DNA from: an uncultured Candidatus Saccharibacteria bacterium
Lineage (GTDB): Bacteria; Patescibacteriota; Saccharimonadia; CAILAD01; JADZBC01
Assembly: GCA_964600985.1 (NCBI GenBank)
Contig: CAZRJR010000001.1
Coordinates: forward strand, 235,534-299,533
Length of the DNA stretch: 64,000 nt
Direction: 5' to 3'
Notes under the pieces: generated by a model
What the model saw: the letters and a program-made list of their open reading frames with translations, nothing else
Told to the model about the DNA's origin: nothing
Databases searched by the model: none
Translations under genes and position numbers: made by a program
Shown here: one piece after another, positions 1 to 64,000 of the stretch
Layout: the number at the start of each line of letters is the position of its first letter
Position numbering within the stretch: position 1 is the first letter of the stretch

Positions 1-488
1 CTGCCGCCATATACTAAACCAAAGAGCATGGGCCCCACAAAGTGGCAAGCCGAATTCAGGGAGTCGAGGAACGGGATCTCTTTAAACCGTAAACCTTTTA
101 TACTATAGCTTATACATAAGAACACGACGAATGCTAGAGCTATGCGGCTGGCCGTGGAACCATTAAACACAAAGTACGTGAGGAAAGGCAGGTTGAGTCC
201 GATGATCGCGTACCAGAGGGTTCTTCGCTCACTCGGTGCAACTATGCCGCCCTCGATTGAATCCTTGCGAGGATTCTTAATATCAGACTCGTAATCATAA
301 ATGTCATTAATTCCATATATAGCCAAGTTATACGGCAAGAGGAAGTAGCCAACTCCCACCCAAAAACCAATATCAAGCTTGCCGGTGGCGAGCAGATAGC
401 CAGCTACAAAGGGCGCGGTGGTATTGATCCAGCTAAATGGCCTCGATACCTTGAGAATTTGCTTGGTAGTAGTTAGGAAATTCTTCAT
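1..488 (-). CDS. UbiA-family prenyltransferase, partial (C-terminus lies beyond the window start); lycopene elongase CrtEb-like
   Basis: Minus-strand translation from ATG (RC of 486-488) gives MKNFLTTTKQ...GINDIYDYESDIKNPRK with the Asp-rich NDxxDxxxD motif and a multi-TM profile. The start overlaps the stop of the upstream cyclase subunit as ATGA. Its position after crtYe/Yf matches the Corynebacterium crtYe-crtYf-crtEb order. Confidence 0.55.
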   Translation of the reverse strand, partial: MKNFLTTTKQILKVSRPFSWINTTAPFVAGYLLATGKLDIGFWVGVGYFLLPYNLAIYGINDIYDYESDIKNPRKDSIEGGIVAPSERRTLWYAIIGLNLPFLTYFVFNGSTASRIALAFVVFLCISYSIKGLRFKEIPFLDSLNSACHFVGPMLFGLVYGG

Positions 489-787
489 GATTTTGATTGC
501 TCCTTGGTGCGGAGTCGAGCATAAAGTGATGGCGTCAAAATAGTCGCGACCACTAAATAGCAGAAGTCTTCGACCGGCATAGTGCCGATGTGAATACCAA
601 GAATACGTTCACTATTGTAGCGCACAATCGGCAGAGCTGTAAGGTAGGTATTAAAAACCAGCATGCATGCGCCCAGTATACCAAAGGTAATTATCAAGGC
701 TTTTAAGTTGAGTTTTGGTTTCAGCAAATATACTAGTACCGCACTCGTGGCCATAAATACCAGATTGATAGAAGTGTAGGTGAGCAT
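485..787 (-). CDS. lycopene cyclase domain protein, small subunit (CrtYf/CrtYd-like)
   Basis: 100-aa hydrophobic multi-TM ORF in a carotenoid cluster, translationally coupled (TAATG and ATGA overlaps) with the neighbouring 110-aa paralog and the UbiA gene. Confidence 0.5.
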   Translation of the reverse strand: MLTYTSINLVFMATSAVLVYLLKPKLNLKALIITFGILGACMLVFNTYLTALPIVRYNSERILGIHIGTMPVEDFCYLVVATILTPSLYARLRTKEQSKS

Positions 788-1119
788 TACGCTGGTTCTC
801 CGAGAAATTTCACTACCACTCTATAGCAAATGAGGGATACATAACTGAGCATGGTGAGGAACAGAAACTCTTCAATTGGCAAGTCGGGGGTGGCAATCCA
901 CCAGCCAATTACGTAGCTTTGGTTGGTAAAAAACACGCGGAATAATATGCCGGCGATATCCCAGCAAATAAACAGTCCGATAGTGGCGAGAATGGTGTAT
1001 ATTGCCGCTCGTGGCTGGTCGAAGATCACTAGCTTATAGTGATAGTCGGCTAAGCTAAGGCCAAATAGGCTTACAAGCAAGATGACCAAGTATGAGTAGT
1101 GGGTGGTGAGTAAATACAT
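787..1119 (-). CDS. lycopene cyclase domain protein, small subunit (CrtYe/CrtYc-like)
   Basis: 110-aa membrane protein divergent from crtI. The pairing with a second ~100-aa membrane ORF is typical of heterodimeric lycopene cyclases. Confidence 0.5.
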   Translation of the reverse strand: MYLLTTHYSYLVILLVSLFGLSLADYHYKLVIFDQPRAAIYTILATIGLFICWDIAGILFRVFFTNQSYVIGWWIATPDLPIEEFLFLTMLSYVSLICYRVVVKFLGEPA

Positions 1120-1173
1120 CCTGATCTCAGTATACTACCCAGCGCTCATTTTGTTGTGTTAAGATATTGCTTA

Positions 1174-2664
1174 ATGGCAAGGCAGAAAACAGCAGTAGTA
1201 ATTGGCGCGGGCATTGGTGGCTTGTGCGCCGCTGCACGCCTGCAAAAAGACGGCTACCAGGTGACTGTGGTCGAAAAGGAACCAATCATTGGTGGTCGGG
1301 CCCATGTAATTAAGCAAGACGGTTATACCTTTGATACTGGTCCAACCATCCTCATGATGACCGATGTGTTGTATGAAACTTTTCGCTATTGTGGCAAGGA
1401 TTTTGATGACTATATTTCGCTTTCACAACTCGAGCCTAATTACCAAGTGCGCTGGGCTGATGGCAGTGGCGTGGAGGTTTCGAGTAACCTGCCGCGATTT
1501 GCAGCGTCCTTGAGCCAGATAGACCCCAAGGCTCCAGAGCAGTTTTATAAGTTCTTTGCTGAAATGGCCAAGATGTATCGCGTGGGGCGCAATAAGTTTA
1601 TCGACAAGAACTTTGATAAGGTGACGGACTTTATTGATGTAAGGGCTGGGTTGGAGTTGGCTCGCAGTGGTGGTTTGCGCAAGCTCTACAGCTATGTGTC
1701 GAGCTTTTTTGACGACCCTCGCTTGCGTATGCTGTTTAGCTTCCAGGCTATGTATTTGGGCGTATCGCCCTACGAGGCTCCAGCGGTATACGGCATGGTG
1801 AGCTATATGGAGACTGGCTTAGGTATATGGTATCCGCAGGGCGGCATGCACAAACTGCCCGAAGCTTTGGGTAAGTTGGTCGAAGACTTAGGTGGCAGCA
1901 TTCGTACTTCGACGGCGGCGGCACGGGTTATGATTGAAGGCAAGACTGCCCGAGGTGTGGTATTGGAAAACGGTGAAGAATTACGCGCCGATGCGGTGGT
2001 ATGTAACGCTGACTTACCCTACGCTTACAAGCAGCTTGTGCCAGAGCAGTATCGTCCGCATAGTAACGACTCCAAGCTAACTACGCTCAAGCAAGCCAGT
2101 TCTGCGCTATTGTTTTACTGGGGTGTCGATGACGACATGGCTGGCATGTTGCACCATAATGTTTATTTCTCTAAGAACTTTAAGCAAAATCTGGACCAGA
2201 TCTTCCACGAAAACAAATTGCCGACCGACCCGGCATTCTACATATATGTTCCTACTAAGACTGATCCTGGCCTAGCTCCGAAGGGCAAGAACGTAGTTTA
2301 TATTTTGGTACCGGTCCCTAACTTAGCTGCTAAGATTGATTGGGAAAAAGCAGTGCCAAAGATTAAAACACGCATACTTGAGCGGATGAAAGCCATTTAT
2401 GGCCTCGACATAGAACGTAAGATTGAGTCAGAGGCAATATTTACACCCCAAGATTTTCAGTCCAAATTCAACCTAACTGACGGTACAGCGTTTGGCCTGA
2501 GCCACCACTTCTTTCAATCGGGCTATTTCCGACCGTCCAATAAGGCCCGTGATATTGCCCGACTATACTTCGTGGGGGCAAGTACCTACCCTGGTAGTGG
2601 CGTGCCGATGGTTACCCTAAGTGGCAAATTGGTGGCCGAGCGCATTAGCCGGGAGCTCGTATGA
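1174..2664 (+). CDS. crtI: phytoene desaturase (FAD-dependent)
   Basis: N-terminal dinucleotide-binding motif VVIGAGIGGL, ~500 aa, CrtI-like length and conserved C-terminus. An upstream in-frame GTG at 1156 is an alternative start. Confidence 0.85.
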   Translation: MARQKTAVVIGAGIGGLCAAARLQKDGYQVTVVEKEPIIGGRAHVIKQDGYTFDTGPTILMMTDVLYETFRYCGKDFDDYISLSQLEPNYQVRWADGSGVEVSSNLPRFAASLSQIDPKAPEQFYKFFAEMAKMYRVGRNKFIDKNFDKVTDFIDVRAGLELARSGGLRKLYSYVSSFFDDPRLRMLFSFQAMYLGVSPYEAPAVYGMVSYMETGLGIWYPQGGMHKLPEALGKLVEDLGGSIRTSTAAARVMIEGKTARGVVLENGEELRADAVVCNADLPYAYKQLVPEQYRPHSNDSKLTTLKQASSALLFYWGVDDDMAGMLHHNVYFSKNFKQNLDQIFHENKLPTDPAFYIYVPTKTDPGLAPKGKNVVYILVPVPNLAAKIDWEKAVPKIKTRILERMKAIYGLDIERKIESEAIFTPQDFQSKFNLTDGTAFGLSHHFFQSGYFRPSNKARDIARLYFVGASTYPGSGVPMVTLSGKLVAERISRELV

Positions 2665-3743
2665 AGGACTACGAAGACTTCTTTAGCTTAAATGAGCGTG
2701 TAGCGCGAGAAGTCGATGTGTATATGGCGGAGTACTTGGCCCATAAAACCAGTCAAGCCGCAAACATTGACCCACGATTTAGGCGCCTTCTGGCAGAAAT
2801 AGAACGAGTAGTTCGGCTTGGCGGTAAGCGTCTGCGCCCAACCCTCGCTGTCGTAGGCTACAAGGCAGTCGGGGGCCAAAACGATGAGTTGGCTTTGCGC
2901 GCTGGGGTGGCGCTGGAGCTTTTGCATATATTTATGTGTATTCACGATGATATTATGGATCACGACACTCTTCGTCATGGCGGGCTCAATATAACGGGGC
3001 GCTACAACACGATACTGGACAACCTTGAGCCCATGCTGCGTCAGCACATAGCAGAATCAATGTCACTCCTCGCCGGCGATTTACTTTTGACGTTTACGTA
3101 TGAAGTAATTAGTGCACTCGATCTGCCAGCCGATACGCGCTTTACGCTCCTCGAACAGCTTACCAAGACCACATTTACTACCGTTGGTGGGCAGCTTCTG
3201 GATGTACTCTACCCGCTTGAGGGTGAAGTTAGTGTGGGGCGTTTACTCAAAATTCCGCATTATAAAACGGGCATATATACATTTGTAAGTCCCTTACTGT
3301 TTGGGGCGACCCTGGCTGGCAGTAAGCAGGCGCAGAGTATGGAGATCATGCAGGAGTATGGCGAAAACCTTGGCATTACCTTCCAGATAGTGGATGATAT
3401 ACTCGGGGTATTCGGTACTACTGAATCTACTGGTAAACCAATCGTGTCTGATATGCGAGAGAATAAACCGACGATTTTGCGTCATTATGCTTTTGAGCTG
3501 TCGAGCCCAGAAGAGCACGCGGTGCTTGAAGCTGCATTCGGTAATCCAATTGCCGGCTCAAAAGAACTGGATGCAGTGCGAAAGATTATGGTTTCAAATG
3601 GTGCTCGAGCTAAGACGTTTGCCCAAGCCGAACAATATGCTCATCAGGCCAAACAAGCGCTCCTTCCACTCAGTGAGGCTGCACCCGAGCAATATGGCCA
3701 GCTCGTACAGCTAGCGGACTTCTGCTTAACCCGGGATCACTAA
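2661..3743 (+). CDS. polyprenyl synthetase (geranylgeranyl diphosphate synthase)
   Basis: FARM-like DDxxxxD (HDDIMDHD) and SARM-like (IVDDILG) motifs. The start overlaps the crtI stop. Confidence 0.8.
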   Translation: MKDYEDFFSLNERVAREVDVYMAEYLAHKTSQAANIDPRFRRLLAEIERVVRLGGKRLRPTLAVVGYKAVGGQNDELALRAGVALELLHIFMCIHDDIMDHDTLRHGGLNITGRYNTILDNLEPMLRQHIAESMSLLAGDLLLTFTYEVISALDLPADTRFTLLEQLTKTTFTTVGGQLLDVLYPLEGEVSVGRLLKIPHYKTGIYTFVSPLLFGATLAGSKQAQSMEIMQEYGENLGITFQIVDDILGVFGTTESTGKPIVSDMRENKPTILRHYAFELSSPEEHAVLEAAFGNPIAGSKELDAVRKIMVSNGARAKTFAQAEQYAHQAKQALLPLSEAAPEQYGQLVQLADFCLTRDH

Positions 3744-3744
3744 G

Positions 3745-4593
3745 GTGAAACCAACAGCAACGGAGCTTAAGGCAAGCTTTGCTTACTGCCGTAAGGTAAC
3801 ACGGCGTGCATCATCGACGTTTTACCTTGCTTCGCGTATGTTCGCGCCTGGGGTGCGCAATGATTTATGTGCTATCTACGCGTTTTGCCGCATTGCCGAC
3901 GATATAGCCGATGCGCCAGGGCTCAAGCAGCAAGATCGTAGGCAAGAACTTAGTTTGCTTACCCATACGCTTAAATCGGAACGCTATAGTGAGGGCGACG
4001 AACTGTGGCCGGCACTATTAGATACACTAGCGCGACATAAAGTACCCAAAACGTATTTCTATGAACTCCTGGAGGGCATGGAGCAAGACATAGCGCCTTT
4101 CGAGGTTAAGACGTATCGGGATCTGGAGAGGTACAGCTACTTAGTGGCTGGTACAGTCGGGGTTATGTGCGTGTATGTACTTGGTCAGCCGAGCCAAAAG
4201 GCACTCGCGGCCGCAAAGCAGCTTGGTATAGCTATGCAAATTACCAACATTCTGCGTGATGTCAGTGCTGATGCGGCAATAGGGCGCGTGTATTTGCCGA
4301 GTGATTTGTTAGCCCGCCACAACTTAAGTCGTAAGCAAGTATTACAAGCTCAAAACCAAGCCGCTCTCGCCCAGGTACTAAAGGAATTGGCGGCTCGAGC
4401 CGAGCAAAAGTATGACCTAGCCGCAGCTGGGCTGCCATACCTTACACCGGCTAATCGCCGACCAGTACAAATTGCCCTAAACTTATATCGGTCTATTCTT
4501 CGCCGCATAGAACAAAAGCACTATAACGTTTATAATACAAGAATACGCTTAAGCTTGGTTGCCAAGCTCATGGTAGTTGTACGAACACGCTAG
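3745..4593 (+). CDS. crtB: phytoene synthase
   Basis: Squalene/phytoene synthase signatures (YAFCRIADDIAD, ITNILRDV...D). Confidence 0.85.
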   Translation: MKPTATELKASFAYCRKVTRRASSTFYLASRMFAPGVRNDLCAIYAFCRIADDIADAPGLKQQDRRQELSLLTHTLKSERYSEGDELWPALLDTLARHKVPKTYFYELLEGMEQDIAPFEVKTYRDLERYSYLVAGTVGVMCVYVLGQPSQKALAAAKQLGIAMQITNILRDVSADAAIGRVYLPSDLLARHNLSRKQVLQAQNQAALAQVLKELAARAEQKYDLAAAGLPYLTPANRRPVQIALNLYRSILRRIEQKHYNVYNTRIRLSLVAKLMVVVRTR

Positions 4594-4607
4594 TAAGTAG
4601 GTAATAC

Positions 4608-5960
4608 ATGGAGCAATCACCACAGCGCAGACATGGCATTGATGGGCTAAGTCACCGGCCTGTTTCGCCGCGTCCACAGGCTTCACGACCACCACAGATG
4701 GCCACCGAAAAACTTGTGAGCACTTCCTCGCATCGGCCAAAAGCGGTGCCTCGCAAGTATGGCATAGCAGAGCTGCCGAGTAACTCTGGGTTTGCCTTTA
4801 ACGAAGGCGTGTCTCATCCTGGTCTGCCACAGCAGCACGCACCACTACGAACTAATCAAGCCTCGAGCTTTAAACGCTTGGTTATGTATCCATTTGCTCG
4901 ACCATTCGATAACCGTATAGCACGGTTTGGACTTATCGCCACGGTGCTTGATATACGCTTCTGGCTGGTTTTGAGCCTGCCATTACTTATTCTTCGCTTG
5001 CATGAACTCGCCAAACTTGCACCCATTCAGGTGGTGCATAAGCTCAATGCGCTCCTGGTTGCCCATAATTATGGTTGGGGGGCAGCCTTGCTTGGCGGGT
5101 TGTACTTAGCGGGAGTGCTTTCGGTGCTGATAGTCGCTGTTGCCCTGCAAGTGATCACAGCCATCAAGATCCGAGCTATTGATCACCGCGTTAGTCGCGC
5201 CCATATTCTTGTGCGTCATGCGATCTCGAATATACTCAAGACTACACTCAATTGGCTCATTGACTCTACCTTTGCTCTGAGCATGATTATCCTCGCTTGT
5301 GCGGGCATCTATGGTCTCAGTATATCAACTACTCCTTGGGTGGTTATATGGCGTGATTATTTGGTAGGACTGATTGGACTAGTAAGCTTTCTAGTGCTCG
5401 GTGTGCTCTATGTGCGTCGTAAATTACAGCGGGCTATGCTCGCTACCACCCAGCTACCAGTACGATCTATTCAGGGTCGGTCACTCATGCTTGTGGTGCG
5501 TAATCTGCCCGTAAGTGCACTAGCCCTACTGCTAGCCCTCTTGCAGTTGACGGGGGCTATGGTTATTACGGCTGGAATCGGTGGCATAATTGTACATTAC
5601 TTGCCACTTACTACTACTATCCCCGGGCGTTTATGTCTGTGGCTGCTGGCTGCTATTGGTATGGGCTTGGTATGGTTAGTTACGGTCGTGTGGCAGGCTA
5701 TGCACTGGGCTGGCTTCTACCACCTCGTAGTTTTGCGTGGTAGCAAAGACACCGTGTCGGACTACCTTGTTCCGACAATGCCTTTGAAGCTACGGGTGTG
5801 GCCGGCATTGGTCGCAGCCGGGCTCACCTTGCTGGTATTTTGTACTTACGCCGGTGCAGTAATTGGGCTTCGGCCGCAGGTACGAAGTGTGGTGCAGCGA
5901 GCGAAGCAAGTTATTCCGTCCGATGCTCGTAATATCGTGCCAGGCATTGGTCAGCATTAA
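4608..5960 (+). CDS. polytopic membrane protein, function unknown (true start may lie downstream of the Pro-rich N-terminus)
   Basis: Long ORF with more than 8 predicted TM helices directly after crtB. The N-terminal 90 aa are low-complexity and Pro-rich. Confidence 0.4.
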   Translation: MEQSPQRRHGIDGLSHRPVSPRPQASRPPQMATEKLVSTSSHRPKAVPRKYGIAELPSNSGFAFNEGVSHPGLPQQHAPLRTNQASSFKRLVMYPFARPFDNRIARFGLIATVLDIRFWLVLSLPLLILRLHELAKLAPIQVVHKLNALLVAHNYGWGAALLGGLYLAGVLSVLIVAVALQVITAIKIRAIDHRVSRAHILVRHAISNILKTTLNWLIDSTFALSMIILACAGIYGLSISTTPWVVIWRDYLVGLIGLVSFLVLGVLYVRRKLQRAMLATTQLPVRSIQGRSLMLVVRNLPVSALALLLALLQLTGAMVITAGIGGIIVHYLPLTTTIPGRLCLWLLAAIGMGLVWLVTVVWQAMHWAGFYHLVVLRGSKDTVSDYLVPTMPLKLRVWPALVAAGLTLLVFCTYAGAVIGLRPQVRSVVQRAKQVIPSDARNIVPGIGQH

Positions 5961-6041
5961 CCTTGACGGATCCCTATCTGGTAGGGTATAATGCTAGCTA
6001 AGAAAGCCCCAGAGGCTTTTTTAGATTGACGAAATAATTGG

Positions 6042-6070
6042 TCAAACACTCACAACTAGGTATAATGGAG
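6042..6070 (+). promoter_or_regulatory. sigma70-like promoter upstream of secE (TTGGTC-N17-TATAAT)
   Basis: Hexamers read directly. A second TTGACG-N18-TATAAT lies at 5963-5992 and is followed by a small hairpin plus T-tract. Confidence 0.35.
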
Positions 6071-6074
6071 GGAT

Positions 6075-6266
6075 ATGAATAAGCTTATTACTTACATTTC
6101 GCTTTCCTATGCTGAGCTTCAGAAGGTAACCTGGCCCACTCGCAAGCAGGCCATCCAGCTTACCCTGATAGTAATTGCCTTCTCGGTAGTCCTGGCTGTC
6201 ATAGTTGGCGGGTTTGATACGATTATTCGCTCATTCTTGCAGCAAGTAATCTTAAAGGTGAAATAA
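6075..6266 (+). CDS. secE: preprotein translocase subunit SecE
   Basis: 63-aa single-TM protein immediately upstream of nusG, with the conserved secE-nusG-rplK-rplA order. Confidence 0.75.
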   Translation: MNKLITYISLSYAELQKVTWPTRKQAIQLTLIVIAFSVVLAVIVGGFDTIIRSFLQQVILKVK

Positions 6267-6806
6267 ATGAGCAAAGACAGCACCCCACAGGCTTGGTATG
6301 TAATCCATACCTACTCAGGCTACGAAGACCAGGTGGCCGACAACTTGCGCCAGCGCGTTGAGTCAATGGGCATGAGCGACAAAGTATTTAGCGTAATTGT
6401 ACCTAAAGAAAACCAGATCGAAATCAAAAACGGCAAGCGTCGTGTAGTAGAGCGCAAGATATTCCCCGGCTATATTCTAGTCGAAATGATCGTAACCGAA
6501 GACTCTTGGTATGTAGTGCGTAACACACCAAATGTAACGGGATTTGTTGGTACCGGCACCACACCATCACCGATTAGTGACGATGAAGTAAAGGCAATTC
6601 AGAAGCGTATGGGCGTGGAAGAGCCAAAGTACAAGGTTGACTTCTCGATTGGTCAGTTGGTAAACATAACCGATGGTCCGTTCAAGGGCTTTGATGGCGC
6701 AGTCAGTGAAATCGATGAAAGCAAAGGTAAGCTCAAAGTATTGGTTAACATGTTTGGTCGCGAGACTCCAGTGGAACTAGATAGCTTACAGGTAAAGAAA
6801 GTATAA
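6267..6806 (+). CDS. nusG: transcription termination/antitermination factor NusG
   Basis: NGN domain (WYVIHTYSGYE) plus C-terminal KOW motif (GQLVNITDGPFKGFDG). Confidence 0.9.
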   Translation: MSKDSTPQAWYVIHTYSGYEDQVADNLRQRVESMGMSDKVFSVIVPKENQIEIKNGKRRVVERKIFPGYILVEMIVTEDSWYVVRNTPNVTGFVGTGTTPSPISDDEVKAIQKRMGVEEPKYKVDFSIGQLVNITDGPFKGFDGAVSEIDESKGKLKVLVNMFGRETPVELDSLQVKKV

Positions 6807-6818
6807 AGAGGCTACACT

Positions 6819-7250
6819 ATGGCAGAAGCAAAAAAAGTAAAAGCACGACTTAAAATGGTTATTCCTGGTGGGGGTGCTACACCGGCCCCTCCCGTAGGCT
6901 CGGCCCTCGGTCAGCATGGCGTGAATATGATGGACTTTATTAACGCATTTAATGATCAGACTAAGGATGTTAAAGGCCAGCCGGTACCAACGAAGATTAC
7001 CGTGTACGAAGACAAGAGCTTTACTTTTACTACTAAATCAACACCAGCTGCAACTCTGATTAAGCAAGCTGCTGGTTTGCAAAAAGGCTCCGGCGTACCA
7101 CACAAGGAAAAGGTAGGTACCTTGTCTCAGGCTCAGCTTGCGCAGATTGCTGAGGCTAAGCTACCTGACTTGAGCGCCAACGATATTGAGGCTGCCAAGA
7201 AGGTGATTGCTGGTACAGCCCGATCGATGGGTATTGAAGTAGAGAAGTAA
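6819..7250 (+). CDS. rplK: 50S ribosomal protein L11
   Basis: Canonical L11 sequence ([23 protein letters not shown]). Confidence 0.95.
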
Positions 7251-7315
7251 CAACATATAACTAAGTGGGAGGCGCCTGCCGAGCAGACGCCGCTACAACC
7301 ACCAAGGAGAAAACT

Positions 7316-8272
7316 ATGACAACCAAACAGAAGAACGAAGTCCCAAAAAATGAAGACACAAAAGAGAAAGTAGAACAAGAAGTAGTCGAAGCCCCAGAAG
7401 CTACTATACAAGAATCACCGGTTACCGCTAAGCCTAAGGCAACTACCAAGGCTGGCAAACAATCAGCTAAGGCACAGCGCGAAGCCGAGGAGCTTGAGCG
7501 CAAAGAAGCTCGCAAGGAAGTTGCTGCACACCAAGAACCAGCCCCAAGGCCAAAAGCTAAACCACGAGTTAAAACCTACAGCAAGAAGCAAAAGGCTGCT
7601 CGCGAGCTTGTAGACAAAGCTAGGCTCTATACACTCCAGGAAGCCGTGGAGCTGGCGCCAAAACTTTCACAAACTAAGTTTGATGCCAGCGTGGAGCTTC
7701 ACATAGCCCTCGGTATTGATCCACGCCAAGCGGATCAGCAGTTTCGTACGGGCGTAGTACTGCCTGCAGGTACTGGTAAGTCAGTTCGTGTAGCTGTACT
7801 TGCGGAGCCAAAATTAGCCGAAGCTGCCAAGCAAGCTGGCGCTGACCTAAGCGACAGCGATCAAATCCTGGCCGATATCGAAAAAGGTAAGTTTGATTTT
7901 GATATTCTGGTAGCTACACCGGCTCAAATGGCAGTACTCGGACGCCATGCCAAGGCATTGGGTCCAAAAGGCCTCATGCCATCACCTAAGAGCGGTACCG
8001 TAAGTGCTGATCCAGCCAAGGCAGTTAGTGAGATCAAAAAAGGTCGCTTGGATCTTAAAAACGATGCCAACGGCATCATTCACGTAGCCTTTGGTAAGGT
8101 TAGCTTTAAGCCAGCTGATTTACTTGCGAACGCTCAGGCGGTAGTTACTACCGTGGTGCAGAATCGTCCTACGGGCGTGAAGGGTGTATACATTAAGTCA
8201 GCCTTTGTGGCTGCAAGCATGAGCCCCTCAATTAAGCTTGATACCAATAGCTTTACTACCGACAAAAAGTAA
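7316..8272 (+). CDS. rplA: 50S ribosomal protein L1 with a ~100-aa K/E/A-rich N-terminal extension
   Basis: C-terminal 230 aa align to bacterial L1 (GTGKSVRVAV, LGPKGLMPSPK, GVYIKS). AAGGAG sits 8 nt before the ATG at 7316. Confidence 0.9.
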   Translation: MTTKQKNEVPKNEDTKEKVEQEVVEAPEATIQESPVTAKPKATTKAGKQSAKAQREAEELERKEARKEVAAHQEPAPRPKAKPRVKTYSKKQKAARELVDKARLYTLQEAVELAPKLSQTKFDASVELHIALGIDPRQADQQFRTGVVLPAGTGKSVRVAVLAEPKLAEAAKQAGADLSDSDQILADIEKGKFDFDILVATPAQMAVLGRHAKALGPKGLMPSPKSGTVSADPAKAVSEIKKGRLDLKNDANGIIHVAFGKVSFKPADLLANAQAVVTTVVQNRPTGVKGVYIKSAFVAASMSPSIKLDTNSFTTDKK

Positions 8273-8297
8273 ATTCCCAGCTAAGCCAACTTACTGC

Positions 8298-8334
8298 AAA
8301 AAGCGCCGTATACAATAATAAGCGGCGCTTTTTG
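8298..8334 (+). terminator. rho-independent terminator after rplA
   Basis: AAGCGCCG/CGGCGCTT 8-bp stem, 14-nt loop, followed by TTTTGT. Confidence 0.6.
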
Positions 8335-8352
8335 TAGGATTGTGCGTATATA

Positions 8353-9225
8353 GTGTCTTGCCAGGGTAGCCTACCGCCATATACAATGGTACAAAAGGGG
8401 GTGTGTGTGGGTGAGCAGACAAATGGTCGTGCACAAGCATGGTTTCGTGAGCAGGTAAATTCCAGTGACTTTGACCTTGCGGCAATCGAAATGTACCAAC
8501 GCAAAGTTGGCAGGCCATTTTCGGGTGTAATGGGAGATGGTGAGATCCAAGCTGCTTTGCGCTCGGGCCAGATAGTAATAGATCCGTTTGATCCGGATTT
8601 ACTCCAATCATCTAGTTATGACGTCCGTCTAGGTGGCTGGTTCTACTCGGCTGAACGACTTGGGCATAGAGTCGACTTCTCACCATATGCCGAAAGTGAA
8701 GTACGCGAATACTACTCTGGGCCGCACAAAGCCATTAGTCACAAGCAGTGGTGTAGTGACCACCAGCGCCAGCCGTTTAAAGGTATTGGTGAGGATGAGC
8801 TGGTAATTGTACTGGCGCCCGGAGAGTGTATTTTAGGCCACACGGTAGAATACATTGGTGCGGCATACGGCGCTACCACTATGATGAAAGCTCGCTCGAG
8901 CTTGGGTCGAATAAATATCTCTACCTGTGATGATGCTGGGTGGGGCGATGTTGGCTACATAAACCGTTGGACTATGGAGATCCGTAATAAGAACCAAGAT
9001 GTATGGGTGCCATTGGTGGTTGGTATGCCGATTGGGCAGCTGATATTCCTGTGGGTGGCCGGCTCAACTAAGGACTATAGCGACGGTGGTCACTACCAGT
9101 CGGGAGTAGATGTAAAATCACTCAAGCAATCGTGGAAGCCGGAATCTATGTTGCCGCGTATCTGGTCGCCCAAGAACACGGAGATTCGTTCGCGTTTGCT
9201 CAAAAACTCGAAGCAGGTTTTTTGA
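8353..9225 (+). CDS. dcd: dCTP deaminase family protein (start uncertain; core domain begins near 8527)
   Basis: Motifs GQIVIDPFDP, SYDVRLG, SSLGR and DAGW(G)D(V)GY of the dCTP deaminase/dUTPase superfamily. Confidence 0.75.
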   Translation: MSCQGSLPPYTMVQKGVCVGEQTNGRAQAWFREQVNSSDFDLAAIEMYQRKVGRPFSGVMGDGEIQAALRSGQIVIDPFDPDLLQSSSYDVRLGGWFYSAERLGHRVDFSPYAESEVREYYSGPHKAISHKQWCSDHQRQPFKGIGEDELVIVLAPGECILGHTVEYIGAAYGATTMMKARSSLGRINISTCDDAGWGDVGYINRWTMEIRNKNQDVWVPLVVGMPIGQLIFLWVAGSTKDYSDGGHYQSGVDVKSLKQSWKPESMLPRIWSPKNTEIRSRLLKNSKQVF

Positions 9226-9301
9226 ACGCTAAGTAAGCTCCCCTCTGACAAAGAAGGGGGCTTTGAGGCGAAAGTCAAAGAACCTTGAAAGGAATTTGAT
9301 C

Positions 9302-10939
9302 ATGAATAGTAGAGCGGCAAGTCCTTACACGGTTGAGGAATTCACGGCCGATGAGGAGGTGATTCTTCGACGATTCTTCACGAACGTTGATCTGCCAGTT
9401 TTTGCCATCAGCGGTCTACCTGAGGTGGTGTCCGCAGCGCTATTTGCTCGGTACTCGCGTACTCCGAAGAGTCTCCGACGTCTCTTCCTGGATGAGTTCT
9501 ACGAGAATCTCACTCATAATGACGAGACACCCGCGGTTGCGGCTGGTCTGCGACGTGCAAGTGAGTTGTTTGACAAAGTTTTCTTCGAGTATGGAGACGA
9601 CTCAGTTGGGCAGCTGGGGGGCGTGCACTTGGCGTGTGAACAGGCAAGCAACTTGCTTACCAAGATCCTTGAGTGGGGCCGGCTCATGGCGTATTTGGAG
9701 CAGTCCACTCGCTATATCTCCTACGGAGATCGAGTTGACGGCCAGTTCCGCTACTACCGAGATCCAGAGATTCTTGCTCACCCCGTGCTTGGTCCGGATT
9801 ACCTCAGCGTGATGGATGCCACATTCGAGGACTACATCTCCTTGGCGGCTGATCTGTTGCCGGCCTGTATGGAGCTGCATCCCCGCAAGGAAGGAGACAC
9901 CGACGCGGCACATCGTCGGGCGATGCAAGCAAAGGTTCTGGATAACGTCCGGGGGTTGCTGCCCGCAGCAACCGTCTCGAACATGGGCATCTATGGCACT
10001 GGTCAAGCATTCGAGAACATGCTCATGCGTATGCGCAGTTTGGCATTGCCAGAAGCACGCACGTATGCGGACATGATGCTCGCGGAGCTTCGCAAGGTGA
10101 TTAGCCCATTCATGAGTAGGGTTGATTTGCCGGATCGGGGCAACCTCACCAGTGCCTACCTCGAGAGAAATAGAGAGGAAACAAGGCGCTTAGCCGAGCA
10201 GCTTTTGGCCGAGGAAGCAATCGAACCAACGCCTGAAGTCGTGCTGCTTGATTTTGACCCCGACATCGAAGTCAAACTGGTGGCCGCAATTTTGGCTGAG
10301 TCTACCCACTATGGGGAAGCCCAGCTACGTAGTCGTGTTGCTCAAATGTCAGTACAGGATCGACTCGCTGTGCTGATGACCTACTTCGGCGACCGGTCTG
10401 TAAACCGTCGTCATAAGCCGGGTCGGCATCTTGAGCTGGGCATGTATCGCTTTGAGGTGCTGAGCAACTACGGTGCTTTCCGCGACCTCCAACGTCATCG
10501 CATGATGACGATTACCTGGCAGTCGCTTACACCGGTTCACGGTTTTGCAATACCAGCATTGGTTGAGGTGGCTGGGAAGCAAGATCAGTACGTGGCTGTG
10601 TTGGAGCGACAAGCCGGTCTGTACGAACGCCTTGCAGACTCGTTTCCAGAGGACGCTCAACCTCAGTACGCACTCGGGTTTGCCTTCAATATGCGGTACG
10701 CAATTGAGATCAACGCTCGAGCATTGACACATATGCTCGAACTTAGAACTCAAGCCGCTGGTCACGACGACTATCGGCGGGTTTGCCAGGAAATGCATCG
10801 ACAAATCGCACAGTTGCCTGGTCACCAGGCGATTGCAGCGATGATGCGCCATGTTGACTATGACCGCTACGACTTAGGTCGGCTCGCTGCAGAAGAGCGA
10901 CTCGAAGCCAAGCGTGCGGCGCAACTGGACGGCGAGTAG
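9302..10939 (+). CDS. thyX: FAD-dependent thymidylate synthase ThyX, double-length (tandem/fused) form
   Basis: C-terminal half carries the ThyX signature RHRMMTITWQS (RHRX7S). The N-terminal half is ThyX-like but degenerate. 545 aa versus ~230 for a typical ThyX. Confidence 0.75.
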   Translation: MNSRAASPYTVEEFTADEEVILRRFFTNVDLPVFAISGLPEVVSAALFARYSRTPKSLRRLFLDEFYENLTHNDETPAVAAGLRRASELFDKVFFEYGDDSVGQLGGVHLACEQASNLLTKILEWGRLMAYLEQSTRYISYGDRVDGQFRYYRDPEILAHPVLGPDYLSVMDATFEDYISLAADLLPACMELHPRKEGDTDAAHRRAMQAKVLDNVRGLLPAATVSNMGIYGTGQAFENMLMRMRSLALPEARTYADMMLAELRKVISPFMSRVDLPDRGNLTSAYLERNREETRRLAEQLLAEEAIEPTPEVVLLDFDPDIEVKLVAAILAESTHYGEAQLRSRVAQMSVQDRLAVLMTYFGDRSVNRRHKPGRHLELGMYRFEVLSNYGAFRDLQRHRMMTITWQSLTPVHGFAIPALVEVAGKQDQYVAVLERQAGLYERLADSFPEDAQPQYALGFAFNMRYAIEINARALTHMLELRTQAAGHDDYRRVCQEMHRQIAQLPGHQAIAAMMRHVDYDRYDLGRLAAEERLEAKRAAQLDGE

Positions 10940-11002
10940 CCGTAAGTGGCCCTGGGGGAAACTCCGGGGTCACAGCCATTCCTTATACTGTATACTTAGA
11001 CT

Positions 11003-12256
11003 ATGAACAAAATATTCAGTCTTACCAAAAGTGAGTTTGCTCGTCAGCGCGACACCCTTAATTTGATAGCGAGCGAGAACTACCCTTCGCAAAAAGTACT
11101 CGATTTGCTAGGGTCGGTTTGGCAGAATCGCTATAGCGAAGGCTACCCGGGTAAGCGTTACTATGCCGGTCAAGTATATACCGACGAGCTCGAAACATAT
11201 GTGCAACAGTTAGCACTGCGCGCATTCGATCCTACGGGCGAGTACGGCGTAAATGTGCAATTGCTTTCTGGCTCGCCGGCCAATGCCATGGTGTACATGG
11301 CGGCCCTGAACCCCGGCGACACCATATTGAGCATAAAGCTGAGTAATGGTGGGCATCTGAGCCACCTGCATGAAACCAGTGCCTATAATAAGTTTTATAA
11401 ACATGTTACCTACGATGTGGTGGAATCTTCCCCTGGCGTATTTGAGATAGATGTAGCTGACTTCGAAGCCCAGCTTAAAAAGCACAAGCCCCAACTAACT
11501 ATCATTGGCTTTTCCGCTTACCCACGAGCATACGACTGTGCTCGGCTTTGCCGCCTAGCGCACGAGCATGGTAGCTTGGTACTGGCCGACATTGCCCACA
11601 TTGCAGGCTTGGTGGCGGCTGGTTTGCATAGTAGTCCGTTTAGGGCCGACCAAGACGGCGCGGACTACATTACCATGACTACGCACAAAACCTTGCGAGG
11701 TCCACGTGGTGCTCTCGTCTTTGGCAAAAAAGACCATATGGAAATGTTTAATAAGACGGTTTTTCCAGGTACGAGTGGCGGACCACATATGCACCAAGTA
11801 GCCGCTACCGGTCAGGCATTGCTCGAGGTTTTGGGAGAAGACCAGCACCCAGATGGGGTGACATTTGCAACCTACTGCGCGCAAGTAATTAAGAACGCCC
11901 AGGCGTTGGAGCGTGGAGTGCGTTCGGGGGGCCTAACGATCGTGAGCCCCACTCAGACTCACTTAAGCCTAATTCGCTTGCCTGAGGAAAGTGATAGCCT
12001 TGCCGCTCAGCAACAGCTCGAACAGCTGGGCATAGTTCTGAACCGCAATATGGTCTTTAACGATCCTAAATCAGCCTGGCGACCAAGTGGACTCAGGGTA
12101 GGCACAGCGGCACTTACGAGTCGTGGGCTAAACGAGATGCAGGCTGAAGCATTGGGCAGCCTCGTGGCTGGCGTGGTGCAGAGCTCACTAAGCGACAAGC
12201 AAGCTCGCGTCCAGGTGCAAAAGATGGTGAGTGAACTCGCTTGGTGGTACATCTAG
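11003..12256 (+). CDS. glyA: serine hydroxymethyltransferase
   Basis: LIASENY and TTHKTLRGPRG (PLP-lysine) motifs. Confidence 0.9.
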   Translation: MNKIFSLTKSEFARQRDTLNLIASENYPSQKVLDLLGSVWQNRYSEGYPGKRYYAGQVYTDELETYVQQLALRAFDPTGEYGVNVQLLSGSPANAMVYMAALNPGDTILSIKLSNGGHLSHLHETSAYNKFYKHVTYDVVESSPGVFEIDVADFEAQLKKHKPQLTIIGFSAYPRAYDCARLCRLAHEHGSLVLADIAHIAGLVAAGLHSSPFRADQDGADYITMTTHKTLRGPRGALVFGKKDHMEMFNKTVFPGTSGGPHMHQVAATGQALLEVLGEDQHPDGVTFATYCAQVIKNAQALERGVRSGGLTIVSPTQTHLSLIRLPEESDSLAAQQQLEQLGIVLNRNMVFNDPKSAWRPSGLRVGTAALTSRGLNEMQAEALGSLVAGVVQSSLSDKQARVQVQKMVSELAWWYI

Positions 12257-12270
12257 GCAGCGCCTGGGCA

Positions 12271-12299
12271 TTGACCACAACATAGTAATCTGGTACTAT
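12271..12299 (+). promoter_or_regulatory. candidate promoter (TTGACC-N17-TACTAT) ahead of a ~230-nt rplJ leader
   Basis: Hexamers read directly. The long untranslated leader before rplJ is consistent with an L10(L12)4 autoregulatory leader. Confidence 0.4.
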
Positions 12300-12533
12300 A
12301 CTTGCAGTGAACCAAAGACCGTAGCCGGCAAGCGAACATCGTGTTAGAGCGCTGCCTTAATCTGCTACGAGAGGCGAGAAGCAATATATAGTGTGTAGTA
12401 TGTGATCATATATACACTTAAGGAAGCATTTCAACTCTTTGGTGAACGCCAAAGTTTTTTTGTTTTGTTGGCGCGAGCGCGCTGGTCGAAGGCAAACAAA
12501 GCACCTATCACTATTAACAAAAGGGTTTTCAAT

Positions 12534-13070
12534 ATGGCAAAAACTCGCGAACGAAAAGAAGCTGACGTAGCCAAAATGTCCGAACTCTTTACGAGCTCTA
12601 AGCTCGCAGTGCTAACCGATTACCGTGGCCTCGATGTCCCGGCAATTAACGAACTGCGCTCTAAGCTCAGAGATTCTGGCATTACCTACACAGTTGCTAA
12701 AAACACCCTGGTAAAGCTTGCCCTGGCTAATGCCCCGCAAAAAGACACCGATACTTCGGTACTCACCGGACCAATGGCGATTGCTTTTGGCGCCGACGAA
12801 GTGGTGGCGGCTAAGATTGTGGCGGAGTTTGCTAAGGAGTACGAGGCGCTCGATATTATCGGTGCGATCACCGACGAGGGTGTAGTGCTTACCAAAGCTG
12901 AAGTTAAGGCATTGGCCTCACTGCCAAGCCGCGAGCAGCTCATTGCTCAGTTGGTTGGCACAATTGCTGCACCACTATCTGGCTTTGTGCGAGTGCTTAA
13001 CGGCAACTTATCGGGTATTGTGTACGCAATTTCAGCAATCCAAGAAAAGAAAGCTGCTCAGGCTAGCTAA
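12534..13070 (+). CDS. rplJ: 50S ribosomal protein L10
   Basis: Start MAKTRERKEADV, L10 fold motifs, directly upstream of rplL. Confidence 0.9.
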   Translation: MAKTRERKEADVAKMSELFTSSKLAVLTDYRGLDVPAINELRSKLRDSGITYTVAKNTLVKLALANAPQKDTDTSVLTGPMAIAFGADEVVAAKIVAEFAKEYEALDIIGAITDEGVVLTKAEVKALASLPSREQLIAQLVGTIAAPLSGFVRVLNGNLSGIVYAISAIQEKKAAQAS

Positions 13071-13094
13071 CGAAATAACGTAAGGAGAAATATT

Positions 13095-13535
13095 ATGGCA
13101 GACGAAGTAAAAGAAACTGCAGAAGTAGTAGAAGAAAAAGCTAAAACCGAAGTTCCAGAAAAGTTCAAAGGCCTAGTAGGTGAGATCGAAAAGCTCAGCG
13201 TACTTGACTTATCTGAACTCGTTAAAGTACTTGAAGATCACTTTGGTGTAAGCGCTGCTGCCCCTATGGCTGTAGCAGCTGCCCCAGCTGCCGCTGGCGA
13301 AGCTGCCGCCGCGGAAGAGGAAAAGGCTAATTACGATATTGTTCTTACCGCCGCTGGCGACAAGAAGATCGAAGTGATTAAGGCTGTTCGAGAAATCTCT
13401 GGCCTTGGTTTGGCTGAGAGTAAAGCGCTTGTAGATGCTGCGCCAAAGACGGTTAAGGAAGCTGCTCCTAGGGCAGAGGCCGACGAAGCTAAGGCTAAGC
13501 TTGAAGCTGCCGGTGCTACCGTAGAGCTTCAGTAA
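13095..13535 (+). CDS. rplL: 50S ribosomal protein L7/L12
   Basis: Ala-rich hinge and conserved C-terminal domain ([24 protein letters not shown]). Confidence 0.95.
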
Positions 13536-13544
13536 GCTTTACGC

Positions 13545-13600
13545 AGTTCTAGCAAAAAAGAGGCCCTGGAGAGATCCGGGTCACTTTTTTGTGTTGACTC
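13545..13600 (+). terminator. probable terminator after rplL (GC-rich hairpin flanked by an A-tract and a T-tract)
   Basis: aaaaaagaggccctggagagatccgggtcactttttt. The exact stem was not resolved by eye. Confidence 0.4.
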
Positions 13601-13683
13601 AACTAGTGAAGAATAATCGCTCACCAGGTTGGCATTTTGTAACTAAAGTGTTACACTAAGGCAAATCAGATAAAACATATCTT

Positions 13684-14232
13684 ATGACAGAAAAAGACAA
13701 ACAACAGATAAATCTTCAGGCATTGGCTAACCAGCTTGAATCGGCCGAGTCAAGCTTACGTGAGGTGCATCGTCTCATTCAGGAGCTGGGGGTAAAGCCA
13801 GAGGATCTACCAGAGCCCAAGGCTGCTCGTGCACCACGGGCTCCGCAAGGCGTAACGGCCGTGGCAGGCAAGGTGATCGAGGGCAAGTTCGACGGACAGC
13901 ATATGATTGGGGCCGACAGTAAGTCTTACCCAGTGCCAGCCAACTATGCCTCTAAGTCAAAGCTCGTTGAGGGCGACACACTCAAGCTCACCATTGCCGA
14001 AGATGGCTCATTTATTTATAAGCAAATTGGTCCGATTGAGCGCAAAAAGTTGATCGGCAAGCTCATACTCGAAGATGGCCAGTACAGGGTAGAAGCCGGT
14101 GGTCAGCGCTATAATGTATTGTTTGCAAGCGTCACGTACTTTAAGGGCAATCCAGGAGACGAGGTAACGATCGTAACGCCAGCAAATGGCCAGGCATCTT
14201 GGGCGGCGATCGAAGCAATTATTGGTGCTTAG
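13684..14232 (+). CDS. hypothetical protein
   Basis: 182-aa ORF with an RBS-like context. No recognisable motif. Confidence 0.45.
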   Translation: MTEKDKQQINLQALANQLESAESSLREVHRLIQELGVKPEDLPEPKAARAPRAPQGVTAVAGKVIEGKFDGQHMIGADSKSYPVPANYASKSKLVEGDTLKLTIAEDGSFIYKQIGPIERKKLIGKLILEDGQYRVEAGGQRYNVLFASVTYFKGNPGDEVTIVTPANGQASWAAIEAIIGA

Positions 14233-14320
14233 CTGTCCGTTAAGCGCGTGCTTCACTTGTAGATGTGGCGCTCCGGGCGCTATAATAAGTATGACGAATT
14301 AGAAGTGAACTGGAGGGGTT

Positions 14321-15781
14321 TTGTCTCGTATTGCGTTATATCGCAAATATCGTTCGGCCGACTTTGCCGATGTGGTGGGCCAGCAGCACGTTACTCGCAC
14401 GCTCGAAGCTGCCGTGCAACGTGGGCTGATTAGCCATGCTTACTTGCTGACCGGTCCGCGTGGTGTGGGTAAAACAAGCATCGCGCGGATACTGGCTCGA
14501 CGAGTCAATGAGCTGCCGTTAGACGCCGACATAGGCCGCGAGCTAGACATCATCGAGATCGATGCTGCCTCTAACCGTGGAATAGACGAGATGCGTTCAT
14601 TGCGCGAAAAGATCGTGAGTGCACCAACGACTTTGCGATACAAGGTATACATAGTCGACGAGGTACATATGCTCACGCGCGAGGCGTTCAATGCCCTGCT
14701 CAAGACGCTCGAAGAGCCACCAGCTCATGCGATTTTTATCCTTGCTACCACCGAAGCACACAAGTTACCCGAGACTATCATCTCGCGCACCCAGCGCTTT
14801 GATCTGCGGCCCATTACCGAGGCTGACCTGGTGAGCCGACTTGCAGTAATTGCCGAAAGCGAGGGGATTAGCATAGAGCAGCCTGCTCTCAAGATGATCG
14901 CTCACGCTAGTAGGGGCGGCTTTCGCGATGCCATAAGCCTGCTAGATCAGCTGTCGGTTGCGAATGAGAGTATAGGTGTACAGCACGTGGCGGCTACGCT
15001 TGGCATGGTGGCAGAAGAGGATATTCAGGCACTGCTCGCTGCGATGGGCAAACATGATACAGTAACCTTATTCGCGCAGCTAGAAGCGATGATCGGTGCG
15101 GGCAATGATCCCCAGAGCCTTACAAGACAGCTTTTAGACGCGCTACGAATCAGTCTTATAGCGCGGGTCGGGAAGAAGTCTACAGATACTAAGTTGTCAC
15201 TGGACCAGATTGCTTGGGCTGTAAGCTGTTTAACCAAGGCCATGGCGGATTTTAAGATAACCCAGCATTATAGCTTGCCACTGGAGCTTGCCCTATACCG
15301 AGCTACTCAGCAGTCAGGGGTTGGTACTGCAATCCAGACGAAAGCTAAGTCGCACGTGGCGACTCAACCGTCCGCTTCGCCTACGCCCCAGACTACTTCG
15401 CCGTCACCACAAGCCAGCAAATCTAAACCCAGCCGGCAGCCCGAGGTGGTGAATGTTGACACCGAGAGTCTATGCACCAAAGGACTGAGCTTAATCAAGG
15501 AACGTAATAATTCGCTTTATGCGGTGATGCGCTCAGCTAACCCGCGGATGGAGGGTGATACCCTGGTTTTGGAATGTCGGTTTAGTTTTCATAAGGAGCG
15601 CATCGAGGAACAAAAGAACCGGATGCTGATCGAGCAGATTATGAGCAAAACCTTTGGCCACGACATCACGCTCGATTGTCGTTTGAGCAAGCCAGAAACT
15701 ACGCACAGTGAAGTTGATAGCGAAAAGGAGCTAGTGGCTTCAGCACTCGAAATATTGGGAGGTGAGGTGGTAAATGGCTAA
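14321..15781 (+). CDS. dnaX: DNA polymerase III subunit gamma/tau
   Basis: Walker A GPRGVGKTS, SRC-like motif and clamp-loader box order. TTG start. Confidence 0.9.
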   Translation: MSRIALYRKYRSADFADVVGQQHVTRTLEAAVQRGLISHAYLLTGPRGVGKTSIARILARRVNELPLDADIGRELDIIEIDAASNRGIDEMRSLREKIVSAPTTLRYKVYIVDEVHMLTREAFNALLKTLEEPPAHAIFILATTEAHKLPETIISRTQRFDLRPITEADLVSRLAVIAESEGISIEQPALKMIAHASRGGFRDAISLLDQLSVANESIGVQHVAATLGMVAEEDIQALLAAMGKHDTVTLFAQLEAMIGAGNDPQSLTRQLLDALRISLIARVGKKSTDTKLSLDQIAWAVSCLTKAMADFKITQHYSLPLELALYRATQQSGVGTAIQTKAKSHVATQPSASPTPQTTSPSPQASKSKPSRQPEVVNVDTESLCTKGLSLIKERNNSLYAVMRSANPRMEGDTLVLECRFSFHKERIEEQKNRMLIEQIMSKTFGHDITLDCRLSKPETTHSEVDSEKELVASALEILGGEVVNG

Positions 15782-17132
15782 GGCTGCTGCTACAACTAAG
15801 TCGGGCGATAAGCTCCCACCGCAGAATTTGCAGGCCGAGGCTAGTTTGCTTGGCTCCCTTATGCTGGACAAGGACGCTATTATTAAAGTGGCCGATGTCG
15901 TGCATGGTGATGACTTTTACGCCACCAAGAACCGACTTATTTTCGAAGCAATCTTGAGCTTATATGAAAAGCGTGAGCCACTCGATGTGGTTACACTTTC
16001 TAACAAGCTTGAAACCATGGGCGAGCTAGAAAACGTTGGTGGGGCTACCTACCTAACTAGTTTGGTTAATGGCGTGCCGTCGGCAGCCCATGTTGCCAAC
16101 TATGGCCAGATTGTGGCTCAAAAGGCTACACTACGTCGGCTGATCACGGCTGCCAACATGATTGGCAACATGGCTTACGATGAAGATCAACCCCTCGATG
16201 GGCTGCTCGACGGCGCAGAGCAGGTACTATTTGATGTGTCGCAAAAACATCTCAAACAGAACTTTACTTCGATGAAGGAAGTACTGGCTGATAGCTTTGA
16301 CCGACTTGACTCGCTCCACAAAGACAAAGGTAAGCTGCGCGGTTTGCCAACTGGCTTCCGGGGCTTGGACAACATCTTAGCTGGGCTGCAGAAGTCAGAC
16401 CTGCTTATATTGGCTGCACGACCGGCTATGGGCAAGTCTACCTTGGCGTTAAACATTGCCCAAAATGTGGCAATTAAGCAGGGTGTCCCGGTCGGGGTAT
16501 TTAGTTTAGAAATGAGTAAAGAGCAACTAGTAGACCGCCTATTGGCAGCTGAAGCAGGCATTGACTCATGGCGTTTACGCACGGGTAATTTGGAAGATAA
16601 AGACTTCGAAAAACTCAATAAAGCCATGGGTACCTTGGCGGAAGCACCGATATACTTTGACGATTCGGCGATGGCGAATGTAATGGAAATGCGTACCAAA
16701 GCACGACGCTTGCAAAGCGAGAATGATTTGGGCTTGATCGTTATCGACTATTTGCAGCTTATGAGTGGGCGCAATAACGGTGGCGAAAACCGAGTGCAGG
16801 AAATATCAGAAATCTCTCGTGGACTTAAGGGTTTAGCGCGTGAGTTAGACATCCCGGTTATTGCACTGTCGCAGCTGTCACGCGAAGTAGAGAAGCGCAG
16901 CCCACAAATACCCCAGCTATCTGATTTGCGGGAGTCGGGCTCGATCGAGCAGGACGCGGACGTAGTTATGTTTATTTACCGTGACGAATACTACCATCCG
17001 CAAGATACCGAGAAGCCCAACACGGCCGAAATTATCATTGCCAAGCACCGTAACGGACCGACTGGACATGTGGATCTTTACTTCAAAGCTGACGAAATGC
17101 GCTTTAAGAACCTCGACAAAGCTCATTCTTAG
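15774..17132 (+). CDS. dnaB: replicative DNA helicase
   Basis: DnaB N-terminal domain (LPPQNLQAEASLLGS) and RecA-like core (ARPAMGKST). Confidence 0.9.
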   Translation: MAKAAATTKSGDKLPPQNLQAEASLLGSLMLDKDAIIKVADVVHGDDFYATKNRLIFEAILSLYEKREPLDVVTLSNKLETMGELENVGGATYLTSLVNGVPSAAHVANYGQIVAQKATLRRLITAANMIGNMAYDEDQPLDGLLDGAEQVLFDVSQKHLKQNFTSMKEVLADSFDRLDSLHKDKGKLRGLPTGFRGLDNILAGLQKSDLLILAARPAMGKSTLALNIAQNVAIKQGVPVGVFSLEMSKEQLVDRLLAAEAGIDSWRLRTGNLEDKDFEKLNKAMGTLAEAPIYFDDSAMANVMEMRTKARRLQSENDLGLIVIDYLQLMSGRNNGGENRVQEISEISRGLKGLARELDIPVIALSQLSREVEKRSPQIPQLSDLRESGSIEQDADVVMFIYRDEYYHPQDTEKPNTAEIIIAKHRNGPTGHVDLYFKADEMRFKNLDKAHS

Positions 17133-17195
17133 CTCATTTACTAATTACTACGAATTCCAGTATAATGTGGAGTAACTAAAAGCATAAGGATTACG

Positions 17196-17672
17196 GTGGG
17201 TAAGAGGCAGGTTTTGCGAGCAAAGATAACAGGTGAGGTGGGGCGGTTTGGTCTAGTCGGAGTACTTAATACTTTGCTCGACATTGTACTGGTGAATATC
17301 CTGACACAAATTTTTGGAGTCGCACTCATTGCGGCTGGACTCATCTCTGGCACCGTCGCCATGATTAATAGCTTTATATTTAACCAGCGCTTTACCTTTA
17401 AGGTTCGCAAAGTGTCACCAGCTCGCACCCTGTACTTCTTCGCTATTACAATGTTCGGGCTATATGTAATCCGCCCGCTTATTCTGCAGTTCTTTACTAA
17501 GCAGTGGCTAAGTCCGGGTGAGCTTGTTTACAGCGTTACAAGTGCCCTACACTTGCCATTTAGTCATAGCTTTGATGTAAATAATTTTGCTTTAGCCATG
17601 GCAATCATTGTGGTGTTGGGTTATAACTTTATAATGTACCGCAAGTTTGTATTTATAAAGGACGAGGCGTGA
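17196..17672 (+). CDS. GtrA-family membrane protein
   Basis: Small 4-TM protein with a GtrA-like N-terminus (RFGLVGVLNTLLDI) heading a glycosyltransferase operon. Confidence 0.6.
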   Translation: MGKRQVLRAKITGEVGRFGLVGVLNTLLDIVLVNILTQIFGVALIAAGLISGTVAMINSFIFNQRFTFKVRKVSPARTLYFFAITMFGLYVIRPLILQFFTKQWLSPGELVYSVTSALHLPFSHSFDVNNFALAMAIIVVLGYNFIMYRKFVFIKDEA

Positions 17673-19216
17673 AGGGTAAATCAGCTCTCAGTGGTCTGAA
17701 TAAATGGCTCGGCACTGTGCTTCTGGTTGCAATAATGGTATTAGCTGCGACGTTTAGGCTGTATCAACTTTCGAGTTTGCCACCTGGTATACATCCGAGC
17801 GAAGCAGGCTGGGCAGTGGTCTCATTTAAGCTTGCCCAAAATCACTCATTCGGCACATTACTGGGTAACTCAATGACCGGCTTTGCCGCGCCAGTGGCTG
17901 CTGGCGCTATTGTAGCTAGTGTAGTGAAATCTTTCGTGGCCCTTCGGTATCTCAACGCAGTTTGGGGTGTCCTTATGGTGCTCGGATTGTATTTGTGGAT
18001 CAAAGACGGCTTTGGGCGTAGAGCGGCACTATTGGCAAGCTTGGTTGCTGCTATAAGCCCCTGGGCAGTAACCTTGTCGCGAAACGTCTGGCCCATTAAC
18101 TTAGCTCTCGCGGCTCTCGTTTGGCTGTGTTTCTTTGCTCAACGCGCATACAAGACTGGCAAATGGGGCTATACGTTGGCAGCAGCTGGCACCATGATCC
18201 TTGGCTGTTTTAGCGCACGAGTTTTTTGGGTGGTACCAGTACTATTTTTGCTTTATGCCATTATACTTTTAGCCAAAGGCAAGTTAGGTAAGCTTAAAGC
18301 CCAAAGCTCAGTAGTAACTGTGGCTTTTATGTTGTTCGCAGTAGTGCCATTAGTTGTACTGGGGTTCCTAGGCAAAGGTAGTCCTGCAGCTGGATTAGTG
18401 CGCACTAATTTATCTCATACCGAAGGGTCAGTGGGTGTAGTTAAGGTAAGCCTGGAGAACGCCGGCAAAACTGCACTAATGTTCTTTACCGCTGGGGATG
18501 AAGACTACAGTAGAAACTTGGGCGGCTTGCCAATGTTCAATACCTTCGCCGGGCTTATGCTCTTACTCGGCGTGCTCTTAGCAGTTAAATACCGTCACCG
18601 CTTCGGCTACATGTTTGTGGTAATGGGTTTTGGGGCACTACTGCTTCCGGCAATCATTGGCGTGGGTGTATCGGCGCCCGATGCCTATAGATCGGCCCTA
18701 GCTATGCCATTTGCCTTTGCGCTCGCAGGACTTGGCACTAACTACCTACTAACCCGCTGGTATATGATGTTCCCCATCAATACTACGGCCCGCAACCTTG
18801 GATTAAGCTTTGTGTTGCTCCTTATGTTGCTCTCGGCTTACCAGGGATACCGGCAGTACTTCATCGCCTGGGCGCAGGATCCTCTTACAGTTAGAGCATA
18901 TCGTGACGACCTAGTCTCGGTGGCGGACTATCAAAAGCAACAATCTGGCAAAGTCTATGTAGTGGCTACAGGCGAGGAACTAGCAGTTGTAGCGGCTCAT
19001 AACACCTCTGGGGTAGCAGATGGATTGGGCGGTAGTATAGAGGGCCTCGAGCAGCTGCCTCTAAGCTCAAAACCTCGTTATGTTGTAATTCCTCGCGGCG
19101 ATAAGCAAGCCAGTATAAAACAGCGTGTGGCGGCTAAATTCCCAGGCGGTAAGTTTGTGGCGCAAAATTCAACCTTTGACGATGCGCCGGCATTCGTGTG
19201 GTACAAAACACCATGA
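17669..19216 (+). CDS. GT-C fold membrane glycosyltransferase (ArnT/PMT-like, family 39/83)
   Basis: 515 aa, more than 10 TM helices. The start overlaps the GtrA stop and the end overlaps the GT2 start. Confidence 0.55.
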   Translation: MKGKSALSGLNKWLGTVLLVAIMVLAATFRLYQLSSLPPGIHPSEAGWAVVSFKLAQNHSFGTLLGNSMTGFAAPVAAGAIVASVVKSFVALRYLNAVWGVLMVLGLYLWIKDGFGRRAALLASLVAAISPWAVTLSRNVWPINLALAALVWLCFFAQRAYKTGKWGYTLAAAGTMILGCFSARVFWVVPVLFLLYAIILLAKGKLGKLKAQSSVVTVAFMLFAVVPLVVLGFLGKGSPAAGLVRTNLSHTEGSVGVVKVSLENAGKTALMFFTAGDEDYSRNLGGLPMFNTFAGLMLLLGVLLAVKYRHRFGYMFVVMGFGALLLPAIIGVGVSAPDAYRSALAMPFAFALAGLGTNYLLTRWYMMFPINTTARNLGLSFVLLLMLLSAYQGYRQYFIAWAQDPLTVRAYRDDLVSVADYQKQQSGKVYVVATGEELAVVAAHNTSGVADGLGGSIEGLEQLPLSSKPRYVVIPRGDKQASIKQRVAAKFPGGKFVAQNSTFDDAPAFVWYKTP

Positions 19217-19965
19217 CACAGCCCGAGCTTTCTATTATCATTCCTGCCTACAACGAGGCGGAGCGAATCGGCGAATCAATAGCAAGCTTAGCTAAGTTTC
19301 TGACGTCGCGTAACTACGGCGAAGTAGAGGTAATTATAATATCCCAGGATCCACATACTCACCGGCTGGCTGCGCTGGAGTGTAAAGATCATAAGGGGTT
19401 CCGTAGCATGGAGCTGCGAGAACGGGCCGGCAAGGGCGGTGCTGTGCGGATTGGTATCTACGAGGCCAAGGGTCGCTATAAGTTGTTTATGGATGCTGAT
19501 TTGGCGACGCCGCTACATCATTTAGATGAGGTGAGACAATACATGGAGAAGGGTAGCGATGTAATCATTGGTGTACGCCATATTAATGTAACCCATACGG
19601 GAGTACGTAAATTCATCTCCGAGTTTGGTAACTTACTTACGCGAGTGTTGCTTACGCCGGGGATTAAAGACACACAGTGCGGTTTTAAAGCCTTTGAGGC
19701 GGAGGTAGCAACCCAGCTATTCGGTCGCCAGCAAATTACTGGCTGGGCGTTCGATATGGAGATTCTCGCCATAGCCCATAAGCTTAAGTATAAGATCGAT
19801 GTTATTACTGCCGACGATTGGCATGATCCTAAGACCGAAGGTCTTGTAGGAGACAGCAACGCCAAGGCTGCTATTGAGTCAGGTATAGATATGCTCAAAA
19901 TTAAGTGGCGCATGATCACCGGGCAATACAAACGCATTAGCTTTCGCTATAACCCCAAAAATTAA
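19198..19965 (+). CDS. GT2 glycosyltransferase (polyprenol-phosphate sugar synthase-like)
   Basis: LSIIIPAYNEAERI, DADL (DxD) motif, ~250 aa. Confidence 0.75.
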   Translation: MVQNTMTQPELSIIIPAYNEAERIGESIASLAKFLTSRNYGEVEVIIISQDPHTHRLAALECKDHKGFRSMELRERAGKGGAVRIGIYEAKGRYKLFMDADLATPLHHLDEVRQYMEKGSDVIIGVRHINVTHTGVRKFISEFGNLLTRVLLTPGIKDTQCGFKAFEAEVATQLFGRQQITGWAFDMEILAIAHKLKYKIDVITADDWHDPKTEGLVGDSNAKAAIESGIDMLKIKWRMITGQYKRISFRYNPKN

Positions 19966-19972
19966 CCGAGGT

Positions 19973-21880
19973 TTACTGAACTTTGTAAATGTAGATCGAG
20001 TCACCAATCCGCTTAATCGGAGTCTTGTCTCGTAGCCACTGGTAGTTGTATGGTCGTGGTCGATACTTCTGGTAAAACAAGTCACTTACTAGGTACGTTT
20101 CAGATACAGCGATGTATTTGGTGTGGGGCTTACCGTAGTCTACGTGCCATTCTATGTATTTTGAGCCACCACAATCATACCCAGATGCATTCCGGATCAG
20201 CTGGCCCGACTTGTCATAGCGACGCTTGCACATATAGTAGTGCATGTCGGCGCCACCAAAGTAGTCTACAGCAATCTTGTCGATGTCGGGATTGTTGTTA
20301 ATGTACGTAGCGAGGCGTTTGGCATCCTGGCCCCAATCTACGTTAGAATCCGACAGGTATTTCGAAGCCTGCGATGAACCACCAAATGCCTCGTTAATGT
20401 AGGGCAGATAGGCCGGGAACTGCAAGAACGCCCCAATCACATACCAAGACATAAGTACGCCAGTTGCAATTGCTACGGCTTGTTTGTGCTTTGGTTTGCC
20501 CGCGTTGTGGTACAAGTCAACCGACTTCTTGGCGACCAGAATGAACACAAATGGCATCATCGGGAAGAGGTGACGAATACCGAGATTTAGATTACCGGTG
20601 ATCGATAAGTAGGAGTAGTAGGCAATAAACAGTAGGCACGTAAGCTCAGTAAAGTGGTCCTGTGCATAGCTACGGAAATTGCTCCATACTTTGAGCGGCG
20701 TTTTGTGCGCGTACCCCACAATTCCTGCACCAAGGGTGGCTAGTATAAGTATGAGCATCGGAAGAGGTGTCTTGAATACAAAGCTTACCGGGAAGTACCA
20801 CACGAAGCTTTGGTTGGTAACATCACCCAGTAAGTAGGTCACGTTACCGCTCTGCACGCGATTAATTACCATGAGTACACCAAGTATGTATTGTATGAGT
20901 GGCTTTAGAATGGCAATGTCGTTGTATTGGGTTAAGTATTTGCCATAGAGGTTATTGTAGCCCGATGGCAGTGAGCTCGTTATGAGCTTGTCTTGCATGC
21001 TGGCGGGCATGTGTAGGGTGTGGGGAATATAAAAGATCCACACCAAGAACATACCAAAGCCAAAAATAGCAGCTAAGCCCAGAGCGTAACCCCAAAAGGC
21101 TGTTTTAAATTCCTTTTTACTTCCTAATGTAGCCAGTTTAATGGCAACCAGGAGCCCAAAGAATGGTACCAGCATAACAGCGGAGAACTTAGCGACTTGA
21201 GCCAAGGCAAAGAACATAACTGCTATAGCTATGCGCTTGGGGGACTTTGGCTGCTTAAGCCAGGCCAGAAAACTCCAAACTGCAAAAAATATGAACGCTG
21301 CGATTCCCAGGTCGGTGGTGACAAAATGATCATGGGCTATAATGTTGGGCGAGAGAGCATAAAGCGTGAGCGCCATGAGTGCAGTAGGTGGCCCGTAGCG
21401 GCGGAGGCAGAATTTGTATATGCCAAAGCCAAGTAGCAAGCCAAGTAAGAGAATGGGCAGTCGGGAGTACAGTAAGATACTGTCGGCGTTATTACCAATG
21501 TGGTATATGAAGTTCCAGCCGGCCTCCCATTGGCCATTAGGGTCAGTAGTCCAGGCCGGAATTGTGTCAGGAAACTTGAGGTGCAAGAACAGGAGCGGAA
21601 AGGCAGCAATGTCTTTAATCAGTGGCGGGTGTTCAGGATTGAGCCGGTAGTCGCCATATTTGAGGTAACTATAACCAGCGGGAATGTGGGCTACCTCGTC
21701 GACTACCGCACTATCGTTCTTGAGTGTAAAAAAGCTTAGGCCAAGCATGAGTGCTAAGATCCCCAGGGCAATCGGCAGGTGGAATCGGTATACAATAGTT
21801 CGTAGCTTAGCTAACATAAGAACCATTATAGCGTATTGCTCGAGCTCGCAATAGCCTTGCGCTATTCGTTCGCCCGCCAT
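19973..21880 (-). CDS. GT-C fold membrane glycosyltransferase (dolichyl-phosphate-mannose protein mannosyltransferase-like)
   Basis: 635-aa polytopic membrane protein with a DE-containing first loop (VVDEVAHIPAGYSY). Confidence 0.55.
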   Translation of the reverse strand: MAGERIAQGYCELEQYAIMVLMLAKLRTIVYRFHLPIALGILALMLGLSFFTLKNDSAVVDEVAHIPAGYSYLKYGDYRLNPEHPPLIKDIAAFPLLFLHLKFPDTIPAWTTDPNGQWEAGWNFIYHIGNNADSILLYSRLPILLLGLLLGFGIYKFCLRRYGPPTALMALTLYALSPNIIAHDHFVTTDLGIAAFIFFAVWSFLAWLKQPKSPKRIAIAVMFFALAQVAKFSAVMLVPFFGLLVAIKLATLGSKKEFKTAFWGYALGLAAIFGFGMFLVWIFYIPHTLHMPASMQDKLITSSLPSGYNNLYGKYLTQYNDIAILKPLIQYILGVLMVINRVQSGNVTYLLGDVTNQSFVWYFPVSFVFKTPLPMLILILATLGAGIVGYAHKTPLKVWSNFRSYAQDHFTELTCLLFIAYYSYLSITGNLNLGIRHLFPMMPFVFILVAKKSVDLYHNAGKPKHKQAVAIATGVLMSWYVIGAFLQFPAYLPYINEAFGGSSQASKYLSDSNVDWGQDAKRLATYINNNPDIDKIAVDYFGGADMHYYMCKRRYDKSGQLIRNASGYDCGGSKYIEWHVDYGKPHTKYIAVSETYLVSDLFYQKYRPRPYNYQWLRDKTPIKRIGDSIYIYKVQ

Positions 21881-21916
21881 ACTGCACTCTGTCGGAAGCG
21901 AGTCATATCTGCTAAA

Positions 21917-22246
21917 ATGAGACTATTAAATGAGGTTATTAGAATGCTCGAAAAAGCAAAGATGGCAGCTCAGGCGCTAAAGATCCAAAAAGAGCTCAAG
22001 CGCTTAACAGCCGAAGCCGAAGCAGGTGATGGCGCCGTACGTGTAGTGGCTGGCGTAAAGATCGACCAAGCATCGTTTAGCATGGAGCTTCGCGAAGTAC
22101 GCATTGACCCCGCTCGGATGGAAGACGCCGACAGAGTTGGTAAATGGGTAGAATCGGCCGTAAACCAAGTGAGTAAGAAGATCATGCAGGAGGTTGCCGA
22201 AAAAATGCAGGCACTTGCAGGAGGTATGAACCTACCTGGTATGTAG
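21917..22246 (+). CDS. ybaB: nucleoid-associated protein YbaB/EbfC
   Basis: ~100-aa conserved YbaB sequence immediately upstream of recR. The 21836 start in the ORF track is an upstream extension. Confidence 0.8.
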   Translation: MRLLNEVIRMLEKAKMAAQALKIQKELKRLTAEAEAGDGAVRVVAGVKIDQASFSMELREVRIDPARMEDADRVGKWVESAVNQVSKKIMQEVAEKMQALAGGMNLPGM

Positions 22247-22860
22247 TGCGTGCAGGAGGGGATACTATGGATATATTGCCGCACAGCGTAGAGCGATTGA
22301 TCGATGAGTTTGCTAAGCTACCGAGCGTGGGGCCTAAGACCGCCGAGCGCCTTACGTTTCATTTGCTTCGCAGTGGGGGCGAGCAACAGTTAGGTGAGGC
22401 TGCTTTGGCGCTCAAGGAGGGGTTGGGCTACTGTAGTAGTTGCCAAAACTTCAGCAGCAGCGAGCTTTGCGCGCTGTGTAGTGACCCGCGACGCGACGAT
22501 AGTGTGTGGGCGGTAGTTTGTCAGCCGCTTGATGTAGTGGCGATCGAGAAAACAGGATTATTTAAAGGCAGATACCATGTGCTGCATGGGGTTATTTCAC
22601 CAGTGGATGGCATTGGCCCTGAGCAACTTAAAATCACCGAGCTTATGGCTAGGGTTGAGGCGGCGCGTCCAAGCGAGATTATTCTAGCTACCAATCCAAA
22701 TATAGAAGGCGAAACCACCGCACTTTATGTGGCCAAGAAGCTCGAACCACTTGGTATTAAAGTCACAAGACTCGCTCACGGACTACCGATAGGCGGAGAC
22801 TTAGAGTATGCCGATCAAATAACATTAGGCCAGGCGATTGATCATCGCCGAGAGTTCTAG
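22246..22860 (+). CDS. recR: recombination protein RecR
   Basis: HhH, C4 zinc finger (CSSCQN...CALC) and Toprim domain. Confidence 0.9.
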   Translation: MRAGGDTMDILPHSVERLIDEFAKLPSVGPKTAERLTFHLLRSGGEQQLGEAALALKEGLGYCSSCQNFSSSELCALCSDPRRDDSVWAVVCQPLDVVAIEKTGLFKGRYHVLHGVISPVDGIGPEQLKITELMARVEAARPSEIILATNPNIEGETTALYVAKKLEPLGIKVTRLAHGLPIGGDLEYADQITLGQAIDHRREF

Positions 22861-22916
22861 GCTCTCCGCGACTAGCAGCCGTGTAATAGTCAGTAATAAT
22901 ACCGTATAATACTCCT

Positions 22917-24284
22917 ATGTTACGTATATACAATTCGCTCTCAAAACAAATAGAAGACTTTAGGCCGATTCAGCCCGGCCACGTGAGTCTATATAGCTGT
23001 GGGCCTACTGTGTACGACCATGCACACATTGGTAACTTACGGTCTTTTATATTTGCCGACCTCCTGCAGCGCGTTCTGCGCCACACAGAGGACTACAAGG
23101 TCACCTGGGTAATGAACATTACCGACATAGACGACAAGATGATCGAGCGGTCTAAGCGTGATTATCCAGATGATGAACCTATGACGGCGCTTGGCAAACT
23201 AGCGGATACTTATACCGATGTATTCATTGAAGACTTAGGGAGAGTTGGTGTAGCGCGAGCTGACATTGCCAAGCTACCGCGCGCTACTGATCATATTGGC
23301 GAGATGCAAACAATTATTCGCCAGTTGCTTGCCGATGGAATTGCCTATGAGGTTGATGGTAGCGTGTACTTTAGTTTGGCCAAATACGAAGCGAGCGGGA
23401 AGAAGTACGGAGTCTTGAGTGATGTCGACTTTAGTGGCCAAGCGCGGATGATAGACGACCAGGATCAAAAAGAAGGTGTGGGTGACTTTGCTCTCTGGAA
23501 GGCTGCCAAGCCAGGTGAGCCGAGCTGGCAGTTTGAGTATGAGGGTAGGCAACTGCCTGGCAGGCCTGGTTGGCACATAGAGTGCTCGGCTATGAGTACC
23601 AAGTATTTAGGACAGGTTTTTGATATTCACACTGGCGGGATTGACTTACGCTTTCCTCACCATACCAACGAGATAGCTCAATGTGGTGGCGAGATGGCAC
23701 ATTACTTTATACACCACGAGTTTTTAAATGTGTCGGGTGGCAAAATGGCTAAATCAGCCGGGAACTTCTACACTCTCACGGATGTGGGCGATGGCATGGC
23801 GTTTAGAATGCTGGTGCTCGCCGCGCACTACCGCAGTAAGATGGATTTTAATAATGAAGCACTGAGTGCTGCTCGCCAGCGGGTCAACGCTCTGCGCGAG
23901 TTTGTCCGTAAGTGCCAATATGCTACTGATTTAACTCAGAATACCGAGGTGATAGATGAGTTCCGACGATCGTTTACAACTGCATTGCGGGACGACCTAA
24001 ATACACCGCAAGCCCTGGCTGCCTTGGCTGCTCTAGAGCGCGATGGTTTGCGCGTAGATGGAAGCGTAGAGGCAGTAGCGTGGGCAGATAGGGTGCTGGG
24101 GCTTGGCCTAGTGAGTGAAGTGAAGCCATTTAGTGATCAAGAACTAGCCTTGCAGCAGTTGCGTACCGAAGCACGACTAAATAACGACTACCAGACTAGT
24201 GATAAACTGCGCGATGAATTACTAAAGCTTGGCGTGGTAGGTGAGGATCTGGCGACTGGTTCGCAATACTGGCGTAGTATTTAG
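22917..24284 (+). CDS. cysS: cysteine--tRNA ligase
   Basis: HIGN and KMAKS (KMSKS) class I motifs. Confidence 0.9.
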   Translation: MLRIYNSLSKQIEDFRPIQPGHVSLYSCGPTVYDHAHIGNLRSFIFADLLQRVLRHTEDYKVTWVMNITDIDDKMIERSKRDYPDDEPMTALGKLADTYTDVFIEDLGRVGVARADIAKLPRATDHIGEMQTIIRQLLADGIAYEVDGSVYFSLAKYEASGKKYGVLSDVDFSGQARMIDDQDQKEGVGDFALWKAAKPGEPSWQFEYEGRQLPGRPGWHIECSAMSTKYLGQVFDIHTGGIDLRFPHHTNEIAQCGGEMAHYFIHHEFLNVSGGKMAKSAGNFYTLTDVGDGMAFRMLVLAAHYRSKMDFNNEALSAARQRVNALREFVRKCQYATDLTQNTEVIDEFRRSFTTALRDDLNTPQALAALAALERDGLRVDGSVEAVAWADRVLGLGLVSEVKPFSDQELALQQLRTEARLNNDYQTSDKLRDELLKLGVVGEDLATGSQYWRSI

Positions 24285-24312
24285 GCATACTCGTAAGAAT
24301 ATGTATAAACAG

Positions 24313-24346
24313 AAAGCCGCCTTCTAAGAAGGCGGCTGACTTGTTT
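24313..24346. terminator. bidirectional rho-independent terminator after cysS
   Basis: AGCCGCCTTC/GAAGGCGGCT 10-bp stem, loop TAA, T-run downstream. Confidence 0.6.
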
Positions 24347-24384
24347 AGAGAAGGGAATCCCTAAACAAGCATGGATTGAGTCGG

Positions 24385-24488
24385 TGGTGAGGGGAGGATT
24401 TGAACCTCCGCGTAGTTTTACGACCCGAAGGCCTTCATCGCTAGGCAGGTTTTCAACCCGCTCCATTCGTCCACTCTGGCACCCCACC
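24385..24488 (-). tRNA. tRNA-like gene, 104 nt, class-II-like (anticodon loop folds as TTGAAAA by hand; identity unresolved)
   Basis: Perfect acceptor stem (GGTGGGG/CCTCACC, one G-U), D-arm with a GG motif, 5-bp anticodon stem, and a canonical T-arm (GGAGG-TTCAAAT-CCTCC). There are 35 nt between the anticodon stem and the T-arm, too long for a normal variable arm. Confidence 0.45.
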
Positions 24489-24505
24489 AGACTCAATTGA
24501 AGGGT

Positions 24506-24587
24506 GGTCAGGATCGGGGTATTCGTCTCCCCAGGACCAGTGCAGTACTAGCCAGGCTAGTAATACGCTGATACCCCGATCCTGACC
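24506..24587. repeat. 17-bp perfect inverted repeat (GGTCAGGATCGGGGTAT / ATACCCCGATCCTGACC) enclosing 48 nt
   Basis: Read directly from the sequence. Lies inside the non-coding tRNA cluster. Confidence 0.8.
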
Positions 24588-24785
24588 TGGCCGCTGCATC
24601 ACGCTCGGATTCGATTCCGAGTAAGATGCTTGATCTCGTGCGCTGCGGCGCGATGGTGGAGTCGCTACCCGATGCCAGTTGCCTGGCGAGTCGGACGACC
24701 CCGAGGACGGTTGCCCATGACCCTGTCTTTGGTCCGACCTTGGCGGGGCCGAGACATGACCATATTTTGTTGACTTCCGTCTTCG

Positions 24786-24860
24786 TCGACCCGAGAGGAT
24801 TTGAACCCCCGACCTCCAGACTAACCGCCTGGCGCTCTGCACAAGCTGAGCTACGGGCCG
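24786..24860 (-). tRNA. tRNA, 75 nt (anticodon tentatively GTT/Asn; atypical D-loop and position 33)
   Basis: Acceptor CGGCCCG/CGGGTCG, D-stem GCTC/GAGC, anticodon stem CCAGG/TCTGG, T-loop TTCAAAT. The D-loop lacks GG and position 33 is G. Confidence 0.45.
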
Positions 24861-25004
24861 TGGGCGAGAAGCGCAGGACGTTACTCCCACAAACTCTCAG
24901 TTCACGTCTGAGCGCTGACTTACAGCTTCTTCTCTGATACTCATCTTTGCTTTTGTGTTCATGCTTTCACGTCGCACATACACTACTAATTCCAATGAGC
25001 CTTG

Positions 25005-25077
25005 TGGGGGCGAGAGGCATCGATCCTCTGACTTCTGGTTCTTCACGCCAGCGCTCTGCCAACTGAGCTACACCCCC
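25005..25077 (-). tRNA. tRNA, 73 nt (anticodon tentatively GAA/Phe; unusual T-loop ATCGATG and a C31-A39 mismatch)
   Basis: Acceptor GGGGGTG/CGCCCCC, canonical D-arm GCTC-AGTTGGCA-GAGC, T-stem AGAGG/CCTCT. Confidence 0.5.
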
Positions 25078-25169
25078 TTGCCTGATCCAGCTTGCCCGTT
25101 CGGACAAAACTTACTCGCGTCACCACGAGCGGCAAGCTGGATCAGAGACGTGTGTAATAATAGCAAATA

Positions 25170-25214
25170 AAAAGCCCCCTGTCAATCACTTGCGTGATCC
25201 TGAAGGGGCTTTTG
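25170..25214. terminator. bidirectional terminator (AAAAGCCCC ... GGGGCTTTT)
   Basis: 9-bp stem with a 26-nt loop, flanked by an A-tract and a T-tract. Lies downstream of the minus-strand DEAD-box helicase. Confidence 0.55.
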
Positions 25215-25226
25215 GCAGATGGCTAC

Positions 25227-26462
25227 TTAGCGAGCTACAAAGGTAAGGGCTTTGCCCTTTTTGCCAGCGCGGCCAGTACGACCGATGCGGTGTACGTAGT
25301 CTTGGTAGGTGTTTGGTTGGTCGAAGTTAATTACGTGGCTTACATTTGGAATGTCGAGCCCACGAGCTGCCACATCGGTAGCCACAAGTACCTTGGCTCG
25401 GTTGTCTTTAAACGCCTTAAGAGCTCGCTGGCGCTGCGGTTGAGTTTTGTTGCCATGGATCGCTTCTGATGCGTGGCCACTACGACTCAAGTCTTCGGCC
25501 AGCTTTTGCACACCCCACTTGGTTTCACCAAATACTAGGACTTTTTCGAACTCAGGCTGGTCGAGAAGCTCTTTGAGTACAGCAAACTTTTCGTCCTTGG
25601 TGTTGGCTCGGATAATGTCTTGCTCTACATGGTCACTCGTTTCGCGGGTACGGACCGAGATGGTTACAGGGTCGCGCAAAAAGTCGTGAATCAGTGATTC
25701 AATTGCCGGCGTAATGGTTGCGCTAAAGCAGAGTGATTGACGCTGTGGTGGCATTTGGCCGACTATAAAGCGGATGTCGGCAATGAACCCCATATCCAGC
25801 ATTTGATCGGCTTCGTCGAGCACCAATATGCTGGTGGCATCGAGCTTTAGGTTGCCTTGCTGAATGTGGTCCTTGAGTCGGCCAGGTGTGCCAATTATCA
25901 CATGCGGCTTGCGACGCAAGTCTTGGACTTGGCGATACATATTCATGCCGCCCACACACAGCGCGCTATATATGCGCATACCCTGAGCAAAGGCACGGAA
26001 CTCGTCATTAATCTGGTTGGCAAGCTCACGGGTTGGCGCCATAATGAGTACGGCTGGCTTAGTATGAATACTTGCAAGTCGTTCGATAATTGGCAGCACA
26101 AAAGCAGCAGTCTTACCGGTGCCAGTATTGGCAAGGCCAATAAGATCCCTGCCTTCTAGAATTGGCGGAATAGCACCGTCTTGGATTGCCGACGGCTGGG
26201 TGTAGCGGCGCATAGCTATGTTACGCTTTAGGGCGTCAGACAACGCGAAATCATTAAAGCTATGCACGGGCACGAAGACTTCTTCCTTAGGCACTACTGT
26301 GACTTTGTTTACAAATTTAGCTGGGTCTATATAGGCGCCCTTTTTGCCGCCGTTGCCATAGCGTCGGCCACCACCACTGTAGCGCTTAGAGCCGCCAAAG
26401 CTTCGATTATTACTAGTACTGCGCCCACGCGAATGTGCAGGGCGTGCATATGATTGGTTCAT
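25227..26462 (-). CDS. DEAD-box ATP-dependent RNA helicase with an RG/GG-rich N-terminus
   Basis: Q-motif, AxTGTGKT, DEAD (VLDEADQMLD), SAT and HRIGRTGR motifs. Confidence 0.9.
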   Translation of the reverse strand: MNQSYARPAHSRGRSTSNNRSFGGSKRYSGGGRRYGNGGKKGAYIDPAKFVNKVTVVPKEEVFVPVHSFNDFALSDALKRNIAMRRYTQPSAIQDGAIPPILEGRDLIGLANTGTGKTAAFVLPIIERLASIHTKPAVLIMAPTRELANQINDEFRAFAQGMRIYSALCVGGMNMYRQVQDLRRKPHVIIGTPGRLKDHIQQGNLKLDATSILVLDEADQMLDMGFIADIRFIVGQMPPQRQSLCFSATITPAIESLIHDFLRDPVTISVRTRETSDHVEQDIIRANTKDEKFAVLKELLDQPEFEKVLVFGETKWGVQKLAEDLSRSGHASEAIHGNKTQPQRQRALKAFKDNRAKVLVATDVAARGLDIPNVSHVINFDQPNTYQDYVHRIGRTGRAGKKGKALTFVAR

Positions 26463-26617
26463 ACTGGCCTTTCGGATTATTATTCTAGCTTGATGAACAG
26501 CGAGAATAATAGTTCCGGAATCGGACACTTGGCTCGGTATTCACCCATGTCATATGTGACAATCTAAATATACTAACACACATAAGCTTTTTTGTCCAGT
26601 ACCAGTAGGGATATCGA

Positions 26618-27289
26618 TCAGCTCTTTTTGCGGCGAACAGTTCGCTTGGCGGCCATATGGAGCCTGGTGCGCTGTTCTTTGTCTTTTAGTATATGAACCA
26701 CTGATGGTAGTACCGAAACACCTACAATGATAATTACGGCTGGCAAAATATATTGATCTACGTTGGGGATTGCGTTGCCTAAAAAGTAGCCGAGCGAAGT
26801 AATGCCTACGGCCCACAGTAAAGCACCGACTAAGTTGTAGACGAGGAACTTACGATAGTGCATATTACCAACTCCGGCTAAAATGGGCGCAAAGGTACGA
26901 ACTACTGGAGTGAAGCGGGCTAGTATGAGTGCCTTGCCACCGTGGCGCTTAAAGAAGTCTTGTGATTTTTTTATGTAGTCTTTGTTAAATACTAACGAAT
27001 CATCTTTTTTAAACACCTTGTCGCCATAGCGATGACCGGTGGCATAACCGACATTGTCACCCAGGACGGCGGCAATGAACACCACAATAAGTAGCACAGG
27101 AAAGTTAAGTACATTTTGCGATGCTAAAAAACCAGCGGTAAAAAGTAGGCTGTCGCCAGGCAGAAACGCCCCGACTAAGAGTCCGGATTCGGCAAACACA
27201 GCAGCAAAGATGCCGATGTAGCCAACTGAGCGAATGAGTGCGGTGAGATCGAAGTTCATAAGAGGTATTATAACACTATTATCCTGCAT
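26618..27289 (-). CDS. DedA/SNARE-associated family membrane protein
   Basis: DedA signature segments (FAESGLLVGAFLPGDSLLFTAGFLA, GKALILARFTPVVRTF). The ORF-track start at 27469 is an unlikely upstream extension. Confidence 0.8.
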   Translation of the reverse strand: MQDNSVIIPLMNFDLTALIRSVGYIGIFAAVFAESGLLVGAFLPGDSLLFTAGFLASQNVLNFPVLLIVVFIAAVLGDNVGYATGHRYGDKVFKKDDSLVFNKDYIKKSQDFFKRHGGKALILARFTPVVRTFAPILAGVGNMHYRKFLVYNLVGALLWAVGITSLGYFLGNAIPNVDQYILPAVIIIVGVSVLPSVVHILKDKEQRTRLHMAAKRTVRRKKS

Positions 27290-27367
27290 GGTATGGCTCG
27301 TGCTTGCAAGATAGGCTCGAATATTTGATAATACCTGAGTCCTGATCTGTCTCGTGCTAGGAGTAAC

Positions 27368-27748
27368 ATGCCAGAAGCAAAAGAGTGGTCGCCCGAGGAA
27401 GATCGTGAGATTGTCTTTGGGAAAGGCTCTCTGTCGGAGATCGCCGTTAGGATTAACAGGACGCCGCAAGCCGTCTATTCAAGGCTCTATGTGATTCGAG
27501 CTGCACTCAAGCAATCGGGTCGTCGTAAGGCAGTAGAAGTTTTGGGTAAGGCAGCACGTAGTAGGAAATATTACGGTTCGTGCTGCCCAAATCCCAAGAA
27601 TCACCGACGTGCGTGGGCACACGAGGAAGAACTGATGATCCTGGACCCTGATAGGCCTTCGGATCATTTACTGGCAGAACGTATCGGTCGGACAGTTCGA
27701 GCCATTCACGATCGACGCACGCTCATCAGATCGCGAGAGGAGGGGTGA
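27368..27748 (+). CDS. small HTH protein (sigma-70 region-4-like helix-turn-helix), GC-rich foreign-like gene
   Basis: SLSEIAVRINRTPQAVYSRLYVIRAALK resembles the region-4/LuxR-type HTH. ~58% GC against a ~49% flank. A terminator hairpin overlaps the stop (27738-27767). Confidence 0.45.
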   Translation: MPEAKEWSPEEDREIVFGKGSLSEIAVRINRTPQAVYSRLYVIRAALKQSGRRKAVEVLGKAARSRKYYGSCCPNPKNHRRAWAHEEELMILDPDRPSDHLLAERIGRTVRAIHDRRTLIRSREEG

Positions 27749-27871
27749 GGCGTCGGCCTCGCCCCTCCGGGCGCAACCCAATAATATGGGTTGTTTTTCA
27801 TTATAACGAGAATCGCCACCTCCAGGCGATGTTAGTCTCGCGCCAGAAGTGGCGAATGGTGTCTGATGGAG

Positions 27872-28498
27872 TCAGGCAGTGTAGGGCTTGGTGATGACCT
27901 GTGGGTGCCCCAGCTTGCTCCGCCAGCGTGCGCCACGGCCCTGGTAGATGAGTAGCAGGCTGAGCCCGTTTCGGGTCCAGGTACCGTAGATCGAGCTGAT
28001 GCTGTCGGTGACCTGCTCGGGCGTGTTCACCCTCTCGGGATGCAGGATGACGCCGACGATTTTCTCCACAGCTTCGATCCAGCTCCAAAGGGGCTGGGTG
28101 ATGAGGTACGCCCATCCATCGGGAACAAACCCTTCTTCGGCGAACATCCTACCCTCGATCGGGATCTTGGTCGTGTCAGACGCGATCTCGATCGCCTTAA
28201 TGGTCCAGGCGATTGTGGCCGTCTGGGGCAGGCGTCGCTGAATGGACGGAGCCAGCTTGTGACCGAGGCCCGGGAGCCACTTAGGCATCATGCCGACGCC
28301 AATGAAGTCCTGCCCAACCGTCCAGAACATGGCTTGGCCGATGAGGGAGAACCCTGCATCAGTTGCCGTTGCGGCCGGCTGCTCCCGCCAACGCCTCAGC
28401 CCGAGGCGAAGATTGCGTGTTGCTTGCTTGTGGACGAGTGGCCAAGCGGCCAGTACGGCAGCCGAAGCCACCAACTTACGGTTTCTACTTGGAGCCAT
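27872..28498 (-). CDS. hypothetical protein, GC-rich foreign-like gene
   Basis: 208-aa ORF with strong GC3 codon bias (atc, acc, gag, ctc) in this frame only. A 16-bp palindrome containing TATAAT sits ~40 bp upstream. Confidence 0.5.
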   Translation of the reverse strand: MAPSRNRKLVASAAVLAAWPLVHKQATRNLRLGLRRWREQPAATATDAGFSLIGQAMFWTVGQDFIGVGMMPKWLPGLGHKLAPSIQRRLPQTATIAWTIKAIEIASDTTKIPIEGRMFAEEGFVPDGWAYLITQPLWSWIEAVEKIVGVILHPERVNTPEQVTDSISSIYGTWTRNGLSLLLIYQGRGARWRSKLGHPQVITKPYTA

Positions 28499-28535
28499 GG
28501 CTCATCCTTATGTAGGCAATAGGACTAACATATAT

Positions 28536-28551
28536 TACAATTATAATTGTA
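28536..28551. promoter_or_regulatory. 16-bp perfect palindrome TACAATTATAATTGTA (candidate operator/-10 region) upstream of the GC-rich minus-strand gene
   Basis: Read directly. TTGACT (reverse complement of 28555-28560) lies 17 nt from a TAATAT on the minus strand. Confidence 0.4.
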
Positions 28552-28559
28552 AAAAGTCA

Positions 28560-28590
28560 ATTAAAAACACCCTGTTGACCAGGGTGTTGG
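28560..28590 (-). terminator. rho-independent terminator of the Spy/CpxP-like gene
   Basis: AACACCCTG-TTGA-CCAGGGTGTT hairpin followed by TTTTTAATT on the minus strand. Confidence 0.6.
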
Positions 28591-28608
28591 TTCATAGTTA
28601 ATGATTCG

Positions 28609-29115
28609 TTACCGGGCTTGCGAAGTGTCGTCAGCGTCACCATCGTGCTTCATGCGATCCATGCCCATGCCGACAGGACCATGCATGCCCCGCTTAGGCT
28701 GAATGGCGCCTAGGTCGATGCCATTATCCTTGGCCCACTGGTCCATCTCTGAGCGAATTGCGTCCATAGCAGCCTTACGCTTCGCCGGGTCCGTCTCATT
28801 GCGAGCTGCTTCACGCTTTGGCGCTAACTCGGCTTGTTTGGCTTTGAGCATGTCAGCTTGCGCTTGGGTTAGCTTGCCGTCCCTTACAAGCCGGGCTAAG
28901 TGCTCGCCCGCATGCCTCTGGTGATCTTGCTCGATTACCTTTTGCACCTCGGCTTTGTTTAAGTTAAATTTGTTGGCAATACTATCGGCTAACGAGGATT
29001 GGTTGGTATTGGCATACGCCGCAGCTCCAGTAGCTACAACCCCCATGGCAGCTACGCCTACGAGTCCACTTGCTAAAATGGCGCGCTTGGTAGTCTTCTT
29101 GATGTTTTTTCTCAA
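28609..29115 (-). CDS. periplasmic/extracytoplasmic LTxxQ-motif protein (Spy/CpxP family-like)
   Basis: Signal peptide, helical K/A/Q-rich sequence with an LTQAQ motif. Divergent from an OmpR-type two-component operon, as cpxP is from cpxRA. Confidence 0.5.
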   Translation of the reverse strand: MRKNIKKTTKRAILASGLVGVAAMGVVATGAAAYANTNQSSLADSIANKFNLNKAEVQKVIEQDHQRHAGEHLARLVRDGKLTQAQADMLKAKQAELAPKREAARNETDPAKRKAAMDAIRSEMDQWAKDNGIDLGAIQPKRGMHGPVGMGMDRMKHDGDADDTSQAR

Positions 29116-29281
29116 GTTATCCTCCTGGTAGTTATTGGTAGGGAGGTGTGCTGGCGTCTAAATTTGGCTAGACTCGCGCAGGCATTGCTACACCGAAGAC
29201 CATTTTCGCGCCAGCGCCTTAAGCTAGCCTGAAGGTGTCTACTCAGCGAATATTCAGTTTCGTTGGAGTATACTATAAGCT

Positions 29282-29956
29282 ATGAAGCTACTGGTTACAG
29301 AAGACGAGCCAAAGCTGGCACAGGCAATCAAGCGCGGATTAGAACAAGAGGGTTATGCGGTAGATTTAGCCTTTGATGCCGAGGAGGGTTTGGCTTGCGC
29401 TGATGCTGGTGAATACGATGCCATTGTACTGGATCGTATGTTGCCTGATGATAAAGACGGACTTGATATTTGTCGGAGCATACGCGAGGGTAGTGGCCCA
29501 AATAAGCTTACTCCCATACTCATGCTGACTGCGCGTGGCGAGGTGCGTGATCGGGTAGAGGGGCTCAACGGGGGGGCCGATGACTATCTCATGAAGCCAT
29601 TTGCGTTCGACGAGCTCTTGGCTCGTCTGCATGCTTTAATTCGCCGTCCAACCAAGAACTTGACAGCTACATTGCAGTTGGGCCGGGTTGCACTGCATCC
29701 ATCTAAAAAGACAGTCGAATTAGATGGCAAGCCAATTGCTTTAAGTCGCAAGGAGTACGCACTCCTTGAGTACCTGGCTTATAACAGTAGTCAAACGCTC
29801 AGTAAAGAACAGATTATTCAGCACGTGTGGGACTTCGATGCCGATGTACTCGATAACACTGTCGAGGTATTTGTGCGTAACATTCGCAAGAAATTGGGTG
29901 ATAGCATAATTCGTACGGTGCGCGGCTTTGGCTATCAGGTAGGCGAGGTGGGGTAG
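29282..29956 (+). CDS. OmpR-family response regulator
   Basis: Receiver (DLAFDAEEG...VLDRMLPDDKDG) plus a winged-helix output domain. Confidence 0.9.
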   Translation: MKLLVTEDEPKLAQAIKRGLEQEGYAVDLAFDAEEGLACADAGEYDAIVLDRMLPDDKDGLDICRSIREGSGPNKLTPILMLTARGEVRDRVEGLNGGADDYLMKPFAFDELLARLHALIRRPTKNLTATLQLGRVALHPSKKTVELDGKPIALSRKEYALLEYLAYNSSQTLSKEQIIQHVWDFDADVLDNTVEVFVRNIRKKLGDSIIRTVRGFGYQVGEVG

Positions 29957-29959
29957 AGC

Positions 29960-30979
29960 GTGAACAAAATGTTTGAATCGGCCGTACTGAAGCTCACCGT
30001 TTGGTATGTGGCGGTACTTATGCTTGTGTCGTTAGCCTTTAGCTTGCCGATATTTATAATCTCGTCTGATCGGTTGGCTAATAGCGCGTTGCGCCAAGCC
30101 GAGATTCTCCGCCGCAACTCAATGTATATGCGAGATTCACTTGTAGAAACGCTTAATGCACGTCGAGAAGAACAACTTGAACTTGATCGTCAACAGTTGC
30201 TTAATAATATCCTCCTAGAAAACCTGGCTATACTATTGCTGGGCTCGGTGGCAAGTTATTTGTTTGCCCGCTGGACGCTTAAGCCTATCGAAGAGGCGCA
30301 TGCGGCCCAGACTACATTTACGGCAAATGCCAGCCATCAGCTGCGTACACCGCTGGCTACTATGCAGGCTGAGATTGACGTTGCGCTCAGGGACAAAACA
30401 CTGAATGCCAAGGATGCTCGCGAAGTGCTCAAGAGCAACCTGGAGGAAATAGGTCGACTGCGGGCGCTCAGTGATCAACTTCTTGGCCTTACTCGCAGTG
30501 AGGAAGGTGAACTTTCGGGTGTCTTTGATGCATCGAAGCTGGTAGTGGTCTTTGTCTCCAAATATGCCAAGCAATACCAGTTGACACTTAAGCAAACAGA
30601 TTTACCTAAGGCAGTAGTTAATGGAGATGAGGTACTAATCAGTGAGGTACTAAAAGTCTTGTGTGAGAACGCAGCAATTTATAGCCAGGGCAAAGTAGTA
30701 GTACTTAATTACGCGCTCAGTCGAGGCGCAGTTCGTATTAGTGTTACTGATAAGGGTCCTGGCCTCGGCCCAGAGGAGCAGCGCCATGTCTTCGATCGTT
30801 TTTATCGGGCTAGAGCAGCAACTAAATTAAACCCAGCGGGCCATGGGCTTGGTTTAGCCTTAGCACGAGAAATTGTAGACCGTCATGGTGGTAATTTGAG
30901 TATGAAGAGTAAGGTTGGGTACGGATCTACATTTACTGTCGTGCTACCATGTGCCAGCAAAAGAGAGGTTATTCATTAG
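29960..30979 (+). CDS. sensor histidine kinase
   Basis: Two N-terminal TM helices, H-box ASHQLRTPLA, and N/G1/G2 ATPase boxes (GHGLGLALAREIV). Confidence 0.85.
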   Translation: MNKMFESAVLKLTVWYVAVLMLVSLAFSLPIFIISSDRLANSALRQAEILRRNSMYMRDSLVETLNARREEQLELDRQQLLNNILLENLAILLLGSVASYLFARWTLKPIEEAHAAQTTFTANASHQLRTPLATMQAEIDVALRDKTLNAKDAREVLKSNLEEIGRLRALSDQLLGLTRSEEGELSGVFDASKLVVVFVSKYAKQYQLTLKQTDLPKAVVNGDEVLISEVLKVLCENAAIYSQGKVVVLNYALSRGAVRISVTDKGPGLGPEEQRHVFDRFYRARAATKLNPAGHGLGLALAREIVDRHGGNLSMKSKVGYGSTFTVVLPCASKREVIH

Positions 30980-30988
30980 GCTTTCTGG

Positions 30989-31777
30989 TTAACAACGTAC
31001 GTTATAGTCAAGATTGTACTTAACATACTGCACGTAAAGAGCCTTTTTGCCGCCGAAGCTTTTACCACATTTAGCTTTTGCATCTCTCGAGTTTGTGGCG
31101 CCTGTGGCATACCACGCTGAACCGTTAAATGGCATATTTCCTGTAATTTGTCGCCACATTTGGTCAGTTGAGTAGTAACCAGCAAACCGCAAACCGCGCT
31201 GCATGCCATCGTGTAGGCCTTTTAGAAAGTTACGATTATTGACCTGAGTTGACCACGGTATGCCATGACCGCTCTCAACATCTATCCAAAAAGCACGAGG
31301 GTTAATTCGGGCTATGTTATTAATAACTCCTAGGTTAAAACTAGCCGCTTTGCGACCGCAATCATATGGCGACATACTCCTTGGGCACTGACTTGAGGGA
31401 TAATTTGCTCCCACATATACATCGTACGTTCGAAAGTGTCGTGTCTCAGCATTCAAGCACGGGTTAATCCCGAAGTTCATGTACGTGCCATTAAGGCCGA
31501 CGATGCCATAATTGTAGTTGCCGATTGAATTAAGCCTACCACACTGTGGAGACGATATATCAATAAAAGGTACCCCCTTGGTGTCATACTGCTTGGCGGT
31601 TTTGCCGCCCGCAAAACTGTATTGAACTACGAAGTAGCCGACGGCAGCTATCACGCAAACGGCGGTCAGAATCTGCCATGACTTGAATGAGCTAGTGCTC
31701 TTAAGTGATTGTTTAACAGAAAAACGACGCTTGAGTTTCTTGCGAGATGGTCTGTTTAGAGTCTTCTTTGCTGTCAT
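30989..31777 (-). CDS. membrane-anchored secreted protein, possible GH25/Rv2525c-like cell-wall hydrolase fold
   Basis: N-terminal TM anchor. DISSPQ and WIDVE resemble GH25-type DxSxxQ / DxE motifs. Weak evidence. Confidence 0.3.
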   Translation of the reverse strand: MTAKKTLNRPSRKKLKRRFSVKQSLKSTSSFKSWQILTAVCVIAAVGYFVVQYSFAGGKTAKQYDTKGVPFIDISSPQCGRLNSIGNYNYGIVGLNGTYMNFGINPCLNAETRHFRTYDVYVGANYPSSQCPRSMSPYDCGRKAASFNLGVINNIARINPRAFWIDVESGHGIPWSTQVNNRNFLKGLHDGMQRGLRFAGYYSTDQMWRQITGNMPFNGSAWYATGATNSRDAKAKCGKSFGGKKALYVQYVKYNLDYNVRC

Positions 31778-31883
31778 ATTGTTGACCTTGCTTTAAAGCA
31801 TAAGTTTTATGTTACTTATAGTCAACTTTTGTAACCAAGATGCGGTCACGTAAGGCCTACGTATGACATAGTTATTGCACCAA

Positions 31884-31909
31884 CTAAAAACTAAGTGCTG
31901 ATTAGCACT
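31884..31909 (-). terminator. rho-independent terminator after the SHOCT gene
   Basis: AGTGCT-GATT-AGCACT hairpin with a T-run on the minus strand. Confidence 0.5.
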
Positions 31910-31933
31910 CAGTTTCGTCTCGAGCCTTGGTGG

Positions 31934-32185
31934 TTATAGGCCGAGAATCTGTTGCTTCTTAGCGCTGAACTCTTCGTCTGTAATAATCCCTTGATTTTTG
32001 AGACCCTGAAGCTCTTCGAGCTGGCTGGCCATATCGCTCTGAGCTGGTCCAGCCACTTGGGGCGCTTGCTGTTCTGCCTCGGCCTGCCAACGGGCGGCTT
32101 GGCGACGACTAACGTTGTTTGATACGGCGGTGGCGGTCCCAGCTATTACGGCCGTGCGGGCCATTCCTCGTAGTAATCCTGGCAT
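31934..32185 (-). CDS. SHOCT-domain protein
   Basis: C-terminal QGIITDEEFSAKKQQILGL matches the SHOCT short C-terminal domain pattern. Confidence 0.45.
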   Translation of the reverse strand: MPGLLRGMARTAVIAGTATAVSNNVSRRQAARWQAEAEQQAPQVAGPAQSDMASQLEELQGLKNQGIITDEEFSAKKQQILGL

Positions 32186-32205
32186 ATTTCTTCTCCCTCC
32201 GTTTG

Positions 32206-32613
32206 TTATTTACTTAATTCTTCAGCTGCCTCAGGGTGTATGCGGCCCTCCGCTAGGAGCACGCCGTTGGCATCGAGTATAGCCTTCTTAAGCGGTTTAG
32301 CCCACAGCTGCTCGACTACCAACATACCGGCGGAGCAGTTGTTTTCGATTAAATCAGCTACTTCGTCAATATCGTCTTGGTCGGCTTTCTTTATGCCTTT
32401 ACCATATTTATTAACAAGCTCCACGAGGTAGTCATCACCGGTGTCGGCAATGTCCACGAGGGCAACGTTACCCTCGGCATTTTTAGTGAGGAGGCTTAAG
32501 CCAATGAGGCCAATCACACCCTGCTCTAGTGCGTCACCAATCGCCTTTAGAATACTACCGTCAAATTTATTACCTTCGAAGCCAACTATAATGTAGTCAA
32601 TTGGTCCACGCAT
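32206..32613 (-). CDS. hypothetical protein (probably co-transcribed with the SHOCT gene)
   Basis: 135-aa acidic soluble ORF 20 bp upstream of the SHOCT gene. Confidence 0.4.
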   Translation of the reverse strand: MRGPIDYIIVGFEGNKFDGSILKAIGDALEQGVIGLIGLSLLTKNAEGNVALVDIADTGDDYLVELVNKYGKGIKKADQDDIDEVADLIENNCSAGMLVVEQLWAKPLKKAILDANGVLLAEGRIHPEAAEELSK

Positions 32614-32657
32614 GGTCTTCTCCTTGTGTTTAGTGATGCTTTTATTATATACCGAGC

Positions 32658-34097
32658 GTGCTCGACGGGCTAGGCCACGCCTGGTGGTATAATGTCAATA
32701 TGAAGCGTAAGCAAAGAATAGCAAGTAGAGTAAAACTTAGTAGCCTTAAGTCGCATAAGCTCATCATTGCTCTGGGTGTATTTGCAATAACGCTCGGTGG
32801 CGCTTATGTGCTACGCGTTAGTCTAGCCGACGGGCCAACAACTATTAAAAGTGTAGAGAAGCTCGGACCAGTAAAGAACTATTCGCAGCCGCAAACGCTG
32901 TATCGCGACGGTGGATCATCGGTGCGGCTTGGTAATAAGGTGCTATGGCTGTTTGGGGATACGCTTTTTACCCAAAAGAGTGTGGACGGTACGAACGCGC
33001 GCAGCAACACGGCTGCTTGGGCAGATATCAGTCAGCCATATAGATTAAGTGAGCCCCTTGACGCTAACGGCGCCCCGAGCCAGTTCATTCCCTATAGCAA
33101 CGCGGAAGCTGCCTATAATGCTGCGAGTGGTGATCCGAATGACCGCTATGTTATTTGGCCGACCGAGGCGGTAAACACCGATGCCAATTCAGCCTACATA
33201 TACTATATGCGCCTTAAGTCTTCACCTAATCCTACCACACTGGTCAAAAAGGGCATTGGCCTCGCTATGGTGCGTACGGGGGATAGTAGCGCTCGCATTA
33301 TCAACGAATCAGTCTTTAGCGAGAACGAGGCTCAATACAGGCCGACAGCAGTACGAGGGGACACGGTGTACTTACGAGATTGTGTTCAGTCTGGTTTCGA
33401 GGCAAATTGCGCTATGGCGCGAGTGTCAAAGGCCAATATGGCCAATCGTAGTGCCTACGAATTCTGGGATGGCAATAAGTGGCAGCCCGATATTGCTCTG
33501 GCGCGCCACGATGTGCCTGGCTCACTCAGTACCATGGCAACTATGTGGAGCGAGTACGCCCATAAATTCGTTATGATTTCCGCCCCGGCGTTTAGTCGTG
33601 ACCTGACTATTCGTGAGTCTGAAGAGATCCAAGGGCCATGGTCAACACCGAAGTCTGCCTACACAGATACTACGTCGAAGTACCCTAGCATACTATATTT
33701 TCACCCAGAACTCTCCTCGCAAGGGGGGCAATCGTTTGTGCTGACCGCTACTCAGAACTACGATTCCTACCTAAGTGGTAATGACGGCATCATTGCCTTT
33801 CGCTATACCTTCGACGATAAATCTATAACTGCGGTAGCGCCATCGCTTGTGCAAGTACAATCTACGACTTCTGGCCAAAGTAGCAAACAAACTACAGCTC
33901 ATCCAACTAGCTTAGATGCGAGTGGAAATACAAAACCGCCAAAGACTCTCGCAAAAGCTAGTACTGGTAGTCAGAGGCTAGCTCTAAATCCTAACACAAT
34001 TACGAACTCGGTCCAGGCTAGCTGGTGGTTCTTTGTGTTATGTGCGGTTATTATTGCTACTGTTGGTACATTAGTTGTTTTGCGCAAACGGAGCTAA
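32658..34097 (+). CDS. secreted protein with a C-terminal TM anchor; beta-propeller glycosidase-like (LWLFGDT motif)
   Basis: Signal/TM N-terminus, VLWLFGDTLF motif as in DUF4185-type glycosidase-like proteins, S/T-rich linker, terminal TM plus an RKRS tail. Confidence 0.35.
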   Translation: MLDGLGHAWWYNVNMKRKQRIASRVKLSSLKSHKLIIALGVFAITLGGAYVLRVSLADGPTTIKSVEKLGPVKNYSQPQTLYRDGGSSVRLGNKVLWLFGDTLFTQKSVDGTNARSNTAAWADISQPYRLSEPLDANGAPSQFIPYSNAEAAYNAASGDPNDRYVIWPTEAVNTDANSAYIYYMRLKSSPNPTTLVKKGIGLAMVRTGDSSARIINESVFSENEAQYRPTAVRGDTVYLRDCVQSGFEANCAMARVSKANMANRSAYEFWDGNKWQPDIALARHDVPGSLSTMATMWSEYAHKFVMISAPAFSRDLTIRESEEIQGPWSTPKSAYTDTTSKYPSILYFHPELSSQGGQSFVLTATQNYDSYLSGNDGIIAFRYTFDDKSITAVAPSLVQVQSTTSGQSSKQTTAHPTSLDASGNTKPPKTLAKASTGSQRLALNPNTITNSVQASWWFFVLCAVIIATVGTLVVLRKRS

Positions 34098-34147
34098 ACT
34101 TAATTTGGTTTAGGTTTACTGGGTAATAGGACTCAAATAGTAGAGTA

Positions 34148-36163
34148 TTACACTTTTGGGGGGTCTGTCGGAGGCACTAGCTCATCGTCTGTTGCAGTAT
34201 TGGTTGGGTAATTGGAGGTATTTTGTGTCACACTCCTACGACGCATTAGCCACCATATTGCGCCACTAATTATCGCAATAAGTCCCAGCATAATTGCACC
34301 AACCAGTATAGGATACTTGCGCACAATACTCTTGACTGTTTCACTATAGCGCACGAGCAGGCTCTTATTCTGTGATGTGGGTGAGGCAAGCTTTGAAATG
34401 TCACTCAGGTCGTTTGTTTTGTCCTCAGACTTGCCTGAGTTACTACTTATGCTAATGGGGGCTGCTGTTTGGTTTGAGCTGGCAGCTGTACTTGCCGTGG
34501 CATAGCTTACTTGTCCCGGTCGTTGAGTGTTAGGGTTGCTATTAGGTGCTACTCCTTCTTGGGGTAGTACCACGAATGCAGCGAACTCGGGTGCAGTGTG
34601 GGTGTTTGGTATTTCTGGCACGCTGCCAATGAGGGGAGCGACTTCGGTTAGGTTCATGGGTAGAGTAATCACCCCGCCCTTATACACACCACTTGCGATT
34701 GGCTTGCCATAGTAGTTTTGGGCATCAAGCACTACGTAGCTTTGTCCAGGTTTTAGGATTGAAGATAGATCTGCTGACACACTTGGTCGGTTTTCCCAGT
34801 TGTAAACTGCAATGTTTGCTCGGCCAGGTTCATACTTGTTGGCGCGCACAAATACTCGATTGGTGGCTTGCGACATATCGCTGGTGATTACGGAATTACG
34901 ATCATAGCGCGATCCAGCTACCGAGGCACCTGGACACGAGTTTACAGGTCCACCACTCCGACCCTGAGTGTAGTCTTTGATAGTTTGAGTTGAAGAAGTA
35001 AAGTCGCATGCCCATACAGCATCTAGTCGCTGCTGTAGTTCTGTGTCCTGAAATGGTCGAGCAGCCCCCACAATATAAGTGTTACGATCAATATTAAACT
35101 GCGACATAGGGGTGGCGTTATCAATTCGCAGCGCACTGCCTTTCTTGGCCACTACAGTGTTGTTGGTAACTGTTACTTTATCCCAGTTTTTTATGTTATA
35201 GCCCACGCCATTAGTGAGGCCGATGTAGTTATTTTGGGCAATTATCTCGCCATGCTTAGGATTAAATAGCCCCGCAGTAAAGCCGGTCCCATTTTTGTCA
35301 GGACCAAGGTAGATGTAGTTATTACTCAACACAAGTTTATCTATCGGGTTATCTTGTGACTCTACAAACAAGCCAAGGTTGTCTGTAGCTTGCAGGGCAA
35401 TGTTGCCATCAAAAGTAAAGCCATTAGCCCAACTATTGGTGGCATAGGCTTTCATGGCGGTAGTTAGGTTTCGGAAGGTGATGTTGTCGCTAATTAGGCG
35501 CTGGCCTGTTTGGTTTTGTGCGTAAATTGGTGAGCCGCGCATCTCGCCTTTATACTGCGGGCTGGTGTCATATATACCCGCTCCCCAAATCAGTGTGCCG
35601 TATATTTCGCCGCCATCACCAACTGGCCGCCAGAACCCAATTGCCGGGTGTCCAGTGTCGTGCAAAACCATATTAATCACTTTGGTGCCCTCCCCGTACA
35701 GCTCAAGCCCACCCAGCCGATCCTTGCTGGCCACATGGCGTTCGGTCATAGAGTTGGTAATCTCAAAACCCCAGTACCAGTTGAATTTACCATTTACCGT
35801 TATATGGCCATTTACCGTTGCACGCTCTTTGGGAAATCCACGAACGACAATCGGCTTGTCTTTAGTTCCATTCAGGGAGCTGGTAAATGTGGTTGTGCCA
35901 CCGCTTCCATATACGCCGTCGCGAAGGTAGATTGTGTCGCCAGGCTTAACCACGGAAGACTTACTGAGAGCTGAGGTTAAGTCCCAAGGTTTATCGATAC
36001 TACCAGGGTTGGCAGAGTTACCGGCAGGGGAAACATAATACGTTTGTGGTGGTGTCTCGGCATGGCCGCCACGAAGGGTAATTAGGGCTACAACCATCAT
36101 GCATAGTCCTGCGAATACTGCAATCGCAAAAGGCAGTCTATTGGGTTGCTGAACAAGTTTCAT
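34148..36163 (-). CDS. surface-anchored right-handed parallel beta-helix (pectate-lyase-fold) protein
   Basis: Repeated NNxI/NNTV beta-helix rungs, N-terminal TM, S/T-rich region and C-terminal TM. Confidence 0.5.
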   Translation of the reverse strand: MKLVQQPNRLPFAIAVFAGLCMMVVALITLRGGHAETPPQTYYVSPAGNSANPGSIDKPWDLTSALSKSSVVKPGDTIYLRDGVYGSGGTTTFTSSLNGTKDKPIVVRGFPKERATVNGHITVNGKFNWYWGFEITNSMTERHVASKDRLGGLELYGEGTKVINMVLHDTGHPAIGFWRPVGDGGEIYGTLIWGAGIYDTSPQYKGEMRGSPIYAQNQTGQRLISDNITFRNLTTAMKAYATNSWANGFTFDGNIALQATDNLGLFVESQDNPIDKLVLSNNYIYLGPDKNGTGFTAGLFNPKHGEIIAQNNYIGLTNGVGYNIKNWDKVTVTNNTVVAKKGSALRIDNATPMSQFNIDRNTYIVGAARPFQDTELQQRLDAVWACDFTSSTQTIKDYTQGRSGGPVNSCPGASVAGSRYDRNSVITSDMSQATNRVFVRANKYEPGRANIAVYNWENRPSVSADLSSILKPGQSYVVLDAQNYYGKPIASGVYKGGVITLPMNLTEVAPLIGSVPEIPNTHTAPEFAAFVVLPQEGVAPNSNPNTQRPGQVSYATASTAASSNQTAAPISISSNSGKSEDKTNDLSDISKLASPTSQNKSLLVRYSETVKSIVRKYPILVGAIMLGLIAIISGAIWWLMRRRSVTQNTSNYPTNTATDDELVPPTDPPKV

Positions 36164-36179
36164 GATTCACCTAGGTTTG

Positions 36180-36728
36180 TTACTTATTATGCTTGCTGGT
36201 CTCCATAAGTTCAAGCAAGGTGCGGGTAGTGTTAATGTTGCGCACCGTCATATTGCTGTACAGATCCGATTTAATGAGTTTTATGCCACCACCACGAGCT
36301 ACATTTTGTCTACCAATGTTCCACACCAAGGCTCCTGGTATGTACAAAACTTGTTCGATAGTGGGGTTTACAGATACTTTTTGTAGTATGACTTTATTGT
36401 CTATGTTGCTCCATAAAAACATAACATCGGTTTTTTGCTCGGTGTCGTTTTTCCACTCTGTTGGTATAGAAGCACATATTGAACTCAGAGCTTGGTACGT
36501 ACGCAGCACTACGGGTACGGCAAATCCAAACTCAGTTTTTATGGCTTGTTCTATAATTTGGGTGAGGGCTTTTTCGCTCCGCGTATCTTCGAATATTACA
36601 TTACCGGAGTTAATGTAAGTTATTACATGCGTGCAGCCTAAGGACTCAAATAGTACTTTGAGCCTGGCCATCTCGACTCTAGCCTTGCCGCCCACATTAA
36701 TTCCTCGTAGTAGCGCTAGGTATTGCAT
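36180..36728 (-). CDS. DUF1697 family protein
   Basis: N-terminal LALLRGINVGGKARV motif characteristic of DUF1697. Confidence 0.55.
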   Translation of the reverse strand: MQYLALLRGINVGGKARVEMARLKVLFESLGCTHVITYINSGNVIFEDTRSEKALTQIIEQAIKTEFGFAVPVVLRTYQALSSICASIPTEWKNDTEQKTDVMFLWSNIDNKVILQKVSVNPTIEQVLYIPGALVWNIGRQNVARGGGIKLIKSDLYSNMTVRNINTTRTLLELMETSKHNK

Positions 36729-37655
36729 GTAAATATTATATCGAGCTTATGGCTACCGAGCCAATATAGTTGGTTTAGGCCGCTCCTGGGGTATACTATA
36801 AGCATGACAGGTTTGAGTAAAACAGAGCGAACAGCGTTGGGGGCTGGAATGATATTAAGTCTTCTTGTGGCCGTAGTGGGGGTTTTTGCATTTGCGCCCC
36901 GCGTGCAGGCAGCAAGTTGTACTACACCTTCTCCTAGCTACGGCAGTGTTACATTGTCAACTGTTAGTATTCCGAGCGATGGTACCTACAGTGTGTGGGT
37001 ACGCATGAAGCCAGCCACTACTCAGGATAATTCTGTGTTACTACAGGTTGACACATCTGATTGTTTTAATGTAGGCGGTGGTGTGGGCGTGCCGGCAGGT
37101 AATTGGACTTGGGTGCGCCATAAGGACGGTAATGCGAACACCGTTATTCAAAAGGAACTTAAAGCTGGCAATCATGACTTTAAACTGTTTGGGAGTAAGC
37201 CAGGGCTGGCTGTAGACACGATACTGTTAAGCACCGATGGCAATTGTATTCCAACTGGTTTTGGCGAGAATTGCAGCACAAACATTGTGCTGCCAGTGGG
37301 TTCTAGCTCGTCAAACGGGGTAGGTAGCTCGACCCCGCAGGCTAGTGGCACTACGAATAACAATCTCGCCGACAACACTCAAACTAAGCAGGACATCGTA
37401 ACGCAGGCTACTCGTTACGCAGCTCAAAACTTCCTATGGATTGTACTAGTGTTAGTTGGTGCCGTAGCATTGATTGGCTTCGGCATTCGCTTTTTATGGC
37501 GATATATGGCTGCAAGAAAGGGAGAAGTGCCGGAAAGGGCGACTAATACCAATAACACGCCACAGTCTCCTCAGCCCGGCGAACTTATCCATCCAATCCC
37601 TTCGAACCCTAGTGAAAGTGCATCCCAATCCATAAATGATGAGGTAGGGCTTTGA
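36723..37655 (+). CDS. secreted protein with a C-terminal TM anchor, function unknown
   Basis: N-terminal TM/signal, S/T/N-rich linker, C-terminal hydrophobic helix plus a basic tail. Confidence 0.4.
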   Translation: MHVNIISSLWLPSQYSWFRPLLGYTISMTGLSKTERTALGAGMILSLLVAVVGVFAFAPRVQAASCTTPSPSYGSVTLSTVSIPSDGTYSVWVRMKPATTQDNSVLLQVDTSDCFNVGGGVGVPAGNWTWVRHKDGNANTVIQKELKAGNHDFKLFGSKPGLAVDTILLSTDGNCIPTGFGENCSTNIVLPVGSSSSNGVGSSTPQASGTTNNNLADNTQTKQDIVTQATRYAAQNFLWIVLVLVGAVALIGFGIRFLWRYMAARKGEVPERATNTNNTPQSPQPGELIHPIPSNPSESASQSINDEVGL

Positions 37656-38902
37656 AGCAATTTGCTCCAAATACAGGAGTTAAGCGGCTGGATCGTAGCC
37701 AGTCTATCCTAATTGGGATTATTACCACAGTTGTACTGGCTTCAGTGGTAGGTGTGTACTTGCGTTATTTCTCACACGCCGCAGGGCCTGCTCTAACTAT
37801 ACGAGTCAGCACAGGCATGATTGCTGGCGGAGCTAGCGTTGTATCGGCAAACGATGCTAATGGAGGCAAATACATTGTATTTGGGAGTGGAGCACAAAAC
37901 CCTACCCAGCCTCCGCCACCCCCACCACCTGCTGCCTCAGCTCCGGCGCGCTTGTGGGGCGTGCAGATTCATTCGGTGCCACCCACTGATACTACTGAGA
38001 ACCTTATGCGTGACTTGGACGCAGCAAAGGACTTGGGTGCTACGGTTGTTCGAGCGCCGATCAGTTGGCGCGGTGTGGAATGGAGCGGCAAGGGGCAGTA
38101 CGACGAACGCTATCTTGCCGGTATGGACGCGCTTATGCAGGGAGCGTATGCCCGCGGGATCAAAGTAATTGCTACCATCGCCGATACCCCTACCTGGGCT
38201 TCTCCGGGCGGTACCTGGAATGCAATTCCAACCGATATGGGTGGAATTGGTGACTTCGCGCGATTTATGACGAGTCGGTACAAATCTCAGTACCCAGGCG
38301 TAATTGCGGCTACCGAAGCCTGGAATGAGCCCAATGTAAGTGGAAACCTACTCAGTAGCGATGTGCCCAGGGACTACACAGCTATGGTTAAGTCAGTTTA
38401 TACTGGCACCAAGGCCGGTGACCCTAGTGTCCCTGTATTAGCGGGTTCGCTCTCGTATGCGGATACAGGGTTTATGAGCCAGCTCTATGCCAAGGGTATA
38501 AAAGGCTCTTATGATGGTGTGGCAATTCACCCTTACTCCGACACATCTGACCCCACTAACATGAATATTGTACATAGCTTCAAGGGCGGTATCGAGAGCT
38601 TTCATGCCGCGCAGACTGCAGCGGGCGACGTTACACCGCTGTGGATTACCGAGTTTGGCTGGACTACCTCTTCGAGCGCAGGCGGAGTTACTCTACAGCA
38701 GCAGTCCGACTACAGTGTGGCTGCATATGATGTTATGAAGCCTTACTCGTATATATTGGCAGGCACTCTTTATCAGATCCGTGATCAAAAGGAAGACCCG
38801 GCTAGTCACGAAGATAACTTTGGCCTCATGCACAATAACTTCACGCAGCGCCCAGCCTATACTACGGTGAAGGCTAAGCTTCCAACAATGCCACGCCAGT
38901 AG
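37652..38902 (+). CDS. glycoside hydrolase, clan GH-A (GH5-like TIM barrel)
   Basis: Conserved WNEPN (acid/base Glu) and ITEFGW (nucleophile Glu) motifs. Signal/TM N-terminus and a poly-Pro linker. Confidence 0.55.
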   Translation: MKQFAPNTGVKRLDRSQSILIGIITTVVLASVVGVYLRYFSHAAGPALTIRVSTGMIAGGASVVSANDANGGKYIVFGSGAQNPTQPPPPPPPAASAPARLWGVQIHSVPPTDTTENLMRDLDAAKDLGATVVRAPISWRGVEWSGKGQYDERYLAGMDALMQGAYARGIKVIATIADTPTWASPGGTWNAIPTDMGGIGDFARFMTSRYKSQYPGVIAATEAWNEPNVSGNLLSSDVPRDYTAMVKSVYTGTKAGDPSVPVLAGSLSYADTGFMSQLYAKGIKGSYDGVAIHPYSDTSDPTNMNIVHSFKGGIESFHAAQTAAGDVTPLWITEFGWTTSSSAGGVTLQQQSDYSVAAYDVMKPYSYILAGTLYQIRDQKEDPASHEDNFGLMHNNFTQRPAYTTVKAKLPTMPRQ

Positions 38903-38915
38903 TTGCTGCGGAAAC

Positions 38916-39728
38916 TTACTTGCCGCGGATTGCCCGCAGCACTTCTTTGGCATAGGCTTGGTTGAACACGTGGGTGGCACGCACTGTGGTGAGTGATATA
39001 TTGTCGCCACTTTTAGTTAGCTCAATGAGGTTGGGCTTTATTACTACAGGGTCGAATGCGCCATGAATTATGTGTACCGGTATTGGCAGTGAAGCGGCAT
39101 CACGCATGGCAGTTTGGTTTATGATACTCGAACGCATACTAGCGGCATACATGGCAATATTGTCTCGTGTTATATCAAGACTTGGGTCGAGCTTAGACGA
39201 TTTGCCGAAGCCATACAGTTTGATTATGAGTTCGGGTGAATCGAGGAGCTTTGCGTAAGTAAGGCGTAAAAGCTGCTCGCGGCTTAGCTTGCTGGTGTCG
39301 CTAGCTGGTCGATATATCGGCGGGCTACAGAGTATAAGTTGTCGGGTAAAACGTGGATAGCGTTTGGCAAACTCAATTGCCACGAGCGCTCCGAGGGAAT
39401 GCCCCACAATTGTAACCGGCCCATAGAGTCGAAGCTTCAAATATGTAGCTAGGAGCGAGCGAGCTTGCAGACGAGCATCGTACGATTCCCAGTATGGGGC
39501 TGGCGATTTACCAAAGCCAAGCAGGTCTACCGCTACAACGTTAACGTTGGTTGGCAGTTGTTCGATGAGAGATTGCCACATGGCACCCGTGGATCCCAGG
39601 CCATGAATGAGTAGGAGGGTTTGAGGCGCTTTCTTACTGCGTCGAATATGGCGTACATGGAGGGTATATGGCACACGCAGCCATTTATGGAGAATAACGT
39701 TGCCGAGTTTTGCAGGTCTCTTGGTCAT
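38916..39728 (-). CDS. alpha/beta-hydrolase fold protein
   Basis: GHSLG (GxSxG nucleophile elbow), HG oxyanion-like motif, ~270 aa. Confidence 0.65.
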   Translation of the reverse strand: MTKRPAKLGNVILHKWLRVPYTLHVRHIRRSKKAPQTLLLIHGLGSTGAMWQSLIEQLPTNVNVVAVDLLGFGKSPAPYWESYDARLQARSLLATYLKLRLYGPVTIVGHSLGALVAIEFAKRYPRFTRQLILCSPPIYRPASDTSKLSREQLLRLTYAKLLDSPELIIKLYGFGKSSKLDPSLDITRDNIAMYAASMRSSIINQTAMRDAASLPIPVHIIHGAFDPVVIKPNLIELTKSGDNISLTTVRATHVFNQAYAKEVLRAIRGK

Positions 39729-39754
39729 ATCTTACATTTTAACGATTAAGCTTA

Positions 39755-40370
39755 GCTCGTACTAGGTTACTGGTGTTTAGGGCGTGAAACATACGGATTG
39801 TCCTTTATATAGAACCGCCAGGGAGTTTCGGTTGCTTTGGTTATGCCGATCCTAGTGGTTCGCACGATGTTACTAGGATTAAGAGGCTTTTCTACAGTGA
39901 GCTTGAGTGGGGGTAAAGTTATGTCATGATTGTTTAGACTCATGTCTATAGCAAGTGCCTGACAGATCTATAGCAAGTGCCTGACAGAGTTTTGCTGGGC
40001 CATTAGTCAAATTGGGTCCGCGTACATTTCTGAGTGAAAGCATAGTATTTAAACCTTCTATTGGCTGGACTGCTCGAATAAGCACGGCGGCGCCCTCATT
40101 GGCGCCGCCAGTGACTATATTGCAACAGTAATGCATGCCGTAGGTAAAATACACATAGAGCCTTCCCGCTGGCCCAAACATCACCTCATTTCTCATACTA
40201 GGTCCCTTAAAGCTGTGACTGGCTGCGTCAAGCTGATCGTAAGCCTCGGTTTCAACGATGGTAGCCCTGAGGGAGCGACCATTGTAGTTTCTTTCGAGTT
40301 GACAGCCTAAGAGTCGCCTGGCGACTATCGGCGCTGGCAAAGTAAGAAAGCTGAGTGCAGTGTGTTGCAT
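39755..40370 (-). pseudogene. mpg: DNA-3-methyladenine glycosylase (Mpg/AAG family) disrupted by a 22-bp tandem duplication (frameshift)
   Basis: N-terminal 140 aa carry Mpg motifs (IVETEAY, SHSFKG, MFGPAGRLYVYFTYGMHYCCN, VLIRA). The frame ends at 39924 just after the duplication. Removing one repeat copy restores a canonical C-terminus (AIDMSLNNHD...RIGITKATETPWRFYIKDNPYVS) ending near 39755. Confidence 0.6.
39946..39989. repeat. 22-bp direct tandem duplication (CTATAGCAAGTGCCTGACAGA x2)
   Basis: Read directly. Copies occupy 39946-39967 and 39968-39989 and differ only at the last base. Confidence 0.85.
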
Positions 40371-40440
40371 ATAGTACTCCTTGTCGATCCTACTATACCT
40401 GCATTAAGTACTATGATTCTAGAGCTTAGAGTATACTTAT

Positions 40441-40815
40441 ATGGATAACGACTGGAAGGCAATAATGACAAATCATCGCATATATTCCATGAGTGTGGCC
40501 AGCGTATACCCACTTTATGTGGCAAAAGCCGAGCGCAAAGGTCGCACCAAGGCAGAAGTCGATCAAATAATTCATTGGCTTACTGGTTATAGTAAGGATC
40601 AATTCACTAAGGTCTTGGACAAAGAAATAGATTTCGAAACATTTTTTATCCAAGCTCCAAAGCTCAACCCAGCACGAAAGCTCATTACGGGTGTAGTTTG
40701 CGGTGTACGAGTCGAAGACATTACTGAGCCGACTATGCAGGAAATCCGCTACCTCGATAAGTTAATTGATGAACTAGCCAAAGGAAAGGCTATGGATAAG
40801 ATCCTGCGAGCGTAA
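40441..40815 (+). CDS. DUF2200-like conserved hypothetical protein
   Basis: [37 protein letters not shown] pattern typical of DUF2200. Confidence 0.45.
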
Positions 40816-40827
40816 TACTATAGAGCT

Positions 40828-41229
40828 ATGCCAGAGAAGCCAGTTTCAGAGCAAATCGACGATATAATCACCAAGCACGCGGGCTGGAAGGGGGAGTTAC
40901 TTACCGATCTACGACAAGTTGTACTGGATGCCGATCCAACGATTACTGAAGAAATAAAGTGGCGCATGGCTACGCGACCAGAAGGCCTGCCCGTGTGGTC
41001 GCATAATAGGATTATTTGTTTTGCTGAGATGTGGAAGGACAATGTTAAGCTACTGTTCCCAAAAGGAGCTCAACTACAGGATCGCCACAAGGCGTTTAAT
41101 GCACGGCTCAAAAGTAAAGCTATACGTGCGATTGAGTATAAAGAGGGCGATAAAGTTGAGCCGGACTCCCTCAAGGAGTTGGTCCAGCAAGCAGCGAAAG
41201 CCAACGAAACTAAAAACAAGCCCTCGTAG
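40828..41229 (+). CDS. DUF1801 (YdhG/YdeI-like) domain protein
   Basis: Size and motif pattern (ITEEIKW...P.W, NVKLLFPKGAQL) match DUF1801. Confidence 0.45.
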   Translation: MPEKPVSEQIDDIITKHAGWKGELLTDLRQVVLDADPTITEEIKWRMATRPEGLPVWSHNRIICFAEMWKDNVKLLFPKGAQLQDRHKAFNARLKSKAIRAIEYKEGDKVEPDSLKELVQQAAKANETKNKPS

Positions 41230-41842
41230 TTGAGGGCTTGTTTTTTAGTAAAGCGCATCTGGCTAAAAGACCTGCGCTAAGATCCATGCTGTGACAGCTA
41301 GGCTGATAAAGAACAGGCCAAGTCCAACTGGCGATCCCCAGCTGAACCATGAGCCCCATGCTCGCCAATGTTTTTGCGAGCGTTCATACCAGTCAATCTG
41401 CTCTTCTTTGGACAGTTTTGTCATGGCTTTGACTCCCATAGTTAATGCTATAGTGGGTCTCTACTAGCTTGTTTGCCGGCACGTAAGTTGTTCCAAGAGA
41501 TGTGGCTTGCGTTAGATAGTCGGACTTAATAACAAGAGCTATTATAGCAGAATAGACCGATAAATGGCCGCATCTATGCTTGAATGCGCAAAACGTATTA
41601 TGCGGGTGATGCTGTAAGATTTCTTATAGTGGTCAATCTGGGATACTAGTAGTATGAATACGGGTTGTACGTATGCAGCTCTTGCTTGGGCCCCGTAGGG
41701 TTAATATGCTTACTCTCACGTTATGGGCATACCTTGTGTTACCTCGAGTCTTGTGCTCGAAACCATGCCTTTACGGGGTCCAACTTGCGATTATCTCCTG
41801 ATAGCATTTCGACCATGCCTGCTACGAGTTATATATTGAGTA

Positions 41843-41871
41843 TTGACAATGCATTATATTAATGCTATTAT
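41843..41871 (+). promoter_or_regulatory. consensus sigma70 promoter TTGACA-N17-TATTAT in native AT-rich DNA, driving the GC-rich gene
   Basis: Perfect -35, a 17-nt spacer and a near-consensus -10, read directly. Confidence 0.5.
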
Positions 41872-41926
41872 TCATGAGTTGCGCGGGAATCCGTCTCGCA
41901 CACGTAGACCCATAAAGGGGAAGAAA

Positions 41927-42415
41927 GTGAAGAAGATCCTCGAGTTCGTGCTCACCATCGCGAGCAAGATGAAGATCACCGGATCGATCGAGACGACCGA
42001 TGCCACCAAGGTGCCCGACGGGGCCATGAAGGAGCGGTTCAGCCGCCTCAGCGCCCCCCTCACCGTCTTCGGTCAGCACATCTTCGACATCGTGAAGCCC
42101 GGCGGCAACTTCGCCACCGACTGCGAGAAGCTCGCCACCGACTCCGGCACCTCCGTCGTCACGATGCAGATCCCGCTGTCCGAGGGCATGTGCTTCGCCG
42201 TCAAGATGGACATCACGACCGACGGCTACCAGCCGGCGCCTTCCGACCTGCACGAGCTGGTGGCCGAGAGCATCGACCCGGCGCTCGAGGAGATCGGCAC
42301 CATCTGGTTCGGGCCCGACACCGACTCCGAGATCATCGCCGCCTGGCAGATCGATGCGGGGGCGGCGATCCGCGAGCAGCTCGGCCTGGAGACCCGTCAG
42401 CTCGTCGGGAGCTGA
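41927..42415 (+). CDS. hypothetical protein encoded by a ~66% GC insert (actinobacterial-like codon usage)
   Basis: GTG start 6 nt after AAGGGG. The GC jump begins at ~41885 and ends at the terminator. GC3-rich codons. An in-frame ATG at 41843/41849 is an alternative start. Confidence 0.5.
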   Translation: MKKILEFVLTIASKMKITGSIETTDATKVPDGAMKERFSRLSAPLTVFGQHIFDIVKPGGNFATDCEKLATDSGTSVVTMQIPLSEGMCFAVKMDITTDGYQPAPSDLHELVAESIDPALEEIGTIWFGPDTDSEIIAAWQIDAGAAIREQLGLETRQLVGS

Positions 42416-42453
42416 CCTTCACGGCCGGGCCGGCCAACCCTCCCCATCACCGG

Positions 42454-42477
42454 CTGGGACCCCTTCGGGGGTCCCAG
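42454..42477 (+). terminator. GC-rich hairpin terminator (CTGGGACCCC-TTCG-GGGGTCCCAG), with a second hairpin plus T-tract at 42505-42526
   Basis: Perfect 10-bp stem without a U-tract (actinobacterial style), followed by AGAGG-TGGT-CCTCT-TTCGTT. Confidence 0.5.
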
Positions 42478-42603
42478 CAAGGGGACAACTTAAGGACTAC
42501 TTCGAAAGAGGTGGTCCTCTTTCGTTATAGCAAGAAGGCCACTTGTAGCCACATAACGATCAGTGGGCCATGTTTGTTTGCTCATGTGGTTAAGTGGTAG
42601 TAT

Positions 42604-42861
42604 ATGGGGGTATTTGGGTACTACACGATGAAGCAGGGTTCTAATAAGAAAAAGATCTATGGCTGGATTGGAGTACTTATGCTGCCAGTCTCCTTTGCTT
42701 TATATGTATTTGGTGGGCTTGCTTTGCGGGCCACAAACTTATCAGAGGGGATGAGTGTTCTGTCAAATGCTCTGAACGCGCTTATATTTATTACTAGCTT
42801 CGTGGGGTTCTTTGCACTTCCTGTTGGGGTAATCTTTTTAGTCCAAGCTTACCGCAAGTAA
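42604..42861 (+). CDS. small 2-TM membrane protein
   Basis: 85-aa ORF with two hydrophobic helices. Confidence 0.4.
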   Translation: MGVFGYYTMKQGSNKKKIYGWIGVLMLPVSFALYVFGGLALRATNLSEGMSVLSNALNALIFITSFVGFFALPVGVIFLVQAYRK

Positions 42862-42877
42862 GCACTGACTTCTTTTT

Positions 42878-43570
42878 CTAGCGTAGTTCCGGCTTATTCG
42901 AATTTATCTCGTCCCAAAATGCATCGGCCCAGTTCTTGTAGCTCAGGTTATTGGGGTGGAATAAGTCAGGCGCAAAACCAAAGATACTTTGATGGGCAGT
43001 AGTTTGCTTCTCGAGTTCTACCAGTCTAATATTTGGATCTTGCGCAACTAATTGTCGAATAATAGCCCCGGCAGCTTTTGCTGGTTTCGTCAGTGACGGA
43101 CGGCTGTTGAAGAGCGGTAAGTCACTAACGTAGGTGCCTTGGGGTAGCTTGGAAAGCAGTTGAGCAAACTCATGGCGAAAACGGTTCTCGCTAAAGTCTC
43201 GAACATTATTTGCACCAACTTCGATCGTTACATAATCGGCTTTAATGTCGGAGGCAAGTGGGAGCTGCTCATTCAAGACGTCAGAGATTCGAGCACCTGT
43301 GGAGCTAAGGTTGATCACCCTAACCTTCTTACCCGTACGCACTTCTAGTCGCTTGACTATTAACCCTACGTAGCCACGCATAGGGCTTGTCGCACCAATG
43401 CCTTGTGCGGCCGAATCGCCGAGTGCTAGGTAGGTAATTTCACCGGGCTGCTGAGCTTTCTCTTGCCAGAACGTCTTGTAGCGAGCGACGCTTAAGTATA
43501 ACCAAAATAGTGTCATAATCTCTATCGCAATGAGGCAGCCGATAAGACCTATAATGATCTTCAGGAGCAT
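42878..43570 (-). CDS. SGNH/GDSL hydrolase family protein
   Basis: Block I LGDSAAQG, block III GANN, block V DLFHPN. N-terminal TM. Confidence 0.7.
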   Translation of the reverse strand: MLLKIIIGLIGCLIAIEIMTLFWLYLSVARYKTFWQEKAQQPGEITYLALGDSAAQGIGATSPMRGYVGLIVKRLEVRTGKKVRVINLSSTGARISDVLNEQLPLASDIKADYVTIEVGANNVRDFSENRFRHEFAQLLSKLPQGTYVSDLPLFNSRPSLTKPAKAAGAIIRQLVAQDPNIRLVELEKQTTAHQSIFGFAPDLFHPNNLSYKNWADAFWDEINSNKPELR

Positions 43571-43957
43571 TTACTTGTCTTGCAATACAGATAGAATATT
43601 GCCAGCCGGATCTTTGAACCAAGCAATGTCTGGGCCTTGGTTGGCTCGGAGCCCACGAAGCACACCTTTTTCATCTTGGAGTGCGGGTAGGTTGTCGTAG
43701 TGCTCAAGCGTTACGCCTTTTTCGGTTAGCTCATCAATTGCCGCATCGATATTATCAACCACGAAGTTTAGAGTGGTAGAAGTTGGGGAAATGTAGTCGG
43801 GTTTAGCGTAAACGAATAGTTCATCCCTACCTGGTAATTCCAACCGTAAGCCCATGGTCTCATCTATGAGTGTAAGTCCGAGTGTTTTTGTATAGAATTC
43901 TTTAGCTTTTTGTAGATCGTCTACCGATAGTCCACTAAAGGCAGCTCGTATGTTCAT
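43571..43957 (-). CDS. VOC (glyoxalase/bleomycin-resistance/dioxygenase) family protein
   Basis: ~128-aa paired beta-alpha-beta-beta-beta module sequence (FYTKTLGL...FKDPAGNIL). The stop abuts the SGNH start. Confidence 0.65.
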   Translation of the reverse strand: MNIRAAFSGLSVDDLQKAKEFYTKTLGLTLIDETMGLRLELPGRDELFVYAKPDYISPTSTTLNFVVDNIDAAIDELTEKGVTLEHYDNLPALQDEKGVLRGLRANQGPDIAWFKDPAGNILSVLQDK

Positions 43958-44186
43958 ATCGGGGTCTCCTCTTTACTCTATATCTCAAGTATACTCTTAT
44001 ATTCTTACGAATGATGTGAACTTCGTTAGCAAGATTTAGAGTAAAAGCGAAACCCTCCCGAGCTCCGCGTATTGCTATGCGAAACCCAAGAGGGTATTTT
44101 GAAAGCTTCAAACATACGCTGGCCGCCTCAATGCCAATGCCCCGGAGCGCAAGTTCCGGGGCATAATTCGTTTTAGGGATAAATCA

Positions 44187-44213
44187 TAAAAAGAGAAGGC
44201 CCCTCGCGGGACC
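44187..44213 (-). terminator. terminator of the zinc-finger gene (GGTCCC-GCGA-GGGGCC plus T-tract on the minus strand)
   Basis: Read from the reverse complement: ggtcccgcgaggggccttctcttttta. Confidence 0.45.
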
Positions 44214-44246
44214 TCCTCACAGCTTGAGTGAAGAAGCCCGGAGGGG

Positions 44247-44567
44247 CTAGTTTGGTTGCGGATGCATGACTCGACGATGAACGCCGAGGCCGCGTTTGGT
44301 GAACTTGCGAGGGCAGTCCGGGCACTGGAGGTGCGGCTTGGCCTTGTGATGGTCGAGGACGTTCTCGCTCCCGAAGCTTGCCCCGCATCCACCGATGGTG
44401 CAGATGTGGCCCCTGGCTTGCTTGACGATGAAGGACTCACTCAGCGCCGCCCCACACTGGCCACCATGACCGTTTGGAGCAGGGCAGGCGTCCAGATCTT
44501 CTCCGTCCACCGAGATCAAGCCATGCCCCTCGGGGCATTCGCGAACCAGCCAAACAGGTGTGGTCAT
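44247..44567 (-). CDS. small protein with two tandem classical C2H2 zinc fingers (GC-rich foreign-like gene)
   Basis: C-X4-C-X12-H-X4-H (CTIGGC...HHKAKPH) and C-X2-C-X11-H-X4-H (CPDCPRKFTKRGLGVHRRVMH) with the conserved F and L positions. ~62% GC. Confidence 0.45.
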   Translation of the reverse strand: MTTPVWLVRECPEGHGLISVDGEDLDACPAPNGHGGQCGAALSESFIVKQARGHICTIGGCGASFGSENVLDHHKAKPHLQCPDCPRKFTKRGLGVHRRVMHPQPN

Positions 44568-44682
44568 AATGACCTCTCGAATGAATCTGTGGGGCGGCCA
44601 CAGCCGACGTCCGTTGGGGACGATAGTAATATGATATACTAACTTAGTATAAAAGTCAATATCTGACTAAACTAAGTAGGTT

Positions 44683-46752
44683 TTACTTATTAACCTCGCC
44701 TTTAACCAGATCTAACACAACCTTATTACCATTCTTGAGTACCTTGGTGGCATGCACCGTACCTACAATACAGGGGAGATTAAACTCACGGGCTACAATC
44801 GCTGCGTGGCTCATCATGCCTCCGTGATCAGTTACGAGCGCTGCAGCCTTGCGCATAATTGGCACATAGCTCGGTCCGGTGCTTGGTACTACCACAATCT
44901 TGCCGGGCGCAACTTGCTCAGCTGGATCATGCACTACCACAACTTCACCAGTCATGAAGTGTTTACCACCACGTGAGCTGACAATACCCTTAAGTACCGT
45001 ACTGGCGGCCTTATACTCAACATACCAATCCCAGCTGCGCTCCACGTCGTCTTTTGTGAGATCGATGTTCTTACCATTAATAAAAGTCCAACCATAGTAT
45101 TGCTGAGTATCGGAGTCCACTAAGTCTTCTAATCGGCAACGTTCAATAACGCTAAGTTCTGCATTTCGCTCGCGAGCCAAGGCTTGTGCCATCTTCTCAA
45201 TCACGGGCCGGGTTTGCATCATCCAAGCCTTACGGTCATCCATAAACTCAGCAATTCGACGAGCGAGATTGAGCTGATGTTGGATGTCTTCACTGAGTTT
45301 AAACTCTTGAGCGATCGCAGCACGATCTGCCTCTGAACCCAAGACAGCATCACTATTACCCTCAAGATCTTTGATGCGCTGGGTAAAGTAAGTAACAAGA
45401 CTCTCGCGTTTAGCCACCCCAGCATAGCTATTAAGCGCCCATCGAAACTCGTCGGCCAGCTTCTCGGGATCCTTCAAGCGTAGTACTTTCTCATCAATCT
45501 GATTAATAAAAGTTGGTTTATCCGGCAAGCTATACGCACCCCAAATGCGGTGAATATCTTTCTCATCAAAACCCTTGAGATGCTTGGCGATCGTAGCTTC
45601 AGCACCATAGAGGGAAAACTCGGCTGCGAAGGTGGTTTGCCAGACAGCAGTGAGAAGGGGAAGTAACTCACCTGGTTGATAGGTTTTACTCAGATCAATC
45701 GCATCGACGGCTGCTCGCCACTGGGCTTGATCGTCATCTAAGTCACCATGCTCGGCATACCAAGCAAACAGCGGCTCAGTAAACTCAGCAAAGGCCGCTT
45801 TCTTATTGAGCCAAAGGAACTTATCTTGATGCAGAAGGACGAGGGTCTTGGGTGGGTTGGGGTAGGTGGTGTCGGTGTGCCACTGGGTGAAGGTAGTACG
45901 CACCGCGGCCAGGAAGTCGCTCATATATAAGGTGCGGCCTTGGGCAGGACCCCAGTAGAAGAGATCGCCCGGATCACCGAGGTAGTGATAGCCCTCGCCG
46001 GTGCGCTCGATGTTGAGAGTAGTAATAGGGCGAGACTGGGTGATCCAGAGCTTACCGGACTTATCGATAGCCCACTCGATGTCTTGTGGGGCGCCGGCAA
46101 AGAGCTGTTCAATCTCCAGGCCAAGCCGGATGAGCTCGTCGGTTGCAAAGGGGATGGGGAGGGCAGAGGAGAGCTGCTTGGTGGTGCGGTCGTAGGTGAA
46201 GTCTTCGGGGGTGGCTTTGCCGCTGACGAGTTGTTCGCCAACACCCTGGACGTACTCGATGACGAGCTGGTTGGCACCGCTGACAGGGTTTTGGGTGAAC
46301 ATGACGCCAGCGTAGGCGGGGTCGATCATCTCTTGGACGACAACCGCGACCTGGATGGCTTGCTTGTTGTTAGAGGCTTCTGAGTAGGCCTTGGCACGGG
46401 CTTTGATAGCAGCGTGACACTGTTCGACCTTCTGGGGCACATCGGCCGCGGCGACATAGAGGAAGGTCTCGAATTGGCCGGCCCACGAGGAGTCGATGGC
46501 GTCCTCGACGGTGGCGGAAGAGCGGACGGCGAAGAGGGTGTCGGGCGCGCGGGTGGCGAGGAGGGTTGTGAGATGGGTGGCGGCTGCGGGGGTCAGGGTT
46601 GCGCTTTCTTCGTCTGTGAAGGCGTCGATGCTGATCGCTAAGCCGTCGGGGACGGGGAGCTTGGCTTGGAGCATTGAGGCGAGGTTAGTGGCCTTGCCAC
46701 CGTAGAGGGTGGAGGAGGTGGCGTTTTGTAGGGGATTGATGGTTTGTTGCAT
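44683..46752 (-). CDS. PEP-utilizing enzyme family phosphotransferase (PEP synthase / rifampin phosphotransferase-like)
   Basis: N-terminal ATP-grasp motif GGKATNLASM and C-terminal mobile phospho-His domain TDHGGMMSHAAIVAREFNLPCIVGT. 689 aa. Confidence 0.75.
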   Translation of the reverse strand: MQQTINPLQNATSSTLYGGKATNLASMLQAKLPVPDGLAISIDAFTDEESATLTPAAATHLTTLLATRAPDTLFAVRSSATVEDAIDSSWAGQFETFLYVAAADVPQKVEQCHAAIKARAKAYSEASNNKQAIQVAVVVQEMIDPAYAGVMFTQNPVSGANQLVIEYVQGVGEQLVSGKATPEDFTYDRTTKQLSSALPIPFATDELIRLGLEIEQLFAGAPQDIEWAIDKSGKLWITQSRPITTLNIERTGEGYHYLGDPGDLFYWGPAQGRTLYMSDFLAAVRTTFTQWHTDTTYPNPPKTLVLLHQDKFLWLNKKAAFAEFTEPLFAWYAEHGDLDDDQAQWRAAVDAIDLSKTYQPGELLPLLTAVWQTTFAAEFSLYGAEATIAKHLKGFDEKDIHRIWGAYSLPDKPTFINQIDEKVLRLKDPEKLADEFRWALNSYAGVAKRESLVTYFTQRIKDLEGNSDAVLGSEADRAAIAQEFKLSEDIQHQLNLARRIAEFMDDRKAWMMQTRPVIEKMAQALARERNAELSVIERCRLEDLVDSDTQQYYGWTFINGKNIDLTKDDVERSWDWYVEYKAASTVLKGIVSSRGGKHFMTGEVVVVHDPAEQVAPGKIVVVPSTGPSYVPIMRKAAALVTDHGGMMSHAAIVAREFNLPCIVGTVHATKVLKNGNKVVLDLVKGEVNK

Positions 46753-46795
46753 AAGGTTACTCTAGCGCTGGCTACGTTGTTAATTGGGGTTAAAA

Positions 46796-47452
46796 TTACT
46801 GTGCAGCAGTCAATTTATCGATTGGAAAATCCCGCCAATTATCAAAACTGGCTGTTACAGCTGGCTCAGACTTAAGTTGGCTCAAGTCGTAGAATAGATG
46901 GTGTTGTGGCGGTGCGAACAAGAAGAGGGGGACTTTAGCGTTCTGGGCAGCACCTGTATCCTTATCGGAGTCACCAACGAAGACGGTATTTTTAATCTCG
47001 CTACCTAGACGCTCAAGAGCAATAAAAAGCGGAGCTGGATCAGGTTTGTGTTTATCGGTATCACCAGCAGATATAATTACGTCGAACATGTGTTCTATCT
47101 TATTATTACTAAGGGCAGAAGAGAGCATCTTCGATGTTGATGTTGAGACAAGTCCAAGTTTGAACCCTTTTTCTTTTAACGACTTTAAGGTGTCTTCTGC
47201 ACCGGGGTATAACTCTACTTTTTCCAATCTTTCATAGACCGTCTCAAGGTGCTGGTTATATTCATCGACATCTTTTGGCTTAACACCTAAATCAATATAT
47301 GCATCCCATATACCAAATCTACTACTTATATCCTTATCAGAGGGGTGTACACCAACTTTGGCATACGCCTCCTTGAATGTTTGTAGCCACACTTCTAGGG
47401 TTTGTGCCAGAGTTCCGTCCCAATCAAAAAGAATAGTGTTAATCTTTTTCAT
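46796..47452 (-). CDS. HAD-superfamily hydrolase (beta-phosphoglucomutase/phosphatase-like)
   Basis: Motif I ILFDWDGTLAQT, motif IV GDSDKD. Confidence 0.8.
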   Translation of the reverse strand: MKKINTILFDWDGTLAQTLEVWLQTFKEAYAKVGVHPSDKDISSRFGIWDAYIDLGVKPKDVDEYNQHLETVYERLEKVELYPGAEDTLKSLKEKGFKLGLVSTSTSKMLSSALSNNKIEHMFDVIISAGDTDKHKPDPAPLFIALERLGSEIKNTVFVGDSDKDTGAAQNAKVPLFLFAPPQHHLFYDLSQLKSEPAVTASFDNWRDFPIDKLTAAQ

Positions 47453-47459
47453 ACATCTA

Positions 47460-47498
47460 TCATAACAAAAGTCCCACTCGCATTTCGAGCGGGACTTT
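47460..47498 (-). terminator. terminator after the 242-aa gene (13-bp stem AAAGTCCCACTCG/CGAGCGGGACTTT, one mismatch)
   Basis: Hairpin followed by TTTTGTTAT on the minus strand. Confidence 0.5.
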
Positions 47499-47582
47499 TG
47501 ACTTGTAGATTACATCTAATATAAGTGCCTGGCTGAGCATATGGGTCTAGTACCATTTATTTGATGCACTGCGATATATTTT

Positions 47583-48311
47583 TCAGTCGAAAGAAAAATA
47601 CGGATTATCAAGTTCAAATTCTAGTTCTACACCGCGAATAATCATGACCCGGGAGTGTTTATTAGTGCCATGAATAGATACCAACACTAAGATCTCACCA
47701 GGCTTTAATTTGTTCATGATTCTATGGCTAGCATAGAACTGAGCTATCTGAGTCGGAGGTGCGTCAACTACGAAATAGTAAACTTTAATATAGCCTGACT
47801 TATCATTTGTATTGTAATCCTGGTATTTTGAATGCTGTTCACGCTTTGTTTCGTAGAGTTTAGAGATTTTTACTGAGAGGTTGGTATTTTCACTAACTAT
47901 AAGAGTTCCATTTTCAGTTTTTCTTATCCAGACCTTCTCATCTGGAAACGATTTATTAAGATTAGTACCCTTCTTTACGTTTAAGGTTCTGTTAATTAAT
48001 GCCTTAGTATCATTAATGGTATCAAAACGATAATTAACAAATGCAACTTCTGCGATTCCTTGGTAGTCATGTCCGTTTGCACGAATGCTTATCTCTGCTT
48101 CAGGAGAAGACTCTTCATTTGAGCAGATCCTTGTTAGGAAACCGCTACGGTGAAGCTCAAAAATCGCTTTTATCTCAGCCTTTATATCATCTGGACAAGC
48201 CGTAAATCTACTATGTACAAAATGTTTAAAATCGACATACCCCTTAGTTGCGGCCAACGCCTCCAGCATCTCACAATAGGGGCTAGGTAGTAACTTATTT
48301 GGATTAGTCAT
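47583..48311 (-). CDS. hypothetical protein (AT-rich, ~37% GC) adjacent to tRNA-Gln
   Basis: 242-aa ORF with its own terminator. Composition is well below the backbone. Confidence 0.45.
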   Translation of the reverse strand: MTNPNKLLPSPYCEMLEALAATKGYVDFKHFVHSRFTACPDDIKAEIKAIFELHRSGFLTRICSNEESSPEAEISIRANGHDYQGIAEVAFVNYRFDTINDTKALINRTLNVKKGTNLNKSFPDEKVWIRKTENGTLIVSENTNLSVKISKLYETKREQHSKYQDYNTNDKSGYIKVYYFVVDAPPTQIAQFYASHRIMNKLKPGEILVLVSIHGTNKHSRVMIIRGVELEFELDNPYFSFD

Positions 48312-48376
48312 TTAGGCTGGTTTCCATACGCCACATTAGAAATAGGGACATGAGTCAGAAATTCTAGTATCGCGTC

Positions 48377-48451
48377 TGGCTGGGGCGGAGGGATTCGAAC
48401 CCCCGAATGGCGGCACCAAAAGCCGCTGCCTTACCACTTGGCGACGCCCCA
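48377..48451 (-). tRNA. tRNA-Gln (anticodon UUG), CCA encoded
   Basis: Hand fold: acceptor TGGGGCG/CGCCCCA, D-arm GCC-AAGTGGTAA-GGC, anticodon stem GCGGC/GCCGC with loop TTTTGGT, T-arm GGGGG-TTCGAAT-CCCTC. The architecture is near-identical to E. coli tRNA-Gln. Confidence 0.8.
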
Positions 48452-48563
48452 GTATCGAACTAAATAACAACCACAATCGTAGCTGAATTTGAGCGGTTTT
48501 TCAACCTGTAGATCTGCGCGAATGCATTCATAGTATGCTGCTTATGCTAAAATCCTAAGTATT

Positions 48564-49790
48564 ATGCCACAGTCTAAAACACTCAAAAGAAGTCTTGGCT
48601 TACCAATCGTCGCACTATATGGCTTGGGCAATATTCTCGGGGCTGGCATATATGTGCTGGTTGGTAAGGTTGCTGGCGAGGCAGGGCATAGTACCGTATT
48701 TGCCTTCTTGGTGGCTATGGTGATAGCGGGCTTAACCGCATTCTCGTATATGGAGCTCTCAGGCCGCTATCCGGCGAGCGCAAGCGTATCGGTCTACTTG
48801 CATAAAGCCTTTGGCAAAAAGTGGCTCTCAGTTGGAATAGGGCTGGCCATGGTGGCTGCGGGCATAACCTCGGCAGCTACGCTATCTAAGGGCTTTGCAG
48901 GCTACTTAAGCTCGCTTGTAGCGGTTCCAGAACTACTTGCCGGTATAGGTTTGCTTATAGTTCTTGGACTGGTAGCAGCAAAGGGAATAGGGGAGTCGGC
49001 TGCCTTGGCCGGAGTGTTTACAATTGTAGAGATAACTGGCTTAGCTTTAGTGATCTATGCGGGTCGTAGCTCGCTTGGCAGCATTGATGCGGCTAAGCTG
49101 CTATCCATAGACCCAGCGGTCGGTATAAGCGGGCTAATTGGCGGGGCTTTTCTGGCTTTTTACGCTTTTATTGGCTTCGAAGATATGGTTAACATTGCCG
49201 AAGAAACAAAGCGGCCCGAGCGCACTATGCCACTCGCAATACTTATATCGCTCTTGGTATCGACGGCACTTTACCTGATGGTTGCAGCTGTGGCCATAAC
49301 CGCAGTGCCACCGGCCGAATTGGCAAGTAGTAAGGCGCCGCTCTCGCTCGTATATGCGCGCGAGACTGGGGGAAGTGCTTTGTTTCTGACGATAATAGGT
49401 ATATCGGCTGCTATAAATGGGGTGATAGTGCAGATAATTATGGGTTCGCGAATACTGTACGGACTGTCGCGCCAGGGCTGGATCGATAAGCATCTAGCGG
49501 CCGTGAATAAGGAGACTGAAACGCCGCTGATCGCAACGCTGGTTGTGGTAGGCCTTATGATCGCAGCTTCTGCTTTTCTGCCACTCGTTTCATTGGCGCG
49601 GTTAACCAGCCTGATAGTATTGGCCATTTTCGCCTTGGTAAACATTTCGCTGATCATCATTAAGCGGCGGGGGGATAAACACAATGGGGCAATATCCACT
49701 CCGATAGTGATCCCGTATTTGGGAGCTGCAAGTTGCGTGCTGATCATTCTTTACGAACTCAGAAACATGCTTTTGGCTGGTGTGAGCTAG
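48564..49790 (+). CDS. amino acid permease (APC superfamily)
   Basis: 12-TM profile and an N-terminal GAGIYVLVG-type APC signature. Confidence 0.85.
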   Translation: MPQSKTLKRSLGLPIVALYGLGNILGAGIYVLVGKVAGEAGHSTVFAFLVAMVIAGLTAFSYMELSGRYPASASVSVYLHKAFGKKWLSVGIGLAMVAAGITSAATLSKGFAGYLSSLVAVPELLAGIGLLIVLGLVAAKGIGESAALAGVFTIVEITGLALVIYAGRSSLGSIDAAKLLSIDPAVGISGLIGGAFLAFYAFIGFEDMVNIAEETKRPERTMPLAILISLLVSTALYLMVAAVAITAVPPAELASSKAPLSLVYARETGGSALFLTIIGISAAINGVIVQIIMGSRILYGLSRQGWIDKHLAAVNKETETPLIATLVVVGLMIAASAFLPLVSLARLTSLIVLAIFALVNISLIIIKRRGDKHNGAISTPIVIPYLGAASCVLIILYELRNMLLAGVS

Positions 49791-49833
49791 GGGATCGTAC
49801 CTTCGAGGTGCTAAATAAGGTATAATACCAAGT

Positions 49834-50550
49834 ATGCAGAAAAAAAGATTAGCATTCGATATAGAAATGGTAGGCGAGGATTGGGATAAGCTTGATCCGT
49901 TGACGCAAAAGGACCTCATGAAGAGCCTGCCCAACAAGGAGCTAGAGCCAGTTGCTTACGAGCGCGAATTTGCCGAGCTCAAGCGCAAGCTGGTATTCTC
50001 GCCACTTACCGGCAAGATCATTGCCATTGGAGTCTATGATCCAGCCGAAGACAAGGGCGCGGTCTACTACGACGCTGGCCAAAAGCAGCCTGACGACCAA
50101 GAGGAAGACAATATAAAGTATGTTGCCATGACCGAGGCTGAAATGCTAACTAAGTTCTGGGCACTAGCCGAGATTACCGACGAATTCATAAGCTTTTTTG
50201 GTCGCCGCAGCGATGCGCCCTATATGGCGATTCGTTCGGCCATTCACGGCATTCGACCAAGTAAGGATTTAGTAAGTAATCGCTACAATTCATCGCATCA
50301 ACCAGGCGCGGTTCATTATGACCTCGCGGACCTATTGAGCTTTTATGGTAGTGCTATGTACAAGGGTAGTTTGCATCGCTGGTGCAGGGCGTTTAACATC
50401 ACGAGCCCTAAAGAAGCCGGCATGGATGGCGCCGATGTGGGCCAAGCTTACGCCGATGGTAAATACCTCGAAATAGCTCGCTATAATATGGAGGACGTCA
50501 AAGCCACGGCCAAGTTATTCGACTACTGGGATCGATATTTAAGAACATAA
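49834..50550 (+). CDS. predicted 3'-5' exonuclease (RNase H-like/DnaQ-like fold)
   Basis: Exo I-like FDIE, and later YNxxD-like (YNMEDV) acidic motifs. Confidence 0.5.
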   Translation: MQKKRLAFDIEMVGEDWDKLDPLTQKDLMKSLPNKELEPVAYEREFAELKRKLVFSPLTGKIIAIGVYDPAEDKGAVYYDAGQKQPDDQEEDNIKYVAMTEAEMLTKFWALAEITDEFISFFGRRSDAPYMAIRSAIHGIRPSKDLVSNRYNSSHQPGAVHYDLADLLSFYGSAMYKGSLHRWCRAFNITSPKEAGMDGADVGQAYADGKYLEIARYNMEDVKATAKLFDYWDRYLRT

Positions 50551-50568
50551 TTAACAACGGGAGGCAGT

Positions 50569-51033
50569 ATGCTAAAAGTTGGAGACAAGGTACCAAGCTA
50601 TAAGCTGCAAGATCAGGATGGGAACGAACACACCGAAGCGGAGCTAAAGGGTAAAACAACCTTGATTTACTTTTACCCAAAAGACAATACGCCAGGCTGT
50701 ACGGCCCAGGCGTGCCAATTGCGCGATAATCTTGAAGATCTAAACAAAGACGGCATAGAAGTAATTGGTGTAAGCGCCGATAGTGTAAAGAGCCACCGTG
50801 GTTTTGCCGACAAGTTTAAGTTGCCATTTACTATTCTGGCTGACCCAGATAAGCAAATGATCCAGACGTTTGGCGCTTGGGCAGAGAAGAGTATGTTTGG
50901 CAAGAAGTACATGGGGATTACCCGCTCCAGCTTCCTGATTGGACCCGATGCTCGTGTGCTAGCTGTATGGCCCAAGGTTAAGCCATTGCACCAGGTAGAA
51001 GACGTACGCGAGTTCTTAGCTGCTCAAAAGTAG
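50569..51033 (+). CDS. bcp: thioredoxin-dependent peroxiredoxin Bcp
   Basis: FYPKDNTPGCTAQAC active-site motif. Confidence 0.85.
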   Translation: MLKVGDKVPSYKLQDQDGNEHTEAELKGKTTLIYFYPKDNTPGCTAQACQLRDNLEDLNKDGIEVIGVSADSVKSHRGFADKFKLPFTILADPDKQMIQTFGAWAEKSMFGKKYMGITRSSFLIGPDARVLAVWPKVKPLHQVEDVREFLAAQK

Positions 51034-51036
51034 TCT

Positions 51037-51522
51037 ATGGGTTGGCTCCTGCTACTTGGGTTGGTGGTGGTAAGCGGCTTTCTGTACGCCGTATTCTTCG
51101 GTGCTCCCTACGTACCAGCCTTTCAACAAGATATTGATGAACTTTTAGAAATGGCTAGGGTAGGGAAGGGCGCTTACTTTGTAGACCTAGGTAGCGGCGA
51201 TGGCAAAGTGCTGCTGGCCGCAGCCAAACGTGGTGCCCAGGTAGAGGGCTATGAGATTAACCCTGTCTTGTGGCTGGTGAGTAAGTGGCGATTACGTAGG
51301 TTCAGGAGCCAAGCCAAGTTGCACCTAGGCTCCATGTGGCGAGCGAATGTAGGTAGTGCCGACGTCGTGTTTTTATACCTCCACACCAACTGGATGCACA
51401 AAATGGCAACCAAACTAAAGGCTGAGCTCAAGCCTGGTGCTATGGCGGTGTCCTATGTATTTAACTTTGGTGGCCTCAAGCCCATGCAGACTACTCGCAA
51501 TGCCTATATATATAAGTTTTAG
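51037..51522 (+). CDS. class I SAM-dependent methyltransferase (small)
   Basis: Motif I VDLGSGDGKVLL, acidic residue at the end of beta-2 (EGYEIN). Confidence 0.55.
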   Translation: MGWLLLLGLVVVSGFLYAVFFGAPYVPAFQQDIDELLEMARVGKGAYFVDLGSGDGKVLLAAAKRGAQVEGYEINPVLWLVSKWRLRRFRSQAKLHLGSMWRANVGSADVVFLYLHTNWMHKMATKLKAELKPGAMAVSYVFNFGGLKPMQTTRNAYIYKF

Positions 51523-51587
51523 CATGCAGTATATCTTTGACCGCGAGGCGGAAAATTCGTACAATAGAACTATAGTAAAGGAGGCGT

Positions 51588-52190
51588 ATGACCTACGTAT
51601 TTCAACCCCGAGAACCTCAGCCGCTTAAGTATAAGAGTGTAGAAGGTCTCAGCGAAAAACAGCTAGCGGAGCACCACGACGTGCTTTATGCTGGTTATGT
51701 AAAGAAGTATAACGAGATCATGGAGAAGCTGGGAAGCGTGGACCTGAGTGGTACCAATGCCACCTATTCAGAGCTACGGGAGCTGATGGTGGAGAAGTCA
51801 TTTGCTCTCAATGGACTCAAGTTACACGAACTCTACTTTGCCAACCTAACTGATAAACCAGCACCAATCGAGGGTAAGATTAAAGACCTACTCACTAAAC
51901 AGTGGGGGAGTTTCGAAGCCTGGCAGGACCAATTTGCCGCACTCGGCATCGCGTCACGCGGCTGGGTCGTACTAGCTTACGACTATGCACTTGGGCGATT
52001 TGACAACTACGTGCTCGATGCTCATAACCAAGGCAGTATAGTAGATACTGAAATCGCCCTGGTCATGGACGTGTATGAGCACGCGTACTTCCTCGATTAC
52101 GGTACCGCGCGTAAGGAATACATAGTGAGCTTTATGGCGGCGATTGACTGGGCCGAGGTCAACAAACGCGTAGCTCATCACGAAGTATAG
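51588..52190 (+). CDS. sodA: Fe/Mn superoxide dismutase
   Basis: HHDKHH-like N-terminus (LAEHHDVLYAGYV) and a C-terminal D...WEHAYY-like metal site (DVYEHAYFLDY). Confidence 0.9.
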   Translation: MTYVFQPREPQPLKYKSVEGLSEKQLAEHHDVLYAGYVKKYNEIMEKLGSVDLSGTNATYSELRELMVEKSFALNGLKLHELYFANLTDKPAPIEGKIKDLLTKQWGSFEAWQDQFAALGIASRGWVVLAYDYALGRFDNYVLDAHNQGSIVDTEIALVMDVYEHAYFLDYGTARKEYIVSFMAAIDWAEVNKRVAHHEV

Positions 52191-52209
52191 ATAACCCAAA
52201 GGAGAATAT

Positions 52210-52731
52210 ATGTTAAAGCTTAATCAACCAGCACCAGAGTTTACTCAGCCAGCCTACGTAGCGGGCAAGGATTTTAGCGAGGTTAGCTTAAAGGACTACA
52301 AGGGTAAATGGGTGGTATTGTTCTTTTACCCACGTGATTTTACTTTTGTGTGTCCAACTGAGATCCGGGGTTTTGCAAAAGCAGAGGATGAGTTCGCTAA
52401 AATCGACGCCGTAATCTTAGCAGCTTCGACCGATAGCGTGTACTCACACAAGGCATGGTTCGAGCAAGACCTTAAAGAAGTTAAATTTCCAGTACTCGCC
52501 GACACTGCACACACACTAGCTCGCGACTATGAGGTGCTTAATGAGTCCGATGGTACGGCTGAGCGCGGTACGTTCATCATTGACCCAGAAGGTAACCTGC
52601 GCTACGTAGTTATATCAGATGGCAATGTAGGTCGTAGTGTAGAAGAAACCTTGCGCGTTGTTAAGGCACTCCAGACCGGCGGACTCTGCCCAGTAGACTG
52701 GGAGCCCGGCCAAGATACGTTAAAAGGTTAG
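52210..52731 (+). CDS. peroxiredoxin (AhpC/TSA family)
   Basis: FFYPRDFTFVCPTE peroxidatic-cysteine motif. Confidence 0.85.
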   Translation: MLKLNQPAPEFTQPAYVAGKDFSEVSLKDYKGKWVVLFFYPRDFTFVCPTEIRGFAKAEDEFAKIDAVILAASTDSVYSHKAWFEQDLKEVKFPVLADTAHTLARDYEVLNESDGTAERGTFIIDPEGNLRYVVISDGNVGRSVEETLRVVKALQTGGLCPVDWEPGQDTLKG

Positions 52732-52740
52732 GAGATATTC

Positions 52741-53454
52741 ATGCCACCACTTGACCCCTCCATGCCAGACATGCCCACGCCAACTATGCCAGTCGAACAA
52801 CCGACTGGTGGTGGAAAGCACGGTGAAGAGCTCAAGAAATTCCAGATCATCGCCCTCGTACTCGGAGTGTTGGCTTTGTTATTCTTCGTTACAACTTTAG
52901 TGTACGCATCTCAAGCCTCTAAGCAAGCTGCGGCCAATGCTAGTAAGTATGCCGAAGGCCAAGAGGCAGGTAAGAAGGAACAGAAAGAAGCTGATACCTT
53001 GGCTTATAACAAGGAAGTTACCAGCAGTACCCGTACCTATACCGCGCCAGTTGTAAACGGAAGCTTCGAAATGAGCTACCCAAAGGCGTGGAGTTTATCG
53101 GTGGACTCCGATAGCTCGTACCCGGTCAATGGGTTTATTAACCCCGGCTTTGTAACGGTTACATCTCCTGAGCAGGCACTGCGCTTTACGCTCATCAATC
53201 AGCCATACGACAGTATCAAGAAGCGCTACGATGATAACGCTCGCAATAGCAAGGCTAAAAGTAAGGAAGTGACTGTGTCTGGCATAAAAGGCGTGCAGTA
53301 TACGGGCAACATCAACGACAAGAGCAAGACTGCGGTTGGTACGGTTACTATTGTGCCGCTACGCGATAAGACTATGCTGATGCAAACCGACAATAACAAG
53401 CTCTACCTAGACACCTACCAGCAGATGTTGGATACCGCCAAGCTTATTCAGTAG
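52741..53454 (+). CDS. membrane-anchored hypothetical protein
   Basis: Single TM after a Pro/Met-rich N-terminus, extracytoplasmic domain. Confidence 0.4.
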   Translation: MPPLDPSMPDMPTPTMPVEQPTGGGKHGEELKKFQIIALVLGVLALLFFVTTLVYASQASKQAAANASKYAEGQEAGKKEQKEADTLAYNKEVTSSTRTYTAPVVNGSFEMSYPKAWSLSVDSDSSYPVNGFINPGFVTVTSPEQALRFTLINQPYDSIKKRYDDNARNSKAKSKEVTVSGIKGVQYTGNINDKSKTAVGTVTIVPLRDKTMLMQTDNNKLYLDTYQQMLDTAKLIQ

Positions 53455-53524
53455 CTTTGTGCTGGCAAATTGAATACTGCTAATTCTGCTTATGCTTGCG
53501 ATGGGTTCTAAAACCACGTAGCGT

Positions 53525-54247
53525 ATGGGTATGACACGAAGGGTGAGTACTCAGGCTTTTGGCTCGACTGCCTCGCAGGCGGTGTATTTACACTGGCTCT
53601 CGCACTACTTGCAAAGTCCACTCACGGCGCTTACGGGCTATATAGAGATGATTGGTGATCGTACGTTTACGGGTAAGCAAACCGAGATGGTCGCCCAAGC
53701 GCGAGCGGGTGCGCAGCGCGCTCAGCAGGTACTTAATAGTATTGTGGCGCTCCATAGGCAGTTAGAACGAGGTAGTACAAACGACGAAGTTGTCTCGATC
53801 GATAGCTTGCTTAACCGTGTTGCTAGAGTGCTTAATGTAGAGTTTGCTGTGGAGCGCACACGGAGCTTACCGAGTGTATGTCTCGGCGAGGAAACGGCCT
53901 TCGATGGGATCTGCTTGCTTCTCGACGCCCTGCGCTTAGAGCTGGGTAGTAGAAAGTTTCACGTTACGTATAGACAAAGGAGTTCGGAGCTGGTAATACA
54001 TATTGGGATTAAAAAGCGCAAGCAAATGCTAGCCGACATACTAAAAGCCCTTAGTTTGTTGCCTACAGACCACTATCCACTCATTCCCGGTGAGTACATT
54101 GGATTGGCCACAGGTGTGGTATTGTTACGTGCTTCTGGTTGTGCCATGGTAGTCCGGCCCGCTTCTGCACGTTGTATCGATATGTATTTGCATGTACGGC
54201 TGCTTAGGCAGCTCAGCCTGGTTGATATCACTCCTGATCTCGGTTAA
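53525..54247 (+). CDS. HisKA-like phosphoacceptor domain protein (sensor-less kinase-like)
   Basis: LSHYLQSPLTALTGYIEMI resembles the H-box. No clear ATPase G-boxes seen. Confidence 0.35.
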   Translation: MGMTRRVSTQAFGSTASQAVYLHWLSHYLQSPLTALTGYIEMIGDRTFTGKQTEMVAQARAGAQRAQQVLNSIVALHRQLERGSTNDEVVSIDSLLNRVARVLNVEFAVERTRSLPSVCLGEETAFDGICLLLDALRLELGSRKFHVTYRQRSSELVIHIGIKKRKQMLADILKALSLLPTDHYPLIPGEYIGLATGVVLLRASGCAMVVRPASARCIDMYLHVRLLRQLSLVDITPDLG

Positions 54248-54259
54248 GCTAAAGATAAA

Positions 54260-54679
54260 ATGACTCAATCTAGCCCCATGCATCCACAGCCTAGTCCTAA
54301 GCAAAAAACCATCCTGATAGTCGAGGACGATGAGTTATTAGCACACATGTATCAGCTGAAGCTAGAGTACGCCGGTTACAGTGTAATCTTGGCCCATACG
54401 GCCGCCGAGGCTCAGCAAATTATCCGCAAGCAGCCGCTAGATTTAATAATTCTCGATATATTGTTGCCGAGGGTGAATGGCTTAGTAGTACTCAAGGATA
54501 TTCGCAAGGACGTACGCACCATGCACTGCCCAGTTATTGTGCTAACTAATCTCAGTAATACCGAGGTAGATATGCACGACGACGTGGCAGATGCGCTCGG
54601 GGTGGTGGCATACCTAGTGAAGTCGAAGGTAACTCCTGCTCAGGTGCTCAAGGCAGTAGCTGCGGCACTCAAGGATTAG
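54260..54679 (+). CDS. single-domain response regulator (CheY-like receiver)
   Basis: ILIVEDDELLAH...LDLIILDILLP receiver motifs. 139 aa, no output domain. Confidence 0.75.
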   Translation: MTQSSPMHPQPSPKQKTILIVEDDELLAHMYQLKLEYAGYSVILAHTAAEAQQIIRKQPLDLIILDILLPRVNGLVVLKDIRKDVRTMHCPVIVLTNLSNTEVDMHDDVADALGVVAYLVKSKVTPAQVLKAVAAALKD

Positions 54680-54682
54680 CTC

Positions 54683-55396
54683 ATGACAGCTCGACAGTAC
54701 AAGACTCAAGCGATTTTATTGCGGCGTCATAACTTGGGTGAAGCCGATAGAATCCTTACCTTGCTAAGCCCAGAATTAGGGAAGATTCGGGTTGTGGCTA
54801 AAGGTGTACGCCGAGGGCGCAGTAAGTTAGCGGGGCACTTGGAGCCTTTTGTGGTGACGAACTTACATGTAGCTAAAGGACGTAATCTAGATATCGTTAC
54901 CTCGGCACAGGGAGGGCGCTACTTTACACTGGCTTCTTCGCAACTTGAGAGGCTTGGACTTGCGCATTTACTCCTAGAAATATGCGACAAACTACTCGTG
55001 GAGCACCAGCCTCAGCCGGTGGCGTTTGCGTTACTCATAGAAGTGCTCGAAGCTATAGAGGTTGGGGTAGAAGTATCTTTGGCGCGCCATTACTTTTATG
55101 TTAAGCTCCTAGATTCATTAGGGCACCGGCCTGAAATCAATGCAGATCTTAGTGGGCAGGAGTACTATTTGCTACTACAGTCTGGTTCATTGGCTGTGTC
55201 TCGACCGGCAGAGGAGTCGGTGGTACTACCGGAGGATGTCGTAAAGCTATGGCGACTTATCTTTGCTAACTCGCTTGCGCAAGTGGCACGTGTCTCTACA
55301 GCTGTCGTTTTGGCCCAATCGGCCCAAGCAAGTGTGGAGCGGTTTTATGACTACCAGTTTGGTGTGCGCTTTTATTCAGAAACCATACTCGGCTGA
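54683..55396 (+). CDS. recO: DNA repair protein RecO
   Basis: N-terminal OB-fold motif (AILLRRHNLGEADRILTLLSPELGKIRVVAKGVRR). Confidence 0.8.
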   Translation: MTARQYKTQAILLRRHNLGEADRILTLLSPELGKIRVVAKGVRRGRSKLAGHLEPFVVTNLHVAKGRNLDIVTSAQGGRYFTLASSQLERLGLAHLLLEICDKLLVEHQPQPVAFALLIEVLEAIEVGVEVSLARHYFYVKLLDSLGHRPEINADLSGQEYYLLLQSGSLAVSRPAEESVVLPEDVVKLWRLIFANSLAQVARVSTAVVLAQSAQASVERFYDYQFGVRFYSETILG

Positions 55397-55434
55397 GATT
55401 CACGTATGGCCGCCTTTAGGCTATAATATTACAC

Positions 55435-56799
55435 ATGAGTGAGAGCAAAAAGCCAAGTTTGACCATGGAGGAGCTGGTTAGTTATGCCAAGCGCCGTGGC
55501 TTTGTGTTCCAGGCCAGTGAGATCTACGGGGGCTTAGCTGGATTCTGGGATTGGGGCCCTTATGGTGTTGAGCTCAGCCGTAATCTTAAAGAAGCATGGT
55601 GGAAGGCCTTTGTCTTTAAGCGACCTAATGTTGTCGGTCTCGATACGGCTATCATACAGAATCCTAAGCTTTGGAAAACCAGCGGTCACATCGATACCTT
55701 TGTCGACCCATTGGTCGATTGTAAACATTGTAAACACCGTTTTCGGGCTGACCAATTGACAGATTTTGAGACCAAGGATCTCAGTGAGTACGACACAGCT
55801 TTGGTGGCGATTGCTTGTCCGAACTGTCAATCGAAAGGCGAGTGGACTTCTGCACGTCAGTTCAACATGATGTTCAAGACATACGTAGGTCCGCTTGAAG
55901 TTGATGCTGCCGTAGCGTATTTACGACCTGAAACAGCGGGGGGCATTTTCGCTCAGTTCGCTAACGTGGTGGAAACGAGCCGCCAGAAGATTCCTTTTGG
56001 GATAGCACAGATTGGAAAAGGGTTTCGAAATGAGATTACGCCTGGCGATTTTATATTTCGCGTAAGAGAGTTTGACATGCTTGAGCTTGAGTATTTTGTC
56101 GAGCCAGAGCAGGGATCGAACGAGCATAAAGAATGGTTGGCATTCTGTCAGCAGTGGTTGATGGGATTGGGCATACCTGAATCTAGGCTAAGGCTATATG
56201 AACATAATGAAAATGAACGGGCTCATTATGCAGCAGCGAGTACGGATATCCAGTTTGAGTTCCCAATGGGCTTTAAGGAGCTATATGGAGTGGCGTACCG
56301 GACCGACTTTGACCTTAAGCAGCAATCACAGGGCAGCGGGAAAGATCTCAGTTATTTTGATGACGCTAGGGGAGAGCGCTATTTTCCTCATGTCGTTGAG
56401 CCTGCTATCGGCGTAGGGCGGTTGGCTCTCGCAGTACTACTCAGCGCCTACGATGAAGAAGAAGTAAATGGCGAAAAGAGAGTAGTGCTCAGATTGCACA
56501 AAGACCTTGCTCCGATAAAGGTAGCAATTTTGCCGCTCAGCAAGAAGCCTGAGTTAAGCGGTCTGGCCAAACAGGTCTTCAGTCAGATTAGCGGTGATTA
56601 TCGTATAGAATACGACGAAACCCAGTCGATTGGTCGCAGGTACCGTCGTCAGGACGAGATTGGCACACCATACTGCGTCACGGTGGACTTCGATAGCCTA
56701 GAAGACAAAGCCGTTACGGTGCGTGATCGTGACACAATGGTACAAGAGCGTATTGCAATCGCAGATCTGCCTGACTATTTGAAAGAAAAGCTAAGCTAG
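55435..56799 (+). CDS. glyQS: glycine--tRNA ligase (alpha2 dimeric type)
   Basis: Class II motifs and a C-terminal anticodon-binding domain. The Cys cluster CKHCKHRF...CPNC is typical of GlyQS. Confidence 0.9.
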   Translation: MSESKKPSLTMEELVSYAKRRGFVFQASEIYGGLAGFWDWGPYGVELSRNLKEAWWKAFVFKRPNVVGLDTAIIQNPKLWKTSGHIDTFVDPLVDCKHCKHRFRADQLTDFETKDLSEYDTALVAIACPNCQSKGEWTSARQFNMMFKTYVGPLEVDAAVAYLRPETAGGIFAQFANVVETSRQKIPFGIAQIGKGFRNEITPGDFIFRVREFDMLELEYFVEPEQGSNEHKEWLAFCQQWLMGLGIPESRLRLYEHNENERAHYAAASTDIQFEFPMGFKELYGVAYRTDFDLKQQSQGSGKDLSYFDDARGERYFPHVVEPAIGVGRLALAVLLSAYDEEEVNGEKRVVLRLHKDLAPIKVAILPLSKKPELSGLAKQVFSQISGDYRIEYDETQSIGRRYRRQDEIGTPYCVTVDFDSLEDKAVTVRDRDTMVQERIAIADLPDYLKEKLS

Positions 56800-56801
56800 G
56801 C

Positions 56802-57800
56802 ATGGCCGAGGATTCTCGCAGCACCAAGCGAGTCGTTCTTATCGGTGGCGGAACAGGTAGCTTCACACTCCTTACTGGTCTTAAGCGGCACTTCTCGGAC
56901 ATTACGGCGATTGTGAATATGAGCGATGATGGCGGTTCTACGGGCGTGCTTCGTGATGAGCTTGGCGTACTGCCACCGGGAGATATTCGCCAGTGCCTCG
57001 TGGCCCTTAGTAGGGATCAGGGTACCATGCGAGACTTGTTTAATTATCGGTTCGACAGCGGCGGTTTGCACGGGCATTCATTTGGCAACTTGTTCTTAAG
57101 TGCTCTCGAGAAGATCACAGGCAGTTTCTCCGAAGCAGTCGATCATGCCTCAAAGGTCCTTAACATTGAGGGGCGGGTTTTGCCGGTCACGCTGACCAAT
57201 AGCAATCTTGTGCTAACGCGACCAGATGGTACGAAGATAGAAGGCGAATATGCTGTCGCAAACCACAAGTTATCGCCCGGCGAGAGGCCACACCTTGAGC
57301 TTGCGCCGCGCTCAGTCATAAACCCGTTGGCGGCAGAGGCTATAGTTGCCGCGGATATTATCGTAATCGCCCCTGGGCACTTGTACGGTAGCATTGCGCC
57401 AGCCTTGTTGGTGGATGGAATGCAGCAGGCTTTTGAGGGTTCAAAAGCCAACATAATGTACGTGTGTAACTTGGTTACAAAGCCGGGGCAAACTGATGGG
57501 TTCATGGTGCACGATTACGCCAGTGAGATTGAGCGGTTTATTGGTGTAGAGTGCTTGGACGTGGTGTTGTACAGCAACGAACAACCGAGCGCAGAGGCTT
57601 TGCGTAAATACACTGCTGAAGGCGAACATTGGGTGGGGCACGATGTAGAGGTTTTAAAAGGCATGCATTACAAAGCGATTGGAGCAGACTTGCTCTCAAG
57701 CAAGGACGTAGTGCAGAAAGCATCGGATAAGCTGATAAAGCGAAACTTAATCCGTCATGATGGGGGCAAGATCGCAGGGTTGATTTCCTCCCTCGTATAA
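56802..57800 (+). CDS. YvcK/CofD-like (UPF0052) gluconeogenesis-factor family protein
   Basis: N-terminal VVLIGGGTG and family-typical length. Confidence 0.8.
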   Translation: MAEDSRSTKRVVLIGGGTGSFTLLTGLKRHFSDITAIVNMSDDGGSTGVLRDELGVLPPGDIRQCLVALSRDQGTMRDLFNYRFDSGGLHGHSFGNLFLSALEKITGSFSEAVDHASKVLNIEGRVLPVTLTNSNLVLTRPDGTKIEGEYAVANHKLSPGERPHLELAPRSVINPLAAEAIVAADIIVIAPGHLYGSIAPALLVDGMQQAFEGSKANIMYVCNLVTKPGQTDGFMVHDYASEIERFIGVECLDVVLYSNEQPSAEALRKYTAEGEHWVGHDVEVLKGMHYKAIGADLLSSKDVVQKASDKLIKRNLIRHDGGKIAGLISSLV

Positions 57801-57811
57801 GCAAAACGAAT

Positions 57812-57855
57812 GAGAGCCCCGGATGGAGCGTTTAGGCTCTCATCCGGGGCTCTTG
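57812..57855. terminator. bidirectional terminator (13-bp stem AGAGCCCCGGATG/CATCCGGGGCTCT) between convergent genes
   Basis: Read directly. 15-nt loop. Confidence 0.55.
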
Positions 57856-57874
57856 GTGTTGGGCCCTGTTTGGG

Positions 57875-58495
57875 TCAGGCCACCTCTGCCGGCCCGGTCC
57901 CGTCGAGGGCCTCCGCCTTCTCGGGCGGCCAGACGTCCTCGTCCGCGAGGACGATGCCGTTGAGGTACTTGGCCCCGATCGGGGCATCCTCGGTGCCACG
58001 GAGCTCATCCGCGGTCTCCTTGGCCTTCTTGCCGACAGCCTCGAGGAGCTCTCGGAGCTTGTCGATGCACTGGCAGTACACCGCCCAGTCGTCCTCCTTG
58101 GCGAGGCCGGACACGCCGCCGAGGAACTCCTCGTGCATCCCGGCTCCCTCCCAGGGGAAGTCGCCTGGACGCAGCATGACGTAGTCCGTCTCCGCCTCCA
58201 GGGAGGTGACGCTGATCGTGCGAAGCACGTACGTCAGCTTGCCGGCGACGTTGTTGTACGTGCCGCCGGGCTCGTTGCTGGCCTTGGGGTCACCGAGGAC
58301 GCCAACGAAGATCTCGTGGGCGAGTGGGTTGCGCCACTCGAGGCACGCCTGCATGAGGTTGTCGGGGTCGAGGATGACGAGCGTGATCCCCTTGTTGGGG
58401 AACCGCTCCGCGAACTCCGCGGCGAACTCGCCATGGAACCAGTCGTTGAAGCGACGCTTCACATCGATGCCGAAGTGGTTGGTGAGATCCAGCAT
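57875..58495 (-). CDS. hypothetical protein encoded by a ~65% GC insert (actinobacterial-like codon usage)
   Basis: 206-aa ORF. GC3-rich codons (ctc, gtc, cgc, gag, gac) only in this frame. Abrupt GC boundaries at the terminator (57855) and at ~58500. Confidence 0.5.
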   Translation of the reverse strand: MLDLTNHFGIDVKRRFNDWFHGEFAAEFAERFPNKGITLVILDPDNLMQACLEWRNPLAHEIFVGVLGDPKASNEPGGTYNNVAGKLTYVLRTISVTSLEAETDYVMLRPGDFPWEGAGMHEEFLGGVSGLAKEDDWAVYCQCIDKLRELLEAVGKKAKETADELRGTEDAPIGAKYLNGIVLADEDVWPPEKAEALDGTGPAEVA

Positions 58496-58597
58496 GAGCT
58501 GTCTCCTGTTCTCCCTTGTGGGGTTCGGACCGCCAGATTGCGATCAAGGGTGCTATAATAGCACTAAATAGGCTTTTTGTCAATAATTAACATTGCT

Positions 58598-59137
58598 TTA
58601 CTGAGGACGGAGCATAACGCCTACGGCAATCCCAATGCCGGCAGCTATGCCGCCAACTATAAACACCTTGAGGGCGCTTTTAAGCATGTTGCGATTGGTG
58701 ATCTTGCCTTTTGCTAAGCCCAGCACAAACAAACCAGCTAAAGCAGCTACGATGCTCACATAGAGCGATATGCTTGATGGCAGCAATACTATGGGGAGTA
58801 AGGGGATGAGTCCGGCTAAGAAGTACGATACGAGCATTATGAGTCCACCCACGAGCGGGTTGGCTTTGTCGTTTTTGTTCAAATCGTGCTCGGTTTCTTC
58901 GCTCAAGAACTCCCCAGCACCCATACTCACAGCCTCTACCGCAATACCTACTAGCCCGGCCAAGATCACAAACTTGGTGTCGTGCGAACCAACCGCCACG
59001 CCGGCGATTAAACCAGTAGTAGATACTAGGCTGTCTTCTATGCCAAAAAACGAGCTACGAACATAATCCCCATCGAGTCTGCGCTTCTTCATGCTAGCTA
59101 TTATACCGTGCGATGCCTCGAGAATAAAATCGTACAC
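58598..59137 (-). CDS. VIT1/CCC1-family membrane protein
   Basis: Hydrophobic C-terminal TM bundle and a soluble N-terminal segment, as in the VIT family. Confidence 0.6.
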   Translation of the reverse strand: MYDFILEASHGIIASMKKRRLDGDYVRSSFFGIEDSLVSTTGLIAGVAVGSHDTKFVILAGLVGIAVEAVSMGAGEFLSEETEHDLNKNDKANPLVGGLIMLVSYFLAGLIPLLPIVLLPSSISLYVSIVAALAGLFVLGLAKGKITNRNMLKSALKVFIVGGIAAGIGIAVGVMLRPQ

Positions 59138-59233
59138 ATTATGTGTTCACCAGCTGTTCGGTATATTTCTATTAAGGCTTATAATAAAGCAAAAACGTAC
59201 TAATAAACTTATGATTTCTTTGGTCTTAAACTA

Positions 59234-59287
59234 TTTACAGTGGGTAAGCACCAGGTATATAATGGTGTCAGTGGGTATAAGTGGGTA
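59234..59287 (+). promoter_or_regulatory. mra promoter region with three GTGGGTA direct repeats (MraZ-box-like; two spaced 10 bp apart) flanking a TATATAAT -10
   Basis: Repeats at 59240, 59271 and 59281. TTTACA-N16-TATATAAT. Confidence 0.45.
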
Positions 59288-59303
59288 ACACAAAAAGAGC
59301 AAA

Positions 59304-59654
59304 ATGGATTTCTTCGAACGCAAACTAGACGACAAGAACCGGTTAACCATACCGAAGGAATTGCACCAAGAATTTGGCCAAGAAGTTGTGATAACCCGAG
59401 GATTCAAAGCCTACCTGCACCTTTACCCGAAAACAGTTTGGGACAACGACATGGAAACAGCACTCCAAGGCAATATCCTTGACGAAGCAGTGGCTGACCT
59501 CAACGTTACCTTCCGAACTGGCAAAATAGTAGCAGCTCTCGACCAAAAGCAGGGGAGAGTCACGCTAGAAGCTCATCACTTGGCCTTTGCAGGCATTGCG
59601 CGCGACGTAGTTGCTGTGCGAGCTGGCAAATACTGGCGCCTCAGCGCCAAGTAG
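59304..59654 (+). CDS. mraZ: transcriptional regulator MraZ
   Basis: Duplicated DxxxR-type half-domains (KLDDKNRLTIPKE). Confidence 0.85.
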   Translation: MDFFERKLDDKNRLTIPKELHQEFGQEVVITRGFKAYLHLYPKTVWDNDMETALQGNILDEAVADLNVTFRTGKIVAALDQKQGRVTLEAHHLAFAGIARDVVAVRAGKYWRLSAK

Positions 59655-59945
59655 CGCACAGACCAGGTGATGCGTTTCTTGCACCAGCTAGAAACAGTAC
59701 TTTTACAAAAAACAAACACAAACATCAAAGTTAGCTATTCGGCAGTCAGTAAGCGAACCGTTGGGGAGCGCTTAACTGCCCCAGGTACCAACAAAACTCC
59801 ACCTCACAAACACTTTTCAAGGACTTATTTAGTACACTAAACAGGTCCTTGTCACACACTTATGAGCCAGGCAACTGCCAGCTCGTTACTCAAAAAACAA
59901 AAACAAAAATAGACAACTGGCTGCTGAATAGGTAACCTTGACAAT

Positions 59946-60851
59946 ATGGAACGACACACACCAGTGCTTTTAGAGCACGTAATTGAGGTACTAAAACCTT
60001 GTGAGGGCGAGAAATTTCTTGACCTAACTGCTGGTTATGGTGGCCACACTGCCGCGCTCCTAGAGGCAGTAGGGCCGAATGGATTCGGCTACCTGCTAGA
60101 CCAAGACCCCGAAGCCATATTGGCTTTGCGTGAACGGTTTGGTTCGTATAGCAACGTAGAGATCATACAAATGAACTTTGCGGATGTGAGCGAAGTAACC
60201 GGCTTGCCCAAGGTAGATATGATTCTGCTTGATATCGGTGTTTCGTCTGTGCAGATCGATAAGCCCGAGCGAGGCTTTAGCTTCTTGCACGACGGACCAC
60301 TGGATATGCGCATGGATCAAACTACTGGCAAGACCGCAGCTGATCTGGTAGCACAGTTGAGTGAAAAGGAACTGGCCGATACGATCTACCAATATGGCGA
60401 AGAGCGTCATAGTAGGCGAATCGCCAAGGCAATAGTGGAAGCAAGGAAGGTGAGCAATATTGCCACCACCACTCAGCTCGCTGGCATCATCGAAGCAGCC
60501 ATAGGTCGCAACCCAAGGTCCAAGATCCACCCAGCCACTCGCACATTCCAAGCACTGCGCATAGCGGTGAATGGCGAGCTAGAAGTACTGGAAGAGGTCC
60601 TGCCCCAGGCCGCGAGCTTACTCAAGCCTGGTGGGCGCTTAGCGGTAATTACCTTCCATTCTCTCGAGGATCGGATGGTGAAGCACTACTTTAAGCGCCT
60701 TACCACAGCCGAGAAGGACGCCATGGGCCAGGATGTGTCAGTTCCAGAATTCAGATTAGTTACCAAAAAGCCCATTACCGGCTTGGATGAAAAAGATTTT
60801 AACCCGCGAGCCCGGAGTGCTAAGCTTCGAGCCGTAGAATATATAAAATAA
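59946..60851 (+). CDS. rsmH: 16S rRNA (cytosine1402-N4)-methyltransferase
   Basis: SAM motifs (LDLTAGYGGHT, DIGVSS, SLEDR). Confidence 0.9.
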   Translation: MERHTPVLLEHVIEVLKPCEGEKFLDLTAGYGGHTAALLEAVGPNGFGYLLDQDPEAILALRERFGSYSNVEIIQMNFADVSEVTGLPKVDMILLDIGVSSVQIDKPERGFSFLHDGPLDMRMDQTTGKTAADLVAQLSEKELADTIYQYGEERHSRRIAKAIVEARKVSNIATTTQLAGIIEAAIGRNPRSKIHPATRTFQALRIAVNGELEVLEEVLPQAASLLKPGGRLAVITFHSLEDRMVKHYFKRLTTAEKDAMGQDVSVPEFRLVTKKPITGLDEKDFNPRARSAKLRAVEYIK

Positions 60852-60874
60852 AACCAAAACAAAAAGGAGACCCC

Positions 60875-60940
60875 ATGACTCTTAAGATCCAGAACAAGTC
60901 CCCACGAGCTATCAAGCTTGCAGTCCGCGTCGTACGCTAA
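60875..60940 (+). CDS. 21-aa micro-ORF (MTLKIQNKSPRAIKLAVRVVR) with a strong RBS between rsmH and ftsL
   Basis: AAGGAG 6 nt upstream of the ATG. Speculative. Confidence 0.25.
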   Translation: MTLKIQNKSPRAIKLAVRVVR

Positions 60941-61005
60941 TTAAGCGTGCGACTCCAAAAAAACAAAAACAAAAACACAAATTTTAAAACAAAAAAGGAG
61001 AGACG

Positions 61006-61335
61006 ATGTCTACCGCAACCGCTACCATGCGCCGCAACCAGAACTTTACCCGCAGCCAAACACAAATTACATCTGGCCCCCTTACCATTGCACTTATGTT
61101 GATTAGTTTGGTAATTTTGCTATCATTACTATATCTTTCACAGGTAACTAAGACCTCGACTTTTAACTATCGAATCTCTACATTGTCGCAAACTCGTGAT
61201 GATTTGCAGGCCAAGAAAGAGAAGCTTCAGATCGATGCAGCTCGCTTGCAGTCAATTGCTGCAGCTAAGCAATCAGCGGCTACGAAAGGAATGGTGGCGG
61301 TCGATAAGGTTACCTACGCAGACCAAGTAAAATAG
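61006..61335 (+). CDS. ftsL: cell division protein FtsL-like (single-TM, coiled-coil)
   Basis: Position between rsmH and ftsI, one TM helix, heptad-like C-terminus. Confidence 0.6.
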   Translation: MSTATATMRRNQNFTRSQTQITSGPLTIALMLISLVILLSLLYLSQVTKTSTFNYRISTLSQTRDDLQAKKEKLQIDAARLQSIAAAKQSAATKGMVAVDKVTYADQVK

Positions 61336-61343
61336 GGGGGAGC

Positions 61344-63089
61344 TTGAGTATTACGCGCGAAATACAGGCTAAGTGGCGTCTTAACGCCCTTTCTGTTTTT
61401 TTTGCCGTTTGTTTAGTCGGTATTCTGATTCGCTTGTTCCAGGTTCAGGTAGTACTTGGACAAGAGTACGAGGCAAAGGCCAACTCGCAACAGTCACGTA
61501 AGTTTGAAATCCCAGCATCACGCGGCCAAGTCTATTTGAGCGAGAACGGTGATCTTTACCCCGTGGCGCTCAATCAAAAGCTTAATATGCTCTACGTTGA
61601 CCCTAAGTTTGTTACCAAGCCCACTGAGGCGGCCAAGAACTTGGCGGCGGTTACTGGTCTTGATCAGGCCAAGCTCGAGCAGCAGCTAACTTACAAAAAG
61701 TCGCGCTATATTGAGCTCAAGCAGCGGGTGAGTAGCGACGAGGCCAACAAGATTCGAGCCCTTAAAATTCCTGGTATCGTGCTCCGACCCACTGACTATC
61801 GTTATTACCCTGAGGCCAACTTGTTCTCTCATGTGCTGGGCTATGTGAACGCCGACGGTGATGGTCAGTACGGACTCGAACAGTACTTAAATAACGACCT
61901 GACTGGCCGCAATGGTTTATTAAAGGCCGCAACCGATAGTATGGGCGTGCCAATTGTAAGCAATGAAAACACCATAGTTGAGCCTCAAAACGGCAAAAGT
62001 TATGTACTCACACTTGATCGCAGCATACAGGCTGTAGCCGCAACAGCCCTACAAACCGCCATAACTGAAAACAAAGCCGATTCCGGGAGTATCATCGTCA
62101 TGGATCCTAACTCAGGGGCGATAAAGGCGTTAGTAAATTACCCCGACTATGATCCTAATAATTACGCGAGTGTTCCCGCCAATAACTACAGTGTGTATCG
62201 GAATGCTGCAGTGAGTAATTTGTTTGAGCCTGGCTCTGGGTTCAAGGCGATTACCATGGCGGCAGGTATAGATACTGGCAAGGTCAAGGCTGATACCAAA
62301 TACACCGATACGGGGTCGGTCGAAGCAAGTGGTAAAACTATTCGTAATGATGCTAATAAAACCTTTGGCGTGCAGACCATGACCGATGTAATCCAAAAGT
62401 CGCTTAATACCGGTGTAGTTTTTGTGCTCAAGCAGCTAGGTGGTGACCCGAACAAGATTACTAAGGCCGGCAAGCAGGTGTTTAGCGACTATATTAAACG
62501 CTTCGGGTTCGGTACGCTTACTGGCATCGAGCAGTCTGGCGAGGCCAATATGCCGGTTAAAGATCCATCGACCTATGATATAGATTACGCCAACATGACA
62601 TTCGGGCAAGGTATTGCTGTTACATCGATTCAAATGATTCAGGCTATTGCAGCCATCGCCAACGGCGGTAAGCTCTACCAGCCCTACATTGTGGACGGTA
62701 CGGTGAAGCCAGATGGCACTTTGGCTAAGAATCAGCCCAAATTGGTAAATAGCCAGGTGATTAGTCCCCAGGCCGCGGCGACTGTGTCGACTATGATGAT
62801 TAACGTAGTACTGTATGGTACAGCGTATGCTACCAAAATGCCCGGCTACAACATTGCAGGCAAAACCGGTACGGCGCAGATTCCTAAGCCTGATGGTAGC
62901 GGCTACTACGAGGATCGTACTACGGGTAGCTTTGTGGGCTTTGCGCCGGTTGAGGATCCTAAATTCATCATCATGGTGCGGGTAGATAATCCGCGCCAGG
63001 GTGGTGACGCCGAGCGTACTGCAGTGCCAGCCTTTGCCACAGTAGCTAAGGCGTTGTTTAAGTATTATCAGATACCACCAAAGTCATGA
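61344..63089 (+). CDS. ftsI: penicillin-binding protein (FtsI-like class B transpeptidase)
   Basis: N-terminal TM, dimerisation domain, and transpeptidase SxxK (SGFK), SxN and KTGT motifs. Confidence 0.9.
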   Translation: MSITREIQAKWRLNALSVFFAVCLVGILIRLFQVQVVLGQEYEAKANSQQSRKFEIPASRGQVYLSENGDLYPVALNQKLNMLYVDPKFVTKPTEAAKNLAAVTGLDQAKLEQQLTYKKSRYIELKQRVSSDEANKIRALKIPGIVLRPTDYRYYPEANLFSHVLGYVNADGDGQYGLEQYLNNDLTGRNGLLKAATDSMGVPIVSNENTIVEPQNGKSYVLTLDRSIQAVAATALQTAITENKADSGSIIVMDPNSGAIKALVNYPDYDPNNYASVPANNYSVYRNAAVSNLFEPGSGFKAITMAAGIDTGKVKADTKYTDTGSVEASGKTIRNDANKTFGVQTMTDVIQKSLNTGVVFVLKQLGGDPNKITKAGKQVFSDYIKRFGFGTLTGIEQSGEANMPVKDPSTYDIDYANMTFGQGIAVTSIQMIQAIAAIANGGKLYQPYIVDGTVKPDGTLAKNQPKLVNSQVISPQAAATVSTMMINVVLYGTAYATKMPGYNIAGKTGTAQIPKPDGSGYYEDRTTGSFVGFAPVEDPKFIIMVRVDNPRQGGDAERTAVPAFATVAKALFKYYQIPPKS

Positions 63090-63135
63090 GCGGCGCATCT
63101 AAGCCCATATTTATGGTAAAATAGGAGGCAAGATT

Positions 63136-64000
63136 ATGGCAGTATCCGTTACATTCAATGAACTTTCTCATGTATTACTTCAGGCATTCCTAGGCTTTGT
63201 AGTTGCTATGGCGCTTACACCAGTGTATACGCACTTTGCTTTTAAGTACAAGGCATGGAAGCAGGCTAGGACTAACGCTGTCACAGGCGAAGCAGCGCCA
63301 GTATACCAAAGACTGCACGCTGCTAAACATAAGAGAAATATTCCTACAATGGCGGGAATTATAGGAATTGTTTCAGTTTCATTAATCACTCTCGCGCTAA
63401 ACTGGAGTCGTTCCCAAACCTATCTTCCGCTATTTGTTTTTGTTGCTGCAGGACTCGTGGGCTTGGCAGACGACTATCTAAATATACGTGGTGAGAATCT
63501 GGCAGTTGCAGGCATGAGGGCTAAGCTAAAATTCGTCTTGATATTTGGTGTAGCGGCAATAGCGGCGCTTTACTTCTACTTTAAGCTCGGCTTTAGTATT
63601 ATCCATATTCCAGCTATGGGTAACTTCGAGATTGGGCTGTGGTACATCCCACTCTTTATTTTGGTCATTATATCAACCGCAAACGCGGTTAATATAACTG
63701 ATGGTCTCGATGGGTTATCGGGTGGGCTACTTTCACTTGCCTTCGGTGCTTATGCTGTAATCGCATTGGCTCAGGGTAGCTATGGCATTGCTGGCTTCTG
63801 TGCTGCCATGGTAGGGGCTCTTCTCTCATATACATGGTTTAATATCTTTCCAGCTAGGTTCTTCATGGGGGATAGTGGTTCATTCGCTTTTGGTACCGCA
63901 CTCGGCGTAGTGGCGATGCTTACTAATACAGTGTTTGTATTGCCGATTATTGGTGCCGTTTTTGTAGCCGAGGCAGGCTCAAGCTCAATCCAGATTCTTT
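63136..64000 (+). CDS. mraY: phospho-N-acetylmuramoyl-pentapeptide transferase, partial (continues beyond the window)
   Basis: AGGAGG RBS, DDxxD-type motif (ADDYLN) and NITDGLDGL motif. Confidence 0.9.
   Translation, partial: MAVSVTFNELSHVLLQAFLGFVVAMALTPVYTHFAFKYKAWKQARTNAVTGEAAPVYQRLHAAKHKRNIPTMAGIIGIVSVSLITLALNWSRSQTYLPLFVFVAAGLVGLADDYLNIRGENLAVAGMRAKLKFVLIFGVAAIAALYFYFKLGFSIIHIPAMGNFEIGLWYIPLFILVIISTANAVNITDGLDGLSGGLLSLAFGAYAVIALAQGSYGIAGFCAAMVGALLSYTWFNIFPARFFMGDSGSFAFGTALGVVAMLTNTVFVLPIIGAVFVAEAGSSSIQIL

Follow-up and report, generated by a model that had tools for sequence, protein, structure and literature searches.

A strain-variable interval in a Saccharimonadia genome that probably carries two independent single-gene modules

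Introduction

Two adjacent, convergent genes in the genome of an uncultured member of the Saccharimonadia (TM7) raise the question of whether neighbours that look like a regulator and its target in fact belong together. A sequence-only reading of the 64,000-nt stretch of DNA analysed here (the window) took them for a foreign, GC-rich, two-gene island, in which a small helix-turn-helix (HTH) protein would control an effector through an operator-like palindrome. Such an island would be routine annotation if it were true, and that reading finds no support in the evidence. We favour, with a probability of roughly 70%, a different account: the interval between ORF168 and dedA would be a small, strain-variable accessory locus of the replacement type, built from two independent monocistronic modules. 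If so, it is a clean and very small case of how rapidly genes can be replaced in the Saccharimonadia (CPR), whose genomes are reduced. Accessory gene flux in this group is of interest as it may shape the interactions between episymbionts and their hosts, and horizontal gene transfer in Patescibacteria is the subject of PMC12455944.

Layout and composition of the interval

The interval is flanked on one side by dedA, a VTT-domain gene on the minus strand (26618-27259; Pfam E 5.8e-23), and on the other by ORF168, a 168-aa gene on the minus strand (28609-29115) that precedes an OmpR-type response regulator and a histidine kinase. Between them lie the two convergent ORFs that had been described earlier, and both are indeed present. 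ORF126 (27368-27748, plus strand) encodes a 126-aa protein with two HTH repeats, and ORF208 (27872-28498, minus strand) encodes an all-alpha protein of 208 aa whose family is uncharacterised. The intrinsic terminator of ORF168 (28566-28588, minus strand) forms the left border of the slot that holds ORF208; its sequence differs in L001, L009 and L016 (loci of relatives are given here by number), and its structure is kept.

Both genes had been put at about 58-60% GC. ORF208 in fact has a GC content of 61.4% and a GC3 of 75%, but ORF126 has just 53.0% and a GC3 of 50%, where the mean GC of the window is 49.5%. The GC3 of ORF208 (0.75) compares with a window mean of 0.53 (z = 2.4), and its composition is an outlier among the window's 53 long ORFs (z = 2.4-2.6). 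ORF126 lies less than 1 sd from the window's genes and is no outlier. The two other GC-rich islets in the window are unrelated to ORF208 in sequence. Antisense or shadow ORFs within ORF208, such as 28040-28522 on the plus strand, were set aside as low-complexity frames rich in D, R, G and P, which are typical of GC-rich genes.

States of the locus among relatives

Relatives carry the interval in four states. The loci L001, L002, L010 and L011 have ORF168h, ORF208 and dedA; they are syntenic (RR-HK, ORF168h, ORF208, dedA, DEAD helicase) and lack ORF126, and about 13-15 nt stand where its module would be. ORF208 together with an ORF126 homolog (ORF126h) and dedA is found in the window, L009 and L024-L026, all with full-length ORF208, and L027 and L028 have ORF126h with a fragment of ORF208 that ends at the contig end. 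The third state, seen in L016-L018, L021 and L023, runs from ORF168h through a CDP-alcohol-phosphatidyltransferase-like gene to ORF126h and dedA. This alternative slot gene encodes 173 aa, is CDP-OH_P_transf-like (Pfam E 2.3e-12) and has a GC of 62.6% and a GC3 of 80%; in L015 the contig ends after ORF126h and a 37-aa piece of this gene. Lastly, L019 and L020 have ORF168h, an empty slot, ORF126h and dedA. These four states mean that ORF126 and ORF208 are present or absent independently of each other, which does not support a two-gene island or a regulator-effector pair. Co-inheritance of ORF126, the palindrome and ORF208 was not found across the relatives.

The comparison shows that the modules are gained, lost or swapped independently, and the turnover of the slot is recent: between L009 and L021 only 3 of 387 nt differ in ORF126h, and the slot genes are unrelated. 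L009 has mosaic flanks: the left one shares 90% identity with L019, and dedA shares 97% with L016, with the reciprocal comparisons at 72% and 79%. Given this mosaic, we favour a reading in which similar terminator tails and conserved flanks recombined and the slot gene was thereby deleted or replaced.

Replacement-type flexible genomic islands hold unrelated, often envelope-related genes at the same position between conserved flanks, and this locus seems to behave like a miniature version of one. The flanks here are also conserved (ORF168 and the two-component system on one side, dedA and the DEAD helicase on the other), close strains have unrelated genes or an empty site between them, the flanks are mosaic and the cargo has an atypical GC content. 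Unlike such islands, the locus is extremely small, with one gene per module, and its cargo has a fixed frame, with a common -35 at one end and a common terminator hairpin at the other.

Horizontal spread of ORF208

At each of the eight loci measured, which represent about six independent lineages, the ORF208-family gene has a higher GC content than the locus around it. Between the window's ORF208 and those of L001, L009 and L010, dS is about 0.7, where the flanking genes lie above 2.3 or at saturation: the DEAD helicase, with a similar dN, has a dS of about 2.4, and dedA, the response regulator and the kinase have reached saturation. When the gene's own codon usage was allowed for, the fraction of identical codons at identical residues was 0.64 observed against 0.44 expected for ORF208, and 0.36 against 0.35 for dedA, which is saturation. 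These comparisons favour a more recent horizontal spread of ORF208 among the lineages. The proposed foreign origin of the pair has support for ORF208 in its GC content and its dS of about 0.7 against saturated flanks, but not for ORF126, which carries no compositional signal.

In more distant Saccharimonadia the ORF208 homolog lies elsewhere, usually divergent from uvrA and in a variable uvrA-uvrB interval (L003-L007, L013). It stands beside a uvrA-like ORF in L012 and among glycogen-metabolism genes in L022.

ORF126 and its module

The two halves of ORF126 are internal repeats (35% identity, E 5e-5), each a three-helix, Myb/homeodomain-like HTH (residues ~7-45 and ~83-121), with a basic, divergent linker between them. 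The HTH had been described as similar to sigma region 4, and only the HTH part of that description stands. In PHROGs, phrog_323 ('transcriptional regulator, D5-like') matches significantly both ORF126 (E 8.6e-10) and its homolog P0015 (2.6e-13); the match spans both halves of ORF126 but only positions 94-186 of the 319 in the profile. Against sigma-70 region 4 (PF08281/PF04545), ORF126 stays below the gathering score, with 13.1 bits for Sigma70_r4_2 (cutoff 25.7, E 0.079), and P0015 reaches 18.7 bits against the same cutoff. The NCBIfam model TIGR02989 is also sub-threshold for ORF126, at 17.5 bits with a cutoff of 124.6. The Myb model PF00249 has a gathering score of 24.4, and the whole protein scores 13.3 bits and repeat 1 alone 17.0. 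The structural features of Myb/SANT domains are present: three helices, a conserved Trp, an HTH formed by helices 2 and 3, and tandem repeats. The domain is best described as tandem Myb/homeodomain-like repeats with phage affinity, and not as sigma region 4. ORF126 joins the Myb/homeodomain-like HTH class as a new and divergent member with a relationship to phrog_323. It differs from other tri-helical HTH proteins of the Myb/SANT/homeodomain-like kind, including the GcrA DNA-binding domain and phrog_323, in falling below the Pfam gathering scores. It differs from phrog_323 in being a stand-alone protein of 126 aa that matches only the central third of the profile, and from that phage family in having no close relative in phage or viral collections.

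An identical ORF126 protein is recorded only on this organism's own contigs. A word-indexed protein search with ORF126 matched only itself, and further homologs were reached with a profile that included the homolog from L009. Close homologs were absent from phage records (tblastn), IMG/VR and JGI metagenome contigs. The homolog ORF126h, found in L009 and other loci, has 128 aa and 45-48% identity and occupies the same position in another Saccharimonadia lineage, and most residues of the predicted recognition helices are kept between the two proteins. Within the L009-type lineage its dN/dS is 0.1-0.3, which indicates a functional gene. The most economical role for ORF126 would be that of a phage-derived transcription factor acting on its own promoter or on distant targets.

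The ORF126 module covers about 520 nt (~27275-27795) and is present in the window and in the L009-type lineage. It has a promoter-like site, TTGCAA-17-GATAAT (27304-27332, plus strand), whose position is conserved in the homolog loci L016, L019 and L024. A direct repeat, CTCGTGCT, lies on both sides of this promoter (27297-27304 and 27351-27358); it is not conserved in the promoters of L016, L019 and L024, so any role for it is speculation. The 13-bp GC-rich hairpin that had been noted over the stop codon was confirmed at 27739-27768 (plus strand); its 5' arm covers the TGA (27746-27748) and it includes one G.U pair. In the L009-type lineage the stems of this hairpin are conserved and the loop is different. 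It is followed by an intrinsic terminator (27773-27799, plus strand) with an 8-bp stem, GCAACCCA/TGGGTTGT, in a hairpin at 27773-27794, and TTTTT. Folded jointly, the two hairpins reach -44.7 kcal/mol (z = -6.1). The ORF126h loci share with the window the stop-overlapping hairpin, the terminator and the positionally conserved promoter.

The ORF208 promoter and its palindrome

A consensus scan placed a promoter-like site for ORF208, TTGACT-17-TAATAT, at 28532-28560 on the minus strand. Its TTGACT (28555-28560, minus strand) is the sole good -35 for the gene. It is separated from TAATAT by 17 nt but from the central TATAAT by only 9 nt, and TTGACT-17-TAATAT is likely the promoter. The palindrome had been described as 16 bp long and centred on a TATAAT in the promoter. 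It is perfect and extends to 18 bp (TTACAATTATAATTGTAA, 28535-28552), but that TATAAT is mis-spaced from the -35. Given the spacing of TTGACT-17-TAATAT, the palindrome takes up the spacer and runs 3 nt into the -10.

When the window was simulated with a first-order Markov model, 28% of the runs contained one or more perfect 18-bp palindromes, and such a palindrome is about as common as chance allows, not clearly above it. As a rough estimate, about 0.1 of them would be expected in the promoter-proximal DNA of the window overall, and the exact placement of this one within a promoter spacer is suggestive. No second copy was found in the window at up to 3 mismatches, and none lies near ORF126's own promoter. 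The hexamers of the ORF208 promoter are conserved in L001, L009, L010 and L024, and the spacer is not. L009 and L024-L026, which have both genes, have TTGACT-17-CATTAT as their ORF208 promoter, and no palindrome is present there despite the largely conserved recognition helices of ORF126h, so a conserved operator is not supported. Its absence from orthologous ORF208 promoters makes the palindrome lineage-specific. The palindromes of L001 and L010, which lack ORF126, are unrelated to it: one, TATCGTAAGTTACGATA, lies upstream of the -35, and the other, ACTTTATCTCAATAAAGT, lies in the spacer and has decayed in L010. Since these loci also have palindromes at the ORF208 promoter, regulation by palindrome-binding factors may recur.

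The palindrome might be the operator of some dimeric factor, for which the comparison does not point to ORF126, and would be occluding if functional. It resembles the palindrome-in-spacer operators of LexA-like and phage-repressor-like control in covering the spacer and the start of the -10, and differs from them in that it is not conserved in orthologous promoters and has no second site. A LexA or SOS box was considered because ORF208 homologs are divergent from uvrA in L003, L006, L007 and L013 and lie beside a uvrA-like ORF in L012. It was rejected: the palindrome is not conserved in the promoters of the uvrA-linked homologs. Nor is TTACAATTATAATTGTAA known to match LexA motifs. The case is a caution that single AT-rich promoter palindromes should not be taken for operators when comparative support is lacking.

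The conserved 3' element of ORF208

ORF208 is followed by a terminator-like element (27805-27855, minus strand) that consists of a 17-bp bulged hairpin (27813-27855) and a UUCUCGUU tail, with a folding energy of -30.9 kcal/mol (z = -4.55). The ~55 nt past the ORF208 stop are near-invariant across lineages whose flanking genes are just 65-75% identical, and the changes between lineages keep or wobble base pairs. The element occurs once in the window, and it has no match in metagenome_contigs and none in Rfam, even at E <= 1. It also follows the unrelated CDP-OH-PT-like gene in L016. L009 and L016 become similar at the last codons, which they share (...GCCGCCTGA), and on the other side are similar again near the -35 (TATTGACTT). 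Where the slot is empty, in L019, nothing separates the terminator tail of ORF168h, TTTTGGTTGT, from the terminator of ORF126h, and occupied slots have the tail TTTTAGTTAT at the left and TTCTCGTTGT at the right. An intrinsic terminator adequately accounts for the hairpin and its U-rich tail.

Weighing the explanations

In the favoured account, the slot module would adjoin the ORF168 terminator, be expressed from the TTGACT -35 and be closed by the conserved long terminator hairpin, with the GC-rich ORF208 as its cargo in the window genome. The ORF126 module would have its own promoter and double-hairpin terminator and would produce a phage-related DNA-binding protein with two HTHs. The strong back-to-back terminators would keep the transcripts of the convergent modules separate, and recombination between co-occurring strains would gain, lose or swap each module independently. 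It is very unlikely, by comparison, that ORF126 is a dedicated repressor of ORF208 acting through the palindrome, with both genes acquired as one foreign island. The repressor model draws on the HTH nature of ORF126, on the position of the palindrome across the spacer and into the -10 of the promoter of ORF208, on the adjacency of the two genes and on the foreign composition of ORF208; and a lineage-specific operator is possible, as the window's ORF126 is just 45-48% identical to the protein of the other lineage. It is at odds with relatives that show every combination with at least one of the two genes, with the both-gene loci that keep most of the recognition helices and have no palindrome, with the ordinary GC content of ORF126 and with the lack of a palindrome copy by the ORF126 promoter or elsewhere in the window. 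Tandem Myb-type repeats, moreover, usually read asymmetric, not palindromic, sites. It is more likely that ORF126 acts elsewhere or on its own promoter. Nor does the pair look like a toxin-antitoxin or anti-phage defence system, as neither protein has a match in PADLOC and the genes are convergent with separate terminators. A vertical history of the ORF208 region is quite unlikely: the high GC3 and low dS would then reflect selection on codons or mRNA structure, and ORF126 would have been lost in some lineages. The GC excess over the host locus in every measured case and the syntenic position in three deep lineages would fit such a history, but codon bias alone cannot give the excess of identical codons while dedA is at saturation, the gene is replaced or missing in very close strains, and in other Saccharimonadia it occupies a different locus (uvrA-uvrB and elsewhere).

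The remaining alternative concerns how the cargo moves. Slot genes, from promoter to hairpin, could be exchanged by site-specific, hairpin-directed recombination of an integron- or attC-like kind, perhaps with the help of ORF126. What speaks for such cassette exchange is that near-identical strains have unrelated GC-rich genes in an identical frame, from the TTGACT -35 to the 17-bp hairpin, that similar tails flank the occupied sites of which L019 has the empty junction, and that slot turnover is so far confined to the lineage with ORF126h, in what is a small sample. Like integron cassettes and attC sites, the locus has a single-gene unit and a conserved imperfect hairpin common to unrelated genes at one site. 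Unlike them it has no integrase, no array and no GTTRRRY core, and its units carry their own -10 and 5'UTR. The neighbouring genes include no recombinase or integrase, the window has a single copy of the hairpin element, and neither of the imperfect repeat tails (7-8/10), TTTTAGTTAT or TTCTCGTTGT, matches GTTRRRY; the mosaic flanks of L009 fit ordinary homologous recombination among strains. We consider cassette exchange highly improbable, and put no higher the bolder version of it, a minimal exchange site without a local integrase whose cargo, ORF208, would represent enzymes of an uncharacterised family and a new all-alpha fold.

The ORF208 family and its possible function

ORF208 is conserved in frame. 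The genome records with close homologs are titled as MAGs of Candidatus Saccharimonadia, Saccharibacteria or Patescibacteria. Among 5.8 billion proteins its close homologs form 13 clusters at 49-89% identity, and a profile search among 1.84 billion representatives gave 36 clusters in total, one of which is a spurious PPR-repeat protein. Residues D64, G77, D108, D127, E142, K146 and R176 are invariant in the family (35 sequences, identity down to 21%). Thirty-six clusters with common invariant polar residues indicate that ORF208 is a real gene. No member of the family has a Pfam domain, ORF208 has no match in PHROG, NCBIfam or PADLOC, and no relatives were found in IMG/VR. It has no sequence relative in the PDB and matches no known family or fold by sequence profile or structure. 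With about 36 clusters, it is a small 'dark' family, in which the D/D/D/E/K/R set is invariant and for which no fold relative is detectable.

An integral-membrane protein was rejected, since the maximum 19-residue Kyte-Doolittle mean is 1.06 and the usual cutoff is about 1.6. ORF208 is probably a soluble, enzyme-like protein, and the pattern of its invariant residues suggests that they probably form a polar, metal-dependent active site. Metal-dependent catalysis by acidic residues is probable, and a link to envelope lipids is possible; the narrower proposal of a lipid- or pyrophosphate-related metal-dependent enzyme is tentative and on balance unlikely. Three associations point weakly to envelope-lipid metabolism: a CDP-alcohol phosphatidyltransferase-like gene takes the place of ORF208 in situ; a second gene of this type adjoins the ORF208 homolog in L012, in convergent orientation; and dedA lies beside ORF208, which in L001 also has lipid-kinase and PGP-phosphatase-like genes in its neighbourhood.

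Occupants of the ORF208 slot

The slot that holds ORF208 in the window is held by a different gene in the close relatives L016, L017, L018, L021 and L023 (handles of related Saccharimonadia contigs), where it encodes a 173-aa CDP-OH_P_transf-like membrane protein (L016 5510-6031, reverse strand, GC3 80%), and another contig, L015, carries a fragment of this gene. The 3' hairpin is common to ORF208 and to the CDP-OH_P_transf-like gene found in the same slot. The protein of L016 also matches phrog_32003 (E 1.6e-8).

The contig of a distant Saccharimonadia MAG, L012, carries an ORF208 homolog (5944-6573, forward strand) convergent with and directly beside a CDP-OH-PT-like ORF (6679-7260, reverse strand) that is 31% identical to the L016 protein, with a uvrA-like ORF adjoining the pair. 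This is a second association of ORF208-type genes with CDP-OH-PT-like genes. Among several other Saccharimonadia (L003-L007 and L013), the uvrA-uvrB interval is itself variable: the ORF208 homolog there is divergent from uvrA, and the neighbouring small hypothetical genes differ.

Synonymous divergence and other GC-rich islets

Synonymous divergence of ORF208 (window 27872-28498) from its homologs in the related contigs L001, L009 and L010 is far below that of the syntenic flanks, with dS of about 0.7 versus at least 2.3 or saturation. Codon bias accounts for only part of this difference.

The window has two further single-gene GC-rich islets, at 57875-58495 (reverse strand, 206 aa, GC 66%, GC3 91%) and 41843-42415 (forward strand, 190 aa, GC 62%, GC3 88%), both more extreme in composition than ORF208, which is thus one of several small genes in this genome that look foreign. 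Neither islet protein resembles ORF208 in sequence, matches a PHROG or has an above-threshold Pfam match, the sole Pfam match of the 206-aa protein being DUF883, below threshold (E 0.0023).

Repeats, palindromes and an atypical tRNA

A direct repeat that includes CTCGTGCT lies on both sides of the ORF126 promoter (window 27289-27304 and 27343-27358), with one copy at the -35 element and the other immediately ahead of the ribosome-binding site; it is not conserved at the homolog loci of ORF126. Besides the perfect 18-mer of the ORF208 promoter spacer, the sole perfect palindrome of at least 16 bp within the window is ATTAGTGCGCACTAAT (18394-18409). The perfect 8+1+8 palindrome TATCGTAAGTTACGATA touches the ORF208 promoter -35 element on its upstream side in L001 (about 5921-5937) and also in L010, and belongs to this lineage, which is without ORF126.

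A 104-nt tRNA was detected by Rfam at window 24385-24488 (reverse strand, 46.6 bits) and was not called by ARAGORN. Its variable region is about 33 nt long, and it is adjoined by tRNA-Asn and tRNA-Phe.

Follow-up and report, generated by a model that had tools for sequence, protein, structure and literature searches.

An Rph-architecture dikinase gene of a Saccharibacterium with a sharp codon-style step, most likely a recombination scar

[quoted passage not shown] Homologous ATP-grasp and swivel domains occur in PpsA and PPDK, which differ in having a C-terminal PEP/pyruvate TIM barrel of their own and a central His domain. HpeHI of Rhodococcus, a two-component small-molecule dikinase, belongs to the same superfamily and uses the swivel mechanism (PMC12167813), and the prodiginine ligases PigC, RedH and HapC have the same domain order as Rph. 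At the level of the gene, mosaic alleles of aph(3')-IIa (PMC4437187) and of Campylobacter (PMC3139442) show an abrupt switch inside an intact ORF, located at a conserved stretch. In these classical mosaics the parental alleles are known and the trees of the segments are discordant.

The gene described here lies in a 64-kb window (the whole stretch of DNA analysed; 49.5% GC) and encodes a 689-aa protein with the domain order of Rph (Table 1). Pfam search of the protein returned PPDK_N (PF01326, 8.5e-45) and PEP-utilizers (PF00391, 1.5e-25) only, and the PEP/pyruvate TIM barrel (PF02896) was absent from this search. Between the two domains lies a helical domain of 330 aa, which is presumed to bind the acceptor. 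When the AF2 model of the protein (pLDDT 90) was used as query, the top PDB structural matches were Rph-Lm (5hv1, E = 6.5e-28; alignments of ~900 columns), and the counterparts of Lys22, Arg117 and His825 are kept as Lys20, Arg77 and His649. These observations bear out the earlier note in so far as it had recognised an Rph-type domain order rather than that of a full PpsA. In the mechanism proposed, ATP would be bound by the N-terminal ATP-grasp domain, His649 on the swivel domain would accept the beta-phosphate with release of AMP and Pi, and the swivel domain would then deliver this phosphate to an acceptor bound by the central helical domain.

Table 1. Features of the dikinase locus, in coordinates of the window
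Feature	Position	Strand	Basis or remark
Dikinase ORF, complete, ATG start, 689 aa	44683..46752	-	Rph architecture; Saccharibacteria/Patescibacteria family
ATP-grasp (PPDK_N) domain, residues ~1-250 (Pfam match ~15-250)	46003..46752	-	Pfam, alignment
Central domain, mostly helical, residues 256-585, without Pfam match	44998..45987	-	pLDDT 94
Phospho-histidine swivel domain (PEP-utilizers), Pfam match residues 615-685	44686..44997	-	Pfam
His649 codon, predicted catalytic, in TDHGGMMSH motif	44806-44808	-	Aligns with Rph-Lm His825
Lys20 codon	46693-46695	-	Counterpart of Rph-Lm Lys22
Arg77 codon	46522-46524	-	Counterpart of Rph-Lm Arg117
5' segment, codons 1-305, C-rich style (GC3 0.76, C3 0.60, G3 0.16)	45838..46752	-	ATP-grasp and first ~50 central-domain residues
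3' segment, codons 306-689 and stop, native codon usage (GC3 0.47, C3 0.22, T3 0.36)	44683..45837	-	
Change-point interval, codons 303-308, inside PPKTLVL motif	45829..45843	-	2-lnL support
118 bp joined in NCBI assembly only	45790..45907	.	L031/L032 end either side
HAD-family hydrolase, GC 0.42, 43 bp upstream of dikinase	46796..47452	-	Possibly co-transcribed
Independent high-GC cassette downstream of dikinase	44193..44659	-	
Promoter-like site of cassette	44659-44631	-	
106-aa Cys/His-rich ORF of cassette	44247-44567	-	
Terminator-like hairpins of cassette	44218-44193, 44137-44164	-, +	
VOC/glyoxalase	43571-43957	-	Abuts SGNH hydrolase
SGNH hydrolase	42878-43570	-	Abuts VOC gene

Full-length homologues were found at 43-66% identity; nearly all of the top 120 matches are full-length, mostly of 620-700 aa, and the named loci among them come mostly from Saccharibacteria/Saccharimonadales/Patescibacteria MAGs. 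In an alignment of 115 sequences, the PPKTLVL motif is conserved (P301 invariant; P298, P300, L306 and F307 at least 90%), a helix D505-x-R507-K508...R515, a candidate counterpart of the Arg666-Glu667...Lys670 block (block 9) of Rph, is invariant, and the query retains all invariant columns in both halves. Judged by sequence, the gene is a member of a large, uncharacterised family of Saccharibacteria/Patescibacteria annotated as 'PEP/pyruvate-binding domain-containing protein', of ~620-700 aa.

What the family phosphorylates may be narrowed by comparison with the described enzymes. The best PDB sequence match is of the PpsA/PPDK type (8a8e, E = 1.2e-51), but the models of PpsA failed (NF005057, 235 vs a cut-off of 598 bits; TIGR01418, 218 vs 740 bits), the barrel is missing and the His domain is terminal; therefore formation of PEP from pyruvate is impossible by the known mechanism, and pyruvate cannot be the acceptor. 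NCBIfam models of the prodiginine ligases match at 177-178 bits, whereas their cut-offs are 1300-1350 bits; the dikinase is ~200 residues shorter and stands in no prodiginine pathway context. The ATP-grasp structure of HpeI (9goj) matches the N-terminal domain, and some homologues in the dikinase family are also split or accompanied by an extra swivel-domain partner. For instance, contig L024 carries an ATP-grasp ORF of 230 aa and, after it, a swivel protein of 364 aa, and L003 and L004 carry a 366-aa partner that is apparently fused to the gene in L005 (1049-aa P0007). Here, unlike HpeHI, the three domains form one polypeptide, sequence identity is low and there is no context of aromatic catabolism.

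The earlier note had proposed an antibiotic-inactivating Rph which, together with the HAD, VOC and SGNH genes on the same strand, would form a resistance or modification cluster. A rifamycin-inactivating phosphotransferase that took its ATP-grasp half from a homologue of another lineage and acts with these neighbours would agree with the domain order and the structural matches to Rph-Lm, with the HAD gene 43 bp upstream and with the nearby VOC gene (glyoxalase/bleomycin-resistance fold). Nevertheless, the NCBIfam models of the Rph family failed by a wide margin (NF041857, 167 vs a cut-off of 999 bits; NF000283, 126 vs 1700 bits), and the central domain resembles the rifampin-binding domain (Rph-Lm residues 327-754) weakly. 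The domain order is Rph-like, yet it does not show the protein to be a rifampin phosphotransferase by identity; membership in the Rph family is largely refuted, and the acceptor is probably not rifampin. Across the 20 distinct homologue loci compared, the family does not keep HAD, VOC and SGNH genes as conserved neighbours, and a HAD gene is found within 3 kb in only three of them. In the window, a small independent cassette that has a promoter-like site and terminators of its own interrupts the run. This whole proposal is regarded as highly improbable. The gene stands in a variable accessory region, where synteny with the relative L033 is lost at ~30,980 and comes back at 48,564 beside tRNA-Gln, a setting that speaks for a mosaic allele. 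An anti-phage defence role of the gene or the cassettes found no PADLOC match of note.

Within the gene, codon usage changes abruptly. GC in 200-bp windows is 0.57-0.67 across 45800-46700 and 0.45-0.54 across 44700-45700, and third codon positions account for most of the shift, with GC3 per 50-codon window at 0.68-0.86 until ~codon 300 and then at 0.36-0.54. By maximum likelihood, the change-point falls after codon 305 (LLR 31.8 vs a maximum of 7.3 in 500 permutations), where the sequence reads ...ccc aag acc ctc gtc / ctt ctg cat caa gat... The discontinuity noticed earlier is therefore real, and its coordinates and percentages were accurate. The 5' edge of the GC-rich tract was located at ~46723 (support 46712-46742), ~10 codons inside the gene, and the spacer upstream of the dikinase together with the HAD gene has 43% GC. 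The N-half favours CTC, GTC, GCC, ACC and ATC; the amino-acid composition hardly changes, and divergence at codon positions 1-2 is as large as in a control homologue pair. No meaningful repeats bound the tract. An ORF on the opposite strand (45940-46383, +) that might have imposed the composition as an antisense gene was rejected, having no Pfam or PADLOC match.

Native genes of the window have a 100-codon GC3 of 0.35-0.62, and no gene of the window other than the dikinase has an internal range above ~0.22. Of the 88 ORFs with 400 aa or more in the window and the fetched loci, only ORFs on the 65-70% GC contig L024 have comparable or larger steps, and several of these overlap one another. The step is absent from 18/18 homologues of other genomes, in which GC3 differs between the halves by at most 0.07.

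These data are best explained by an ATP-dependent dikinase, placed in the Rph-like branch of the PEP-utilising superfamily, whose gene is a mosaic allele, most likely arising from intragenic recombination or gene conversion, a reading to which about even confidence is given. The codon-style switch at codon 305 is then most likely a recombination scar, and not evidence of an antibiotic-resistance cluster. We infer both the event and its direction: part of the gene may have been replaced by the homologous part of an allele that belonged to a related Saccharibacterium in its own clade, or to a gene pool written in the C-rich style. Saccharibacteria are believed to acquire DNA with ease. The C-rich tract, however, has its 5' edge at the gene start, although the upstream context is not conserved among relatives, which makes it difficult to envisage a simple double homologous crossover.

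The earlier note had suggested a mosaic of a native and a foreign homologue. Mosaicism remains the best reading of the step; the foreign donor does not stand, since both halves belong to the same Saccharibacterial clade. In NJ trees, each half fell in the clade {P1..P9} in 200/200 bootstraps, and the narrower clade {P1..P6} was recovered in 133/200 and 191/200 for the two halves, with no phylogenetic discordance between them. The N/C identity ratios of the query are typical of pairs within the Saccharibacterial clade, indicating normal divergence. Searches of 5.8 billion proteins, 1.84 billion representatives, plasmids and phages revealed no donor of the N-half closer than its own family, and the best relatives belong to the same Saccharibacterial family (59-65% identity). 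Candidates rejected include an Actinobacterial host or other cross-phylum donor (named Actinobacterial proteins reach 40-48%, after the Saccharibacterial family), a plasmid or phage (at most 40% identity) and L024 with its split system (40%). Scans of JGI metagenomes with 27-mers from either side of the junction gave no exact match. The gene thus differs from the classical mosaics in that no parent was found and the trees agree.

Another account of the step is that the NCBI contig has joined two alleles or loci of the family through a short shared sequence near codon 305, in which case the mosaic would be present on no single molecule. Two independent short-read Logan contigs from two different SRA runs bracket the change-point, ending at 45789 and 45908, 40-70 bp from the junction. 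The full-length protein is recorded from the NCBI assembly only, whereas its neighbours are present in Logan assemblies too. One contig (L031, window 43351-45789, 100% identity) confirms the native-style C-half and the downstream genes; the other (L032, window 45908-48289, 100% identity) carries the low-GC HAD gene and the C-rich N-half in one uninterrupted stretch. They cross the stop and start codons unbroken and so give no sign of a second allele with identical flanks. Moreover, low coverage may be the cause of the breaks, as the contigs are only ~2.4 kb long and are also broken at 43351 and 48289. The join keeps the reading frame, lies at a homologous position and preserves all family-invariant residues, and k-mers that would permit a chimeric join are rarely common to two alleles of different codon style. 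An artefact is accordingly considered improbable; even if it were one, L032 alone would still place a low-GC HAD gene against the C-rich N-half.

A further question is whether any DNA was imported at all, as the C-rich style is found in other genes of the group. Syntenic orthologues or homologues of the 206-aa gene at 57875-58495 occur in three other contigs of ~50% GC, and their GC3 is 0.86-0.93; the relatives share 50-85% aa identity, and their third-position differences are only 0.24-0.38. Likewise, the 208-aa gene at 27872-28498 is 90% identical and has GC3 0.76 in the relative L033, where the flanking genes are 61-87% identical. Because such genes are conserved among relatives, keep their synteny and show constraint at third positions, the style is no proof of transfer, and GC3 islands of this kind are not automatically recent horizontal transfer. 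In RSCU, the N-half correlates with the other high-GC cassettes of the window (r = 0.80), with the 57% GC contig L028, which carries a homologue of one cassette gene (0.72), and with 24 native genes at 0.18; for the C-half the value against native genes is 0.62. High expression was rejected as the meaning of the style: in relatives, the genes for ribosomal S20 and ATP synthase show a GC3 that is ordinary or low, so expression level is no explanation, the window itself holding no classical highly expressed gene to calibrate codon style against.

It may therefore be asked whether the first 305 codons gained and keep their C-ending style in situ, with no import of DNA, through whatever maintains GC3 0.75-0.93 in a few conserved small genes; this could be selection on synonymous sites or biased conversion. 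The syntenic 206-aa and 208-aa genes, the codon style that the N-half has in common with the cassette genes and the phylogenetic concordance of the halves would fit. Yet no known selective force is limited to half an ORF with a boundary five codons wide, and none of the 18 homologues has a trend of this kind. The swivel domain, though the most conserved part of the protein, is written in native codons, and the N-half departs from the cassettes, since it keeps CAA/GAA and avoids G3 (0.16 vs 0.36). An in-situ origin is hence thought unlikely, if somewhat less so than an assembly artefact. A broader proposal is that this group of Saccharibacteria keeps a few conserved, syntenic genes of its ~50% GC genomes in a second, C/G-ending style (GC3 0.75-0.93), with strongly constrained synonymous sites, and that the 5' 305 codons of the dikinase are written in it; this is held to be doubtful, at about the level of the artefact. 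If true, it would point to an unrecognised segment-specific process, for which ordinary one-off recombination is insufficient and for which a shared high-GC gene pool recombining into chromosomal genes, or selection on the DNA or RNA of the segment, would be candidates.

Taking intragenic recombination or gene conversion as the preferred reading, the sharp switch over half a gene would be a clean, datable recombination marker, provided that the junction is confirmed on reads. For the 689-aa dikinase itself, annotation as PEP synthase or as a rifampin-resistance gene should be avoided. The gene stands for a large family of Rph-architecture dikinases in Saccharibacteria that is conserved and unstudied. 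As these bacteria live as epibionts and have minimal genomes, a conserved small-molecule kinase that consumes ATP likely matters for their physiology.

Across the dikinase gene, the GC content measured in 200-bp windows is 0.57-0.67 over 45800-46700 and 0.45-0.54 elsewhere, while the whole window has 49.5%. The shift concerns mainly third codon positions, GC1 and GC2 being little changed; GC3 is 0.68-0.86 up to approximately codon 300 and 0.36-0.54 thereafter. Likelihood change-point analysis placed the switch after codon 305, where GC3 declines from 0.76 to 0.47, and C3 likewise (0.60 to 0.22), with a support interval of codons 303-308 (window 45829-45843). The LLR is 31.8, and none of 500 permutations exceeded 7.3. 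In nucleotide coordinates, the GC-rich tract extends from ~45836 to ~46723, ending about ten codons inside the gene, and the 43-bp spacer and upstream HAD gene have ~43% GC. The 100-codon GC3 of native genes in the window is 0.35-0.62, and none of them displays a comparable internal range. In a set of 88 ORFs, each 400 aa or longer, from the window and all fetched loci, steps of similar or larger size were found only in L024, a contig of 65-70% GC in which several of the stepped ORFs overlap one another. In all 18 homologous genes from other genomes, the GC3 difference between halves is at most 0.07. From the change point and the comparisons with native genes, ORFs and homologues, the GC discontinuity described in the earlier note is therefore correct and well beyond chance.

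Table. Features of the window discussed in the text
Feature	Position	Strand	Remarks
Rfam tRNA match	24385-24488	-	104 nt
558-aa protein gene	9263-10939	+	Thy1 (ThyX) stretches
126-aa ORF	27368-27748	+	edge of the 27.6-28.5 kb islet
208-aa ORF	27872-28498	-	GC3 0.75; L033 counterpart 5001-5627
High-GC cassette	41843-42520	+	GC up to 0.69, GC3 0.88
Promoter-like site of cassette	41843-41871		TTGACA-17-TATTAT
Terminator-like hairpin of cassette	42493-42518
106-aa Cys/His-rich ORF	44247-44567	-	two C2H2-like zinc-finger motifs (weak Pfam, 7e-06)
Dikinase ORF	44683-46752	-	689 residues
Low-GC block	46796-48311	-	GC 0.37-0.42
tRNA-Gln	48377-48451		end of variable interval
206-aa protein gene	57875-58495	-	GC3 0.91

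The high C3 of the N-part (codons 1-305) is accompanied by a G3 of 0.16. Its preferred codons are CTC (21/31 Leu), GCC (28/41 Ala), ACC (26/32 Thr), GTC (14/18 Val) and ATC (14/16 Ile), with CAA and GAA still common. The RSCU of this part correlates at 0.18 with 24 native genes, at 0.80 with two high-GC cassettes of the window and at 0.72 with genes of L028, a 57% GC contig carrying a homologue of one cassette gene. In the C-part (codons 306-689), T3 is 0.36 and codons are used as in the surrounding genome; its RSCU correlates at 0.62 with the native genes and at 0.12 with the two cassettes. The difference is essentially synonymous, because amino-acid composition hardly differs between the two parts and, at codon positions 1 and 2, the query has diverged from its nearest homologues as much as two of those homologues from each other.

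The earlier note had proposed a mosaic of a native and a foreign homologue. For both halves the six nearest relatives are identical (P0002-P0006, then P0007-P0009), at identities of 61-65% (N-half) and 67-69% (C-half), a ratio typical of all pairs in the clade. Both halves fall inside the clade {P1..P9} in 200/200 NJ bootstraps, and inside {P1..P6} in 133/200 (N-half) and 191/200 (C-half). The halves lack the signature classically expected of a foreign segment. A word-indexed search with the N-half alone, and HMMER run exhaustively against 1.84 billion representatives (best match 59%), revealed nothing closer than its own family, plasmids and phages gave matches of at most 40%, and JGI metagenomes, scanned for exact 27-mers from either side of the junction, gave no match. 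An Actinobacterial or otherwise foreign homologue was ruled out as donor, the nearest sequences found with the N-half being from the gene's own Saccharibacterial family. With concordant halves and no closer sequence in these databases, the foreign donor has to be abandoned; the sharp step stands, and there is about an even chance that the split codon usage reflects a mosaic allele produced by intra-clade recombination. An imported tract would have come from another clade member using the C-rich style. The switch lies inside the motif PPKTLVL (...ccc aag acc ctc gtc | ctt ctg cat caa gat...), and a crossover between diverged alleles would be most likely in such a conserved stretch.

The full-length protein is recorded only from the NCBI contig (486,810 bp). 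Two Logan short-read contigs, each from a different SRA run, are 100% identical to parts of the window. L032 (window 45908-48289) covers part of a 242-aa ORF, the HAD gene and codons 1-281, confirming that the low-GC HAD gene adjoins the C-rich N-part. L031 (window 43351-45789) covers codons 322-689, the Cys/His-rich ORF, the VOC gene and the start of the SGNH gene, confirming that the native-style C-part is linked to the downstream genes. That the split is an assembly chimera is nevertheless worth weighing, since the junction is present in one assembly and both Logan contigs end 40-70 bp from the change-point, where a graph branch, through polymorphism or chimerism, is a real possibility. However, these contigs are short, break elsewhere too and continue unbroken through the start and stop codons, and their breaks may be due to low coverage, so a chimera appears improbable.

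The HAD gene lies 43 bp upstream of the dikinase gene on the same strand, and the two may be co-transcribed. Downstream come an AT-rich spacer containing a promoter-like site (10/12 match), the 106-aa ORF, terminator-like hairpins, and the abutting VOC and SGNH genes. The 106-aa ORF has its own promoter-like site and terminators, and its protein is recorded from a Logan assembly, not in the NCBI annotation of this genome. Beside the tRNA-Gln, the low-GC block consists of the HAD gene and the 242-aa ORF, which is without family matches; with the GC-rich tract starting 43 bp downstream of HAD, the 6.5 kb at 41.8-48.4 kb are thus a patchwork of three compositions. Synteny with the related contig L033 (GCA_964436255.1) breaks at ~30,980 and resumes at an amino-acid permease at 48,564, in opposite relative orientation. 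The L033 block contains DEAD helicase, VTT, 208-aa ORF, response regulator and HisKA, and then passes straight to the permease. The 17.6-kb window interval without L033 counterpart encodes GH5 glycoside hydrolase, alpha/beta hydrolase, MPG, DUF2200, DUF1801, SGNH, VOC, dikinase and HAD. Thus, the dikinase gene is located in a variable, compositionally patchy region, which fits a history of recombination. Among 20 distinct homologue loci compared, none has VOC, SGNH or the small ORFs beside the family gene, and HAD lies within 3 kb of it in three (L009, L022, and L003/L004, the last two being copies of the same place), giving no support to the suggested resistance cluster. Elsewhere in the window, a fourth Rfam tRNA match (46.6 bits; 71-position model), without an ARAGORN call, may represent a tRNA interrupted by an insertion or intron, or one that has a long variable arm. 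The 558-aa protein, far longer than the 191-position Thy1 profile, has two Thy1 stretches, the best at residues 383-517.

Pfam identified a PPDK_N ATP-grasp domain at the N terminus of the dikinase (8.5e-45) and a PEP-utilizers swivel domain at the C terminus (1.5e-25), with no match at residues ~250-580 and no PEP/pyruvate TIM barrel. PDB sequence matches are confined to these two domains. In these alignments Lys20, Arg77 and His649 (within the motif TDHGGMMSH) occupy the positions of Lys22, Arg117 and His825 in Listeria rifampin phosphotransferase (Rph), which position ATP and carry phosphate (PMC4844700). An AlphaFold model built with 115 homologues (mean pLDDT 90) has Rph-Lm structures as top PDB matches (5hv1, E = 6.5e-28; ~900-column alignments), followed by PPDK and PpsA; the acceptor-binding domain is ~100 residues shorter than in Rph and strongly diverged. 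From these domain, residue and structure matches, the domain order is that of Rph-like dikinases, and the overall mechanism is probably theirs as well. NCBIfam cut-offs were widely missed for PpsA (235 vs 598 bits, 218 vs 740), Rph (167 vs 999, 126 vs 1700) and PigC and RedH (~178 vs 1300-1350). Hence the Rph-like architecture claimed earlier holds in its domain order, and the gene is not a PpsA, but it is not demonstrably an Rph and nothing supports rifampin as substrate.

In a search of 5.8 billion proteins, homologues were mostly full-length (620-700 aa, 43-66% identity); the few named ones are 'PEP/pyruvate-binding domain-containing protein' of Saccharibacteria, Saccharimonadales or Patescibacteria, and among the 22 loci from GTDB representative genomes, Saccharibacteria MAGs form the majority. 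The gene looks functional, because every invariant residue of the 115-sequence alignment is present in both halves. A 366-aa protein with a second swivel domain follows the family gene in L003 (11858-12958) and L004 (11742-12842), and appears fused to it in L005 (~8050-9129), giving the 1049-aa P0007 (fused proteins P0007/P0008, 1049-1051 aa). High-GC L024 carries a split version (5947-7803), in which an ATP-grasp ORF of 230 aa precedes a swivel protein of 364 aa. Thus, the family has one-, two- and fused-component forms, the partnered and split ones recalling the two-component dikinase HpeHI (PMC12167813). No literature on the family in Saccharibacteria was found, and the dikinase belongs to an uncharacterised Saccharibacterial family of Rph-architecture dikinases.

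Four further GC-rich islets occur in the window (~27650-28500, 41850-42650, 44100-44650 and 57700-58550). The 206-aa gene lies in a genome of ~50% GC, and its protein is without a match in Pfam, PHROG or PADLOC. Syntenic orthologues occur in L027 (5001-5603; 85% aa identity) and L029 (6001-6639; 61%) and a homologue in L030 (5001-5702; 50%), with GC3 of 0.86-0.93 within flanks of ~50-54% GC. Third-position differences are only 0.24-0.38, with positions 1-2 diverged up to 0.34; synonymous sites look strongly constrained, because third positions are barely more diverged than positions 1-2. The 208-aa ORF and its syntenic L033 orthologue (GC3 0.76) share 90% protein and 83.5% DNA identity, the flanking genes being 61-87% and flanking DNA 67-72% identical. 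At 90% identity this ORF belongs to a cluster of 17 members drawn from many datasets, and most adjoining native genes are singletons. Some force therefore maintains the C-rich style in particular genes; simple expression level seems not to be this force, since in relatives the genes for ribosomal protein S20 and ATP synthase show a GC3 that is ordinary or low. The 126-aa ORF matches PHROG 323 'transcriptional regulator, D5-like' (8.6e-10) and may be a phage-derived remnant. Pfam, PHROGs, phage records and viral contigs gave no match to the ORF of the cassette at 41843-42520; the position of its near-consensus promoter-like site (11/12, TG upstream) suggests a true start codon downstream of the listed TTG.

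High-GC3 style by itself is no evidence of transfer in this Saccharibacterial lineage. Conservation of this style in the syntenic 206-aa and 208-aa genes argues for an in-situ synonymous-site process having shaped the N-half; yet a five-codon-wide boundary in mid-ORF, present in 0/18 homologues, would be hard to obtain in this way, making such an origin unlikely. Recombination within the clade is preferred. Mosaic genes are a phenomenon already known, and the C-rich style conserved in a handful of these genomes' genes is a more intriguing lead than the mosaic gene.
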